Shown here: positions 1-64,000 of the stretch, in pieces
How positions within the stretch are numbered: the first letter of the stretch is position 1
Layout of the letters: each line of letters starts with the position of its first letter
Assembly (NCBI RefSeq): GCF_964194155.1
Contig: NC_135901.1
Span: 23,002,001-23,066,000, forward strand
Direction of reading: 5' to 3'
DNA from: Cetorhinus maximus
Lineage: Eukaryota
DNA length: 64,000 nt
Notes under the pieces: generated by a model
The model's input: only the letters and a program-made list of their open reading frames with translations
What the model was told of the DNA's origin: nothing
Database searches by the model: none
Translations under genes and position numbers: made by a program

Positions 1-57
1 TTGCTCTTGAGAAGGTGGTGGTGAGCTGCCTTCTTCAACCGCTGCAGTCCATGTAGT
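1..57 (-). mobile_element. 3' fragment of CR1/L2-group LINE (family of 53117-55285)
   Basis: cttgagaaggtggtggtgagctgcc...ctgcagtccatg recurs at 6950, 44290, 46225, 53186. Confidence 0.7.
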
Positions 58-389
58 ATTAAATATATAAATTCACAACAGAGAATTCTAGTTTCTATGG
101 AACATTTTTTCCTCTCATTTCCCCAAATCTATAAATCTCTGACCCACACACTCCTTTCCCTCTCTGCTCATTGTCCCAGATTCAGTGTCCAGTCTCCTAC
201 TTATTCTTTTCTCCTCTCCAGATTCTCTCTCCTCCTGTCCTTAAACTGATGACTCAGGCTGTGGATCAATTTCACTCCTTCACTCTAATTCTACCAAATA
301 CTTTGCCTCAAAACAACAAATTACCTTTATTGACTTTATCAGTGTTGTTAAATGAACGGAAATAACCACCTTTTCCCAATTGGGCCTCT

Positions 390-830
390 GGTTCAGTTTG
401 GTGCCTCAGAGAAGCCGGAAGCGGCGGATGGTGATTCCGGACCAATAGGAAGAGAGGGGGAGAGGCTGGAGGACCGAGTTGGAGCTGCTGGTCCTCCAAC
501 CAATCGGAGTGAACGAGGGGCGGGGCCCTGACCGCACCACAGGCGGCTCCGCGCAGGCGTGTTCTGGGGCAGAGATTGGAGCATGCGCAGTGCGGAAGAT
601 GTGTTGAATCGGTAGGGGAGGCATGACTCGAGGCAGGAGAGGAATAGAGGCGGCGGGTGGACTTGGAGGCTTGAGAAACACCTCATGTAGGCTCCCATAT
701 TCTGCATTTTCACCAAGCGGAGCAGCAGTTGAGGGGTTTCTGATGACAGGCCCGAGGGTAACGGCCGCACTGCCATCTTGAGAAGGGAGGGTGTGCAGCG
801 GGGCGCATGCGCGGCGACAGGGATGATGGG
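390..830. promoter_or_regulatory. CpG-rich, probably bidirectional ZNF promoter P1
   Basis: High CpG; CCGGAAG (ETS-like), CCAAT, GGGGCGGGG, GCATGCGC twice (NRF1-like), GCCATCTTG (YY1-like). Confidence 0.7.
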
Positions 831-874
831 ATTTGGAACAAGGAAACTCAAATCAAGGATCCCATCAGGATCTG

Positions 875-1270
875 AGCAAGTCCCTCAATTCACCAGGACC
901 TGGGTATCAACTGCATCTGATTGTGGAAGGACAAACAGGGCTGCCTGCTCTGTTTGTGGTAAGTGTGACCCCGGTGTGACTGCACCGATGAGTTTCCAGC
1001 TCTGATGGGTAACTGAAAACCTTTCCACAGTCCCCACATTTCCAGCTTCTCTCCAGTGTGACTGCGCTGGTTTTGTGTACGGGCAGAAGAGCTGAAGCCA
1101 CGTCCACACACACACAAAACATGTATACGGTTTATCCAGGCTGGGAACGGGTACCTTTGCTTCCATGTTCAAAGGCCGATGATATTCAGGTCCTCATGAC
1201 TCTGTCAGATCTTGATTTAATGTTCGGTTTGTGTTTCCCATCTGTAAATCCACCTCTTCCAACACGTTGA
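875..1270 (-). pseudogene. Decayed C2H2 ZNF unit A
   Basis: Family leader, then [12 protein letters not shown] and frameshifted [23 protein letters not shown]. Confidence 0.8.
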
Positions 1271-1382
1271 TAAATGAATTTAAAACAAGACAAGGGAGTG
1301 TGAGGGAATCACAAAAACAAAAAGGCAGGTTGTGATACTGAGCTGAATGAATCTGGTAATTTGGGGGCTAGAACAAAGTGGG

Positions 1383-1445
1383 CAGAGCTTCAGGGTCCCA
1401 GTGACCAGGAGAGAAAATCATTGATTCGTTGATTTTATTCTAACT
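1383..1445 (+). promoter_or_regulatory. Conserved ~60-bp box of the ZNF cassette
   Basis: cttcagggtcccagtgaccaggagagaaaatcattgattcgttgattttattct; copies near 15885, 46420, 57860 (minus) and 61922 (plus). Confidence 0.65.
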
Positions 1446-1684
1446 CTCCACACAGGCACCAGAGAACTGAACCTAGCCAGAGTAGAGGGAGGGAGGGAGA
1501 TAACTGGGAAATGGCAGAGATGGTGAGATGGTTTTGGATTTCAGCCCAGGGAGGAGGGAGAGTGTGTAGAATGGGGATTTACAGCTTTGGGGGAACAAGA
1601 GATGTTGTTTGATAGTGACTTGAATTGTCTGTTCTGAATTTTCACCCTGGGCTTATTGTTGACTTTGCTAAATTCCTTTTAAAG

Positions 1685-1903
1685 GGCATTAGAAGGGGAG
1701 AATGGAAAATTCAAACCAAACATCATATCAGGATCTGACATAGTCACTGGATTCATCAGGACCTGAATATCATTGGCCATTGCATATGGAAAGGAAAATG
1801 TTTGTCCGTTCTGTCTGAGGGAAAAAATTTCAAGCATCAATTTGATTGGAAAAGCACCGAGACACAGATACCTGAGTGGGAGTGTTGCAGTGAACTAACT
1901 GTG
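1685..1903 (+). pseudogene. 5' part of ZNF unit B (leader and degenerate fingers)
   Basis: Paralogous to 62590-62820; acceptor reads ttttaaag; breaks off at a SINE head. Confidence 0.7.
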
Positions 1904-1955
1904 GTGGATTTGAACCCACAGCCTCCTGACTCAGACGTGAGAATGCAACCTCATC
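1897..1955 (-). mobile_element. tRNA-derived SINE head fragment
   Basis: Minus strand ctgagtcaggaggctgtgggttcaaatcc contains a B box. Confidence 0.6.
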
Positions 1956-2189
1956 ATTACTTTGGATTTTTCCAGTTCTCAGAACCTTGGCCACTTTCAT
2001 GTACAAGTCCCAGCTCCCCATACCTTCCAGAGAGTGTCTCTCCTCGCCTGGATACCCCGGGGAGGTAACAGTAACACCCATGTACCTGCCCTCGGTGTGT
2101 TTGATGGGACAGTGTAGACAGAGCCGGAGGGACAGTGAGTGTCCTGAACATTGTTGTACAGTCTCCTCCATATCCCTTTCCTGGCTCTG

Positions 2190-2605
2190 AGTCTTTTGGT
2201 GATGATTTGAATTTGATGTCCTCTAGTTACTGACTCACCGACTGGTGGAAGCAGTTTTTCCTCATTTACCTGATGAAATGTTGAACCTCTCCTTCAGATC
2301 TCCAATCAGCCTTTGTTCTAATGGAAAGAGCCCCAGTTTCTCTAATCTCTCCTGATAACTAAAGCCTCTTTTCCCTGGGATCATCTGCACCCTCTCCATG
2401 GCCTTGACATCCTTCCTGGTGTAAGATCCCCAAAACTTGACTCAATATCCTAACCGCAGCCTAATCAATGATTTGCACAGGTTTACATGACCTCTGTCCT
2501 TTTGAACTCTACACCCCGAATTATAATACCCAGGATCCCATTTGCTTTTTAACCACTTTACCAACTTGTCCTCCCACTGTTAAAGGTTTGTGTCTCTGAA
2601 TCCCT
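2190..2605 (-). mobile_element. Old CR1 LINE remnant, resuming after 5337
   Basis: Decayed CR1 ORF2 C-terminal sequence on the minus strand on both sides of the LTR-like insert. Confidence 0.55.
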
Positions 2606-5336
2606 TGTAGGTTTTAGAGATATTAACACAACATGACTAAAATACATTGACATCCAATGTCTGATATAACGAGTATTATAGGATAGAGAAGTTTAGTCAG
2701 AGTTAGAAACTCAAACAGACTCTTCACTGCAGACAGGTCACTATGGAAACACTGAGAAGACATTCCATTCCACAGAAACGACTCATTGGAAACTCTGATC
2801 AGATCAGGGGAAAGGACAGAGTTTGTCTGTTATTAACCACAACAGAAACGTAAACAAAGTGAGGAATTGAATAGATTAGATTATTATCTGTGATGTTTAT
2901 ATCTGTAATGTAAAACTAAAAGAAATAACAGAATTAAGAGTAGGCAGGGGAGTTTAGGGAGAATTAGAAAATTACTGAAGAAAAGTAACTGCTGGGAACA
3001 AGGGAAGGTGTCCTTGTAAGTCACGGATTAGAAAAATTCCAGCTGTCTTTTCCCCACTTCCTGCCAAAACCCAACAGAGGAGACAAAGAGTCAGAGGCCA
3101 GAGCTGGATCACTACAGAGTATAAAAGTGAAGGGTTCTGATGTAAGGGGGCAATCAGGACTGAAGATACCGGAGATCAAGCTCAGGGTGCCCGAGGTTCC
3201 ATCCAGCTGGCTGACCATGTAAGTGACTGTGGATTGGATAAAGAGAAAAAGGGAAATGTATGGCAGATACCCAAGGCTCAAAACAGCGGAAGCCCGAGAG
3301 GAATATAGAATGTGTAGGGGGGAACTTAAAAAGGAGATTAGGAGAGCAAAAAGGGGCCATGAAAAAACATTGGCAGGTAAAATAAAAGAAAATCCAAAGT
3401 TATTTTACAAGTACATTAAGAGTAAGAGGATAACTAGGGAAAGAGTCGGGCCCGTTAAGGACCACAGTGGTAACTTGTGTGTGGAGCCGGAAGAAGTAGG
3501 TAGGTTTCTAAACGAATGCTTTGTGTCGGTGTTCACAAGTGAGAGGGACGACGTGGGTATGGAAATCAGGCTGAAGGACTGTGATATAATTAAAGAAATT
3601 AGAATTGAAAGGGAGGAGGTTCTAAATGGTCTGGCAGGCTTAAAAGGAGATATATCTCCAGGCCCGGATGAAATGTATCCCAGGCTGTTGAGTGAGGCAA
3701 GGGAGGAGATAGCAGGGGTGCTGGCAATAATTTTCAATACCTCTCTGGCCACAGGAGAGGTGCCAGAGGATAGCCAATGTGGTACCATTATTCAAGAAGG
3801 GAGGAAGGGATAAATCAGGGAACTACAGGCCAGTCAGTCTAAACTCAGTGGTGGGGAAACTATTGGAAGCAATTCTGAGAGACAGAATGAATCAACACTT
3901 GGAGAGGCAGAGATTAATCAAGGACAGTCAGCATTGTTTTTTTAAGGGGAGGTCATGTCTGACCAATTTGATTGAATTTTTCGAAGAGGTGACCAGGTGT
4001 GTAGATGAGGGCAATATATTTGACGTAGTCTACTTGGACTTCAGCAAGGCTTTTGATAAGGTCCTGCATGGGAGACTGATAACGAAGAGCCCATGGGATC
4101 CAAGGCAATTTGGCAAATTGGATCCAGAATTGGCTGAGTGGCAGGAACCAGAGGGTGATGGTCAAGGGGTGTTTTTGTGACTGGATGCCTGTGTCCAGTG
4201 GGGTTCCACAGGGATTGGTGTTGGGTCCCTCGCTGTTTGTGATATATATAAACGATTTAGACTTGAATGTAGGAGGGTTGATCAGTAAGTTCGCGGATGG
4301 CATGAAAATTGGTGGGGTGGTAAATCGTGACGAGGATAGCCTTAGATTACAGGAGGATATAGACGGGCTGATCAGTGGCAAATAGAATTTAATCTGGATA
4401 AGTGTGAGGTGATGCACTTGGGCGGGACAAACAAGGCATGGGAATAAACGATGAATGGTAGGACCCTGGGAAGTACTGAGGATCAGAGTGATCTTGGTGT
4501 GCATGTCCACCGGTCCCTTAAGGTAGCGTGACAAGTGGATAAGAAGGCATATGGGATACTTGCCTTTATTAGCCAAAGCATAGAATATAAGAGCAGGGAG
4601 GTTATGCTGGAATTGTATAAAATGCTGGTTAGGCCACAGCTAGAGTATTGCGTGCAGTTCTGGAATCTGCATTATAGGAAGGATGTGATTGCACTAGAGT
4701 GAGTGCAGAAGAGATTTACCAGGATGTTGTCTGGGCTGGAGAGTTTTAGTTGTGAGGAGAGATTGGATAGACTGGGGTTATTTTCCCTGCAGCAGAGGAG
4801 ATTGAGGTGGGACATGATTGAGGTGTATAAAATTATGAGGGGCATTGATAGGGTAGACAGGAAGGAACTTTTCCCTGTGGTGAAGGGATAAATAACAGGG
4901 GGCATAGATTTAAGGTAAGGGGCAGGAGGTTTGAGGGGGGTGTGAGGAAGAATTTTTTCACCCAGAGGGTGGTGGGAATCTGGAACTCACTGCCTGAAAG
5001 GGTGGTAGAGGAAAAAACCCTCATAACATTTAAGAAGTATTTGGATGTGCACTTGCGATGCCATGGCATACAAGGCTATGGGCCTAGTGCTGGAAAATGG
5101 GATTAGAATAGTTCGGTACTTGCTTGACGTGATCGGCTGAAGGGCGTTTTTCTGTGCTGTAGACCTCTATGACTATGACACTTGGGACTTGGATGTTTAC
5201 TCAGATTTATGGAACAATATAAGAGGACGTGAATCTGCTAATTTCTTTATTTCTGTATTTCTTAAGAAGGTATTAAAGTTGCTGACATGAAACCTCATCA
5301 GTGTGTTTATTAATAAGAAAATGTAAACTAGAATCT
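2606..5336 (+). mobile_element. Putative solo LTR, interrupted by a CR1
   Basis: Starts TG; TCCCT at 2601-2605 and 5337-5341; TATAAAA near 3120; ATTAAA near 5272; 3' end is CT rather than CA. Confidence 0.45.
3228..5177 (+). mobile_element. 5'-truncated CR1 LINE, frameshifted ORF2
   Basis: NYRPVSL, YLDFSKAFDKV, GVPQGLVLGP, KFADG, RRLRWDMIEVYKIM; tail ctctatgactatga. Confidence 0.95.
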
Positions 5337-5674
5337 TCCCTGTCTTTACTGTTCTGTTTCTCCAATCCTTCTAAACCATAAGCATTTAGTGAATATTTTA
5401 GCTTTTTAATTCAGGAAATGTATCACCTCATATTTTCTGTGTTAAATTTAATCTGACATATTACCTGCACCAGTTACTAACCTGTGCATTCACAGTGAGT
5501 CACTTATATTCCTCTTCACTGTTCTGCTCATTTCCTATTGTAAAATCATCTGGAGATTTTGATTTTAAACCCATAAAGCGAAACCCAATCATTCCTTTAT
5601 ATTGAGAAGAGCAATGGTCAAAATACCAACCCTGGGAGAGAACTGATAGTCTGAAGAATATCCATTTGTCACTC

Positions 5675-5850
5675 CTTTTTTTATTTATTTCCTGGGATGG
5701 GTATTGCAGGCAGTGTCAACATTTGTTGCCCATCCCTAATTTGAGGGTAGTTAAGAGTCAACCACATTGCTGTGGTCTGGAGTCTCATTTAGGCCAGGCC
5801 AGGTAAAGATGGCAGATTTCCTTCCCTGAAGGTCATGAGTGAACTTTTAT
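5675..5850 (-). mobile_element. tRNA-SINE 3' part
   Basis: gagtcaaccacattgctgtgg...gatttccttccct shared with 26705-26952, 28600-28955, 55290-55573. Confidence 0.65.
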
Positions 5851-5919
5851 ATGGTTTCCTCTCCTCACTTCCTGCTTCAATTGCCCTCTACAGCTCCATT
5901 CACCAATACCCAAAGCATT

Positions 5920-6876
5920 ATTTGGTGACATGCCACTAAGGTTACGATGCAAAATAAGAACTCATGGTGTAGGGGGTAACATATTAGTATGGATAGTGGA
6001 TTGGTTAGCTAACTGGAAGCAGAGAGTAGCAATAAGTGGGTCTTTTTCAGGTTGGCAAGCTGTGACAAGTGGAGTGCCTCAGGCATCAATTTTGGAGCCT
6101 AACATATTTATATAACTCAACTATTTATATGTAAGTATATTTATATATCAGGATAAAAATATACTATTTGTATAGAACCTCTACTATTTAGAGAGAGTGG
6201 ACAAGCAAACGGAGTATAATGTAGGAAAAGTGAACTTGTCCACTTTGGCAGGAAGAATAGAAAAGCAGAATATTATTTAAACAGAAAGAGACCACAGAGC
6301 TCTGAGGCAGAGAGATCTGGGTGCCCTGGTAAATGAATCAGAAAAGGTTAGTCTGTAGGTAGAGCAAGCTATTAGGAAGGCAAATGGAATGTTGTTGTCT
6401 ATTACAAGGGGAATGGAATATAAAAGTAGGGATGTTTCACTACAGTTCTACAGGGCATTGGTGAAACCACATCTGGAGTACTGTGTACAGTATTAGTCTC
6501 CTTATTTAAGAAAGGATATAAATGCATTAGAAGCGGTTCAGAGAAGCTAAACTTGGTTGATTCCTGGGATGATGGGGGTTATCTTATGAAGAAAGGTTGG
6601 ACAGGCTGGGCCTGTACCCATTGGCGTTTAGAAAATGGAGAGGTGATCTTCCTGAAACATAAGATCCTGAGAGGACTTGACAGGGTAGATGCTGAAAGGA
6701 TCTTTCCCCTCGTGGGAGAAACTAGAACGAGGGAGGCACATTTTAAAATAAGGGGTCTCCCAATTAAGATGGAGATGAGAAGAATTTTTTTCTCTCGGTC
6801 GGTTGTGAATCTTTGGAACTCTCTTCCCCAGAGAACAGTGGAGGCAGGGTCAATGAATATTTTAAAGGCAGAAGTA
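5920..6876 (+). mobile_element. CR1 LINE fragment
   Basis: SGVPQASILEP; KILRGLDRVDAERIFPLVGE; VVNLWNSLP. Confidence 0.9.
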
Positions 6877-7112
6877 GATTTTTTCTTATTCATTCATGAG
6901 ATGTGGGTGCTACAGGCTAGACCAGTATTTGTTGCCCATCCCTAATTGCCCTTGAGAAGGTGGTGGTGAGTTGCCTTCTTGAACTACTGCAGTCCATGTG
7001 GTGTAGGTATACCCACAGAGCTGTTAGGGAGGCAGTTCCAGGATTTTGACCCAGCGACAGTGAAATAAAAGCGATATATTTCTAAGTCAGGATGGTGAGT
7101 GGTTTGGAGGGT
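6877..7112 (-). mobile_element. LINE 3' fragment (CR1/L2 group)
   Basis: Same 3' UTR as 44218 and 53117, ending atgaatgaataagaaaaa on the minus strand. Confidence 0.8.
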
Positions 7113-7396
7113 AACTCACTGTACACCAGTGCACTCACACTGGTGAGAGACCGTTTACCTGCATGGGCTGTGGGAAGGGATTCACTCGCTCATCCGTCCT
7201 GCTGATACACCAGCGACTTTACACTGCAGAGAGGCCGTTCACCTGCTTTGACTGTGGGAAGGGATTCACTCAGTCATCCAGCCTGCTGTCACACCAGCGA
7301 GTGCACACTGGAGGGAGACCTTTCATCTGCTCCAAGTGTGGGAAGGGATTCACTCAGTCACCTGACCTGCTGAAACATCAGCGAGTTCATGAGTAA
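7113..7396 (+). pseudogene. 3' part of ZNF unit B
   Basis: About three C2H2 fingers ending HQRVHE*, followed by the family 3' UTR. Confidence 0.85.
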
Positions 7397-7507
7397 CAAC
7401 AGTGATTGAATTTTGATGTTAACCACATACAGGACTATGTGACAATAAACTCTGTTTATTGGGGTCTGTTTCTGCTGATGTTAATAAACTCCAGCCCAGT
7501 TATGGCA

Positions 7508-7894
7508 CCTCCCCCAACAGGGCCATCTGTCACTTGTTTCTATGTTCTTCTTTCACAGAGTGCTGACTCTTGTCCTGCCATTCACAGATTCTGCTTTCTT
7601 ACCTTTGTGCCACTATCAACACGTTCTTTAGTCTTCACCACTGCCATTAACACTCCCTTTGTCTTTTGTCCATGACATATTTGTCTATCTCTCCTTAGCC
7701 TCCAACTGTTGCTGACCTATCCTGCTTTACCTGCTCCACCGCCCCCCCCCCCCCTTAAACAGTATAAATTCCATCACATTTCAACTTCTCTTTAGCTCTA
7801 AAGAAGAGTCATGTGGACTTGAAATGTTAAGTCTGTTTCTATCTCCACAGACACTGTCAGACCTGCTGACCATTTCCAGCATTTCCAGTTTTTA
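7508..7894 (+). mobile_element. PLE 3' end with decayed hammerhead
   Basis: Matches 52260-52640; TSD TTATGGCA at 7500-7507 and 7895-7902. Confidence 0.85.
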
Positions 7895-7994
7895 TTATGG
7901 CAATTAAGTTGCAGATATAAGTCAAATAAATCATTTTGTGTTAAGTACACAGTGTATTGAGTCTCTTTTTAATATCTCTAACACAAGTTAGATC

Positions 7995-8200
7995 CTTTTG
8001 AAGGGCTTTCACTCTTCCCTGTCTCCCCCATCCTCCCCTCCAACAGCAAATGTGAGGAGCTCATGGAGCTTCTTTGTCACTAAGATTGAGACAATCCGAT
8101 CAGCTGCCTCCGCTGCTTCCACTAGCCCACCTGGCCCAGCTGTCTCTGAAATTTTCCGTTGTCCTAGCCCTGACTTGCAACTTTCTCTTGTTTCTTTCTG
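7995..8200 (+). mobile_element. L2 LINE fragment downstream of the ZNF 3' UTR
   Basis: FFVTKIETIRSAAS; same fragment behind units D, F and I. Confidence 0.65.
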
Positions 8201-8204
8201 ATCT

Positions 8205-8800
8205 ATCATACCTGATTTCTCCATGGTGCAAGTTTCTTTGTGTTTCTCCAGGTTGGATGATCGATTGGAGCATTCTCCACACAAAACTTATGTGTGGTTT
8301 CTCCACACTTTGATTGCTGTGGTTTTATCAGGCTGTGAAACTGGTTAAAGCTCTTTCCACACACAGTTCACTGAAAGACTCTCACTGTGATAGGAGTGTC
8401 TCGGTGCTTTTCCAATTTCAATGATAATTTAAATGCACGGGCAAAACAAACAATTATTTCTCCTTCAAAAATAGCTGGAAAACTCAGCAGGTCTGACACC
8501 ATCTGTGGAGAGGAATACAGTTAACGTTTCAAGTCCGTATGACTCTTCATCTGAAAAGTCAAACGGACTCAAAACATTAACTGTGTTCCTCTCCACAGAT
8601 TCTGTCAGACCTGCTGAGTTTTTCCAGCTATTTTTGTTTTTGTTTCAGATTTCCAGCATCTGCAGTGTTTTGCTTTTATCAATTATTTTTCCTTCCCTAA
8701 TTGGAAGCTGACCATATATGAATGAAGTGATTGCATAAGATCTTTTGAGATTTTTGGTTTGAGTTTCCTGCCTGCAAATCCTCCCCTTCTAACCCCATGT
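8205..8800 (-). pseudogene. Truncated ZNF unit C
   Basis: Leader and degenerate fingers up to CTMEK; cut by L2; acceptor mutated. Confidence 0.7.
8467..8679. mobile_element. PLE-derived fold-back element
   Basis: Inverted arms of ~80 bp; 16-bp TSD caattatt t(c/t)tccttc at 8451-8466 and 8680-8695. Confidence 0.9.
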
Positions 8801-9149
8801 AAATGGAGTTTACAGAAGTTATTACTGTAAGTACAGTATAGAAATTCAGAACAAACAATTCTAGTTTCTATGGAACATTTCCCCCCCTTTCATTTCCACA
8901 ATTCTATAAATCTCTGTCCCACACGCTCCTCTCCCTCTCTGCTCATTTTTCCAGATTCAGTTTCCAGTCTCCAACTTGTTCTTTTCTCCTCTCCAGATTC
9001 TCTCTCCTCTTGTCCTCAAACTCAGACTGTGGATCAATCCCACTCCTTCACTCTAATTCTACCAAATAACGCAGCTCACAACAACAAATCATCTTTAATG
9101 TTTTACACGGGGCACTGGAATATTAGACAAATCAGTTTTCAAAATGATG

Positions 9150-9540
9150 CGGAATTTCAGCCAATCAGGGAGGTCCAGGCTCAGCCCCGCCCCTCGTTCA
9201 CTCCGACTGGTTAGAGGATCAGCCGCTCCTTGTTTGGTCCTCCACTCCTATTGGGCCGGAACTGCCGGGCATTTTGAGCTGTCAGGTGAGAGGTCACTGT
9301 CGGGAGCGGGTAAATAAACTCCGGGGGGGGCGGTTTACAAATCCCGAGTGCGGCCCCAGAGCCGAATATTAAACAATGGACATTCTTCACTCTCACTACC
9401 GCCGCTTCCGGCTTCTCTCCGGGAACAACCTCAAAGAGACCAGGACTCTCCGAGCATGCGCGTAACTGCCCGCCAACCCGTGGCAGATAGAGCGGTTTCT
9501 GAGACGCACGGGATTGTGGGTGACCCGGCCACCATTGGAG
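9150..9540. promoter_or_regulatory. CpG-rich promoter P2
   Basis: CCAAT, CCCCGCCC, CTTCCGG, GCATGCGC; core is the reverse complement of 410-530. Confidence 0.65.
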
Positions 9541-9999
9541 ACCCAGTCTTAGTTTTTCTTTGTCTGCATCTGGGGAAGTGGGGAGGAGATTCTGATCACA
9601 TAAGGATTGCAAAATAAGAAAGGCCAAAATCCATCTCCCAATCCGCATTTTCCAACAATGTATCTGTTAGCCAATCTTGGCAATGCATCTGTTTCAATAA
9701 ATTTGAAACAGAGCAATCCACAGCTGGTCAGTAATGCTTTGAATTTTAATGGGAAGTATCAGATTTTTTTTTTACCACTAAGAGCTAGCGCAGTGGACTG
9801 TAAATTTTTACTCTTCTCTTTGGATTTTATCCAGATGGGCTGGTGTAATTAGAGAGACTAGGTTTGCAAGATGCGGTCATTGTGAGCGTGATAACAGAAC
9901 ATTTTGTCAAAGTTCAGTGACACCTGATCATTTACTAAGTGAGCGAGTGTGTAAAAATATAACTCAAACAATCACAGTTTCTACAGGTTGTCCTCTGAC

Positions 10000-10750
10000 G
10001 ACAATTAGATAGATAAGAAAGGAATCAGGATTGTGCAGTCCCTTCCAGCTGGATAACAGTGCAGAGACATTGCAGGAGGATGGTTTGATCAATGATGTTA
10101 GAGACTGCAGGCAGGCCAGGAAGGACAATGATGGGTAGTTTACCTTTGTCACACTCAAATAAGATGTACTTTGTGACTTTAATTAGGGTTGTTTGGATAC
10201 TATGTCAGAGACAGAAATCTTATTGGAAGGATTCAAAGATTGAGTTCAAGGAAAGAGGGGCATGGATTTGGGAGGTAAGAAAGACCTTGAAGAGGAAAGG
10301 GTGGTGCGAAGGGGCGGTAGTTTGCAACAACTGAGGTGAAGGATTGTTTTTATTGAGGAGGGGGTGATGATGGCAGATATGAAGGAAAGAGGGGCAGTAT
10401 TTAAAGAGAGAACCATTAACCAAGTCAGTATACATGGGGAAGTTGGGTGGTCAGGAGTTTTGAGGGAGTAGGAGTAGGTCTCATGGACAAGATGATCCCT
10501 GGGGGGTGGGGGGCGCATGAGAGGAAATGGGAGGGAAACTAGAGAAAGATGAAGGTTCAGGGCTTGGGAAAGGGAGAACTTTAGAAGCAGTATGGCCCAG
10601 TGGAATAGTGGGAGGGAGAGAAGCAGCAGAGGCAATTGATCAGACTGTCTCAATCTTAGTGACAAAGAAGCTCAATGAGCTCCTCATACTTGTTGTTGGT
10701 GCTGAAGATGGAGGAGACAGGGGAGAGGGACAAACCTTCAAGAGGAACTA
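10000..10750 (-). mobile_element. L2 LINE ORF2 remnant
   Basis: Decayed RT N-terminal region (FQSGF-like, SALLSSW); reverse complement of 7995-8200 at its right end. Confidence 0.65.
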
Positions 10751-11240
10751 ACGTGAGTTAGAGATATTAAAAAGAATTGATACTCTACGTAATGCAGTGC
10801 TGATTTATTTGACATTTATCCTCAATATTAACACCCATAACAGGGCTGGTGTTGATGAACATCAGCATCAACAGATCTCAATGAACATGGTTCAGTCCTG
10901 GATGTGATTAACAGCAAAATTCAATTACTGTAGTTACTTGTGAAGTCACTAGTGACTAGCAGGTGGGATAAGTGAGCAAATCCCTTCCCACAGTAGGTGA
11001 ACGGCCTTTCCCCACTATGAACTCACTAGTTTATGGTGTACAGTGAGTTGAGATGAAATCCTAAACCCAGTTCTAAAGTGAGAGCACCTGAACAGTTCCT
11101 GGTGGTGTGAACAATTTGATTGGATATCACTTCCCGGGAACCTTTGTAGGATTTCCCATGATATGGGCATTTAAATGTCCCTCCACTCTATGAACTTGCT
11201 GTTGTTTCAGAGAATAGGATGGCTGAGTGAATCCCTTCTG

Positions 11241-12113
11241 TCACTCAGTGAGAACTCGATGGGGTGTTGGAAAGGTGGCTGTCTGAGTGAATCCCTTTCC
11301 ACACAAGGACAAGGTGAATGGTTTCTTCGCATTGTGAACTTGCTGGTGTCTCAGCAGGTTGGATGACTGAGTAAATCCCTTCCCACACTTTGAGCAGATG
11401 AAAGGCCTCTCCCCAGTATGAATGCGCTGGTGTGCAATGAGGTCAGATGATCGCCTGAAACCAGTCCCACAGTGAGAACACCTGAATGGTCTCTCGTCAG
11501 TGTGAGCACGTCGATGGGACATCAGGTCCCCAGAACTTTTATAGCACTTGTCACAGTCCGAGCATTTAAAAGGTCTCTCATCAGTGTGAACTTGCTGGTG
11601 TCTCAGTAGATGGGATGATCTTGTGAATCCCTTCCCACACATGCAGCAGGTGAATGGCCTCTCCCCAGTGTGAATTCGTTGGTGTGTCAGCAGGTCTGAT
11701 GACAGAGTGAATCCCTTCCCACATTCAGAGCAGGTGAATGGCCTCTCCCCAGTGTGAACTCGCTGGTGTGTCAGCAGGTCAGCTGACCGAGTGAATCGCT
11801 TCTCACATTCAGAGCAGCTGAACAACCTCTCCCCAGTGTGAACTCGCTGGTGTGTCAGCAAGTTGGTTGAATTAATGAATCCCTTCCCACACTTGGAGCA
11901 GGTGAATGGCCTCTCCCCAGTGTGAACTCGCTGGTGTGTCAGCAGCGTGGACAACTGAGTGAATCCCTTCCCACATTCAGAGCAGGTGTACGGCCGCTCC
12001 CCAGTGTGAGTGCGTCGATGAGTTTCCAGCTTAGACTGGTAGCTGAATCCCTTCCCACAGTCCTCACATTTCCATGGTTTCTCTCTATTGTGGATGGTAC
12101 TTTTTCCTTCCAT
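11241..12113 (-). CDS. C2H2 zinc-finger protein D, 290 aa, 9 intact fingers
   Basis: ATG ORF with HTGERPF linkers; acceptor tttcacag at ~12223; further decayed fingers at 10935-11240. Confidence 0.9.
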
Positions 12114-12659
12114 GTTTAAAATCCAATGATATTCAGGTTACAATAAATTGGACGACTCCATCAGATCCTGATGTGATGTTTGGTTTGAGTTTCCCAACTG
12201 CAAATCCTCCTCTTCTAATATCCTGTGAAATTGATTTAAAACAGATAAAAAGGGAGTGAGAGTGAAACCAGTAAAACACAAAGACAGGCTGTGAAATTGA
12301 GCTGAATGAATCCGGTAATTTGTGGGGCTGACATCAGGGAAAAGTGGCCATGAAAACTGCTGGAATGTCGTAAAAAACCAACTGATTCACTAATGTCCTT
12401 CAGGAAAGGGAACCTGCCACCCGGTCTGGGTCTCACAAGACTCAAGCCTCCACAGGAGGACAGAACGTGAGAGGGGCAAGAGAGGCAGGGGGTGAAGGAA
12501 AGGGATTTTATATGTCTACAACTTGGCCAGAACTTTGACAAAAATTCCAAGAACCTCAACCTGCACCAACCAGAAAGACCAGGGTGGCAGGTGTATGTGA
12601 ACATCATCAACTTCAAGATCCCCTCCAAGTCACACATCACCTTGATCGAATGAACAGAA

Positions 12660-13690
12660 ATTTCCTCCCATTTAAATATCGGGAATACCAAAGCCATTGT
12701 CCTCAGCCCCTGCTACAAACTCCACTCCCTAACCACCAACACCATCCCTCTCCCCGGCAACTGTCTGAGGCAGAACCAGACTGTTCACAACTTTGGTGTA
12801 GTATTTGACCCTGAGATGAGCTTCTGACCACATATCCACATCATCATCAAGACCACAAAGACCTCAGTAACATTGCCCGACTCCACCCTCATCTCAGATC
12901 ATTTGCTTCTGAAACACCCATCCATTGTTTTATTTCCTCAAGACTTAACTATCCTATCAGACCCCAGGCTGGACAGCCACATTCACCCTCCCTGTAATCT
13001 TGAGGTGATACAATACTGCTGCCTGTGTGTTTACTTGCAGTAAGTTTTGTTCACCCATATCCCCTGTGCTTACTGACCTATAAAGGCTCCTGTTTAAGAA
13101 GCACCAAAATTTTAAAACTGTCGTCCTTGTTTTCAAATCCTTCTGTGGCTGTGATCATCCCTATCTCTGTTATTTCTGGACTTACTGCACTGTTGCCGGC
13201 CTCTCACATTCAACTTCCCAGTAATATTGAGGTTGTTCCAGACTCTGCTGCCCGTGTGCCTAATCACACCAAGACGCCCAAACTCCCTGTGCTTACTGAC
13301 CTACAAAGGATCCCATTTAAGAAGCACCTAAATTTGAAAATTCTCATCCTTGTTATCCTCTCTGGTCGTGCCCCTCCCTATCTCTATAATCTCCTCCAAA
13401 CACACAACCCTCCAAGATATCTGCTCTCTTCTAATTCCGGCCAATATGGATCATTCTACCTTCAGTGGCTGTTCTTGCAGTTCCTTCTGGATATTCCTCA
13501 TTAAATCTCTCCTGCTCACTACTTCACTTTCCTATTTTAGGATAATCCTTAAAACCTACCTCTTTGACCAAGTTTTTGTTCACCTGCCTTCATATCTCCT
13601 TGTGAGGCTCGGTGTCAAATGTTGCTTTATAACATTTCTGTGAAATGCCTTGGAACATTTAATACATTAAAGGTGCGATATAAATACAAA
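12660..13690 (+). mobile_element. L2 LINE 3' part
   Basis: NIGNTKAIV..NFGVVFDPEMSF; tail cattaaaggtgcgatataaatacaaattattgttg. Confidence 0.75.
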
Positions 13691-14944
13691 TTATTGTTGC
13701 TGATTTGGACATATATCACCATTCCTTCACCATTGCTGGGTGAATAACTTGTAACTTCTTACCTAACATCATTGTGGGAGCATCTTCACCACACAGACTG
13801 CAGCGGTTCAAGAAGGTCAAACATCATCTTCCCTACAGGTAACTGGGGATTGGCAATATATGCTACAGGTCTTGTTAATGACACCCAAATCCCAGGAATA
13901 AATTTTTAAATATGTTTGTGTTAAATAGATTAAAAGCATCCACAGAAATATTTGCTCCTAAAACAATATCCTTTTACATTGTATGGACAGTGTCTGTTTA
14001 GCAACCTGATCTCTCCTGGAATCTACCTCTCTCAACAATTTCACAATGGAAATTGCTGGGTCCAACTGGGTTCCAAAGTCCTTGGGGTTAAACCCAGCAG
14101 CTTCTCCTCCATCTCCACTCCTGCTCAAACTGAGGCAACAAGGCTTTCAGAACAGAATTGGATAAGGCCATGAAGAGAAAAAAATTCCTCAGCTATGAGG
14201 AAAATGCAGCAGACTGCGACTAGTTGATTTGCTCTTGCATGGGCATGACAGGTTAAATAGCCTCCATCTGTATTGTCATCATTCAATGATTCTATGACTT
14301 GATGGAAAAAGGACCAACACTGGAGGCTAGAGACCAACTGCTGCAACCAACACACACCCCGATAGAAACCAGCTCTTAATCGGTCCGTCTGTGTTTCTAA
14401 ACTCAGTTCTGTGAGCGATGCCTGAAATAACATAATAACCAAATACTGCAGCTGCTAGAAATATGAAATATAAAGAGCAAATACTCAAATTATTCAGCAG
14501 GTCAGGGAGTAACTGTGGAGAGAGAAAAGCGGTCAATGTTTCAGGATGTAAAGAATGAATTACAGGGAATACAAATTAAGCAGAATTTGATGGTCAATAT
14601 AAGCTCAGAAGTGGGAGAGAAATGACCTCTAGTGCAACAATTCCTGACCATGGGAAGATAAAGCTAGTAAATCAGCGGTGTATAGCCAGGAGTAAGAGCA
14701 GCAGTGGAAACCTCATTTAGACACAGTTGGCAGAAATAACAGTAAAATACCAAATATGGTTAAAATACACCCATTATTAGAGGCAGAGGAAGTTAGACAA
14801 TGGCAGAGTGCTGATTGGTGAGGGCTGAGGTGAAACAGAGCAATTCAGATCCACAGTAAAGGATCCACACCAGCCCCAGAGCTATGGAATCAGAGCACAG
14901 CACTAAGAGCTCTAAATGGTAGATGAATGCTCAATAATACTCAC

Positions 14945-15063
14945 CTCTGAAACAATTTCACTGTTTCCATATTTAAAATCTCCTGCTGGAATTTGCAGCT
15001 GGAAAGATATCAGAAACACAAGAGTCAGAGAAAAATCTGGTGATCTTCATATTTTCTAACTCC
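14945..15063 (-). other. Probable non-coding 5' UTR exon of gene D
   Basis: tgtgcAG acceptor and GAG/GTGAGT donor; paralog 45349-45458 keeps both sites. Confidence 0.55.
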
Positions 15064-15289
15064 CTGCACAGGAGATTATAAAAGTCATAACATTCAGTCA
15101 AGGTTTGAATTTCAGTAGAGACACATTTTCTGTTGGTTTGTGTTTGCTGTGTGTAAATCCTGTCCTTCTAACCCCCTGTAAAAGAAGTTTCCAAAATCAT
15201 CCCTGTCAGTCCAGGATACAAGTTCACAACATTCTCTACTCCTGCTGCCTGGTCCAGGATTAGTTCAGCAGGGACATATTTGCATTATA

Positions 15290-15790
15290 AGCAGTTCAGA
15301 GAAGGTTCTCTCTGCTGATTCCTGGGATTACGGGTTTTATTTTATGAGGGAACGTTGGGCCCGTACTCATTGGAGTTTTGAAGAATGAGATGTGATCTTA
15401 TTCAAACATATAAGATTCTGAGGGTGCTTGACAGGGTGGATGCTGAAGGATGTTTTCCCTGATGGGGAATCTAGAACTAGGTTTAAAAATAAGGCGGGGG
15501 GGGGGGGGGGGGGGGGTGCTGTGGGGGGGTTCTAATTTAAGACTGAAGTGAGGAGAAATCTTTTCTCTCAGAATTGTTACTCTGTGGAACTGTCTTCCCC
15601 GGGGAGGAGTGCAGGCTGGGGAGTATTTTGGAAAAAGTCAAGGCTGAGTTTTTGATGTACAAGGGAGTCAAGGGTTGGGGGGGGTAAGCAGGAAAGTGGA
15701 GTTAAGGGAACAATCAGATCAGCCACGATCTTTTTGAATTGCCAAGCATGCTCGATTGGCAGAATGGCCCACTCGTGCTTCTAATTCTGA
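15290..15790 (+). mobile_element. CR1 3' fragment
   Basis: CR1 C-terminus and 3' UTR; same position as 45680-46150 in the paralogous unit. Confidence 0.8.
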
Positions 15791-15884
15791 TATTCTTATT
15801 CTTATAGTATTAAGATGGTCGCACATCCCTCTAAAGATGGTGCATGTTCATCCCACCCTGTCACCAGCTCCTGTTTGCAGAGTG

Positions 15885-16390
15885 GGAATAAAATCAACGC
15901 GCCAATGTTTTTCTCTCCTGGTCACCGGGACCCTGAAGCCGCGCCCATTACGTTACAACACCGAGATGGCCGCGCATGCGCTCTGCTCCCCGCCACCCTC
16001 CCCAATCACCTCTCTGCTATTGTGTAACTTCCTGAGCCTCTAATAATGGTTCACCTGGGCCTGTTTCCAGGAAAAAAGCCCCAGGGCTGTAAACACGGAA
16101 CCTGCAGACCCTGATTCTGGCCTTGAGGCCTACATCGAGTGTTTATGAAGCCTCCCCTCACTCCCCACCCCTCCCCGGCTCCATTCCTCCCTCCGCCCCG
16201 CCCTCTCTCACCCATTTCCAAAAGCCTCTCCCGCATTCGCAAGGCTCCGATCAAAGTGACACTGCGCATGCTCCAGATCGGTCAGCACGGCGCCTGCGCA
16301 CTGGGCTCCTGTAGAGTGTATAGAGCACATTCACATCCGCACGGAATGTTGGGTAACAGCAGCGCCATTGATATTCGAAATACAGAATAG
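15885..16390 (-). promoter_or_regulatory. Promoter/first exon of gene D (P3)
   Basis: CpG-rich; AGATGGCCGC, GCGCATGCGC, GTGTTTATGAAGCCTC, GGAATGTTGGGTAA, 60-bp box. Confidence 0.75.
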
Positions 16391-16875
16391 AAAATAATTT
16401 TGTTAACCAATTGAAATAAATTAATTTAAAAACACATATAAATTCTGTGCAGCGCTATGTTCCATTTTTCAAAGTGATTTAAATTTCTGCTCTCCTGTGG
16501 GAATGCGTTGAACTTTTAAAGCTTTTCCACTGGTTCCCCTCTCCCTCCTCCCCTATAGGTGCTGACTCTGGCTGGGTTAAAGCTCAAAGCCACTGGTTCC
16601 TCTCTCCTTACGTTTCGACCCCTGATAATGAATGTTCACTCTTTTATAGAATGATACATCACAGATAAAATTTAATTCAGCTCATCACACCTGTGCTCGC
16701 TTTTTTGAAGATCCATCCAATTAATTCCAAAGCCCTGCTGGCAGGGTCAGAACAATGTACATCTGCTGTAGTAATTCAAGTGGTGAATGGAAAAGGCTTT
16801 TCAGGTGGATGCTTCTTAGACACACCCATCCCTGTGGAAAGATCAGTGTATTTAGCAGATATAAAGGATTCACTG

Positions 16876-17330
16876 AAATAAAAACAGAAAGTACTGGAAA
16901 AACTCAGCAGGTCTGGCAGTGTCATTGGAGAGAGAAACAGAGTTAACATTTTGAGTCTAATACGACTCTCCTTCAGAACTGAAATGGACAGATTTTCATC
17001 CTTTATTCTGACATTAAAACTTACTGTGTCTTGTTTCTTTATCACAACCATTACCACTCCCTTTACCTTTCATTCAATTACATCTTTGTTGTTTAATCTC
17101 TCCCGCCCTCTAAATTATCCCTGACCTCTTTTGTTCGACCTGACACCATTTTTTCAACAGCATAAAACCCATCCCATTTCTACCTCTCTTCAGTTCCAAA
17201 GAAGACTCATATTTCACCCGAAACATTAACTCTGTTTCTCTCTCCACAGATGCTGCCAGACCTGCTGAGTTTTTCCAGAACCTTCTGTTTTTATTTCTGT
17301 TCTTCAGCATCCACAGGTATATTGCCTTCA
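16876..17330. mobile_element. PLE 3' end with inverted terminal copy
   Basis: Inverted arms 16876-16983 and 17190-17300; paralogous copy at 52700-52975. Confidence 0.8.
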
Positions 17331-19136
17331 AATAAGAGTTAAGCACACAGAGTGCCTGGCAGAGTTTAATTGAGTAATTCTACACCCGCCATATACCACA
17401 GTGACATTATTAAGAAAGGGCCAAGTTAAGAGAATATCCCTGGAATGACAGAGTCGATGAATTATGGAGTTAAAAATCAAAGGTATTAATATCCTGTAAT
17501 ATCACAAATACCAATTAGCTCGGATGTTGCAGTATGAAAGAACCCCACATAGTTGTCACATGAAAGAGGCAGTGTCCAATGGATGTATTAAGGCCACACC
17601 ACTGTTAAACTCCAGTGGGGTTTACGTGGATGGGCCTCGGTTTTATAAACAAGGACTGTATCAGACGAGTGCTGTGGCTTTGCTTCTTGACAGCCATAGT
17701 ACCTTTATTAAATATGCACCGTGATATTTAGCCCAGAAGTTTGAGGTTATTGTGATCACAGCCCTTCAATCTGTTACTGATGGAATCTCCAACTATTCTG
17801 AAAATATCCTTTAGTTGTAACTCCCTCAGAGAAAACCTACATCTCTGGCACAATAAAAACACAGCTTCTCCACAGCAGAAAGAAAATCACTCACCCACCA
17901 CTCCAAACTTCGAATGATTTGAGATCATGCTGGTAAGTGACTGGGACAAGTTGCTATTTGTAAGGTGAATGTACATCAGCAGGAGGAGTAAGTGAAGAGG
18001 GTGACGGTAATAACCAGGCCGACTGATTCACCAGGAAAGCTGCTCCAGAGGCGTTTCTTTGGGATCCACTCAAAACACAATCATTGGCACCGGTACGACA
18101 GTCTCCAGTTAAACCTGATTTTAAAACTTGTCAGGACCCTGACCCTGATGTGACTATGGTCAAAGAGGCCGTACACCATAGCAAAGACTTTCCCTCATCC
18201 CTCACAGCAAGTAAGGATTCACTCATCTTACACAATGAGGTTTTCTATCACAAGGATGGCTCTATTTTTGATTTAGGTCACACCTTGATGGCTTAGAAAA
18301 GAATGAATTTTGTTTATGAATCAAATTAGGAGAGTGTTTCTCTGTTTCAAGTCCTCAATATGTTATATAATTACTCTTGGTGACTGAGGATGCACCAGGA
18401 TGTCCATTACCTCCTGAACCTGTGTCTCACCTGTATCCAAATTAATCCGGCCCTGCGAAATGTAAGGTCCCAATGGGAACAACCCATCTGAATTATGTCG
18501 CTGGGTAACATGGGCAGGTCCACATCCCACAGTAAAGGAGGGGACTGGTAAATCCTGATAGTTATATGTATGTTGGCTGGTGGATTGAAGATTTCCCTGT
18601 CTGTAAAAATGATGCAGTCGCAACAGCTAAAACCTTGTGGGAACAAATCTTTACCAGATGTGGCATCCGGAAAAGGATAGTGAGTGATAATGATTCTCAA
18701 TTCACAGCAGAAGTAATGCAGCAGCTTTGTCATCTTGTAGGTGTGGAACAACATTTCCACATCCCCTATTACCCAGAGTCCAGTGGGATGGTCGGGAGCT
18801 TTAATCACTCGGGAGAAAAGACACTGACAAAAGCTGTCATGAGTGGAGCTGATGAACTGGTCAAGGCCAATGACTGGGTCACTGCCTTGCCTGGTGTCTT
18901 CATGACCATTCACTCCACTCCTGTTCAATCATCCGGTCACAGCCTATGAAAGGTCAGCCAATCCAGATTGTGAATCCCCCCGGGTGGCACTCCCCATGGC
19001 TACTGGACAGACTTAGGACCAGTTTCTCCACAACCCCCAACAAACTTTAACACCCTGATAAAAACAAAAGGCAAAAGTTGTTCTCACACTGAACAATTTC
19101 TCCTTTAACTCCTCTCACTTCCTCCAAATAAAAGGT

Positions 19137-20306
19137 GTGGCTATGGGTACCCGCAAGGGCCCCAGCTATGCCTGTCTCTTTATGGGGTATGTGGAACATT
19201 CCTTGTTCCAGTCCTACTCCGGCCCCCTCCCACAACTCTTTCTCTGGTACATCGATGATTACTTCGGTGCTGCTTCATGCTCTCGTCGGGAGCTGGAAAA
19301 ATTTATTAATTTTGCTTCCAATCTCCACCCCTCCATCATTTTCACATGGTCCATCTCTGACACATCTCTTCCCTTCCTTGACCTCTCTGTCTCAATTTCT
19401 GATGATAGACTGTCCACCAATATCCATTACAAGCCTACCGACTCCCACAGCTACCTCGACTACAGCTCCTCACACCCCGCTTCCTGTAAGGACTCCATCC
19501 CATTCTCTCAGTTCCTTCGCCTCCGTCGCATCTGTTCTGATGACGCCACCTTCAAAAACAGCTCGTCCTTCTTCCTTAACCGAGGTTTTCCACCCACGGT
19601 CGTTGACAGGGCCCTCAACCGTGTCCGGCCCATATCCCGCGCATCCGCCCTCACGCCTTCTCCTCCTTCCCAGAAACATGATAGGGTCCCCCTTGTCCTC
19701 ACTTATCACCCCACCAGCCTCCGCATTCAAAGGATCATCCCACGCCATTTCCGCCAACTCCAGCATGATGCCACCACCAAACACATCTTCCCTTCACCCC
19801 ACCTGGCGGCATTCTGTAGGGATCGTTCCCTCCGGGACACCCTGGTCCACTCCTCCATCACCCCCTACTCCTCAACCCCCACCTATGGCACCTCCCCATG
19901 CCCACGCAGAAGATGCAACACCTGCCCCTTCACTTCCTCTCTCCTCACCGTCCAAGGGCCCAAACACTCCTTTCAAGTCAAGCAGCATTTCACTTGCATT
20001 TCCCCTAACTTAGTCTACTGCATTCGTTGCTCCCAATGCGGTCTCCTCTACATTGGAGAGACCAAACGCAAACTGGGCGACCGCTTTGCAGAACATCTGC
20101 GGTCTGTCCGCAAGAAAGACCCAAACCTCCCTGTCGCTTGCCATTTTAACACTCCACCCTGTTCTCTTGCCCACATGTCTGTCCTTGGCTTGCTGCATTG
20201 TTCCAGTGAAGCCCAACGCAAACTGGAGGAACAGCACCTCATCTTCCAACTAGGCACTTTACAGCCTTCCGGGCTGAATATTGAATTCAACAACTTTAGA
20301 TCTTAA
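19137..20306 (+). CDS. PLE reverse transcriptase C-terminal half plus GIY-YIG endonuclease (partial)
   Basis: AMGT, YIDD, PFLD, CPRRRCNTC, VYCIRCSQCGLLYIGET, QPSGLN; 389 open codons. Confidence 0.9.
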   Translation: MAMGTRKGPSYACLFMGYVEHSLFQSYSGPLPQLFLWYIDDYFGAASCSRRELEKFINFASNLHPSIIFTWSISDTSLPFLDLSVSISDDRLSTNIHYKPTDSHSYLDYSSSHPASCKDSIPFSQFLRLRRICSDDATFKNSSSFFLNRGFPPTVVDRALNRVRPISRASALTPSPPSQKHDRVPLVLTYHPTSLRIQRIIPRHFRQLQHDATTKHIFPSPHLAAFCRDRSLRDTLVHSSITPYSSTPTYGTSPCPRRRCNTCPFTSSLLTVQGPKHSFQVKQHFTCISPNLVYCIRCSQCGLLYIGETKRKLGDRFAEHLRSVRKKDPNLPVACHFNTPPCSLAHMSVLGLLHCSSEAQRKLEEQHLIFQLGTLQPSGLNIEFNNFRS

Positions 20307-20676
20307 ACTCCCCCTCCCCCCATCCCCACCCCGTTTCTCCCCCCTCCACCTTTTTTTTCAATAATTTATATAGATTCTTCTTTTCCCACCTATTTCCATT
20401 ATTTTTAAATCTAAAACTAAAACTTTGTTAGTCTTTCCACCCCACCCCCACTAGAGCTGTACCGTGAGTATCCTGCCTTCCATTCTTAATTAGCACTTTT
20501 CTTAGATAATATCACCACCTTCAACACCTCTTTGATCCTTTTGTCTGTGACATCTTTTGATTATCTGCTCCTATCACTGCTTGCTTATCCCCACAATCAC
20601 CCCACCCTCAACTTCTCTCTCCCCCCCCGCTCCCCACCTTAGACCAGCTTATATTTCACCTCTCTCCTAACTATAC

Positions 20677-20719
20677 TCAGTTCTGCCGAAGGGTCGTGAG
20701 GACTCGAAACGTTAACTGA
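20677..20719 (+). ncRNA. Minimal type I hammerhead ribozyme motif (A6->C)
   Basis: TCAGTT CTGCCGA A GGGTC gtgag GACTC GAAA CG TT/AACTGA: 6-bp stem I, 5-bp stem II, palindromic ACGU stem III. Confidence 0.75.
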
Positions 20720-21459
20720 TTTCTTCTCCACCGATGCTGCCAGACCTGCTGAGTTTTTCCAGGTAATTCTGTTTTTGTTTTGAACTTTAACACCCTCCCT
20801 GCTACAGGCAGTGGAGAAGATGGTGCTGCCCATCACAACACCTCCAGGGAGAACCAACCCACCCATTACATTAACTGTTCAATGAGAGATGAAGTCACGT
20901 TAAAACGTTAATAACATTGTTAAACGGGGTTGGTCTTGGGGGTGGGGTGGGGGGGGGGGAGGGGGGGCTACCTGGGAATATCCATTTGATGATCTAAATA
21001 GATTGGGAGAAATAAATCTTATATTAGCAAATTGGAAACGAGGGAAGGAAATACAATATCTGTGTTACCATGGAGATCAGTGTAAACTGTACAAAATGAA
21101 AAGGTCAGATAATGAGGAGAATAAACGCTGTGTTTGATTTTATCCAACAGGGACAATATGTGGACGGTCATCGTGCTCCCGGGCTGTGTCCAGGCTGAAG
21201 TTCTGTTCCTGCCGTATGATCCTCCCCCAGATTGTCCTTTCTGAGCTCCAGCCAGGTGATGTTAAACACTCAGGTGGGAAAGACAAAAATCTACAATATG
21301 TTTAAAACAAAGCTGATTTATTTGATACAGAACCAGAATACTAAACTTCAGTTCAATTATTAACATCAGAAGAAAGAAACATCAACTCTCAGAATGAACC
21401 TGGTTCAGTCCTGGGTGTGATTAACAGCAGCAATAACAGCAGAATCTAACCCCTGCTGT

Positions 21460-22520
21460 CACTTGTGAACTCACTGGTGTCTCACCAGGTGGGATAACTG
21501 AGTGAATCCTTTCCCACACCCTGAGCAAGTAAACAACCTCCCCGCAGTGTGAACTCGCTGGCGTCTCAGGAGGTTGGATAAATGGACGACTCTATTCCCA
21601 CACTCAGAGCAGGTGAAAGGCCTCTCCCGTGTGTGTACGTTGGTGTGCTAGCAATTCACGCCTGCTTTTAAAGCTCTTCTCACAGTCAGAACATTTAAAA
21701 GACCTCTGATCAGTGTGAACCAGTTGGTGTGCAGTGAGGCAGGATAATCATGAGAATTTCTTACCTCACACAGAGCAGGCGAATGGCCTCTCCCCGTGAG
21801 AAATCGCCGGTGTATCAGAAAGTCGGATGAATGAATCCGTTCCCACACTCGGATCGGGTGAACTGCCTCTCCCTGCTGTTGGTGTGTCAGCAACTGGTAC
21901 CTACTTTTAAAGCCCTTCTCACAGTCAGGACATTTGAAAGGTCTCTTGTCTGTGTGAACCAGTTGGTGAAGGTGAGGTGGGCTGACTGAATGAATTCCTC
22001 CCACAGGTAGAGCAGGTGAATAGCCTCTCTCCAGTGTGAACTCGCTGGTGTATCCGAAGGTCAGATGAATTAATGAATCCATTGCCACACAAGAAGCAGG
22101 GGAATGGTCTCTCCCCAGTATGAGTGTGTGGATGGATTTCCAACTGCAATTGGCATTTGAATCCCTTCCCAGAGTCCCCACATTTCCATGGTTTCTCCAT
22201 GGTCCTTCTGCCTCTCCAACTTGGAAGATCAGTTGAAGCTTCGTCCACACACACACAACACATGTACACTTTCTCCTCGCTGTGAGTGGTATGATTGTTT
22301 TCAGGCTGTGTACCAGAACACTGGAACACTTGCACCCAGGTGTGTGTGTCTCGGTGCCTTTCCGGTCACTGATGTTTGAAATCTCTTCCCAAGGACAAAC
22401 ATTTCTCCTTCCATGTTCAAAGGCCGATGATATTCAGGCCCTGATGAATCGAGTGACTCTGTCAGATCTTGATAATTGGTTTTAGTTTCACAGCTGTAAA
22501 TCCTCTCCTCCTAATACATT
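21460..22520 (-). pseudogene. Frameshifted ZNF unit E
   Basis: Fingers alternate between frames (ORFs 21925-22335, 21648-22256); acceptor AG->AA. Confidence 0.85.
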
Positions 22521-23199
22521 GTAAAAAGAGTTTACACAGAATTACACAGAATGTACAGAATAGACACAGGCCATTCTTCCCAACTAGTCACTGCTGGTCT
22601 TTACACTCCACAAGCTTCACCTTCCATTCCAGTCTTTCAGTTTATCTTTTTATTCCGTTTTCTCTCGTCTAGTTTCCTTTTGAAATTATCTCAGCTTTTT
22701 GCCACAACCACTTCCTGTGGTAGTGAGTTCACTTTATAACCTCTCTCTGTGTAAACACATATCTCCTTATTTCCCTACGGGATTTATTAGTAACTATCTT
22801 GTATTTCTGGCCCTTAGTTTTGGATTCTCCCACAAATGGAGACATTCTCTCCACATCTACAAGGTCCCACATGGCAGACTGGGCAGAAAAATAAAACGTC
22901 ATGGGACCCCATGGCAAGGTACAAGTTGGATGCAAAGTTTACTCAATGGTAGGAAGTGATGCATGATGGTTGATGAGTGTTTTTTTTTTGTGACTGGAAG
23001 GCTGTTTGCAGTGGGGTTTCACAGGGCTCAGTACTGGGTCCATCATTCCTGGTTTATATCACTGATTCAGACTTAAGTGTAGGGACATGAATAAGAAGTT
23101 TGCGCATGATACAAAAAACAAATGGATGTGTGCTTGGTAGTGAGATAGAAAGCTGGAGACTGTAGGGAGATAAGAATGTACTGGTCAGGTGGGAAAGAC

Positions 23200-24410
23200 C
23201 ATAAGAGATAGGCCATTAAGCCCATCGAGGCTGCACCATGGCTGATCTAATTGTGGTCTTAATTCCACTTTCCAGTCTGTCCCCAATCCCATTAACCTTT
23301 GATTCCCTTATAGGTCAAAAATCCGTCGAACTCAGCCTTGAAATATTCAATGACTCAGCCTCCACACTCTCTGTGGAAGAGAATCCTAGAGACTAATGCC
23401 CCTCTGAGAGAAAAATATTCCTCCTCATCACCGTCTTAAATAGGAGACCCCTTGTTTTTAAACAGTGTCCCTTACTTATCAATTCCCCCATGAGAGGAAA
23501 CATATTCTCAGCATCTACCTTGCAAATCCCCTCAGAATCTTGTATGTTTCAGTAAGATCACCTCTCATTCTTCTAAACTCCAATGGATACAGGCCCGGTC
23601 TTTCTTCATAAGACAACCCCTTCATCCCAGGAATCAGCCTAGTAAACCTTCTCTGAACTGTTTCTGATGCAAGTATATCTCTCCTTAAGTCAGGAGACCA
23701 AAATTGTACACAGTACTCTAGATGTAGTCTCACCAATGCCCTGTACAATTGCAGCAAGGTTCTCCTACTTTTATACTCCATCCCCATTGCAAAAACGGCC
23801 AACACTCCATTCGCCTTCCTAATCACTTCCTGTACATGAATGCTAACTTTACATGATTCATGTACAAGGACACCCAGATTCCTCTGTGCTGCAGCATTCT
23901 GCAGTCTTTCTCTCACTATATCAATAATATTCTGCTTTTCTATTCTTCCTGCCAAAGTGGACATCCTCACATTTTACCACATTATACACCATCTGCCTAC
24001 TCACTTAACTTATCTATATCTGTTTGCAGACTCTTTGTATCCTCCTCACAACTTGCTTTCCTACCTATCTTTACATCATTAACAAATTTAGCTACAATAC
24101 AAATGGTCCCTTCATCCAAGTTATTAGTATAGATCAGAAATAGTTGAGGCCCCAACACTGATCCCTGTGGCACTTCACTAGTTACAGTTTGCTAACCTCA
24201 AAATGACCGATTTATCCCAACTCACTCTTTCCTGTCAGTTAGCCAATCCTCTATCCATGCTAATATATCACCCCCAACATCATGAGCTCTTATCTTGTGC
24301 AATAACCTTTAATGTGAGAGTTTATTGAAGGCCTTTTGGAAATCAAAACACACTCCATCTACTGGTTCCCCTTTATCCACCCTGCTTATTATATCCTCAA
24401 AGAACTCAAG
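23200..24410 (-). mobile_element. CR1 LINE fragment
   Basis: LYRALVRLHLEYCVQFWSP, RRMRGDLTETYKIL. Confidence 0.9.
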
Positions 24411-24642
24411 GCTCCTCCATCATTTTGGAGGTGAGGATGGGGCAGACATGGGGGAGGGAGAGTCCTTCAAGAGAAACTAACTTAAGTTAGAAATATTAAA
24501 AGATCCAACACAGTGTGTTTAACACAAAGCTGATTTGACTTTTGTCCAGAATATTAATCACTGTAACTGGGCTGGACTTCATGAACATCAGAAACAGACC
24601 CAAATGGACAAATAGATTAACAGCAAAATCTAATCAGATTAG

Positions 24643-25428
24643 TTACTTGTGAACTCGCTGGTGTCTCAGCAGGGTGGATGAGTGAGAAAACCCCTTCTTA
24701 CACACAGAGCAGGTGAATGGCTTCTCCCCAGTGTGAACTCGCTGGTGTGTCAGCAAGGTTGACGACTGAGTGAAACTCTTCCCACAGTCAGAGCAGGAGA
24801 ATGGTCTCTCCCCAGTGTGAACCCGCTGGTGCTCCAGCAGGTCAGTTGACTGAGTGAATCCCTTCCCACACTTGGAGCAGGTGAATGGTCTCTCCCCAGT
24901 GTGAACTCGCTGGTGCGTCAGCAGGCGTGATGACTGAGTAAATCCCTTCCCACACTCCATGCAGGTGAACGGACTCTCTCCAGTGTGAACTTGTTCGTGC
25001 ACAGTGGGGTCAGATAATTGCCTGAACCCAGTCCCGCAGTGAGAGCACCTGAATGGTCTCTCATCAGTGTAAACACGTTGATGGCGCATCAGTTCCCCTG
25101 AACTTTTATAGCACTTCCTGCAGTCTGGGCATTTAAAAGGTCTCTCATCAGTGTGAACTCACTGGTGAGCCAACAGGTTGCATGACAGAGTGAATCCCTT
25201 CCCACACTTGGAGCAGGTGAATGGTCTCTCCCTAGTGTGAATGCGATGATGAGTTTCCAGTTCAACTGGATTATTGAATCCCTTCCCACAGTCCCCACAT
25301 TTCCAACGTTTCTCCCCATTGTGACTGCATTTATGTTCTGACAGGTTAGATGATTGGTTGAAGCCTCGTCCACTCACAGAACACGTGTACGGTTTCTCTT
25401 CACTGTGGATGGTGCTTTCTCCTTCCAT
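24643..25428 (-). pseudogene. ZNF unit F with one in-frame TGA
   Basis: ORFs 25159-25434 and 24643-25089 share a frame; HQ*VHT at 25159-25161 where paralogs have CGA. Confidence 0.85.
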
Positions 25429-25959
25429 GTTCAAACAGTGATATTCAGGTTATGATAAATTGGGTGACTCCATCATATCCTGATGTGATATTTAGTTGTG
25501 GCTTTCCGGATGCAAATCCTCGCCTTGTAATACCCTGAGAAATTGATTTAAAACAGAAAAAAGGGAGTGAGAGACAACTCACAGAAACAAAAACACAGGT
25601 TGTGAAATTAAGCTGAATGTATCTGGCAATTTGTGGGGACAGCATGAGGAAAAAGCTGTTTGATTCTTGTAAAAACCCATCTGGTTCACTAATGTCCTTC
25701 AGGGAAGTGAACCTGCCAGACAGTCTGGACCTACTCAAGCCTCTGACCTCGATGGGAGGGTGAGGGAAACAGGGCGAGAAGAAGGAGGGAGATTTTATGT
25801 ACCTTCAACCTGACCAGAACTTTGACAAAACCTCTCAAACCCTCAATCTCCACCACCTAAAAGTAAATCCTTCCCTTCTAACCCCCTGTAAAAGGAGTTT
25901 CCAAAACACATCCCTGTCAGTCCAGGATAGCAATTCACAATATTCTCTCCTCTTGCTGA

Positions 25960-26380
25960 CAGGGACGGGGGTGACCGCGCGTGCGCACTGCTGCTCATCG
26001 ACACCGGTAAAGATGGCGGCTGTTAATTCAGGCCTGTCATCAGGTTCAGTTCCGCGGCTGTTGCCCCGCTTGGACTAAATGCGGGACTGGTAGATTCTTA
26101 ATCTTGGTCCGAGGCCTCCACTGAGTGTTTATGAGGCCTCTCCGCCCATTCTGCCGCCTACGTTACGTATAATGAGCTGTAATTCACTAATTGCGGAGTC
26201 CAGATGACCTCCTCACTGCAGTTCCAGCACCCAAACTGCACATGCGCCAGTTAAAACCTGCTATGCGCATGCTCCAGTCACAACCCACCACTGCGCCTGC
26301 GCTAGGGTTCCCTATAGTGAGTATAGGGCACAGTCTGCATCGTCGAGAATGCTGGGTAAAAGCCGCGCCATTGAACGATG
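25960..26380 (-). promoter_or_regulatory. Promoter P4 of unit F
   Basis: AAGATGGCGGC, GTGTTTATGAGGCCTC, TGCGCATGCTC, GAATGCTGGGTAA. Confidence 0.75.
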
Positions 26381-26399
26381 ACATTGTTCAATAGAACAT

Positions 26400-27130
26400 T
26401 ATGATTTGTGATCTGATGATGATGCAGCCATAGGGCCAAGATATAAAATTATTAAATTAATTGATACAGCAAACAAAGTGGCGCCCCACCATAATTCTGT
26501 CCTGGGCGTAATTCACAGCAGAACAAACCACTACAGTTAAGTGTGAACTCACTGGAGTCACAGCAGCTAGGGTGAACAAGTGATTTTTTTCCCCCATACA
26601 CGGAACATTTAAACCATGCCTTCCCTGTCAGAGTGTACCTATTGTGGATAAAATCTTTTGAATTTATGAAGCTGAGGCGTGAATAGATGAGCAAACTGAA
26701 TAAATCCCTGGAATTTAAACTTGAATGACGACCATGAAACCTTTGTCGATTTTCGTAAAAACCCATCTGGTTCATGAATGTCGTTTAGGGAAGGAAATCT
26801 ACTGTCTCACTTGGACTGGCCTACATGTGATTCCAGACCCACAGCAATGTGGTTGACTCTTTAAAAAATGCCCTCTGAACAAGGGCAATTAGGGATGGAC
26901 AATAAATGCTGGCCTAGCCAGCGACACCCACATCCCACAAATGAATAAAAAGAAACACGTGTGTAGCATCTGCGTGGTCGCTCTCCGGTGTGACTGTCCT
27001 GCTGTGTCAGTAAATGGGATAACTGAGTGAATCCATTTCCTCATTCAGCTGGTGAACGATCTATTCATGGGTGTGAATTTACCTGTGAGTTTCCAGCTCA
27101 GACGGGGATCTCAAACCCTTCCAATGATGA
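26400..27130 (-). pseudogene. Very decayed ZNF relic upstream of P4
   Basis: gtgtgaactcactgg, tgagtgaatcc and the 3' UTR motif gtcctgggcgtaattcacagc; inverted paralog at 30170-30670. Confidence 0.6.
26705..26952 (+). mobile_element. SINE with LINE-type 3' tail
   Basis: Body as in 55290-55573; tail gggcaattagggatggacaataaatgctggcc...atgaataaaaa. Confidence 0.75.
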
Positions 27131-27859
27131 ATTCCAGATTCTCAACATTCTCCTGGTAAAAAAAAAACTTCAAATGCTGTAAAGCTGAAATAAAACAGAA
27201 AATTCTGGAATTTTCTGCAGAACCGGGAGCATCCACAGAGGGGAAATATAATTTACATTTCAGGTCTTCAACCTTTCATTAGAAATGTACTGTGTCAGTG
27301 CACAAAGCTGAAATGTTAACTATGTTTCCGAATCCACAGATGCTGCCAGACATAGAACCATAGAAAAGTTACAGCACAGAAGGAGGCCATTCAGCCCATC
27401 TTGTCCATGCCAGCTCGAGGACACCCAGGTGCCCTTTCTAATCCCACCTTCCTGCACCCGGCCCATAGCCCTGCAGCTTACAGCACTTTAGGTGAGGATT
27501 TGAAGCATTTTCTGATTTTATCTCCTGTTAAAGGAGTTTCTCCCGAATTGCACATTAGATTTGTTGGTAATAAACTTATATTTATTCTCATCCATCTGAA
27601 ACTGGAACCATCTTCAACTTGCCTACCCTATCAACCCCATTTATAATCTTAAAAATTCGATCAGGTTATCTGTCACTCTCTTTGCCAGAGAAAACATCTC
27701 CAGCTGTTCAATTTTTCTTCATAGGTATAATCTGGCAGTTCTGGCATTATTCCAGTGCCTTTGAAACAAGCACAGCAGATGTAACAACCAGCTTTTCACC
27801 TCTGTTCCCGCGTTCCAGGGCCACAAATACATTTTCTGGGTGATACAGTAATTTACTTG

Positions 27860-28465
27860 TACTTCTTCCAATTTAGGAACATGTATTCATTGCTCGTGAT
27901 GTGATCCCCTCCATACTGAGGCGATTAAATTAAAATTGGGTAACTGCTTTGGGGAACATCACCATTCAATCTTCAAATGTATTCCTGAGCATCCAGTCAT
28001 TTGCTATTTTAATTCTCGACCCCATTCCTGGTCTGACCTCTCTGTCCTCAGCCTCCTGCACTGATCATAATCACCACTCCCATTATTTCAGACTGCAGGT
28101 GCTGGTAATGATTCTGCTGATGCTATTCATACTCCCTCTGGATCTGAATTCTATTTGTTCACTTATCACATTATTTTATTGTCTCGTTATCACACAATTT
28201 TGTCTGACATTATCCTCCCCTTTGTCATTTAATCACTCCTGCCGTCCATTAACAATGTTCTTTCCTTCTCTTCCCCTCTCTTTTCCCTGACTCTGTACTT
28301 GTTTGTGAACAATTACATCTCTAAATTCTTCAAGTTTGATAAAGGTTCACTCACCTTAAACATTGATTCTGCTGCCCTCTCCATAGAGGCTATTTGGCCT
28401 GCTGAGTGTTTCCAACTATATCTCTTTTAAATTCAGATTTGCAGCATCTGCAGTGTTTTGTTTTT
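27860..28465 (+). mobile_element. Old PLE 3' remnant
   Basis: Decayed KLGNCFGEH (GIY-YIG region) and PLE terminus cagatttgcagcatctgcagtgtttt. Confidence 0.6.
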
Positions 28466-28599
28466 GGGTCACTGTGGAACAGTTTTCTCCCACGTAATGT
28501 GACCAGTTTAAAGAAGTTAAAGAAGGAGCTATTAAGGAATGAGGCAACAGTTACTGTCACCCTGTTCGAAAACAAATGGAACAAAATGCACTTTTTAAA

Positions 28600-28955
28600 C
28601 TATTGTTTGATGAGATGTAGGGTCGCTGTCAAGACCAGCATTTATGACCAAAACCTAATTTCCATTGAACTTTGTGGCTTGATCGGCCATTTTAAAAAGC
28701 AGTAAAAAGTCAGCCACATCACCGTGGGCTGGGAGTCACATGTAGGTCAGACCAGGTAAGGACAGCAGATTTCACCCCCTGAAGGAAATTAGAGAACCAG
28801 GTGGGTTTTCATGACAATCGATGATAGTTTCATGGTCACCATTACAGAGGCTAGTTTTGAAATTCAGACTTATTGATTAAATTTCTCCCACTGCCATGGT
28901 GGGATTTGAACATGTGTCCGTGCGTCTGGGTTATTAGTCCAGTGACCTGATCACC
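28600..28955 (-). mobile_element. tRNA-derived SINE
   Basis: B box gttcaaatccc on the minus strand; body shared with 55290-55573. Confidence 0.7.
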
Positions 28956-30020
28956 TGCCCTTTGCAATTGAAACACAACATTTCAACGTCGGATGAAACC
29001 AGGAATTTCACTTGTAAATAAAATATTATGATCACTGCACTATGGAAATCAGTGTCAAATATCCCTGACCAAGGGGAACTGACCATACATCTCTCAGTCT
29101 AATTCACAAAAAGGAAATGCTGGGAATACTGAGTAGGTCAGACCGAGTCTGTGGAGAGAGAAACAGTTAATGGTCCAAGATACTGAACGTCCATTGGGAC
29201 AAGTTCACAGACACAGAAAGTGGCGGTTGGGGAAATAATAAAAGAGAAGTTTGTGACTGGGAGAGATTAAATAACAAAGGGGATGAGGATGCAAGGCAAA
29301 AGCGATGGTAATGGAACTAGTGATGAAACTACAGGTGGAAGAACGTTATGTATCTGTCATCTATTTCTGCTCTGATTGGAAATGTGTTGCTTCTCTGTTG
29401 ACCCATTTCACTTCACTAAAAACTCAATCTTTCTCCACCATTATCCTTTACAAACATTTAATTGAATAAACATAGGCAGTTACATAGGAAAACAATCATC
29501 ATTTTGAAGTGTTGAAACAATGAAACACATATTTTCATAAGCATCTTGTTCATGGTTCATGTTAATATTTTACAGATAATCTTTAGTTTGGGGAAGATTA
29601 AGGTTGTGAGGATAAGGTTATTAACATTCTAGGCTTTTGAAATTGCCACAACATCTCAAGAAATGGCAGTTCAAAGTGTTGTTTAACATGGTCTGCATAG
29701 AAGAGGGAGCGAGAGAGAGAAAGCTATAAAATGGCAGGTGAACTCATTTGGCTAGAAATCTGGAGACAGAATGTGTATGAGCTGTATTGTCCTGACTTTG
29801 TTAATAAGATAATTTTTTTAAGCAGGCTTCGAGGTTAAGAAGTTTGGTTAATTAACGTTAATATATATTGGTACATAGGCTCGCTTTTGAAATACCATCA
29901 TGCATTGTACATTAGACCACACCTACAAACTTGTCCCTTGTACTTCCAGTGAAGTCGAGGGCAGTTTTCAGTGGCTGCTTCAGTCGACTGAAAATCAGGG
30001 TGATGCACAGAAACAGTGTG

Positions 30021-30158
30021 GTTCTGATGAAAGGTCACAGACTGAAATACATGTAAACTTTGTTTCTTTCTCCACAGACGCAATCAGATCTGCTGAAAAT
30101 TCCAGCACTTTCTGTTTTTCATTCAGATTTCCAGCATCCGCAGTATTTTTCTTTTCCT
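30021..30158 (+). mobile_element. PLE terminus with hammerhead-like core
   Basis: CTGATGA aaggtc aca gact GAAA followed by the PLE tail. Confidence 0.65.
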
Positions 30159-30169
30159 GAACTGGACAG

Positions 30170-30670
30170 TGCTGAGAAGGTGGAGCTCATTGCAAGAAGG
30201 GTTTGAGATCCCCATCTGAGCTGGAAACTGTTGAGTAAAATCACAGCATGAAAAGATCATCACCATCTGGAAGTGGAAGGGGATTCAGTCGGTCATCCCA
30301 TTTACTGACTCAATAGCAGTCGGACTGCAGAGAGACTTTTCAGACATTTCAGGAGTGAGAAAGGATTTGCTTAATTTTCTCACCAATTTAGAAAGTTCAA
30401 AGGATTTGATTCACAATCAGCGCTTTCTTACTAGAAAGAGACATCTTAAGAGTTCTGGGCCTTGGGAAAAAAAACATTTGTTTCCCCCACGTTCTGAGAC
30501 TCCAGTGAGTTTGAATTTAATTGTTGAAGTGTTAATTTCTATTAATTACACCCAGGACAGAACTATGGTGGAAGACCCGTGCACTTTGGTTGCTGTTTCA
30601 ATTAATGTGATAATGTCATATCTTGACCCTATGACTCCAATCGATCACAAAACACGATTTTCTATTCAAC
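30170..30670 (+). pseudogene. Very decayed ZNF relic upstream of P5
   Basis: gggtttgagatcccatctgagctggaaact (GFxxPSELET); inverted paralog of 26400-27130. Confidence 0.6.
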
Positions 30671-30699
30671 AATATCGCTGCTCAATGGAATTTTTTTTT

Positions 30700-31110
30700 C
30701 AGATTTCCAGCATTCGCAGCGGGGCAGAATGTGCCCTATCCTCGCTGCAGGAAGACCTTGCGCAGGCGCAATACTGGGTGTGAGACGAGCATTGTGGGTG
30801 CTTTTAGGGGAGCATGCGCAGTTGCTGCTTGCCCCAAGAGCTGGTCGAAGGAGATGACAATTTACGAATGGTGGCAAGTAACTGAAGCCGGTAGATGGGG
30901 AGGATTGGAGGCGGTGGAGTGGGCAGTGAGATTTTATAAAGATCCACTGGGGGCTTCGACACCCGAATAAATTCTAGTGGCTCCGCGGTCGCAGCGAACG
31001 GTCGTGGGGGCAGCTACGGACCGCGGTTCTCGGTAAAATGGCCGAGTTAACGGCCGCCATCTTTACTGGGATCAATGTGCAGCGGTACGCATGCGCAGTC
31101 ATCCCTGTCA
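30700..31110 (+). promoter_or_regulatory. Promoter P5 of gene G
   Basis: CpG-rich; TTCCAGCATTC, GAGCATGCGCA, TTATAAAG, GCCGCCATCTT, CGCATGCGCA. Confidence 0.75.
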
Positions 31111-31254
31111 GCAGGAGGAGAGACTATTGTGAATTTCCTGGACTGACGGGTGGATTTTGGAAACTCCTTTCACAGGAGGTTAGAAGGGGAGGATTTACAC
31201 ACAGCAAATTCAAACCAAGAGAAATGTTTGTCTCGTCTGACATAGGTCTTTAAA

Positions 31255-31484
31255 ATAAAAACAAAAATTGCTGGAAAAACTCAGCAGGTCTGACAGCATC
31301 TATGGAGAGAAAGACAGAGTTAATGTTTCGAGTCCATATGACTTCTTCAGAACTCAAGAGTCATACGGACTCGAAACATTAACTCTGGCTTTCTCTCCAC
31401 AGGTGCTGTCAGACCTGCTGAGCTTTTCCTGCAATTTTTATCTTTGTTTCAGATTTCCAGCATCCACATTATTTTGCTTTTAAC
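31255..31484. mobile_element. PLE-derived fold-back element
   Basis: Inverted arms of ~90 bp; exact 12-bp TSD TAGGTCTTTAAA at 31243-31254 and 31485-31496. Confidence 0.9.
31317..31355 (-). ncRNA. Minimal hammerhead motif with intact core boxes
   Basis: GAGTT CTGAAGA AGTC atatg GACT C GAAA CA TT/AACTC; stem III has G->A. Confidence 0.7.
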
Positions 31485-32069
31485 TAGGTCTTTAAAGTCC
31501 TCATTAGGATGGGCAGGTTGATGCGGACAGAATGTTTCCACTTGTTGGTCCATCCAACGCTGGAGGTCATGCGTACACAATAGTTACAAATAAATCCAAC
31601 AGGAAAACTGGAGATGCTTCTTTTTTGAGGCAGTAATTAAAATGTGGAACTCGCTGCTACAGTAAGTGGCTGAGAAAAATATCTGAGACTCTTTCAAAAA
31701 GAAACTGGATGAGAACATGAGAGAAAAGGGATTAGAAAGATCAACTGAACGGCTGAGATGAGGTTGGCAGAATGGGAGGGAATTCATGTGGAGTAGAAAC
31801 TCCAGTACAGACTAGATAAAATGAATGGCCTGTTTGTGTAATGTATACTCTGTGTAATTCTTTGTAAACTTATTTTACAGGGTATTAGAAGAGGAGGATT
31901 TGCAGACAGGAATATCAAACCAAACTGCACATCTGACAGAGTCAACTGGTTTATTGGGACCTGAAGATTTGTACTTCTGAAGGGATTTAATCGACCGTCT
32001 CAGCTGGAAACCGGTGAGAGGCTGTTCACCTGCTCCTCCTGTGTGAAGGGATTGATAGAGCTGGGAAAC

Positions 32070-33494
32070 ATGCTGACACGACAGCGAGCTCACAACAGTG
32101 AGAGGCTGTTCACTTGCTCTGCGTGTGGGAAGAAATTCATGTGTTCATCCAACCTGCTGGCACACCAACTCGATCACATTGATGAGAAGCCTCTTCAACG
32201 CTCTGACTCTGGGAAAAACATTAAAATCTCCGAGGAACTGGCCCAACACCAGCAAGTTCACACTGATGAGAGACCGTTCAGCTGCTCCCACTGCGGGAAG
32301 AGGTTCAGGCTGTCCTCCCGCCTCGCGGAGCACCAGCTCCTTCACACACACGAGAGGCCATTCAGCTGCTCTCACTGTGGGGAGTCGTTCAGCGAGTCAG
32401 TGCATCTCACTGAGCACCAGCGAGTTCACACCAAGGACAGGCCATTCAGCTGCTCCCAGTGTGGGAAGGCATTCACTCAGTTTTCAAGCTACACTAAGCA
32501 CCAACTGGTTCACTCAGATGAGAGACCTTTTAAATGCTCTGAGTGTGAGAAAACCTTTAAAAGAAGCATTGATCTGCTGAGACACCAGTGCATTCACACT
32601 GGGGAGAGACCGTTCCCCTGCTTTGTGTGTGGAAAGAGATTCACTCATTCTTTCCACCTTCTGACACACAAGCGTGGTCACACTGGGGAGAGACCATTCA
32701 TCTGCTCCGTGTGTGGAAAGAGTTTCATTCGGTCATCCAGCCTTCTGATACACCAACGAGTTCACACCGGGGAGAGACCGTTCACCTGCTCCGTATGTGG
32801 CAAGGGATTCACTCGTTCAAGCCAACTTCTGATACACAAACGAGTTCATACTGGAGAGAGACCGTTCACCTGCTCCGTGTGTGGGAAGAGATTCACTCAG
32901 TCAGCCAACTTGCGGACACATCAGCGGGTTCACACCGGGGAGAGGCCGTTCATCTGCTCCGTGTGTGGCAAAAGTTTCTCTCGTTTGTCCTACCTTGAGG
33001 TACATGAGCGAGTTCACACCGGTGTGAGGCCGTTCACCTGCTCCACGTGTGGGAACAGATTCGCTCATTCATCCCATCTGGTGAGACACCAGCGCAGTCA
33101 CACTGGAGAAAGGCCGTTCACCTGCACTGTGTGTGGGAAGGGATTCACTTGTTCATCTTATCTGGTGAGACACCAGCGCATTCACACTAGGGAGAGGCTG
33201 TTCACCTGCTCCTTGTGTGGGAAGGGATTCCCTGATTCAACCCACTTGCTGAGACACCACCGCATTCATATGGGGTTGAGGCCGTTCTCCTGTTCTGTGT
33301 GTGAGAAGGGATTCACTAAGTCATCCAACCTGCTGAGACACCAACGCGTTCACACTGGGGAGAGACCATTCACCTGCTCCGTGTGTGAGAAGAGATTTAC
33401 TCGGTCATCCGACCTGCTAAAACATAAGCGAGTTCACATGTTACCAGAAAAGTTGGATTCAGTTGTTGATGCTGAGGATCACATCCAGAACTGA
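32070..33494 (+). CDS. C2H2 zinc-finger protein G, 15 intact fingers
   Basis: ORF open from 32043, first ATG at 32070; acceptor ttttacag at 31880. Confidence 0.92.
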   Translation: MLTRQRAHNSERLFTCSACGKKFMCSSNLLAHQLDHIDEKPLQRSDSGKNIKISEELAQHQQVHTDERPFSCSHCGKRFRLSSRLAEHQLLHTHERPFSCSHCGESFSESVHLTEHQRVHTKDRPFSCSQCGKAFTQFSSYTKHQLVHSDERPFKCSECEKTFKRSIDLLRHQCIHTGERPFPCFVCGKRFTHSFHLLTHKRGHTGERPFICSVCGKSFIRSSSLLIHQRVHTGERPFTCSVCGKGFTRSSQLLIHKRVHTGERPFTCSVCGKRFTQSANLRTHQRVHTGERPFICSVCGKSFSRLSYLEVHERVHTGVRPFTCSTCGNRFAHSSHLVRHQRSHTGERPFTCTVCGKGFTCSSYLVRHQRIHTRERLFTCSLCGKGFPDSTHLLRHHRIHMGLRPFSCSVCEKGFTKSSNLLRHQRVHTGERPFTCSVCEKRFTRSSDLLKHKRVHMLPEKLDSVVDAEDHIQN

Positions 33495-33574
33495 ACCTTT
33501 TCTCCTTTCTAACTCTAGATTATTTCAGTTTTCATACTTTCAGTTACTCTCATGGACAAGTCCCAGCTCTGCGT

Positions 33575-34550
33575 ACCTCCTAGAGTGTCTCAACTTTTTA
33601 CGATTTACATCAATGACTTAGATAAGGGGAGTGAAGACATGGTAGCTAAATTTGCAGAGGACACAAAGATAGGTAGGAAAGTATGTTGTGAAGAGGACAT
33701 GAGGAGGTTGCAGATGGATATAGGTAGGTTGAGTGAGTGGACAAAGATCTGGCAAATGAAATTTAATGTAGGAAAATGTGAAGTTCACTTTGGCAGGGAG
33801 AACAAAAAAGCAGAGAATTACTTAAATGGAGAATGGCTGCATAATTCTGAGGTGCAGAGGGATCTAGGTGTTCTAGTACATGAGTCACAAAAAGTTAGTA
33901 AGCAGGTACAGCAAGTAATTAAAAAGGCTAATGGAATCTTTATTCCGAGAGGAATTGAACATAAATGTAAGGGTTTCACGCTTCAGTTATACAGGACATT
34001 GGTGAGATTGCACCTCGAATACTGTATACAGTTTTGGTCTCCTTATTTAAGGAAGGATATATATGCATTGGAGGCAGTTCAAAGGAGGTTTACTAGATTG
34101 ATACCTGAAATGAGTGGCTTGTCATATGAGGAAAGGTCGGACAGACTGGGCTTGTTTCCACTGGAGTTTAGAAGAATGAGGGGTGATTTGATTGAAGTAT
34201 ACAAGATCCTGAATGGCCTTGACAAGGTGGACGTCGAAAGGATGTTTCCTCTTGTGGGTGAGTCCAGAACTAGGGAGCACTGCTTCAAAATTAGGGTCGC
34301 CCTTTTAGGACAGAAATGAGAATTTTTTTTCTCTCAGAGCGTTGTGCAACTTTGGAACTCTCTGCCTCAGAAGGCGGTGGAGGCGGGGTCACTGAATATT
34401 TTTAAGGCAGAGGTAAATAGATTCTTGTTAGGTAAGGGAATCAAAGGTTATCAGGATTGAAACACAAGAAGACCAGCCATGATCTTATTGAATGGTGGAG
34501 CAGGCTCAAGGGGCCGAATGGTCTACTCCTGTTCCTATTTCTCGTGTTCT
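33575..34550 (+). mobile_element. CR1 LINE 3' part
   Basis: LFTIYINDLD, KFAEDTKIG, HLEYCIQFWSP. Confidence 0.92.
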
Positions 34551-34599
34551 TATGTCTCTCCTAGCCTTAGCATCCAGTGAAGGTATCGGTAACACACCC

Positions 34600-35200
34600 A
34601 GGATCACTATTGCTGAAAGTTTGCTGAACATTTCTGAAAAAAGAGACATCCTGTTGAAGGTTTTCATTTTGCACTCATCAGGACAGGTTTGTCAGAATAC
34701 CAATTGTAAATGGAACAATGATTTACACTACATGAGAAGAGGGGCTGATTGGTTGGCAAGAGAACTCTGATTGGTGGAGGTGTTACCATGGAGAATGCAC
34801 CAGTCAGTAGTTAACTGCCAAGCTTTTGTTAAAATTCAAACCAGGTCAATTCTGGTTGGTCATGGCATTGTCATGGGGAATGAACCATGAAATGGCTGTC
34901 CCCAAGCTTTTGTTTCGTTGAAAATGGTGCAATGTGTGGACATGTCCTTTGCAAACAGAGAGAGCAGGACAGGTGTGTGAATACATGAGTTTCTAGCATG
35001 TGAAAATGAGTCATACTGTGAGCATGACTGATAATTTTGTCAGTGTCATTCTTAGCCTAATCAGATTTGTTTAGCAAGTGTTGTCCAATTAGGGAATCAC
35101 TTCTAATGTTGGACACTTTGTTATGAGTTTTGCAAGTCTGGGCCGGTTGAGTATGGTCAGTACTTTGTTGTGAACAGCCGAAGTGATGCATTGTTTGACA
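34600..35200 (-). mobile_element. Second PLE family, 3' end
   Basis: Minus-strand DSLIGQHLLN..HMLE (GIY-YIG tail), then hammerhead at 34651-34686. Confidence 0.7.
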
Positions 35201-35224
35201 TGAATGATACCAGAAATGTGTGTG

Positions 35225-35660
35225 TTTATATATGAGGAAAGGATTGACGGGCTGGGTCTCTTCTCTCTTGGATAAAGGAGACTGAGAGGTGACCTAATAG
35301 AGGTCTTTAAAATGATGAAAGGTTTTGATAGAGAGGATACAGAGAGAATGTTTCCTCTTGTGGGGAAGAGAGACCATCAATATGAGATAGTCAATCAATA
35401 TGAGATAGTCACCAAGAATCCAATAGGGAATTCAGAAGAAACTTCTTCACCCAGAGAGTGGTGAGAATGTGGAACTCGCTACCACAAGGAGTGGGTGAAG
35501 TGAATAGTGCAGATGTATTTAAGGGGAAACTGGACAAGCGCAAGAGGGAGAAGGGAGTAGAGGGTTACAATGATAGAGTTAGATGAGGAAAGATGGGAGG
35601 AGGCTTGAGTGGAGCATAAACACACGCTGAATGACATGTTTCTGTGCCGTATATCCTATG
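35225..35660 (+). mobile_element. CR1 3' fragment
   Basis: RRLRGDLIEVFKMMKG; RVVRMWNSLP. Confidence 0.85.
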
Positions 35661-35689
35661 TAATCAAGCTCTGAATCCACTATTATTTC

Positions 35690-36360
35690 TGTTTGTGTCG
35701 GGAAGCACAATGGCATTAAACTCAGACTAAACTCAGACTCTCCCAAGCCATTGTCCTTACCACCCTGCTGTATGGAGCAGAATCCTGGGTCTGCTATCAG
35801 AGCCACATCAAAGCTCTGGAATGCTTCCACCAAAGACACCTGAGGTTCATCACGAAAATTCGATGGCAGGACAAAATTACAAAACAATGAGATTCTCCAT
35901 CGTGCTGGGCTCAACAGCACAGAGACCACCCTCCAGAAAATTCCACTAAGATGGCCAGACCATGTACCCCACATGGATGATGACAGAATCCCCAAGCAGA
36001 TCGTCAATGGGGAACTGTCTCGGGGTAAACAACGTCAAGGTGGTCAGTATAAATGATACAAGGACACCCTAAAAATGCGCCTTACAAACTTGTGCATTGC
36101 AGACCACCTCTCTGGGGAAACACTGCAGCCGACCGGCCCATGTGGAGGCAAGCACTGAAATTTGGTTCAGCATGTTTCAAGGACCATCTACACCAGACTT
36201 GCAACATCCGATGTGCCCAGAGGAAGACCAGAGGTGGAGCAGCTGCAGAAGTTCCCCCAGCACCAACAACAACAGCATGAACTGCCAGTTTTGTGTGTGT
36301 CCATGTCGATCCCACATCGGACTCTTCAGTCATGACAGGAGCCACAGAAAATGATGCAAT
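35690..36360 (+). mobile_element. RTE-clade LINE 3' part
   Basis: KALECFHQRHLR..RWQDKI, RIPKQIVNGEL, CRSHIGLFSH. Confidence 0.85.
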
Positions 36361-36759
36361 CATTTACAGCCTGGACATACTCCAACAACGAGGAGTCTAC
36401 CCCAAGATTATCCCTGTTCTCCGCATTGGGGAACTATACTCTGTCTGTATGATTGCAGTGCTGTTAATAAAGTCAGGAAAAGCTAATCTGTTATTGTGAG
36501 TTTGATTATCTGGTGTCTGAAACAATAAGATTCAACATTTAGATTCAACAAGATGAACAAGGAAACACATCACAGCCCAATATTCCAGCTCAATATTCAC
36601 AGGAGAAAGTCTGTTATCTAACACCTCGAGTTGACAGAACAGAGAAAGATCCCAACAGTAAGAAACCCTCTAATCATTTGTAAATATTTTTCAAGTGCTG
36701 ACAGATTCCAACCATCAGTTTCCATTACATTGAAGTTAATGGAAGGTGAGAGAGTGGTT

Positions 36760-37325
36760 ATTCTAGAATTATAAAGAAAACGAGTTAGACCACAGGTAGA
36801 CTACTGAGTACAGGTCAGGTCACTACATTACAGGAAGGATGTGATTACGTTAGAGAGGGTACAGAAGAGATTTATCTGGGTGTCGCCAGGACTGGAGAAT
36901 TTTAACTGTGAGGAAAGATCGGATAGACTGGGATTGTTTTCTGTGGAACAGAGGAGGCTGAGGGGAGATTTAATTGAGATGTATAAAATTATGAGGGGCC
37001 TGGATAAAGTGGATAGAAAGGACCTGTTTCATTAACAGAGAGATCAATAACCAGGGGGAGAGATTTAGACTAATTGATGGAGGATTAGAGGGGAGTTGAG
37101 TAATATTCTCACCCAGATGGGATCTGGAACTCACTGTCTGAAAGGGTGGTAGAGGCAGAAACTCTCATCACATCTAAAAAACACTTGGATATGTGCTGGA
37201 GGCACTGTAACCTACAGGGCTATGGACCAAGAGTTGGAAAGTGGGATTAGACTGGATAACTCATTTTCGGCCAGCACAGACATGATGGGCTGAATGGCCT
37301 CCTCTGTGCTGTAAATTCCTATGAT
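36760..37325 (+). mobile_element. CR1 3' fragment
   Basis: LERVQKRF..RRLRGDLIEMYKIMRG and CR1 3' UTR. Confidence 0.85.
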
Positions 37326-37489
37326 GACAAGTGGGCCTCGTGTTTTTATCTGAGACAGGCCTCAGCCCAGTCATTTCCTCCAAGTGTTGATGTGATGGTT
37401 CAAGCTAAGAGGTGCCAGGTCTCAGGAGCAGCAAGAGCAGTAAATAAATTGAAATGTCAGTGAACACTGATATAGTTTTCCTATATCTA

Positions 37490-38400
37490 GTCCTATTTTA
37501 ATAGCTTCTGCTGAATGTGGCCCTCACCCAATGCCAGGATATCGGATCAGAGCCGCCATGGAAAATGAGTTTGACACTCCTGAGATAGACAATGTCAACA
37601 GGATCCTCAGTGTCTCTGTAACCTCCTTCAGCCCCACAACCCTCTGTGTAAATACAAGGTGTTGTTGTTGGATTACACCCGGAGATAGACAATGTCAACC
37701 TGATTCCCCTCATCCACAAACACAGCAACTTCTTCACAAAACATAAAAAGGTTTGTAAGATGTGACCTTTTCCGGAAGCTGTGTTCAGGATCTCTCATGG
37801 CTCCTTCTCTTCCCCAGTGACCAGAAACAGAATCTCTTAGGATCCCTTCAAGCGTCTTCCCTGTGATTGACATCACACTGATGGGCCTGTTGTTCCCTGG
37901 CTCTGATTTGTCTCCAATTCAGGAAGTGGGAACTAAGTGAGCTGCCTTCCTATCTCAGGGAACAATCCCCGACTCTATTGGGCCATTAAAGATTCGGCCA
38001 AGGGGCTCAAAGAGCTCCCGCCCCATCTCTTTAAACACCCTTGGGTGGGTTTCATCTGGACCTGGAGCACCATCCAGTTTGAGATTTCCTATTTTATCCA
38101 GGATGACAATCACTGTCTATTTTAATATTGATGATGTTACTGTCGACAGCACATCCCACAGCTGGAATGTAAGCACCACCCACAGGAGTGCAGACTGACG
38201 TGAAATAGTCACTTAACAGCTCTGTCATAGCCTGGCAATCTGTTTCAATCTGTCCTGAACTGACTTTTAGTGGCTCGAAAACATCTATAACCATCTTCTC
38301 ACTCCTGCTGGAGCTGGAAAAGTTGTCACTATTATTGCTACAATTGTTCACCACCCTCTTTTCCAAAGCTATCTTCACTTCTGGAACGGCTGCCTTTGTC
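37490..38400 (-). mobile_element. Decayed CR1 ORF2 fragment
   Basis: LLSDYFTSVCT; SITGKTLEGILRD; VDEGNQVDIVYL, with a local duplication. Confidence 0.75.
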
Positions 38401-39094
38401 TCCCTCAATTGTGGGTGATATTTCTCCCCATTCTCCTGGACACTGAATCCATTTTGTTCTAAACTGAGTTCAATGTCAGACAGTTCAGGGAGTCGAGAAT
38501 CATTCACCCCTAGACCTACACTGACAGGTAAAACCCCAGACAGTTCCTCAGTCAGGATTCCTCTGGTTTTTCACCATATATTAATCAGGATACTGAAACT
38601 CATCTTTCTTACAGTCCACTCCTGGAGACCCCACTCCCTGAGCCCACAACCTTCAGCAGGGTCAGTGGTGGAGCTCCACAGCGGGAGTGATCCCAGAGTA
38701 ATTGTCGGGATCACACTGGCATGGGTTTTCCGAGTCGGGTATGTTTAGTTATCCTGGTGTCTCACAGACACACATCAATAAAACAGGCAATTCCTGGAAA
38801 CACACTGCAGCTCCTTCTTTATCTGGAGATCAAGTGTCTGTAGTATAATTGTCCCAGCAGTTATCCTGTGAACTCCCCCATTTGCTATTTTAATGCAGAC
38901 TTTAACAAATACATTTTAAACAGGTATATTTTAAATGAGTTAACACTGTCCTGAAATGGTAGCTATAGTATAATTACCACAGTCATCTTCAGACTGGAAA
39001 CTTAAACCTGCCATTTCACTTTCAATCAGGAACAGTCACAGTTTTACACCAATCTCTGATTTGACAGCACGTTTCCAGCATTAACTGTTGTTCT

Positions 39095-39311
39095 AAAAAC
39101 AGAGATTGCTGCAAAATCTCAGCAGGTCTGGCAGCATCAGTGGCGAGAGAAACAGAATTAACGTTTTGAGTCCAAAATGACTCTTCTTCGGTTCTGAAAC
39201 ATTAACTTGGTTATTCTCTCTCCAGAGATGCTGCCAGACCTGCTGAGTTTTTACAGCACTTTCTGTTTTTACTTTCGATTTGCTGCATCCACACCATTTA
39301 TGTTTTATTTC
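39095..39311. mobile_element. PLE-derived fold-back element
   Basis: Inverted arms; 11-bp TSD actgtt(g/a)ttct at 39084-39094 and 39312-39322; empty paralogous site near 56365. Confidence 0.9.
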
Positions 39312-39789
39312 ACTGTTATTCTTCTTGATTCTAAACACAGTTGTAAAGGAGCCTTTAGTTCCATCGGAACCATGGAAGAGAGCAGCTGGGACACAATATT
39401 ACATGCCTCAGGATTAATCCACATGGGGGTTTTGCTGTCAGTGAAGAGAGATGAGAAAGACCAAAGTGCCATTTATCCCTCTCAGTGTGACCCTGAAGGA
39501 CTGTGTCCAGGCTGAAGTTCTGTTCCTGCCGTATGATCCTCCCCCAGATTGTCCTTTCTGAGCTCCAGCCAGGTAATGTTAAACGCTCAGGTGGGAAAGA
39601 CAAAAATCTACAACAATGAGTTTAAAACAAAGCTGATTTATTGGACATTTTTTCAGAATATTAAACTCCAGCCCAGTTGGAGGGTTTATTAAAAGCATCA
39701 GAAGCAAACTCCAACTCTCAGAATGAACATAGTTTATTCCTGGATGTGATTAACAGCTGCAAGAACAGCAGAATCCAATTCCTGCAGTG

Positions 39790-40455
39790 ACTTGTAAATT
39801 CACTGGTGTGGCAGTAGGTGAGACGACAAGTGAATCTCTTCCCAAACACAGAGCAGGTGAACAGCCTCTCACTAATGTGAATGTGTTTGTGTGTCAGAAG
39901 ATCCATTTTGCTTTTGAACATCTGTTCACAGAACATTGAAAGGGTTTCTTATCAGTGTGGACAAGGTGATGTGCAGTGAGGTGGGATGGCTGAGTGAATC
40001 TCTTCCCACATATGGAATAGGGAACAGTCTTTCCCCGGTGTGAATGCACTGGTGGACACTCAGTTCACCTGATCACCTGAACCCAGTCCCACAGTGAGAG
40101 CATCTGAACGATCTCATGAGTGTGAACGCGCTGATGGCATATTAGTTCCACAGAATATTTATAACACTTCCTACAATCCAGATATTTAAAAGGCCTTCTG
40201 TCAGTATGAACTCAATTGTGTGTCAACAGGTTGAATGAAATGAGTGAATCCCTCCCCACATATGGAGCAGGTGAATGACCTCTCCCTGGTGTTGTTGCAG
40301 GATGGATGGTCACCTGAACCTCTTCCCACACTGAGAGCAGACAAATGGAGTGGAACCGGAGTGAACACACTGGCGCATCATCAGTGAACCTGAGTTTAAG
40401 CAGTTAAAACCTCTCTTTCCAGTATGAGCTTGCTGGTGTGTATGGAAGCTGGATG
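39790..40455 (-). pseudogene. ZNF unit H, 5'-truncated and frameshifted
   Basis: Several decayed fingers including [15 protein letters not shown]; family 3' UTR at 39610-39790. Confidence 0.8.
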
Positions 40456-40811
40456 GAGAAAGAGGCGGACAAACAGGAAATCCCGGTGGGCTAGTGGAAG
40501 AGAGAGAAGCAGCAGAGGCAGCTGATCAGATTGTCTCAATATCAGTGACAAAGAAGCTCCATGAGCAAATCACACTTGGTGTTGGAGGTGAGGATGTAGG
40601 AAAGAGGGAGAGCACTTCGAAAGGAGTAACTTGTGTTCAGGATATTGAAAAGGCTTAATACACTGTACTTAACACAAAGCTGATTTATTTGACTTTTATC
40701 CACAATGTTAACCACTAAACGTGGGCTGGAGTTTATTAACATCAGCAGAAACAGACTCCAATGACATGGTTCAGTCCTAGATGTGATTAACAGCAAACTC
40801 CATCACCATAG

Positions 40812-41849
40812 TTATTCATGAACCCACTGGTGTCTCAGCAGGTGGGATGAGTGAGCAAATCTCTTATTACACATAGAGCATATGAATGGCCTCTCCCCAG
40901 TGTGAACCCGCTTGTGTCTCAGCAGGGAGGATGAGTGAGCAAATCTCTTCTCACACACAAAGCAGATGAATGGCCTCTCCCCAGTGTGAACTCGCTGGTG
41001 TGTCAGCAGGTTGGATAAGGTGGTGAATCCCTTCCCACACTCGGAGCAGGTGAATGGCCTCTCCCCAGTATGAACTCGCTGGTGTATTAGCAAGGTGGAT
41101 GACTGAATGAATCCTTTCCCACACTCAGTACAGGTGAATGGCCTCTCCCCAGTGTGAGTGCGTTGATGTATCAGCAGGTTGGATAAGGTAGTGAAGCTCT
41201 TCTCACACAGAGGGCAGGTGAATGGTCTCTCCCCAGTGTGAACGCGCTGGTGTGTCAAGAGGTCAGTTAACCGAGTGAATCCCTTCCTACACTCAATGCA
41301 GGTAAATGGCCTCTCCCCAGTGTGAATCCGCTGGTGTACAGTGAGTTGAGATGATTGTCTAAACCCAGTCTCACAGTGAGAGCACCTGAACTGTCTCTCG
41401 TCAGTGTGAACACCTTGATGGGACATCAGTTCACTGGAACTTTTAAAGCACTTCCCGCATTCTGGGCATTTAAAAGGCTTCTCGTCAGTGTGAACACGTT
41501 GATGGGACATCAGCTCATCAGAACTTTTATAGCACTTCCCACAATCTGGACATTTAAAAGGTCTCTCCTCAGTGTGAACTCGCTGGTGTTTCAGCAGGTG
41601 GGATGACCGAATGAATCCTTTGTCACACACGGAACAGGTGAACGGCTTCTCCCCAGTGTGACTGCGTCGATGAGCTTCCAGCTCAGACGGGAATCTGAAT
41701 CCCTCATTACAGTCCCCACATTTCCACCGTTTCTCCCCAGTGTGACTGCGCTTGTGTCTCGACAGGTCAGATGATTGGCTGAAGCCTCGTCCACACACTG
41801 AACATGTGTACGGTTTCTCCCCACTGTGAACGGTGCTTTTTGCCTCCAT
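40812..41849 (-). CDS. C2H2 zinc-finger protein I, 12 intact fingers
   Basis: First ATG (MEAK) at 41849; acceptor tttcacag near 41954; AATAAA near 40685. Confidence 0.92.
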
Positions 41850-42111
41850 GTTAAAAATCTGATGATATTCAGGATACAATAAATTGGGCAACTGCAACAG
41901 ATCCTGGCATGATATTTGAGCTTCCTGACAGTGAATCCTCCCCTTTTAATACCCTGTGAAATTGTTTTAAAACATAAAAAATAAAAGCAGAAAGGCAGGT
42001 AGTGAAATTGAGCTGAATGAATCTGACAATTTGTGGGGCCGGCACGAGGAAAAAGTGACCGTGAAAACTGCTGGATTGTTATAAGCACTCAGCTGGTTCA
42101 ATAATGTCCTT

Positions 42112-43087
42112 TGTAAAGTAACTATCATATTTTTCCTGATATTACTGTGGGATACTTTAAAGCAGGCTTATGTTTGTGTGTGTATATATTTCTGAGTGTA
42201 TGCATAATTTAAGTAAACTGCAGACTGTTAGACTGCAAGGTTTGAATCATCAAAGGGGTTAAGTGTAAAAAATAGGCATTGAAAATGCTAATGGACGAGC
42301 GAAGTAAAAGGGAATTTGCATTTTTAGATAAGTGGAGAGGTTGTTGGCTTTTCAAAGGGACATCGTAAGATGGTTACAACTGGCAATGTAAATAAGGCTA
42401 AGTTATTATGCTTATTTTTCCCAGAAGTGCTGGCCATAATGACATCATAAAAGATTTTTATATTCTGGGAAATATAAATTCCAAAGATAGATGGAAACAA
42501 TAGGATTTACAGATCAAAAAGGGAGAAAATATATTTAAAAGAATGATGGAAAGCTGTGTGGGTGCAGCTGTGTGAGATCTTGAAAGGTGCACTGAGTGAA
42601 ACAGAATTGTGGAAAAAGCCTCCGGCTACCCTGGAGAAGTTTGCTGTTCCAGTAACCAAGGGTATGTTAAAAGCCTTTCGAGTTTCACTGTCGAGCGAGA
42701 GGGAGAAAGAAAGTAGGGAGGAGAAAGAAGCTGCGAGTTACCTCCCTTACAGCAACTGTGGGTGATAGATTAAGAATCTATTTTGGACTGTTTCCTGAAA
42801 GGGGTGTGTAGTTGGGAGTCTAGTTATTTAGAAGTTTTGGGAACTGTTATCAGACTAAGTAACTGTAATCTTGTGTGCATTATTTTTTTTTTCTTTTGTT
42901 AACAAATGTTTTAATATAATCTTTAAAATTTCTAAAGTTGGTAGTGGACTCGTTACTTCTGACTTCAGTACACAAACCTTCTCATAATAAATACAAATTG
43001 CAAAATCATTGTGATAGTTTCCAAGTTGGCCAAGTTTCCCTCTGGGATTTGGTTAACCTGGCAAATACCATCTGCCATATCATAACA
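42112..43087 (+). mobile_element. Solo LTR, 976 bp
   Basis: TGT...ACA ends; TSD CCTT at 42108-42111 and 43088-43091; empty site aatgtccttcagg near 12393 and 25691; strand is tentative. Confidence 0.85.
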
Positions 43088-43389
43088 CCTTCAGGGAAGG
43101 GAGCCTGTCACCCAGTCTGGACCTACGCAAAACTCTGTCCTCTATGAGAGGGGACAGAGAGAGAGAGGGAGATGGGAGAAGTACCGGGGGGGTGGGGGCT
43201 CAAAGGAGAGAGATTTTGCACATCTTCAACTCAACCAGAGCTTTGACAGAATCTCCCAAACCCTGATGCGCTATCTGGAAGGACCAGGGTAGCAGGTCTA
43301 TGTGAAAACCATCACCTCCGAGTTTCCTCCCAAGTCACACACCGTCCTGAGTTGTCTGACATCCAGTACTGTATAAGAAGAAATTTTTT

Positions 43390-43645
43390 ATTTAAACATT
43401 GGGAAGACTGAAGCCATTGTCTTCAGTCCCCACTACAAACCCCACTCCCTAGCCACATGCTCCATCCCTCTCCCTGGCAAATGGGTGAGGTTGAAGCAGA
43501 CTCTTCACAACTTCAGAATAATATTTTACCCCAAGATGAGCTTACAACCAGATCTCCATGTTACCACCAAGACCGCCTATTTCCACCTCAGTAACATCAC
43601 CCAACTCCATCCTAGTCTCAGCTCATCTGCTGCTGAAACACTCAC
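43390..43645 (+). mobile_element. L2 fragment
   Basis: TKTAYFHLSNITQLHPSLSSSAAETL; paralog of 12670-12920. Confidence 0.75.
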
Positions 43646-44217
43646 CAAAAGGGAATTGGATAAACACCTGAAGAGGAAAAGCTGGGCTGCAAAGAAAGGA
43701 TAAGGGAGTGAGATGAACTGATTTGCTCTTGCAGAAAACCAGCATGGACATGATGGGTTAAATAGTCTCCTTCTGTATTGTCATCATTCAGTGATCCTAT
43801 AACTCAATGAAAAAGACCTACACTAGAGGCCAGCGACCAAACTTTGCAACCAATTTCCACCCTGATACAAAGCGGCTCTTAACTGGTCCGTCTGTGTTTC
43901 TAGGTTTGGTTCTGTGAGAAACACCTGCAATAAAATAATAGCAAAATATTGCAGTTGCTGGAAATCTGAAATAAAAAGAGCAAATTCTGGAAATACTCAG
44001 CATGTCAGACAGTAACTGTGAAAAGAGAAACAGAGTTAACGTTTCAGGGTGTGCAGAATTAACCTGGTGGAATAAAAATGGGAAACGATTTGAAGGCCAA
44101 CATAAGCTCAGAAGTGGAAGAGAAACGATCTTTAGTGCAGGAAAAACAATTCCTGGCCATGGGAAGATAAAGCTGATAAACCATCAGCACATAGCTGGGG
44201 AAGCAGTGGAAGCCTCA

Positions 44218-45090
44218 TTTTTTAATATATTCATTCACGGTATGTGTGCTTCGCTGGCTGGGCCAGCATTTATTGCCCATTCCTAGTTGCCCTTGAGAAG
44301 GTGGTGGTGAGCTGCCTCCTTGAACTGCTGCAGTCCATGTGGTGTAGGTACACCCACAAGTGCTGTTAGGAAGGGAGTTCCAGGATCTTGACCCTGAAGG
44401 AAGTTCCAGGATCTTGACAGTGAAGGAAAGGCGATATATTTCCAAGTCAGGATGGTAAGTTACTTGGAGGGGAACCTCTAGGTGGTGGTGTTCCCATCTA
44501 TCTGCTGCCCTTGTGTTTCTAGATCGTAGTCGTGGGTTTGGAAGGTGTTGTCTAAGGAGCCTTGGTGTGTTCCTGCAGTGCACCTTGTAGATGGTACACA
44601 CTGCTGCTACTGTGCATCAGTGGTGGAGGGAGTGAATGTTTATGGATGTGGTGCCAATCAAGTGGGCTGCTTTGTCCTGGATGGTGTCAAGCTTCTTCAG
44701 TGTTGTGGGAGCTGCACTCATCCAGGCAAGTGGGGAGTATTCCATCACACTCCTTAACTTATGCCTTGTAGATGGTGGACATGCTTTGGGGAGTGAGGAG
44801 GTGAGTTACTCATCACAGGATCCCTAGCCTCTGACCTCCTCTTGAAGCCACAGTATTTATATGGCTAGTCCAGTTCAGTTTCTGGTCAATGGTAACCCAC
44901 AGGACGTTGATAGTGGGGGATTCAGTGATTGTAATGCCATTGAACATTGAGGGGCAATGGTTGTATTCTCTCTTGTTGGAGATGGTTATTGCCTGACACT
45001 TGTGTGGCACGAATGTTGCTTGTCACTTATCGGCCCAAGCCTGGATATTGTCCAGGTCTTGCTGCATTTGGACATGGGCTGCTTCAGTAT
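44218..45090 (-). mobile_element. CR1/L2-group LINE 3' part
   Basis: DQKLNWTSHIN; absent at the paralogous site near 14715. Confidence 0.85.
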
Positions 45091-45348
45091 CTGGCAGTCC
45101 ATATCCATTTAGATAGTTGTCAGAAATAACAGTAAAACACCAAACATGGTCAGAAAACACCCATTATTAAAGGAAGTGGAAGTTAGACAATGGCAGAGAG
45201 GTGACTGGGGAGGACAGAGGTGAAACAGAGCAGTAGATAGACATGGATTCAAATCCACAGTAAAGCCGCAACACCAGTCCCAGAGCCATGGAACCAGAGC
45301 ATGACACTAAAAGCTCTAAATTGCAGGTGGACGCTCAATAATGCTCAC

Positions 45349-45458
45349 CTCTGAAATAATTTCAATTTTAAAATCTCCTGCTGGAGCCTGCAGTTGGAAA
45401 GACAACAGAAACACTGGAGGCAGAGAAAAATCTGGCAGTCTTCAAATCTTCTAACTCT
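45349..45458 (-). other. Probable non-coding 5' UTR exon of gene I
   Basis: ccttttacAG acceptor and GAG/GTGAGC donor; paralog of 14945-15063. Confidence 0.55.
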
Positions 45459-45679
45459 CTGTAAAAGGAGATAACAAAGGTCATAATTGTCAGTTGAGGT
45501 TAGAAATTGAGAAGAGACAAACATTTCTCTTGATCTGAATTTGCTGTGTGTAAATCCACCCCTTGTAACCCCCTGTAAAAGGAGGTTCCAAAATCCATCT
45601 CTGTCAGTCCAGGATAGAAATTCTCATTATCATCTCCTCCTGCTTCCTGGCCCAGGATTGCTTAAGCAGCGACAAATTT

Positions 45680-46150
45680 CCATTGGAAGCAGGTAAGAGG
45701 TTCACTAGGCTGGTTCCTGGGATGAGGGGGTTTGTCTTATGAGGAAAGGTTGAGCAGGTTGGGGCTGTACTCATTGGAGTTTAGAAGAATAAGCGGTCTT
45801 ATTGAAACATGAGATTCTGAGGGGCTTTGACAGAGTAGCTGCCGACAGGATGTTTCGTCTCATGGGGCATTCTCAAACTAGGGGACACGGTTGAAAAATA
45901 AAGGGTCTCCCATTTAAAACTGAGATGAGGAGAAAATTCTTCTCTCTGAGGGTCATCAGACTTTGGAATTCTCTTCTCCAGTGAGCAGTGGAGACTAGCC
46001 CTTGAATATATTCAAGGCTGAGTTAAAGAGAATTTTGATCTACAAGGGAGTCAAAGGTTATTCCAAATCTTTGATAAGGCAGCAGGAAAGTGCAATCAGA
46101 TCAGCCATGATCTTATTAAATGGGGGAGCAGACATGATGGCCCAAATGGT
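45680..46150 (+). mobile_element. CR1 3' fragment shared with unit D
   Basis: Same position and sequence as 15290-15790. Confidence 0.8.
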
Positions 46151-46419
46151 CTACTTTTTTTTCATTCATGGGATGTGGGCTTCACTAGCTGGGCTAGCAT
46201 TAATTGCTCATCCCTAGTTGCTTTTGAGAAGGTGGTGGTGAGCTTCCTTCTTGAATCACTGCCGTCCATGTGGTGTAGGTACACGCACAGTGCTGTTAAG
46301 GACCCAGAACCTCCTAATTCTGATGTCATTTTTATGTTCTTCAGACGGTTACACTTGTGCCCTGCAGCACATTACCCATCCGTTAACCCAGGTCAGGCAC
46401 CGGCTCTTATATGCAGAGT

Positions 46420-46870
46420 GAGAGTAAAATCAATGAGGCAATGATTTTCTCTCCTGGTCGCTGGGACCCTGAAGCCCCGCCCATGCTCTGTTCCGTCACC
46501 AAGATGATCCCGCATGCGCACTGCTCCCGCTGAAGAAAGATGGCGGCCGTTAACCTGAAGTCGTTCCCGGGTAAAAGGCCCGGACCTGCAAACGCGATTC
46601 CATTCCTCTTATTCGGGGTTTGAGGCCAACACCTGGTGTTTATGAAGCCTCGGCTCCCTCTCGACTCTCAGCTCCCGGCTGCATTCCTCCCTCCGCCTGC
46701 TCGCTCTCACTCGTTTCTAAAAACCTCTTCAGCACCCAGACGGCCCGAGCAAAGTCAGATTGCGCATGCTCCAGATTGTTCAGCACTGCGCCTGCACACT
46801 GACCTCCTGTAGAGTGTGTAGAGCACATTCACACCCGCAGGGAATGTTGGATAACATCAGCGCCATTAAA
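46420..46870 (-). promoter_or_regulatory. Promoter P6 of gene I
   Basis: 60-bp box, CGCATGCGCA, AAGATGGCGGC, GTGTTTATGAAGCCTC, GGGAATGTTGGATAA. Confidence 0.75.
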
Positions 46871-46990
46871 ACATCCAAACACAGAACAAAATAATTTTGT
46901 TACGTAATTGAGATAAAATAATTTAAAAATACACGGAAATCCTTGTGAATGCACTGCTATATTCCATTTCTGAAGGTAGTTTAATGCTCT

Positions 46991-47932
46991 AAATGATTCA
47001 GACTTGAATATAGGAGGTATGACCAATGTATTCGCAGATGACACGAAAATTGGTGGTGTCGTAAATAGTGGGGAGGAAAGCCTTAGATTACAGGACGATT
47101 TAGATGGGCTGGTAAGATGGGCAGAGCAGTGGCAAATGGAATTTAATCCTGAGAAGTGTGAGGTGATGCATTTTAGAAGGACTAACACGGTAAGGGAATA
47201 CACAATGAATAGTAGGGAGCACATTGGGACCTGGGTGTACATGTCCATAGATCCCTGAAGGCAGCAGCACAGGTAGATAAGGTGGTTCAGAAGGAATATG
47301 GAGTACTTGCCTTTATTTGTCGAGGCATAGAACATAAGAGCAGGGCGGTTATGTTTGAGCTGTATGAAACGCTAGTTAGGCCACAGCTGGAGCACTGTGT
47401 GCAGCTCTAGTCACCACACTATAGGAAGGATGTGATTGCACTGGAGGGAGCGCAGAAGAGATTCACCAGGATGTTGCCTGGGCTGGAGCATTTCAGCTAT
47501 GAAGAGAGATTGGATAGGCTGGGGTTGTTTTCCTTGGAACAGAGAAGACTGAGGGGGGACATGATAGAAGTACACAAAATCATGAGGGGCATAGATAGGG
47601 TAGATAGGAATAAACTTTTCCCCTTAGCCCAGGTGTCAATAACCAGGGGGCATAGGTTTAAGGTAAGGGGCAGGAGGTTTAGAGGGGATTTGAGGGGAAA
47701 ACTTTTCACCCAGGGGGCGGTTGGAATCTGGAACACACTGCCTGAGGGGGTGGTAGAGGCAAGAACCCTCACAACATTTAGGAAGTATTTAGACGAGAAC
47801 TTGAAACGCCATAGCATACAGGGCTACTGACCAAGTGCTGGAAAATGGGATTGGAGTAGATAGGTGCTTGATGGCCAGCATGTACACGATGGGCCGAAGG
47901 GCCTGTTTATGTGCTGTATAACTCTATGACTC
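46991..47932 (+). mobile_element. CR1 LINE, 5'-truncated
   Basis: FADDTKIGG; TSD TGCTCT at 46985-46990 and 47933-47938; empty site near 16488. Confidence 0.92.
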
Positions 47933-48204
47933 TGCTCTCCTGTGGGAATATACTGAGCTTTTAAAACTTTCCCAGCAGTTTCCCTCTCTCTCACTCCTGC
48001 CCTGAAGGTGCTGACTCTGGCTGGGTTCAATCCCACAGTCACTAGTCCCTCTCTTTCTCTCTCTATCTCCTGAACAGAATATTCACTATTTTATAGAACG
48101 ATACTGCACAGATGGAAACCATTAGGCCCATCATATCTGTGCTGGCTCTTTGGAGGATTTGTCCATTACTTCCACAGCTCTGCTGACACTGTCAGGACAA
48201 TGTA

Positions 48205-49337
48205 AAAGCCCATGGGATTCAGGATAATGTGGCAAACTGGATAAAAGGTTGGCTTTGTAACAGGAAACAAAGGGTAATGGTCAATGGAAAGCCCTTGCGA
48301 ATGGAAAGTTGTCTCAAGTGGTGTTCCACAGGGCTCAGTGTTGGGACGCTTGCTGTTTGTGTTATATATTAACGATTTGGACGTGAACTTGGGGGGCACG
48401 ATTGGGAAATTTGCAGATGACACAAAGATTGGCTGAGTAGTGGATAGTGCAAAGGATAGCCATAATCTCCAAAACGATATAGATGGGTTGGTGGAGTGGG
48501 CGGTAAAGTGGCAGATGGATTTAACATAGAGAAATGTAAGGTCATACATTTAGGGAGGTCAAACAGTTACAGGGTTTGCAAAATAAATGGGAATATGCTA
48601 AGAGGGGTAGATGAAGTGAGAGATCTTGGCGTACTAGTACACAGGTCCCTGAAGGCAGCAGTTCATGTAGACAAAGTTGTAAAGAAGGCATATGGAATGC
48701 TCTCCTTCATTGGCAGAGGTATAGAATATAAAAGTAAGGATATAATGTTGGAATTGTATAAAACACTGGTGAGGCCACAACTGGAGCATTTGCAGTTCTG
48801 GTCGCCACATTACAGGAAGGACGTAATAGCTCTGGAGAGAGTGCAGAGGAGGTTTACAAGAATGTTGCCAGGGTTAGAAAAGTGTAGCTATGAGGAGAGA
48901 TTGGATTGGTTGGGGTTACTTTCCTTTGAACAAAAAAGGCTGAGAGGTGACTTGATTGAGGTGTACAAAATTATGAGGGGAACAAATAGAGTGGACATGA
49001 TAAAATTGCTTCCCTTGGTGGAGAATCCTAGAACCAGGGGACATAGATTCAAGATAAGTGGCAGAGGGTGTAGGGGGTACATGGGGAAAAACTTTTTTAC
49101 GCAGAGGGTAGTGGGTGTCTGGAATCCGCTGCCCAAGTTGGTGGTAGAGGCAGAAACTCTAAACTCTTTTAAAAAGTACCTGGATCTGCACCTTAAGTGC
49201 TGCAAGCTGCAGGGCTATGGGCCGAGTGTAGGAAGGTGGGATTAGAAAGGGCATCTGGGTGCCCTCGGGCTGGCATGGACATGATGGGCCGAATGGCTTC
49301 CTTCTGTGCTGCAAGTTTTCTATGGTTCTATGATTCT
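48205..49337 (+). mobile_element. CR1 LINE, 5'-truncated
   Basis: GVPQGSVLG, FADDTK; TSD AATGTA at 48199-48204 and 49338-49343; empty site near 16753. Confidence 0.92.
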
Positions 49338-49455
49338 AATGTATATCTGCTGTAGCAATGTAAGAGGTGAATGGAAAAGGTTTTTCAGTTGGAAACTTCT
49401 CAGGCACACACACCCCTGTGGAAAGATTGATTGACTAGTGTGCTGAGGAGATATT

Positions 49456-52400
49456 TCCCTCCTAGTGTTTGACAAGGTTTTTACCAAAACTCGCTTTCAC
49501 AGCCATATTTCCTTCCTCAGTGACTGTCTCCATCTCCGATTTACCTCGCGTGAATTCCAAATGAAGTTCCATCCTTCATGTTTCGAATCCATCCAGGATT
49601 ATAGGTATTTCTGGGACATACAATATTCCTCGGAGTGGTGTTCTCACTGTATCCTGAGATCCACACTCAGTGCCATGCGCTGCCATATGTGCACTCTCTC
49701 TCTCTCTCCAGCAGCAGCTACTCACACTATCTCAAGGCTGTCCTTGTCCCCAGTTTCATTTTATTCTTTGTCTCATCTGATGCCTTAACATGAAACTCTT
49801 TCTCTTCCTTTCAAGTGTTAAGGGACACAAGCTCCAACAACTCATTGATACCAATGCCCATCCAGGACCCTCCACCCCTTCCTATCCCTCTGACCCCATC
49901 CTGTCTTCTGACCCCAGCCCGTGCCATTTTTTCACCATACGCTCTGACCTTCCCCTCTCTGATGCTGAATGTTCAATATTCAGCAAAGGACTCTGTTTCA
50001 AACCCTTACACCCTCACCTCAATGAATTTCGGGCTCGGCATGATGCTGAACTCTTCTTCCACTGCCTTCATCTCTGTGCTCACTTCTTTGGGCAGGAGTC
50101 CTCCCCCACCCCCCCACCGTGAAAGGATCCGTTCAACGGATCCTTTTACCCCCTCCAGTATTATCCCCCCACTTGGACCCCTCCCTCTGGCATCTTACCT
50201 GCTATTGATCTTTTCATTGAGAACTGTTGGCGTGACATCAGCTGTCTCAATTTCTCTGCTCCTCTCACCCACTCTAACCTGTCTCCTTCTGAAATTGCTG
50301 CACTCCATTCTCTTAGGTCTAACCCTGACTTTATCAAACCTGCCGACAAGAGTGGTGCTGTTGTTGTCTAGCATACTGACCTCTACCTCGCAGAGGCTGA
50401 GCGCCAAGTCTAAGACACTTCCTCCTACCTCCCACTGGACCATGACACCACCACCGAACATCAAGCCAGCGTTTCCAGGACTGTCACTGACTTCATCTCC
50501 TCTGGAGATCTTTCCTTCCAACACCAGACAGCCCGCTTCTACCTCCATCCCAAAACCCACAAACAGGACTGTCCCGGTAGATCGATTGTGTCAGCCTGTT
50601 CCTGCCCCACGGAACTCATTTCTTCTGATCTTTGCTCCGTTTTCTCTCTCCTTGTCCAGTCTCTTCTCACCTACATCCGCGATTTCTCTGACGCCCTACA
50701 TCATATCAACAATTTCCAGTTTCCTGGCCCTATCCACCTCCTCTTCACCATAGACGTCCAATCCCTCTATACCTCCATCCCCCACCAGGATGGTCTGAGG
50801 GCTCTCTGCTTCTTCCTTGAACATAGGCCCGAACAATCCCCATCCACCACCACTCTCCTCTATCTGACTGAACTTGTTTTCTCATCGAACAATTTCTCCT
50901 TAAACTTGTCTCACTTCCTCCAAATAAAAGGTGTGCCTATGGGTACCCCGTGGGTCCCAGTTATGCCTGTCTCATTATGGGGTATGTGGAACATTCCTTG
51001 TTCCAATCCTACTCAGGCCCCCTCCTACAATTCTTTTCCCAGTACATCGATGACTGTTTTGGTGCCGCTTCATGCTCTCATCTGGACCTGGAAAAATGTA
51101 TCTATTTTGCTTTCAATTTCCACCTCTCTATCACCTTCACATGGTCCATCTCTGACACTTCCCTTCCCTTCCTTGACCTCTCTATCTCCGTTTCGGATGA
51201 TGACTGTCCACCAATATTCACTACAAGTCCACCGACTCCCACAGTTACCTCGACTACAACCCCTCACACCTTGCTTCCTGTAAGGATTCCATCGCATTCT
51301 TAGTTCCTTTGCCTCTGTTGCATCTGTTCCAATGATGCCACTTTCCAAAACGGTGCTTCTGACATATCTCCCTTCTTCATTAACCACGGTTTCCCTCCCT
51401 ATGTGATTGACAGGGCCCTCAACCGTTTCTGACCCATCTCCAGCACCTCTGCCCTCGCACCTTCCCATCCCTCCCAGAACCATGATAGGGTCCCCCTTGG
51501 TCCTCACTTTTCACCCCACCAGCCTCCACATTCAAAAGATCATCCTCCACCATTTCCATAACTCCAGCATGATGCCACCACCAAACACATCTTCCCTTCA
51601 CCCCCCACCGCCCCTGCGCCCTCCTCGTCGACATTCTGTTGGGACCATTCCTTCCGGGACACCCTGGTCCACTCCTCCATCACCCGCACACCTCATCCCC
51701 CTCCCACGGCACCCTCCAATGCTATTGCAGAAGGTGCAACACCTGCCCATTTACCTCCTCCCTCCTCACTGTCTAAGGTCCCAAAGCAGCGCTTCACTTG
51801 CACCTCCTTCAATTTGGTCTACTGCATTCACTGCTCCCAATGCCTTCTCCTCTGCACTGGGGAGACCAAATGCAGACTGGGTGACCGCTTTGCGGAACAC
51901 CTTCAGTCTGTCCGCAAGCATGACCCAGACCTTCCTGTCACTTCCCATTTCAACACATCATCTTGCTCTCATGCCCAAATGTCCATCCTTGGCCTGCTGC
52001 AATGTTCCAGTGAAGCCCACTGCAAACTGGAGGAACAGCACCTCATCTTCCGATTAGGCACTTTACAGCCTTAACTTAACACTGAGTTCAACAACTTCAG
52101 ACCATGAATTCTCTCCTCTATCTTCATCCCTTTTTTTAAATGTATTTTTATTTTTTATCCACTTATTTTCATTTTTATTCATTTATTCATTGTTTTATCC
52201 CCTTTTTAGCCCTTTTTCCATCCTTTATCCCCAACCACCGCCCCCTCCCACCACCCTACCCCCAAAAGGGCCACCTGTTACTCGTTCCATGTTGTTCTTT
52301 TCAGAGTGCTTACCCTTGTTCTGCTATTATCACATTTTGCTTTGTTATCTTTATTCCACTATCAGCACCTTTTTTGGCCCTTACCACTACCATTAACACT

Positions 52401-52675
52401 CCCTTTGTCTTTTTGTTCATGACACCTTTGTCAATCTCTCCTTTGCCCTCACCTATCACTATCTATCTAGCTTCACCTGCTCCACCACATCCCCTCCCCC
52501 CAACTAAACAGTATAAATGTCATCACATTTCTACCTCTCTTTAGCTCTGAAGAAGTCATATGGACTCAAAATGTTAACTCTGTTTTTCTCTCCACAGATG
52601 CTGCTAGGCCTGCTCAGTTTTCCCAGCATTTTCTGTTTGTATTTCAGATTTCCAGTATCCGCAGTATTTTGCTTT
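49456..52675 (+). mobile_element. Long degenerate Penelope-like element
   Basis: KGLCF, KPADK, TIDVQSLYTSIP, YIDD and GIY-YIG remnants; exact 15-bp TSD TGCTGAGGAGATATT at 49441-49455 and 52676-52690; hammerhead at 52543-52579. Confidence 0.93.
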
Positions 52676-53116
52676 TGCTGAGGAGATATTAATGGTTCAT
52701 TGAACTAAAAACAGAAAGTGTGGAAAAACTCAGCAGGTCGGGCAGCCTCTGTGGAGCGAGAAACAGAGTTAATGTTTCGAGTCCAATATGACTCTTCAAA
52801 ACAGAACCGGTCTTTTGTCCTGTATTCTGACAGTAAAACTTACAGTGCTTTGTTTCTTTATTATAACCACTCCCATTGCCTTTTGTTCCATGACATCTTT
52901 GTTATTTAATCTATCCAGCTCTCGAACCTATCACTGGGCTTCTCGTTTGTTCTACCCAACCCTCCCCGCTTTCTCACTGAAAGCATCTACAGAAATACTT
53001 GTTTCTGAAACAATATTCTGTAACGTTGAACAGACAGTGTCCATTTAACAACCTGATCTCACATGGAATCTACCTCCTTTTGACAATTTCACATCGGAAA
53101 TTGCCGGGCCAGACAT

Positions 53117-55285
53117 CTTTTTTATTCATTCATGGGATGTGGGCATCACTGATAGGCCAACATTTATTGCCCATCCCTAATTGCCCTTGAGAACGCGGTG
53201 GTGAGCTGCCTCCTTGAACCGCTGCAGCCCATATGGTGCAGGTACACCCACAGTGCTGTTCGGAAGGCAGTTCCAGGATTATGACCCAGCGACAGTGAAG
53301 GAACGGTGATATATTTCCAAGTCAGGATGGTGAGTGACTTGGAGGGGAACTTCCAGGTGGTGGTATTCCCATCTACCTGTTGCCCTTGTCTTTCTAGATC
53401 ATAGTGGTCATGGGTTTGGAAGGTGCTGTCTGAGGAGCCTTGGTGAATTCCTGCAGTGCATCTTGTAGATGGTACACACTGCTGCTACTTGCGTCGGTGG
53501 TGGAGGGAGTGAATGTTTGTGGATGTGGTTCCAATCAAGCGGACTGCTTTGTCCTGGATGATGTCAAGCTTCTTGAGTGTTGTTGGAGCTGCACTCATCC
53601 AGGCAAGTGGGGAGTATTCCATCACACTCCTGACTTGTGCCTTATAGATGGACAGCCTCTGGGGCGTCAGGAGGTGAGTTACTTGTCGCAAGATTCCTAG
53701 CCTCAGATCTGCTCTTGCAGCCACAGTATTTATATGACTAGTCCAGTTCAGTTTCTGATCAATGGTAACCCCCAGGGTGTTGACAGTGGGGAATTCGGTG
53801 ATGGTAATGCCATTGAATGTCAAGCGGCGATGGTTAGATTCTCTTTTGTTGGAGCCTGGCACTTGTGTTGTGCAAATGTTATTTGCCACTTGTCTGCCCA
53901 AGCCTGGATATTGTCCAGGTTTTGCTGCATTTGGACATGGACTGCTTCAGTATCTGAGAAGTCGTGAATGGTGCTGAACATTATGCAATTGTCAGCGAAC
54001 ATCCCCACTTCTGACCTTATGATGGAAGGAAGGTCATTGATGAAGCAGCTGAAGATGGTTGGGCCTAGGACACTACCCTGAGGAGCTCCTGCAGAGATGT
54101 CCTTGAACTGAGATGATTGACCTCCAACAATCACAAGCACCTTCCTTTCTGCTAGGTATGACTTCAACCAGCAGAGAGTTTTCCCTGATTCCTATTGACT
54201 CCAGTTTTTCTAGGGCTCCTTGATGCCACACTGGGTCAAATGCGGCCTTGATGTCAAAGGCAGTCACTCTCACCTCACCTCGGGAGTTCAACTCTTTTGT
54301 CTATGCTTGAACCAAGGCTGTAATGAGTTCAGGAACTGGGAGCCCCTGGTGGAAGCCAAACTGGGCGTCAGTGAACAGGTTATTGCTAAAGAAGTGCCAC
54401 TTGATAGCACTGTTAATGACCCCTTCCATCACTTTACTGATGATTGAGAGTGGACTGATGGGGCGGTAATTGGCTGCGTTGGATTTGTCCTGCTTTGTGT
54501 GCATAGGACAAACCTGGGAAATGTTCCACATAGCCAGGTAGATTCCAGTGTTGTAGCTGTACTGGAACAGCTTGGCTAGGGGTGCGGCAAGTTCTGGAGC
54601 ACAAGTCTTCTGTCCTATTGCCAGAATATTGTCAGGGCCCATAGCCTTTGCAGTATCCAGTGCCTTCAGCTGTTTCCTAATATCACGTGGAGTGAATTGA
54701 ATTGGTTCAAGACTGGCAACTGTGGTGTTGGGGACCTCCGGAGGAGGCCGAGATGGATCATCCACTCGGCACTTCTGGCTGAAAATGCTTCAGCCTTATC
54801 TTTTGCACTTATGTTCTGGGCCCCGCCAGCATTGAGGATGGGGATATTTGTGGAGCCTCTTCTCCAGGTGAATTGTTTAATTGTCCACCACCATTCATGA
54901 TTGGATGTGGCAGGACTGCGGAGCTTAGATCTGATCCATTGGTTGTGGGATCGCCTAGTTCTATTACTTGCTGCTTATGCTATTTGGCACGCAAGCAGTC
55001 CTGTGTTATAGCTTCACCAGGTTGACACCTCATTTTAAGGTATACCTGGTGCTGCTCCTGGCATGCCCTCCTGCACTCTTCATTGAACCAGGGTTGATTC
55101 CCATTGCTTGATGGTAATGGTAGAGTGGGGGATATGCCTGGCCACGAGGTTACGGATTGTGTTCGAGTACAATTCTGCTGCTGCTGATGGCCCACAGCGC
55201 CTCATGGATGCCCAGTCTTGGGTTGCTAGATCTGTTTGAAATCTATCCCATTTAGCACGGTGCTCTTGCCACACAACACCATGCG
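53117..55285 (-). mobile_element. CR1/L2-group LINE ORF2, frameshifted
   Basis: NYRPISPL, FDIKAAFDPVWH, PQGSVLGP, MFADNC, VRSVMEYS. Confidence 0.92.
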
Positions 55286-55289
55286 GTCT

Positions 55290-55573
55290 GATACAACTGA
55301 ATGGCTTGCTCGACCATTTAATAGTCAACCACATTGCTGTGGATCTAGAGTCACGTTTAGGCCAGTCCAGGAAAGGGTGACAGATTTCCTTCCCTAAAGG
55401 ACATTAGTGAACTAGATGGATTTTTACAACAATAAACAATGGTTTCATGGTCACCATTAGACTTTTAGTTCCAGATTTTTATTGAAATTCCAATTCCACC
55501 ATCTGCCGTAGTCCCCAGAGTATTATCCTGGGTCTCTGCATTACTAGTCCAGCAACAATATCACTATGCCACC
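55290..55573 (-). mobile_element. tRNA-derived SINE
   Basis: Head ggtggcatagtg (A box); body shared with other copies. Confidence 0.75.
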
Positions 55574-55978
55574 TCGAACATAAAACAGTGAACATTATCC
55601 ACCCCCCGCAGATCCCAATATAGACTGATGGTCCTGAGCTGCCTCTAGAAAATAACCAGTGATCCAACTCGTCAGTTACAATATTTAATCAAACAAAATT
55701 GATCAAAGATTCAGATAAAATATTCTCCAGAACTTTCTAACACGTGCTGCAGTCGTTTGTGACAGTTTCATAGTGATCACATTACCTGGTGTAGTTTGGG
55801 TTTATTTTGTAGCCATTCCAACCCATCACTGTCCCTGAGGAACTTTACCCCCACCCTGATTCTCCAGCCCAGAGAAAACTCAGTCACTGACCTGAGATGA
55901 GGGACTTTAATGGCGGCTGTGACAGTCCAGCATTCACCGAGAGTCAGAATCAACCCCATCTAATAAACCCCAAAGCTC

Positions 55979-56113
55979 AATATAAATCAGTGAAAATTAT
56001 CCCCAAGACCGGAATATAAAACAGTGAACATTATCCCCAAGACCTGAATATAAAACTGAGCATTTTTCCCCCCAGACCTGAATATAAAATAATGAATAGT
56101 ATCCCCCAGATCC
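55979..56113 (+). repeat. 34-bp minisatellite, four diverged copies
   Basis: aatataaaacagtgaacattatccccaagacctg; partial fifth copy near 55579. Confidence 0.85.
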
Positions 56114-56439
56114 AGGAGCTGTCCTGATGGATTCAGACTGCGACATTCCATTGTTCCAGATGCGTTTGTTCTAGGAACCAGATTTAAGGGCCCTATCATT
56201 GGAGCTTCGAGGGGGGTGAATGGCCAACTCTTAATTCTTATGTTCATGTAATTACCACAGTCATTTTCAGACTGGAAACTTAAACCTGCCGTTTCACTTT
56301 CAGTCAGGAACAGATCACAGTTTTACACCAATCTCTGATTTGACAGCACATTTCCAGCATTCACCGTTGTTCTTCATGACTCTAAACACAGTTGTAAAGG
56401 CGCCTTCTGTTCCGTGTCTAGGAGCTCTGAACCAGGGAA

Positions 56440-57625
56440 ACAGGCGGAATGAATCAGTGAATCTTTTCCCACACTCGAAGCAGGTGAATGGTCTCTCCCC
56501 TGTGTGAGCTCGCTGGTGTTGCAGCAGGGTGAATGCCTGAGAGAATTCTTCCCCCACGTGGAGCAGATGAACAGCCCCACTCCAGTGTGAGTGCACTGGT
56601 GTCTCAGAAGATTAATGCTGCTTTTAAAGATCTCCTTGCAATCAGAACGTTTAAATCTTCTCAAGTCAGTGTGAACTTGCTGGTGTCTCAGGAGGTTGGA
56701 TGAATGAGTGAATCCCTTCCCACACTCGGAGCAGATGAACGGTCTCTCTCCAGTGTGAACTCGCTGGTGTACAGTGAGTTGAGGTGATCGCCTGAACCCA
56801 GCCCCACAGTGAGAGCACCTGAACGGTCTCTCGTCAGTGTGAACTTGCTGATGGCGCATCAGTGCCCTGGAACTTTTATACCATTTTTCACAATCTGGAC
56901 ATTTGAAATGTTTCTCATCAGTGTGAACTCGCTGGTGTTTCAGCAGAGTGGATATATCAGAGAACCCCTTCCCACACTCGGAGCAGGTGAATGGCCTCTC
57001 TCAAGTGTGAACTCGCTGGTGTTTCAGTAGGTTGGAAGAACTAGTGAATCCTTTCCCACACTCTGAACACGTGAAAGGCTTCTCCCCAGTGTGAATGCGT
57101 CGATGAATATCTAATTCAGATGGGTAATTGAATCCCTTCCCACAATCCTGACATTTCCACGGTTGCTCTGTGGCACCAACCCCAATGTGGCTGTGTCGAT
57201 GGTATTCCAGACGGGATGGATAATTGAATCCCTTCCCACAGTCCCCACATTTCCATGGTTTCTCCACGGTGTTCATGTCTTTGTCTTTCCAGGTTGGACA
57301 ATCTGTTGAAGCCTTGTGCACACACAGAACACGTGTACGGTTTCTCCTCACTGTGAATGGTGCAATGTATTTTCAGGCTCTGTAACTGGTTAAAGCTCTT
57401 TCCACAGTCAGTTCACTGGAACACTCTCACTCAGATGTGTGTGTCTTGGTGCTTTTCCAGTCACACTGATGTTTGACATTTTTTCCCACAGACAGAATAG
57501 GCAAGCTTTTCTCTGTGCACATTCAAAGGCCGATGATATTCAGGTCCAGGTGAATCAAGTGACTCTGTTAGATCTTGACGTGATGATTTTTTTTCTGTCT
57601 GCCAATCTTCAGCTAACAACATCCT
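56440..57625 (-). pseudogene. ZNF unit J
   Basis: Stop at 57001-57003 in a linker, later frameshift; finger array breaks off into sequence paralogous to 38965-39370. Confidence 0.85.
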
Positions 57626-57859
57626 GCAAAAAGAGTTAACAAAAGTCATCACATCAGTCCAGGATAGAAATTCAGAACAGACAATTCTACTTTCTATGGA
57701 ACATGCTTTCCCTGAAAGTTGTAAATTCCCAGCTCACACATGCCTCCCTCCCACCTCTCTCCTGTGCAGATTCCAGTTAAGGTTCTGTCCTCCACTCCCA
57801 ACTTTCTCCCTCCCTCTCCTGTGGCTGGGTTCAGTTCTCCAGCTCCCAGGTGCAGACTG

Positions 57860-58690
57860 AGAATAAAATTGATGAGTCAATCATGTTCTCTCCTGGCCAC
57901 TGGGACCCTGAAGACCTACCCATCCGATGACCAATCCCCTGCCCGCCCACCAAGATGGCCACACATGCACTCTGCTGTCTGGGCTAGCCAAATAAATACT
58001 GTGGCTACAAGAGCAGGTCAGAGGCTAGGAGTCGTGCCATGAGTAACTCACCTCCTGACTCCCCAAAGCCTGTCCATCATCAACAAGGCATAAGTTAGGA
58101 GGGTGATGGAATACTCCCCACTTGCCTGGATGAGCTCCCCACAACACTCAAGAAGCTTGACACTATTCAGGGAAAAGCAGCCGTTTGATTGGCACCACTC
58201 AAACATTCACTCCCTCCACCACTGATGCACAGTAGCAGCAGTATGTACCATCTATAAGATGCACTGCAGGAATTCACCAACGCTCCTTAGACAACACCTT
58301 CCAAACCCATGACCACTATCACCTAGAAGGACAAGGGCAGCAGACACATGGGATCACCACCACCTGGAGGTTCTCCTCCAAGTAACTAATCATCCTGACT
58401 TGGAGATATGTCACCGTTTCTTCACTGTCGCTGGGTCAAAATCCTGGAACTCCCTCCCTAACAGCACTGTGGGTGTACCTACACCACATGGACTACAGCG
58501 GTTCAAGAAGGCAGCTCACCACCACCTTTTTAAGGGCAACTAGGGACGGGCAATAAATGCTGGCCCAGCCATCGAAGCCCACATCCAGTGAATGAACAAA
58601 AAAAAATGGCCCACCTTTCTCGCTCAAATGGCAACCGGTAGTCTGGGTAACCTGGGCCTGTCACCGGAAAGGGAGCCTCCCTCCCTGATC
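57860..58690 (-). promoter_or_regulatory. Disrupted promoter P7 of unit J
   Basis: 60-bp box and AAGATGGCC, split by LINE 57978-58606; 58625-58670 matches 61168-61220; CpGs decayed. Confidence 0.55.
57978..58606 (+). mobile_element. CR1/L2-group LINE 3' part
   Basis: Reverse complement of 53120-53745; A-rich tail. Confidence 0.88.
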
Positions 58691-58702
58691 TGCCCTGATT
58701 CC

Positions 58703-60580
58703 CTCTTCCTTTGGCAGTTCCTCTGGATCAAGGGTGACTTGTTTCCACTCTGGTCGATGGGTTCTGAAATGGCTGATAAGTCCAATGTGTGATCTGTAGA
58801 CTCTGTCACATGCGGAGTTGAAGGGTTGGGTAGATGGGTTGTTTGGAGGTATGTGTGCTCCCTGAGACACCTCGACTTCACCTCAGCGTGTTGCCGACCA
58901 AGTCTCAGTCATGTGCCTTCCCGAATGACCCTTCTCCATTTCGACTGGTGAAAATCCAGGGTCTTCCATAAGTTGGTGGGGACAAATGATCTCTTCAGGA
59001 GATCGCTGCAGTGTTTCCACTGATCTCCTGAGTGTCTGTGATTGAATTCCAACTTGAGCAGTTGGTTTGGAGTCTCGTGTCAGACATACAAATGACATTT
59101 CCCGCCCAGCAGAGCTGGTTTTGAGTGATCAGCCCCTCAATGCTGGGTGAGTTGGCTTGGGAGAAGATGCTGCTATTGAACCACCTTCATTGCCACTGGA
59201 TTTGGAGGATCTTGCTGGTGGTATTTCCCCAGTGCTTTGAGGTGCCTGATATTGGTTGACCAAGTCTCCGAAGCCTTTAGGAGCATGGGGATCACTGCTG
59301 CCCGGTAAACCAGGACCTGAGTTTTGGGTTTGACATTCTGGTCCTCAAATAGTCTGTTCATCATTCTGCCGAAGGCTGAACTGGCACATTGGAGGCAATG
59401 ATGAATTTTGTTGTCTATGTCAACCTTCAGCGAGAGGGAGCTCCCAAGATAAAGAAAATGGTCCGTATTTTCCAGGATTTCACTGTTGCTCTTAATCGAT
59501 GGGGTGGGGGCAGGGGAAATATGTGGTAAAACCCACAAGATAAATAACAAATGGTGGGTAGAAAGTGTATGGGAGATCCAACAACTCACGGAAATCAACA
59601 ACATGCATGGTTTCTTCAGCGCTGTCAAGACAATCTATGACTCGAGCACTCTGCGGCCCAACCCACTGCGAGCCAAGATAGAGGGGAGCTCATCAAGGAC
59701 AGGGATCACTGGACAGAACATTTTGAAGAACTCCTCAACTGAGACTCTGTCTTCCACTTGAATGTCCTCATCTCCACTCCTCCATACCCTGCCCGGCTCA
59801 ATCTCGATGCTTCCACGGTCGGGAGCGAGAGTGAAAAACCCAATCAACAGCTGAAAATCAACATGGCCTCTGGAGCAGATGGAATCCCTGCTGAAATTCT
59901 GAAACACGGCGGTGTTACACTCCTGGCCCGGCTGCACAACCTCATATTCCTCATTGGGAAGAGGGATGCATACTGGAGGATCTCTGGGACACTCTAATTG
60001 TGACTCTATTCAAGAGGGGAGACTAGCTCGAATGCAGTAATTACAGGGGAGTCTTCCTGCTGCCTGCATAGGGAAAATCATTGCAATGCTCCTCCTCAAT
60101 CACCTTCTCTTAGTGGCCAAAGAGCTCCTTCCAGACTCACAATGCGGTTTTCTTCATCGAGAGGCACCACAGACACGATCTTCACTCTGCGGCAAATCCA
60201 AGGAACAGCACCAACCTCTGTGCTTGGTCTTTTTCATCCTTACAAAAGTCTTTCACATGGTCAAACATGAAGTTTTTTGCAGTACCGCCTCAAATTTGCC
60301 TGCCCTCAGAAATTTCTCACTATCCTCCGCCTACTCCACGATGACATGAAAGCCGTGAACCTCATCAACGAAATCACCACAAACCCTATCTCAGTGAAGA
60401 CTGTGATCAGGCAAGGCTGTGTCATTACACCAACCCTCGTCTCCATCTTTTCTGCATCTCACCTCAAGAAAATTACCCAAGGGCGTGGAGATAATCTACA
60501 GAACAGACAGGAAACATACACCACCTTCAAAACAAAACCAGAATCAGTCCAACCTCAGACATTGAGCTCCAGTATGTAGA
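58703..60580 (-). mobile_element. RTE LINE with inverted 5' half
   Basis: 58703-59520 minus: HFLYLGS..CDRVYRSHIGLISH; 59525-60580 plus: GADGIPAEILK, SQCGF, RQGCVITP, ELQYVD. Confidence 0.85.
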
Positions 60581-60859
60581 TCCTTGATTTCTATGTTAAA
60601 TCCATTTATTTGCCTTGATACCCTTGCTTCAGAAATGTCCAGTAATCTCAGTATTTTTTAAATTTCCAATTGACGAAATCTCAGCAGAATTTCAGATTTT
60701 CACTATATTTTCTGTGAACTGATTTCTGACATTGTTCCTGAACAGCCGAGTCTCAGTTACATAAATAAATATCACTGATTTGTACATTTAAATGGTAACA
60801 ATTATTATGCTCGTAATTAAGTTGTGCAACAAAATTTCAAAGAAACATAATAATTTTAA

Positions 60860-61022
60860 TAAAATACGGCGAATGCTGGAAATGTGAAATAAAAACAGAA
60901 AGTTCTGGAAATCCTCAGCAGGTTTGGCAGCTTCTGTGAAGAGAGAGAAACAGATTTAACATTTCCAATCCAATATGATTCTTCTTCAGAACTGAGTATT
61001 TCCAGCATTCTGATTTCATTTT
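60860..61022 (-). mobile_element. PLE terminus with hammerhead-like core and short inverted arm
   Basis: Minus cagtt CTGAAGA agaatc atattg gattg GAAA tgtt at 60953-60994. Confidence 0.75.
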
Positions 61023-61159
61023 AAACACATAATTGATGTAAACTTTATTGTCCTTACAGGTATCTGGATGTAAATCTGATTTCAGACCTTCCTCTGAACA
61101 GTTTTCAAACTAACTCCAGCTCAATGTCCATTCCTTCACGAAAGACCCGGATGGAAAAC

Positions 61160-61980
61160 ACACAGCACAAGATGGCGGCGGCCGGTTGCCCGGGTAACCC
61201 GGGCCTGTCACCGGTGAGGAATAACCAGTCTCAACGTCCCTTCCCTCACCAAGATGGCCGTCCATACGCCCGACTCCCTGAACAAGACCCGCCCTCCTCT
61301 CCCAAGATGGGCAGTGCAGTGTGGGTGTGCGCTCTGAGCATGCTCAGTGTCAGTCAGGGTGACAGAGTGAGGAGGAGCGGACGGTTCGGGAGGCGGGAGG
61401 AGATTGTGAGCACAGGGTAGGAATGGAAACCCCGGCTGGATTGGGAACTGGATCAACTTCTGGGGTAGGCCCCAGGCCCCGTGTTTACCCCGCGGTGACA
61501 GGCCCGGAGGGAGGGAGCGATGGAGCCGGCGGCTGGACGGGGAGGATTTGGAAACACTTTGTGGATCCGCAAACCCTGAGGAATAATTGTCAGCTCCTGG
61601 TTTGCAGCTGCGGGGCTTCTCCCCCCCCCGGGAACAGGCCCAGGTTAACGGCCGCCATCCTGGGTCAGCGAGTGGAGGATGGTTCACATCAGAGGATGGG
61701 GGAGGGGGGACAATAAATAAGAGGTTACACTTTGGGCTCAAATCGATGAGGAATCTGATCTGTGGGAAGGAAGGAAACCCTGGAAGGTGGACGGGGAGGG
61801 TTCAGAAACACCCGCTGGAGGCCCCAAACCCCCAACAAGGACCTGCAGGTGCCGCGTTTGCAGCTCCAGGACTTTATGTTTTATGTGCGGCCATTTCGGT
61901 GAAGCAACAGAGAGTGGGCGGGGCTTCAGGGTCCCAGTGACCAGGAGAGAAAATGATTGATTCATTGATTTTGTTCTCAC
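61160..61980 (+). promoter_or_regulatory. Promoter P8 of unit K
   Basis: CpG-rich; AAGATGGCGGC, several AAGATGG, GTTAACGGCCGCCAT, GC box and 60-bp box. Confidence 0.75.
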
Positions 61981-62220
61981 TTTGCACATAAAGGCTTGAG
62001 AATTGAATCCAGTCAGAGCAAAGGACAGGGAGAAAGTAAGTGGGAGTGTAGGAAAGGAATGGTGGAGATGGTGCGATGGGTTTGGATTTCAGCACAGGGA
62101 GGAGCGGGATCCTGTGGGACAGGGATTCACAGCTCCAGAGGAACAAGAGAGGTAAATTATGTTCTATAGAAACTAGAATTGTCCGTTTTGAATTTCTGTT
62201 GTTCTGTTCTTACAGTGATG

Positions 62221-62558
62221 GGGAAGGTCTTGTGGCGCAGTGAGTACTGTCCCTGCCACTGAGCTGAAGCTCCAGGTTCCACTTCAGGACTTGATGGCCA
62301 TGGACATGCGTTCATACAGTGGATTCCAAACAGGTTGGTTATGAACCTGTAAATCCTTCCAAACACCAATGACAGGCAGTAAGAGTGGGAGTGTACCCTG
62401 GTCAGCTGTGCTTGATGTGTGATAGTGCCCACATGCAATTGCCTCTGGTGACAAGTTAGCAAACTGTTCCAGGACAAAATAGCTATGGAAACAGATGTAA
62501 GCACATGATTTGTCTACATCATATGCCACTAGGCATGGGAAGAGAAAAGAAAAAGACC
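62221..62558 (+). mobile_element. tRNA-derived SINE
   Basis: A box TGGCGCAGTG, B-box-like GGTTCCACT, A-rich tail; TSD tac(a/g)gtgatg at 62211-62220 and 62559-62568. Confidence 0.85.
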
Positions 62559-62957
62559 TACGGTGATGACTTTAGTGAACTCCTTTCACAGCCGCTTAGA
62601 AGTGAAGGATTGCAGAAGTGAAATTCAGATCAAACCTCATATCAAGTTTTGGTTGAGGCAGTCCATTCATCAGGACCTCAATATCATCCGCCTTTAAATG
62701 TGGAAGGAGAAATGTTTATTTGTTCTGTCTGAGGGAAAAGATTTCAAACATCAGTGTGACTGGAACAGCACCAAGACACACACACACCCGAGAGAGAGTG
62801 TTCCAGTGAACTGACTGTGGGAATAGCTTTAACCAGTTACACAGCCTGAGGAAAACATCACAGTATTCACAGCAGGGAGAGAATGTACATGTGTTCTGTG
62901 TGTGGATGAGGCTTCAAGCGATCTTCCAACCAATAGGAACACAAACGCACCCACACA

Positions 62958-63714
62958 ATGGAAAAACTGTGGAAATATGAGGATTGTGGGAAAGGATTCA
63001 GTTACCCATCCCTGCTAGAAAACCATCGACGCAGTCACACTGGGGAGAGGCTGTTCACCTGCTCTGAGTGTGGGAAGAGATTCACTCAGTTATCCAACCT
63101 AGCATTATACCAGCGAGCTCATACCGGGGAGAGGCCGTTTACCTGCTCAGTGTGTGGGGAGGGATTTACTGGGACATCCCACTTACTGTCACACCGGCGA
63201 ATTCACATTGAAGAGAAGCCATTCAGCTGCACTTCCTGTGGAAAGAGTTTCAGACAGGCATCCTCCCTCATTTTACACCAGCGAGTTCACACTGGGGAGA
63301 GACCGTTCACCTGCTCCACGTGTGCGAAGGGATTCACGGTTTTGCCCACCCTGCTGAGACACCTACGAATTCACACTGAGGAGAAGCCTTTCAGCTGCAC
63401 TTTCTGTGGAAAGAGGTTCAGGCAGTCTTCCAACCTCGTTTTACATCATCGAGTTCACACTGGGGAGAGACCGTTCATCTGCTCCGTGTGTGGGAAAGGT
63501 TTCAATCGGTCATCGAATCTCACTGCACACCAGTGAGTTCACACTGGGGAGAGACCATTCACTTGCTCGCTGTGTGGGAAGGGATTTGCAAAGTCTTTCA
63601 ACTTGTTGACCCATCAACTTACTCACACTGAGAAGATACCATTCAACTCTCTGTGTGTGGGAAGGGATTCACTCAGTCACGATGCCTCCTGAGACATCAG
63701 CAAATTCATAAGTG
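62958..63714 (+). pseudogene. ZNF unit K, truncated (192-aa ORF, 4 intact fingers)
   Basis: C->Y and H->Y in the first two fingers; TGA at 63534-63536 in HQ*VH; later frameshift; ancestral stop HK* near 63714. Confidence 0.75.
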
Positions 63715-64000
63715 ACTGCAGGGATTGAATTCTGATGTTATTTCTGCTGTTAGTCATGCTTAGTATTGATAATCTGACAATATTTTGTTTCTTTATGCTG
63801 ATGTTAACAGCCCAATAACTGGGCAGAGTTTAATATTTTGGGATGTCACCGACTTTCGAGGCTGCAATGTCCCTTTTTAAAAGTGCCATCTGTGATCTTT
63901 CTCCTTAGTTCAAGAACTCTCAAGAGGAACCCACTTACAATAAAATTATGAACTTTTTTTTGAATCTTAAATTGATCTTTGGTGCAAAATCTACCATTCA

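What the first reader, a model, noticed from the sequence alone, without database searches (positions are those of the whole stretch)
8467..8679. ~220-bp fold-back insertions made only of two opposed PLE ribozyme termini, each with its own TSD
Seen: 8467-8679, 31255-31484 and 39095-39311 each comprise an inverted partial PLE terminus joined at the hammerhead region to a forward terminus. TSDs are 16, 12 and 11 bp, and an empty site near 56365 shows the third was inserted. The central junctions differ between copies. Known: PLEs often carry inverted, truncated pseudo-LTRs. Inference: these are either minimal abortive PLE insertions or a non-autonomous ribozyme-bearing family. Transcribed inside ZNF introns, they would form long dsRNA hairpins.
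Basis: partly seen in the sequence, partly recalled or inferred. Interest (0 to 1): 0.75.

Follow-up and report, generated by a model that had tools for sequence, protein, structure and literature searches.

The report
Penelope double run-off hairpin insertions
These short mirror-image insertions are real and very common stumps of a Penelope-type jumping gene, each made anew rather than copied from a master, and their shared seam likely marks the start of the element's RNA, which would show that it copies itself onto both strands of the cut DNA at once.

Summary
All three fold-backs, their TSDs (16, 12, 11 bp) and the empty site are real. They are ends of an abundant endonuclease-bearing Penelope-like element (PLE); intact 924-codon frames exist in this genome. 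Fold-backs are common: 17 in 1.15 Mb of random DNA, about 59,000 per genome. They are not a self-propagating family. Each copy's two arms share subfamily variants (distance 0.063 within copies, 0.15 between). Recurrent junctions occur in both orientations relative to the tail (6/4 and 5/4). Of 67 copies, 59 pair one tail end with one tail-less end, matching the two RT start sites shown in vitro for another PLE. Arm ends, and solo copies too, pile up at the 5' edge of the hammerhead, about 30 nt behind a conserved TATA-like box: a likely transcription start. Best reading: two cDNAs primed from the staggered nicks run off the RNA 5' end and are end-joined. Only 1 of the 6 window arms keeps the hammerhead core. 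Only the copy at 31255 is plausibly intronic. No usable RNA data were available. The architecture is known; the mechanistic record is the value. The scan noted this before on other DNA.

The parts
8451..8466 (+). A: left TSD copy (16 bp, 1 mismatch to right copy)
8467..8555 (-). A: inverted, tail-less PLE arm, from RT start site 2 back to about +3 of the inferred transcript (a paralog keeps the ancestral junction letter)
8556..8679 (+). A: forward PLE arm from about +11/+14 to the tail end; lacks the hammerhead CUGA core
8680..8695 (+). A: right TSD copy
31243..31254 (+). B: left TSD copy (12 bp, perfect)
31255..31355 (-). B: inverted arm reaching +1 plus one further base; the only one of the six arms with the hammerhead core motif
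31356..31484 (+). B: forward arm from +11 to the tail end
31485..31496 (+). B: right TSD copy
39084..39094 (+). C: left TSD copy (11 bp, 1 mismatch)
39095..39189 (-). C: inverted arm ending at about +7
39191..39311 (+). C: forward arm; appears to begin at about +2 and to lack hammerhead stem II (about 21 nt) between two GAA repeats
   Evidence: sequence; the deletion reading is inferred
39312..39322 (+). C: right TSD copy
56363..56373 (+). Empty paralogous target site of C, about 10 bp past the stop of ZNF frame 56374-57000 (-)
49453..52677 (+). Decayed near-full-length copy of the parent PLE kind (82% to the active ORF region), with 3' terminus holding the TATA-like box, initiator-like site, hammerhead and tail
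19075..20782 (+). Young 5'-truncated PLE copy with GIY-YIG domain, ending at site 2; its protein finds the intact 924-codon frames
16873..17327 (.). Longer version of the same architecture: inverted arm ending near +1 joined to a longer forward part
60861..60994 (-). Tail-bearing arm starting at +1, with a short inverted stub beyond it

Best explanation
Each fold-back is a separate, very short insertion of an endonuclease-bearing Penelope-like retroelement, likely made when both nicked target strands primed reverse transcription at the element's two internal start sites and both copies ran off the 5' end of the RNA and were joined head to head. Coordinates below count from the A of the initiator-like site. 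Shown: the TSDs (mode 14 bp); one tail end plus one tail-less end in 59 of 67 copies; arms identical at birth; arm ends piled at about -1 to +7; a TATA-like box about 30 nt upstream; intact parent elements. Inferred: +1 is the transcription start; the hammerhead occupies the first 39 nt of the RNA; the start sites used are those in the 5' leader, about 100 and 140-155 nt from the RNA end; both cDNAs often come from one RNA; the seam is closed by microhomology-guided end joining. Nearly all products lack the TATA-like box and are predicted to be dead ends.
For: Parent: a head-to-tail unit of about 3.29 kb with RVT_1 and GIY-YIG matches, E 8e-7 and 5e-4, both just under Pfam cut-offs. Ends: 59 of 67 fold-backs pair a site-2 end with a tail end, 2 have two tails, 1 has none, 5 have a shortened arm; PMC11167929 showed two internal RT start sites bracketing the tail, and extension of both strands, in vitro. 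De novo origin: distance between own arms 0.063, against 0.153 to other forward arms and 0.152 to other inverted arms (n=64, p=6e-12); no column differs between left and right arms at p<0.05; 11 diagnostic columns are 81-95% concordant against 50-64% expected. The two commonest junctions occur in both orientations, 6/4 and 5/4; arms differ at 0-2 of 88 sites in 14 of 20 young copies. Fixed 5' end: 36 of 62 junction-unbiased arms end at -4..+7, 5 further upstream, 21 downstream. Solo copies pile up there too; 9 of the 23 have a TSD scoring 10 or more that ends at -2..+7. Of 22 inverted pairs listed for the young subfamily, 5 have gaps of 113 bp or less, none 114-391, and 17 longer. In 56 long copies, T-29, A-28 and A-26 are held by 50, 49 and 49 copies, and -1 is always a pyrimidine. 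Coupling: 8 of 17 long inverted copies have arm ends within 100 nt of each other (permutation mean 1.9, p=5e-5). Some seams carry short locally templated fillers.
Against: No RNA 5'-end data: the start site is inferred from DNA alone (the runs are contigs of other organisms). An extra G at -1, the mark of copying a cap, appears in about 7 of 28 arms that reach +1 (hand count over), no more than chance. None of the copies with a whole frame inspected begins at +1; several run far into the previous unit, so other templates (tandem read-through or circles) exist. 9 of 17 long inverted copies are asymmetric, and 7 of the 8 symmetric ones were fetched because their open frames looked equal (among all 16 pairs listed the count is still 8, taking 2 unfetched pairs as asymmetric). 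The AG at +1/+2 also follows a pyrimidine tract like a splice acceptor. Several young arms reach -5 to -11, so the edge is not absolute.
Confidence: 0.72

Rival explanations
1. The fold-backs are a non-autonomous family that is transcribed and retrotransposed as a unit.
For: High copy number (17 in 1.15 Mb). Five junction types make up 31 of 49 real junctions in the young subfamily (hand tally). Near-identical copies of A, B and C exist.
Against: The near-identical hits share flanks: 12 other loci for B, 13 for A, 27 for C. Recurrent junctions come in both polarities and with concerted variants on both arms. Left and right arms show no systematic difference. Nearly all products lack the TATA-like box (3 of 67 junctions reach -17 or further upstream).
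Confidence: 0.05
2. One cDNA folds back on itself and primes its own second strand (self-priming, as proposed for inverted pLTRs in PMC3846280); the seam is the hairpin tip.
For: Arms are identical at birth. The commonest young junction equals the product of the cDNA end pairing through its CAG/CTG inverted repeat. Long copies are often symmetric.
Against: Snap-back of the tail-primed cDNA predicts that the tail arm is always the longer one at the seam. The tail-less arm is longer in 6 of 10 copies of that junction, in 13 of 31 junction-unbiased short copies (tail arm longer in 14, equal in 4) and in 6 of 7 long symmetric copies with one tail. A cDNA primed at site 2 cannot template the tail.
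Confidence: 0.12
3. The pile-up at +1 is not a transcription start but a splice acceptor or a reverse-transcriptase arrest at the ribozyme.
For: A pyrimidine tract plus YAG ends at +2. In Drosophila virilis the Penelope intron ends at the 5' end of helix I (PMC4209133).
Against: A spliced RNA should carry the cDNA on into an upstream exon, but most seams have fillers of 0-11 nt with no recurring foreign sequence and several solos abut their TSD. Arms pass through the whole ribozyme before stopping, whereas a structural arrest should stop at its 3' side. The TATA-like box sits at the canonical distance.
Confidence: 0.1
4. The hairpins have been kept for a host role as dsRNA in ZNF transcripts.
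For: They would form stable hairpins if transcribed, and all three lie in ZNF gene units.
Against: Arms have decayed apart by about 10-12%, with C>T and G>A changes dominating (181 of 375 polarised changes). An empty paralog of C exists. Three or four copies in 64 kb is within reach of a background of about 15 per Mb plus local duplication.
Confidence: 0.04

Closest known systems
Insertion unit of EN+ Penelope-like elements: pLTR, adjacent inverted 5'-truncated copy, one-sided 30-40 bp tail, TSD (PMC8557442 Fig. 2 legend; Adineta Pen2a_Av in PMC3846280; passages read, plus the Discussion of the latter)
   Same: Head-to-head inverted arm, tail on one side only, TSD, short palindromes or overlaps at the seam, TATA and initiator-like motifs in the pLTR.
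   Different: Here the whole insertion is only the two termini (about 190-250 bp). It numbers tens of thousands per genome, and both arms stop at one template position. That paper explains inversions by self-priming, which the polarity data here do not fit.
Poseidon element of Anolis, in vitro (PMC11167929; abstract, results and part of methods read)
   Same: Two internal RT start sites bracketing the tail, both target strands cut and extended, predicted dimer, hammerhead shortly upstream and not needed for insertion.
   Different: That work did not describe minimal fold-back insertions or run-off at a transcript start. Here the ATG lies downstream of the tail (+189), not inside the hammerhead, and the protein has a cysteine-rich RT-EN linker of the Neptune/Nematis kind.
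Minimal hammerheads of metazoan PLEs (PMC4209133; parts 1-2 of 4 read)
   Same: Short helix I (4 bp), bulged base before helix II, palindromic minimal helix III. That paper notes pairs of motifs 100-700 bp apart on opposite strands in Schistosoma.
   Different: It did not resolve such pairs as insertions. In most fold-backs the motif is cut by the seam: 13 of 67 keep a full canonical core on at least one arm.
Non-LTR retrozymes (bioRxiv 10.64898/2026.07.22.740005; parts 1-2 of 5 read)
   Same: Non-coding, PLE-derived, carry type I hammerhead sequence.
   Different: Retrozymes are head-to-tail tandem repeats with a complete ribozyme in each unit. These are head-to-head, mostly without a complete ribozyme, and made de novo.
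L1 twin priming (recalled, not read here)
   Same: A second nick primes a second cDNA, giving a 5' inversion closed by microhomology.
   Different: In L1 the two cDNAs copy different, non-overlapping parts of the RNA. Here both copy the same stretch from two fixed sites, which gives a near-perfect palindrome.

Membership tests
EN+ Penelope-like element insertion | Terminus belongs to an element with one ORF carrying RT and C-terminal GIY-YIG | tested here: met
   Long copies join this terminus to a 924-codon frame with RVT_1 (413-577) and GIY-YIG (827-862), both just below Pfam cut-offs
EN+ Penelope-like element insertion | Tandem or partial-tandem units forming pLTRs | tested here: met
   Head-to-tail units with a period of about 3290 bp in loci L302-L311
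EN+ Penelope-like element insertion | Inverted truncated copy at the 5' side and a tail at one end only | tested here: met
   59 of 67 fold-backs; in the young subfamily ends lie at +98..+109 and +146..+156
EN+ Penelope-like element insertion | Target-site duplication | tested here: met
   50 of 67 have a TSD scoring 9 or more, mode 14 bp (21 copies)
EN+ Penelope-like element insertion | Minimal hammerhead in the pLTR | tested here: met
   Core and stems read from the alignments; stems I and II fold in L301 +1..+44, z -0.2, so not more stable than shuffles; Rfam gave no hammerhead hit in the window
Neptune clade of PLEs | Zn-finger-like cysteine motif in the RT-EN linker, and placement in an RT tree | tested here: inconclusive
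   A C-x4-C-x2-C motif precedes the EN (feature per PMC8557442, shared with Nematis); no tree was built
Non-LTR retrozyme | Head-to-tail tandem units, each with a complete type I hammerhead | tested here: not met
   Head-to-head arms; 1 of 6 window arms with the core; 13 of 67 copies with one complete core
Non-LTR retrozyme | Self-cleavage and circular RNA | not testable with these tools
   No raw RNA reads were listed
Self-propagating non-autonomous family (SINE- or MITE-like) | Copies descend from a master: fixed junction and polarity, arm-specific shared variants | tested here: not met

The most novel reading that the evidence does not exclude
Tens of thousands of these hairpins record a PLE integration route unlike LINE priming. 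A protein dimer primes both staggered nicks from two fixed internal sites on one RNA, both cDNAs run to the same RNA 5' end, and the insertion is closed in the middle by end joining. The element's transcript begins with its hammerhead, so self-cleavage would remove the first 35 nt, including the cap.
Probability: 0.55. Interest if true: 0.65.

Novelty: new variant of a known kind. Interest (0 to 1): 0.42.

Why it matters
How PLE tandem and inverted structures arise is an open question in the papers read (PMC8557442, PMC11167929). These minimal insertions give exact predictions for an existing in vitro system: which start site each strand uses, where cDNAs stop, and which seams form. They also place a candidate promoter directly before the ribozyme. 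For annotation, about 59,000 hairpins of some 200 bp in one genome are a large potential source of dsRNA and of false miRNA calls (Rfam gave miRNA-model hits below threshold on B), and they should not be entered as a new MITE or retrozyme family. The three window copies themselves look like ordinary decaying insertions.

Tried and rejected
Rfam scan of the window: no hammerhead family, only sub-threshold hairpin hits. RNA: no RNA holder listed for 30600-33600. Four of the 19 listed runs, contigs of other organisms, were laid on 28500-42500; they cannot show starts, strand or editing, and change classes were balanced (A>G 127 vs G>A 123 in X1), so this counts neither way. Written-back ADAR editing: no one-strand A>G excess over the set (A>G 44, T>C 46) or in A, B, C; one copy (L021) shows 5 T>C among 7 changes and was not pursued. 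Cap-derived extra G: inconclusive. Second pile-up behind the hammerhead cut (+35|36): young arms start at +37, +40, +44, +44, +45 and one full-length copy at +38, against 3 arms in +5..+35; older junction-unbiased fold-backs show 18 arms in +8..+35 and 3 in +36..+45, so it is not established. An acceptor-plus-ATG at +55 is not kept in the active subfamily and was dropped. A DNA search with the active terminus found nothing because its words are too common. Junction sharing among top hits of A or B as query was set aside as biased toward the query's junction. Literature searches listed no paper on minimal PLE fold-backs or their pile-up at a transcript start; the library lacks most subscription papers and repeat databases, and supplements were not opened.

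Full report
Observation. The three elements, their TSDs and the empty site are as described. Each has a tail-less inverted arm on the left and a forward arm about 35 bp longer on the right. They fold as hairpins far beyond shuffles. The window holds 20 matches to the terminus profile in all, including a longer inverted element at 16873-17327 and two long PLE remnants. That the host is a shark is my recollection from the look of the repeats; no call establishes it.

What the terminus belongs to. Long copies extend from the terminus into a GIY-YIG coding region. The window protein 19062-20303 finds 101 scored matches, many with 924-codon open frames. These carry RVT_1 and GIY-YIG matches in head-to-tail units of about 3.29 kb. 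Counting from the A of an initiator-like site as +1, the unit reads: TATA-like box at about -31 to -25; hammerhead at +1 to +39, with its predicted cut after +35; a first group of insertion ends at +98 to +109; tail ends at +146 to +156 in the young subfamily; ATG at +189. The promoter reading is inferred from spacing. The +1 A was fixed by the motif I used to anchor the alignment; the TATA-like letters and the pyrimidine at -1 were not.

How common. In 23 blocks of 50 kb picked without regard to content, 17 fold-backs occur among 100 termini: about 15 per Mb, or roughly 59,000 per genome (Poisson range 9-26 on the count of 17). For one young subfamily a junction-spanning pattern has 362 matches against 2 for the control pattern. 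The best genome hits of A, B and C are mostly duplicates of the ZNF cluster with the same flanks and were left out of all counts.

Family or repeated accident. Across 64 of 67 fold-backs with a long enough arm, an arm is much closer to its own partner (0.063) than to other copies' forward arms (0.153) or inverted arms (0.152). No column separates left from right arms, and subfamily variants are shared by both arms of a copy. In the young subfamily, 49 of the 50 listed junctions are real; by hand tally they fall into five recurrent types (10, 9, 6, 4 and 2 copies) and 18 single ones. I fetched all 19 copies of the two commonest types and one other. Each type occurs in both orientations relative to the tail (6/4 and 5/4), in several sequence variants changed on both arms at once. 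Arms differ at 0-2 of 88 sites in 14 of the 20; five of the other six have a shortened outer arm or TSD call and one an indel. A master copy cannot give this pattern; repeated joining of two cDNAs with the same end can.

Where the arms stop. In the junction-unbiased sets (random blocks and hits to tail-side queries), 36 of 62 arms end at -4 to +7, 5 further upstream and 21 downstream. Solo termini pile up at the same place. Among 22 inverted pairs listed for the young subfamily, 5 are short fold-backs and none has a gap of 114-391 bp. The arms run through the hammerhead, so its cut does not set the main seam. A weak second group just behind the cut is not established. The edge is soft by a few bases (-5 to -11 in some young arms), and the cap-G test was inconclusive.

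Mechanism. In vitro, a related PLE cuts and extends both target strands and starts reverse transcription at two internal sites that bracket the tail (PMC11167929). Here 59 of 67 fold-backs pair one end of each kind. Arm ends are coupled in long copies too: 8 of 17 lie within 100 nt, with the selection caveat given under Best explanation. In short copies the two arm ends correlate weakly (rho 0.42, p 0.017, n 31). Either arm can be the longer at the seam, which argues against one cDNA snapping back. The simplest account is two cDNAs, one from each nick, copying the same stretch and often stopping at the same RNA end. When the start sites in the 5' leader are used, that end is the transcription start and the product is a hairpin of about 220-250 bp. 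Any truncated copy that keeps its 3' TATA-like box could also supply such short templates; this is untested. Against a single template class, none of the whole-frame copies inspected begins at +1.

Ribozyme and host context. One of the six window arms keeps the core motif, and 13 of 67 fold-backs keep a full canonical core on one arm. In the predicted hairpin the motif is paired with its complement. B lies between a CpG-rich promoter-like stretch and the acceptor before ZNF frame 31965-33494, so it may be intronic, although an acceptor-like exon start also lies just upstream of it. A lies about 130 bp into a decayed ZNF exon start on the minus strand. C lies 3' of degenerate finger repeats, and its empty paralog is about 10 bp past a ZNF stop. 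No RNA evidence was obtainable.

Known and new. Inverted pLTR, one-sided tail, TSD and hammerhead are described PLE features (PMC8557442 and PMC3846280, passages; PMC4209133, parts 1-2). Retrozyme membership fails on architecture. Eight searches of the paper library listed nothing on minimal fold-backs or the pile-up at a transcript start. Earlier notes of this scan report the same kind of element and similar readings in this and other genomes; I formed my reading before opening them and do not count them as support.

Verdict. Real; a minimal variant of a known insertion type; not a new mobile family; useful as a large, testable record of PLE integration. Interest 0.42.

Noticed in passing
L301:7107-7145 and matches: The currently active subfamily (5,602 exact terminus matches) has a non-canonical hammerhead core, with C in place of the conserved A6; other subfamilies have A or U there.
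   Followed up: no
L312-L318: Multi-kilobase, nearly perfect palindromic PLE insertions whose two arms break within 4-91 nt of each other at arbitrary points in the ORF; the tail-less arm is the longer in 6 of 7.
   Followed up: partly
Random blocks, e.g. C3 block 10305, C2 block 28739, C4 block 5002: Several old termini are cut at the GTTAAC just behind the hammerhead core by another repeat ending in AAAATTC..CC, perhaps a small DNA transposon that favours this site.
   Followed up: no
window 52701-52956 and 16873-17327: Two elements join an inverted arm ending near +1 to the same forward 3'-UTR segment, with similar sequence right at the seam; possibly a recurrent template jump or an old duplicate.
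   Followed up: no
L182, L207, L230, L018 junctions: Seams contain short duplications of neighbouring hammerhead sequence, like templated insertions of end-joining repair.
   Followed up: partly
   Followed up: partly
window ZNF frames 11241-12137, 31965-33494, 40812-41945, 56374-57000 and C24 at large: The window lies in a C2H2-ZNF cluster that is heavily segmentally duplicated across C24 and many small contigs; fold-backs A, B and C are carried along in at least 13, 12 and 27 other loci.
   Followed up: partly
L021: One fold-back shows 5 T>C changes among 7 polarised arm differences, a possible one-strand editing scar or chance.
   Followed up: no

Follow-up and report, generated by a model that had tools for sequence, protein, structure and literature searches.

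In the 64,000-nucleotide stretch of Cetorhinus maximus DNA analysed here (the window), the sequence 20677-20719 has the parts of a hammerhead ribozyme but carries C at core position 6. This raises the question of whether the letter marks one damaged copy or a form that the element has spread, and whether such a form would still serve cutting. Minimal dimer-type hammerheads are established constituents of the pseudo-LTRs of Penelope-like elements (PLEs) (PMC4209133; reviews PMC6765202, PMC6155905), and whether PLEs need them or carry them as passengers has been stated as an open question (PMC8557442, PMC11167929).

The motif and the element that carries it

All parts of the motif that the first-pass annotation had named were found in place. 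Stem I is formed by 20677-20682 paired with 20714-20719, the core box CUGCCGA occupies 20683-20689 and is followed by an additional A at 20690, stem II pairs 20691-20695 with 20701-20705 and includes one G-U pair, GAAA lies at 20706-20709 and ACGU at 20709-20712, and the predicted cut of the GUU site is 3' of 20713. The sequence shows the GAAA box, A15.1-U16.1, an NUH site, the extra base after A9, G10.1-C11.1 and a palindromic, loopless stem III (ACGU), as is typical for the family. In contrast, the family core CUGANGA with A6 is replaced by a core with C6 at 20686, a change that is family-wide in this element, so that 20677-20719 represents a variant and not a consensus member. The hammerhead-type fold, in which stems I and II surround the core and the ends are joined in stem I, lies at most 0.2 kcal/mol from the minimum. 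The folding energy of 20677-20719 was not better than that of shuffled sequences (z -0.72), and z-scores across the cases (-1.5 to +1.1) gave no signal. The search with a hammerhead model, which had been proposed as a check, came out divided: the Rfam scan returned no hammerhead match at E<=10, whereas a full descriptor, run over the 64-kb window with up to four mismatches, matched only two copies, 20677-20719 and one ending at 8553 on the minus strand, and matched nothing in any of 20 shuffled windows. Since reversed-pattern controls also gave 0 matches across 3.99 Gb, a chance origin of the motif is excluded. With an ordinary folding energy and no Rfam match, the case for a hammerhead is thus built on motif, context and covariation, and not on stability. 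By these sequence features, 20677-20719 belongs to the minimal hammerheads of type I that occur in PLE pseudo-LTRs, which is a known arrangement.

With the metazoan PLE hammerheads of Cervera and de la Pena (2014, PMC4209133) the motif shares the type I topology, the lack of a stem III loop, the palindromic 15.2-16.2, the extra base after A9, G10.1-C11.1, a U-rich flank, a GUU or GUC site, the pseudo-LTR location and an occurrence in thousands of copies. However, A6 is found in all 44 alignment rows covered from their Fig. S3, although their descriptor demanded it, whereas U6 and C6 dominate the young lineage described here; no cartilaginous fish name was found in the available part of their supplement file 2. 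The same core change is known from phage Bcep176, whose A6C hammerhead is slow in Mg (PMC3088659, PMC7151607). The phage hammerhead is a single rare example, whereas about 21,700 exact C6 and 29,000 U6 motifs occur here in a vertebrate retroelement and in a loopless dimer-type frame. Non-LTR retrozymes likewise contain type I hammerheads derived from PLE pseudo-LTRs, but they are tandem non-coding repeats, whereas the present copies lie scattered as stubs of an element that encodes protein and are hence not retrozymes (bioRxiv 10.64898/2026.07.22.740005). In that preprint, canonical and minimal models were used to look for retrozymes in one cartilaginous fish.

The insertion that holds the motif is truncated at its 5' side and has the hammerhead in its 3' pseudo-LTR (Table 1), which agrees with the earlier assignment to a PLE 3' end. 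The insertion is 96.9% identical to an intact copy, besides a 12-base deletion. Full units comprise 3,291 bases with a single 917-codon ORF, for which Pfam gave RVT_1 (E 2e-6) and GIY-YIG (E 4.5e-4), both slightly short of the Pfam cut-offs. The element thus has the single ORF with reverse transcriptase (RT) and C-terminal GIY-YIG endonuclease of EN+ PLEs, as well as pseudo-LTRs from partial tandems, inverted 5'-truncated arms and a tail. Its relatives have a common 3' end near 20782, variable 5' ends and frequently an inverted arm. A CX4CX2C linker between RT and endonuclease is present in the translated frames P0001 and P0002; a CX2-5CxxC linker is diagnostic of Neptune and common to Nematis (PMC8557442). 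The linker would therefore place the element in one of these two clades, and we refer to it as Neptune-type. Neptune-clade PLEs share with it the RT, the linker, the C-terminal GIY-YIG, the partial tandems and the inverted 5'-truncated arms (PMC8557442).

Table 1. Coordinates of the analysed insertion, its parts and related sequences in the window.
Feature	Position	Strand	Remark
Whole insertion, 5'-truncated Neptune-type Penelope-like element	19057..20782	+	14-bp duplication; common 3' end of relatives near 20782
Target-site duplication, left copy	19043..19056	+	
Target-site duplication, right copy	20783..20796	+	
18-base inverted stub	19057..19074	-	16/18 match to second, longer element end in 5' UTR
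3' part of ORF: RT C-terminal half (YIDD), CX4CX2C linker, GIY-YIG endonuclease	19075..20306	+	
3' UTR / pseudo-LTR including hammerhead	20307..20782	+	end 69 bases past predicted cut
Pile-up stretch of short relatives' 5' ends	20675..20683	+	A at 20679 is likely transcription start
Minimal type I hammerhead motif, A6C variant	20677..20719	+	C6 at 20686; predicted cut 20713/20714
Older A6-type pseudo-LTR remnant, decayed core	7795..7879	+	
Head-to-head pair, older CUGAUGA-type pseudo-LTR stubs	8466..8645	both	
Head-to-head pair, older A6-type remnants, broken cores	16876..17296	both	
Old remnant, CUGAUGA box, stem II decayed	30020..30119	+	
Head-to-head pair, older A6-type stubs	31249..31449	both	source of false miRNA-like Rfam matches
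Head-to-head pair, older A6-type stubs	39095..39270	both	
Tail-to-tail pair, older remnants; one A6, one U6 with insertion	52543..52805	both	
Old A6-type remnant, stem II decayed	60887..60999	-	

Three intact 917-codon ORFs were found, which differ at 10-14 of 2,754 bases (about 99.5% alike) and all belong to C6 elements; two of the three elements are arranged in tandem, and each of their pseudo-LTRs carries C6. Two hammerheads spaced by 3,291 bases are present at loci L220 and L221, whereas the window insertion has only one, and its nearest same-strand relative, near 17190, is a broken remnant. Thus, the window copy is left without a usable partner in cis and is probably an inert, truncated, single-motif stub. 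Folding of a dimer returned strand-swapped stems and not the ACGU helix, so that it does not constitute a test of the dimer.

The inverted stub at the left end of the insertion likely reflects a second start of reverse transcription, and in 24 locus matches, some of which represent the same place twice, the tail is followed by this second, longer end. For the Poseidon element of the green anole, two RT start sites within the RNA, downstream of the hammerhead, have been shown (PMC11167929). This element also shares the pseudo-LTR hammerhead and the inverted and tail structures, but its ORF starts within the hammerhead, whereas here the long frame has its first ATG 154 bases 3' of the predicted cut; unlike Poseidon, the present element has the CX4CX2C linker of Neptune/Nematis (PMC8557442). 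In several head-to-head pairs the two arms end at nearly equal positions (L244/L245 210/212, L182/L183 243/241, L288 105/105, L057/L058 74/72). Arm ends that agree so closely suggest a fold-back of one cDNA and not two independent copies.

As to the surroundings, the window is a zinc-finger gene cluster with seven C2H2 frames, one of them degraded (11241-12137, 21648-22433, 24643-25158, 31965-33494, 40812-41945, 56374-57000 and 62937-63536). Directly left of the insertion lies an integrase core remnant (rve, E 1e-8; 18536-18949, plus strand), which probably stems from an old LTR element, and a weak RVT_1 match (E 1e-4; 54301-54789, minus strand) marks another retroelement fragment.

Core position 6 across the genome and its order in time

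Besides the insertion, blastn within the window returned 12 matches at E<=2e-11, 6 weaker ones and one short T-rich match, and the relatives include four head-to-head pairs and one tail-to-tail pair. The miRNA-like Rfam matches in this region turned out to be inverted element stubs. The ten sites that had previously been listed as related motifs are all relatives (10/10), with A at position 6 in nine, U in one and C in none. They belong to older A6 families, unlike the C6 subfamily of 20677-20719. The consensus of the first-pass annotation, from which 20677-20719 had been read as an imperfect copy to be restored to CUGAAGA, pools it with these older families; for 20677-20719 this reading is wrong, as CUGCCGA is the normal core of the whole young subfamily. 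A cleavage assay on that consensus would consequently address the ancestral and not the current ribozyme.

Genome-wide counts were obtained with one exact pattern that was altered at position 6 only, which biases them toward well-preserved copies, and yielded 12,305 intact motifs with A6, 29,039 with U6, 21,706 with C6 and 637 with G6. Among motifs with young-type stem II loops there were 93 with A6 compared to 35,093 with U6 or C6, a level of A6 that could be supplied by mutation after insertion; the patterns used would overlook any young A6 lineage whose stem II differs. In 30 loci picked by endonuclease DNA alone the core was mostly CUGCCGA and in some cases CUGUUGA. A6 is still common among decayed copies, since 51 arbitrarily placed 10-kb stretches, searched with up to four mismatches, contained 11 A6, 7 U6 and 6 C6 motifs. 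Judged from these sequences, C6 is a lineage trait of the young subfamily and not the decay of one copy; copy-specific damage as its cause is ruled out by the genome counts and by the subfamily-wide occurrence of C6.

A tree was built from those 81 of the 275 collected motifs that have endonuclease DNA upstream. All seven A6 rows fall outside a group of 68 rows with 100/99 support (61 C6, 7 U6, 0 A6), and the end branches of the A6 rows measure 0.029-0.094; the tree is midpoint-rooted, with an unsettled bootstrap and weak inner structure. CpG decay at two core sites, which serves as an independent clock, agrees with the tree (A6 16/36, U6 13/82, C6 8/90). Together, tree and clock show for the sequences compared that position 6 was A first, then U and then C. 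The path that we infer runs from CUGAAGA over CUGAUGA and CUGUUGA to CUGCUGA and CUGCCGA.

The kind of motif is already known; provisionally new are the change of a core letter throughout the family, the copy numbers for each letter, the intermediate U6 state and the relative ages of the states. In the literature listings and passages covered, neither A6U nor A6C was found described for a PLE, nor was a comparable sweep. The novelty is provisional because the work of Lunse et al. 2017 on PLE hammerhead variants may already describe variants at position 6. Searches fixed on CUGANGA would miss about four fifths of the intact motifs counted here, so that PLEs reported to be without hammerheads may merit re-examination.

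Conservation of the fold and the 5' ends of the copies

For the analysis of conservation, 225 of 369 tail-anchored copies, namely those reaching upstream of the motif, were aligned. A second letter exceeding 8% was observed at position 6 only among the 13 core columns compared to 23 of the 54 columns in the flanks (p 0.016, Fisher test), and position 17 is exclusively U or C. In the 108 copies outside the selection by ribozyme pattern or query, the core conservation has a p of 0.079 and G12 also exceeds 8%, where it is counted as variable because of CpG decay. Pair 10.4-11.4 occurs as U-A in 165 copies, C-G in 49 and U-G in 6 (5 unpaired), pair 10.2-11.2 as G-U in 154, A-U in 58 and G-C in 10 (3 unpaired), and pair 2.1-1.1 as U-A in 193 and U-G in 28 (4 unpaired). 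The dinucleotide 15.2-16.2 is CG in 197/225 copies and has a CpG-decay form in 26. In at least 47/225 copies, C/C or U/C interrupts the outer pair of stem I. In 21 chosen representatives (20 distinct), stem II was 100% and stem I 92.6% paired, compared to 20-45% in slid controls for stem II. Covariation, proposed earlier as a check on both stems, was thus found for stem II, with one pair showing a two-sided change and a wobble intermediate and another one-sided changes, whereas stem I changed on one side only; this evidence amounts to about five lineage events. For the U6 form, a pairing with the AACG strand is predicted, which would be 2.4 kcal/mol better than the open core.

The 5' ends of the copies were recorded in two tail-only censuses, one of the first 100 young-tail matches listed and one of 77 older-tail copies among the matches listed (n=177). 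At the 5' strand of stem I, 28/177 ends were located among the matches listed compared to 4.2 expected. Ends with an inverted arm are not independent, and the 121 ends without such an arm still comprised nine at stem I compared to 2.2 expected (p 5e-4). At the cut site, there was no excess among the matches listed (4/177 ends compared to 3.2 expected), and the same holds for the older-tail census, which includes A6 copies (2/77 compared to 1.3, likewise among the matches listed). Hence, the 5'-end test shows no cutting, neither in the A6 nor in the U6/C6 class.

From the pile-up of 5' ends we infer that 20679, the A in stem I, is the first base of the element RNA. The pile-up sequence resembles an initiator. 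A TATA-less internal promoter with an initiator is known from Drosophila Penelope (PMC2377424). In 40 truncated copies that start with the AG of stem I, the preceding base was C in 20, G in 11, U in 6 and A in 3. The preceding C and U may be templated; the preceding G exceeds A (p 0.009) but not the background (p 0.25), which gives a weak hint that an extra G might be a copied cap.

Some observations concern possible introns around the motif. A branch-point-like and pyrimidine-rich sequence at 20665-20680 ends with AG at the start of stem I, and the pyrimidine tract upstream of stem I is stronger in older families. D. virilis has an intron at the corresponding place (PMC4209133). An intron with its 3' end at this AG is not supported, as the copies that begin there share no upstream exon; splicing from varied donors would still be compatible. 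Downstream, a 10-codon upstream frame begins at window position 20734, and a long hairpin predicted to follow the hammerhead (L220:4190-4257) encloses the first element end. This region (L220:4190-4257; window 20734-20768) is possibly a protein-binding element. An intron that would follow the short frame, with its GT at L220:4220, is not supported either, since the acceptors closest to it yield 34-43 bases and stop codons.

What the changed core might do

A6C lowers Mg-dependent cleavage in phage and engineered hammerheads (PMC7151607, PMC3088659), and by analogy the change at position 6 in the roughly 35,000 young copies likely slows cutting. The reading that we favour, at slightly better than an even chance, is that of a putative damped ribozyme, possibly gated by protein, which is likely situated where the element RNA begins and in which position 6 went from A over U to C while the other core letters and the stems were kept. 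The RNA would begin at 20679, and reverse transcription would be initiated 69 (or about 110-120) bases 3' of the predicted cut and would copy back through the motif, so that each copy reaching the ORF would have come from an RNA that was uncut or re-joined at the site. Fast cutting would cost the RNA its cap or would separate the template from its priming site, and a weak core would therefore be tolerated or favoured. Such a core might cut rarely, either when the two pseudo-LTR copies, which are separated by 3,291 bases, form a dimer or when the element's protein assists. In the anole, the PLE hammerhead cleaves only with the element's protein (PMC11167929). It is the cost of fast cutting, the slowdown of A6C in Mg and the protein-dependent cutting in the anole which argue for the damped ribozyme over the explanations discussed below. 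A further-reaching version strikes us as rather speculative: the lineage would have stepped its ribozyme down (A6, U6, C6) during the expansion to tens of thousands of copies, the ribozyme would start at the first base of a capped RNA and be licensed by the protein, and cutting with re-joining would yield a circle in which the priming site comes to lie behind the ORF. The loss of an upstream AUG was also considered as the reason for the change from A6 to U6 and is not supported, as the young loops gained another AUG.

It could also be that the motif no longer cuts and that its shape and most of its letters serve another job, for example protein binding or an internal promoter past the start site. 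We regard this as unlikely, though as the strongest of the alternatives. It would fit that 5' ends are not in excess at the cut site among the matches listed, that A6 was not regained in the young lineages (93/35,186) and that U6 is predicted to close the core. In the anole, ribozyme-dead mutants insert normally in vitro, insertion thus proceeding without cleavage, and RNA reads ending at the cut were absent in the data described (PMC11167929); Naiad PLEs thrive without hammerheads (PMC8557442), and the internal promoter of Drosophila Penelope sets a precedent for the promoter variant (PMC2377424). However, the sites that do vary (7, 17 with U/C only, loop II and the paired letters of the stems) fit catalytic rules and not a promoter, the invariant C3, G8, G12, A13, A14 and ACGU likewise follow hammerhead catalysis, and natural A6C hammerheads retain some activity (PMC7151607, PMC3088659).

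Less probable still is that a chance mutation which broke the ribozyme hitchhiked with a successful master element and that the core seems conserved because too little time has passed. The small number of lineage events, the p of 0.079 in the unselected subset and the view that PLE hammerheads are possibly passengers (PMC8557442) are in line with such a scenario, but since the loss of A6 drift in the DNA of the endonuclease has reached up to about 10% and position 6 itself changed again, and each lineage-level change in stem II kept the pairing, including the series U-A to U-G to C-G. That the C6 form is a Mn-preferring ribozyme coupling cutting to cell metal levels appears very improbable: A6C does prefer Mn over Mg, at 0.3 mM by a factor of more than 10,000 in one construct, but the authors doubt its physiological relevance (PMC7151607), the lineage went through U6, for which no such Mn data were found in the available portions of the literature searched, and nothing in the present analysis ties the element to metals.

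The genome holds a dated natural series from A6 over U6 to C6 that ends in intact, near-identical elements. Thus, the rate of the ribozyme can be compared directly with copying success, which would provide a test of whether PLE hammerheads need to cut.

Three further observations were made on related sequences. At L226:1289-1437, two hammerheads on the same strand, only 69 bases apart and accompanied by an inverted third one, represent a naturally occurring C6 dimer with close spacing. L224:1263-5501 (minus strand) contains a 1,412-codon open frame with a start like that of the normal ORF, which is probably a fused or internally duplicated copy. Of 22 contig runs, most of which are only presumed to be RNA, four were compared, and element-related sequence was observed in three other organisms.
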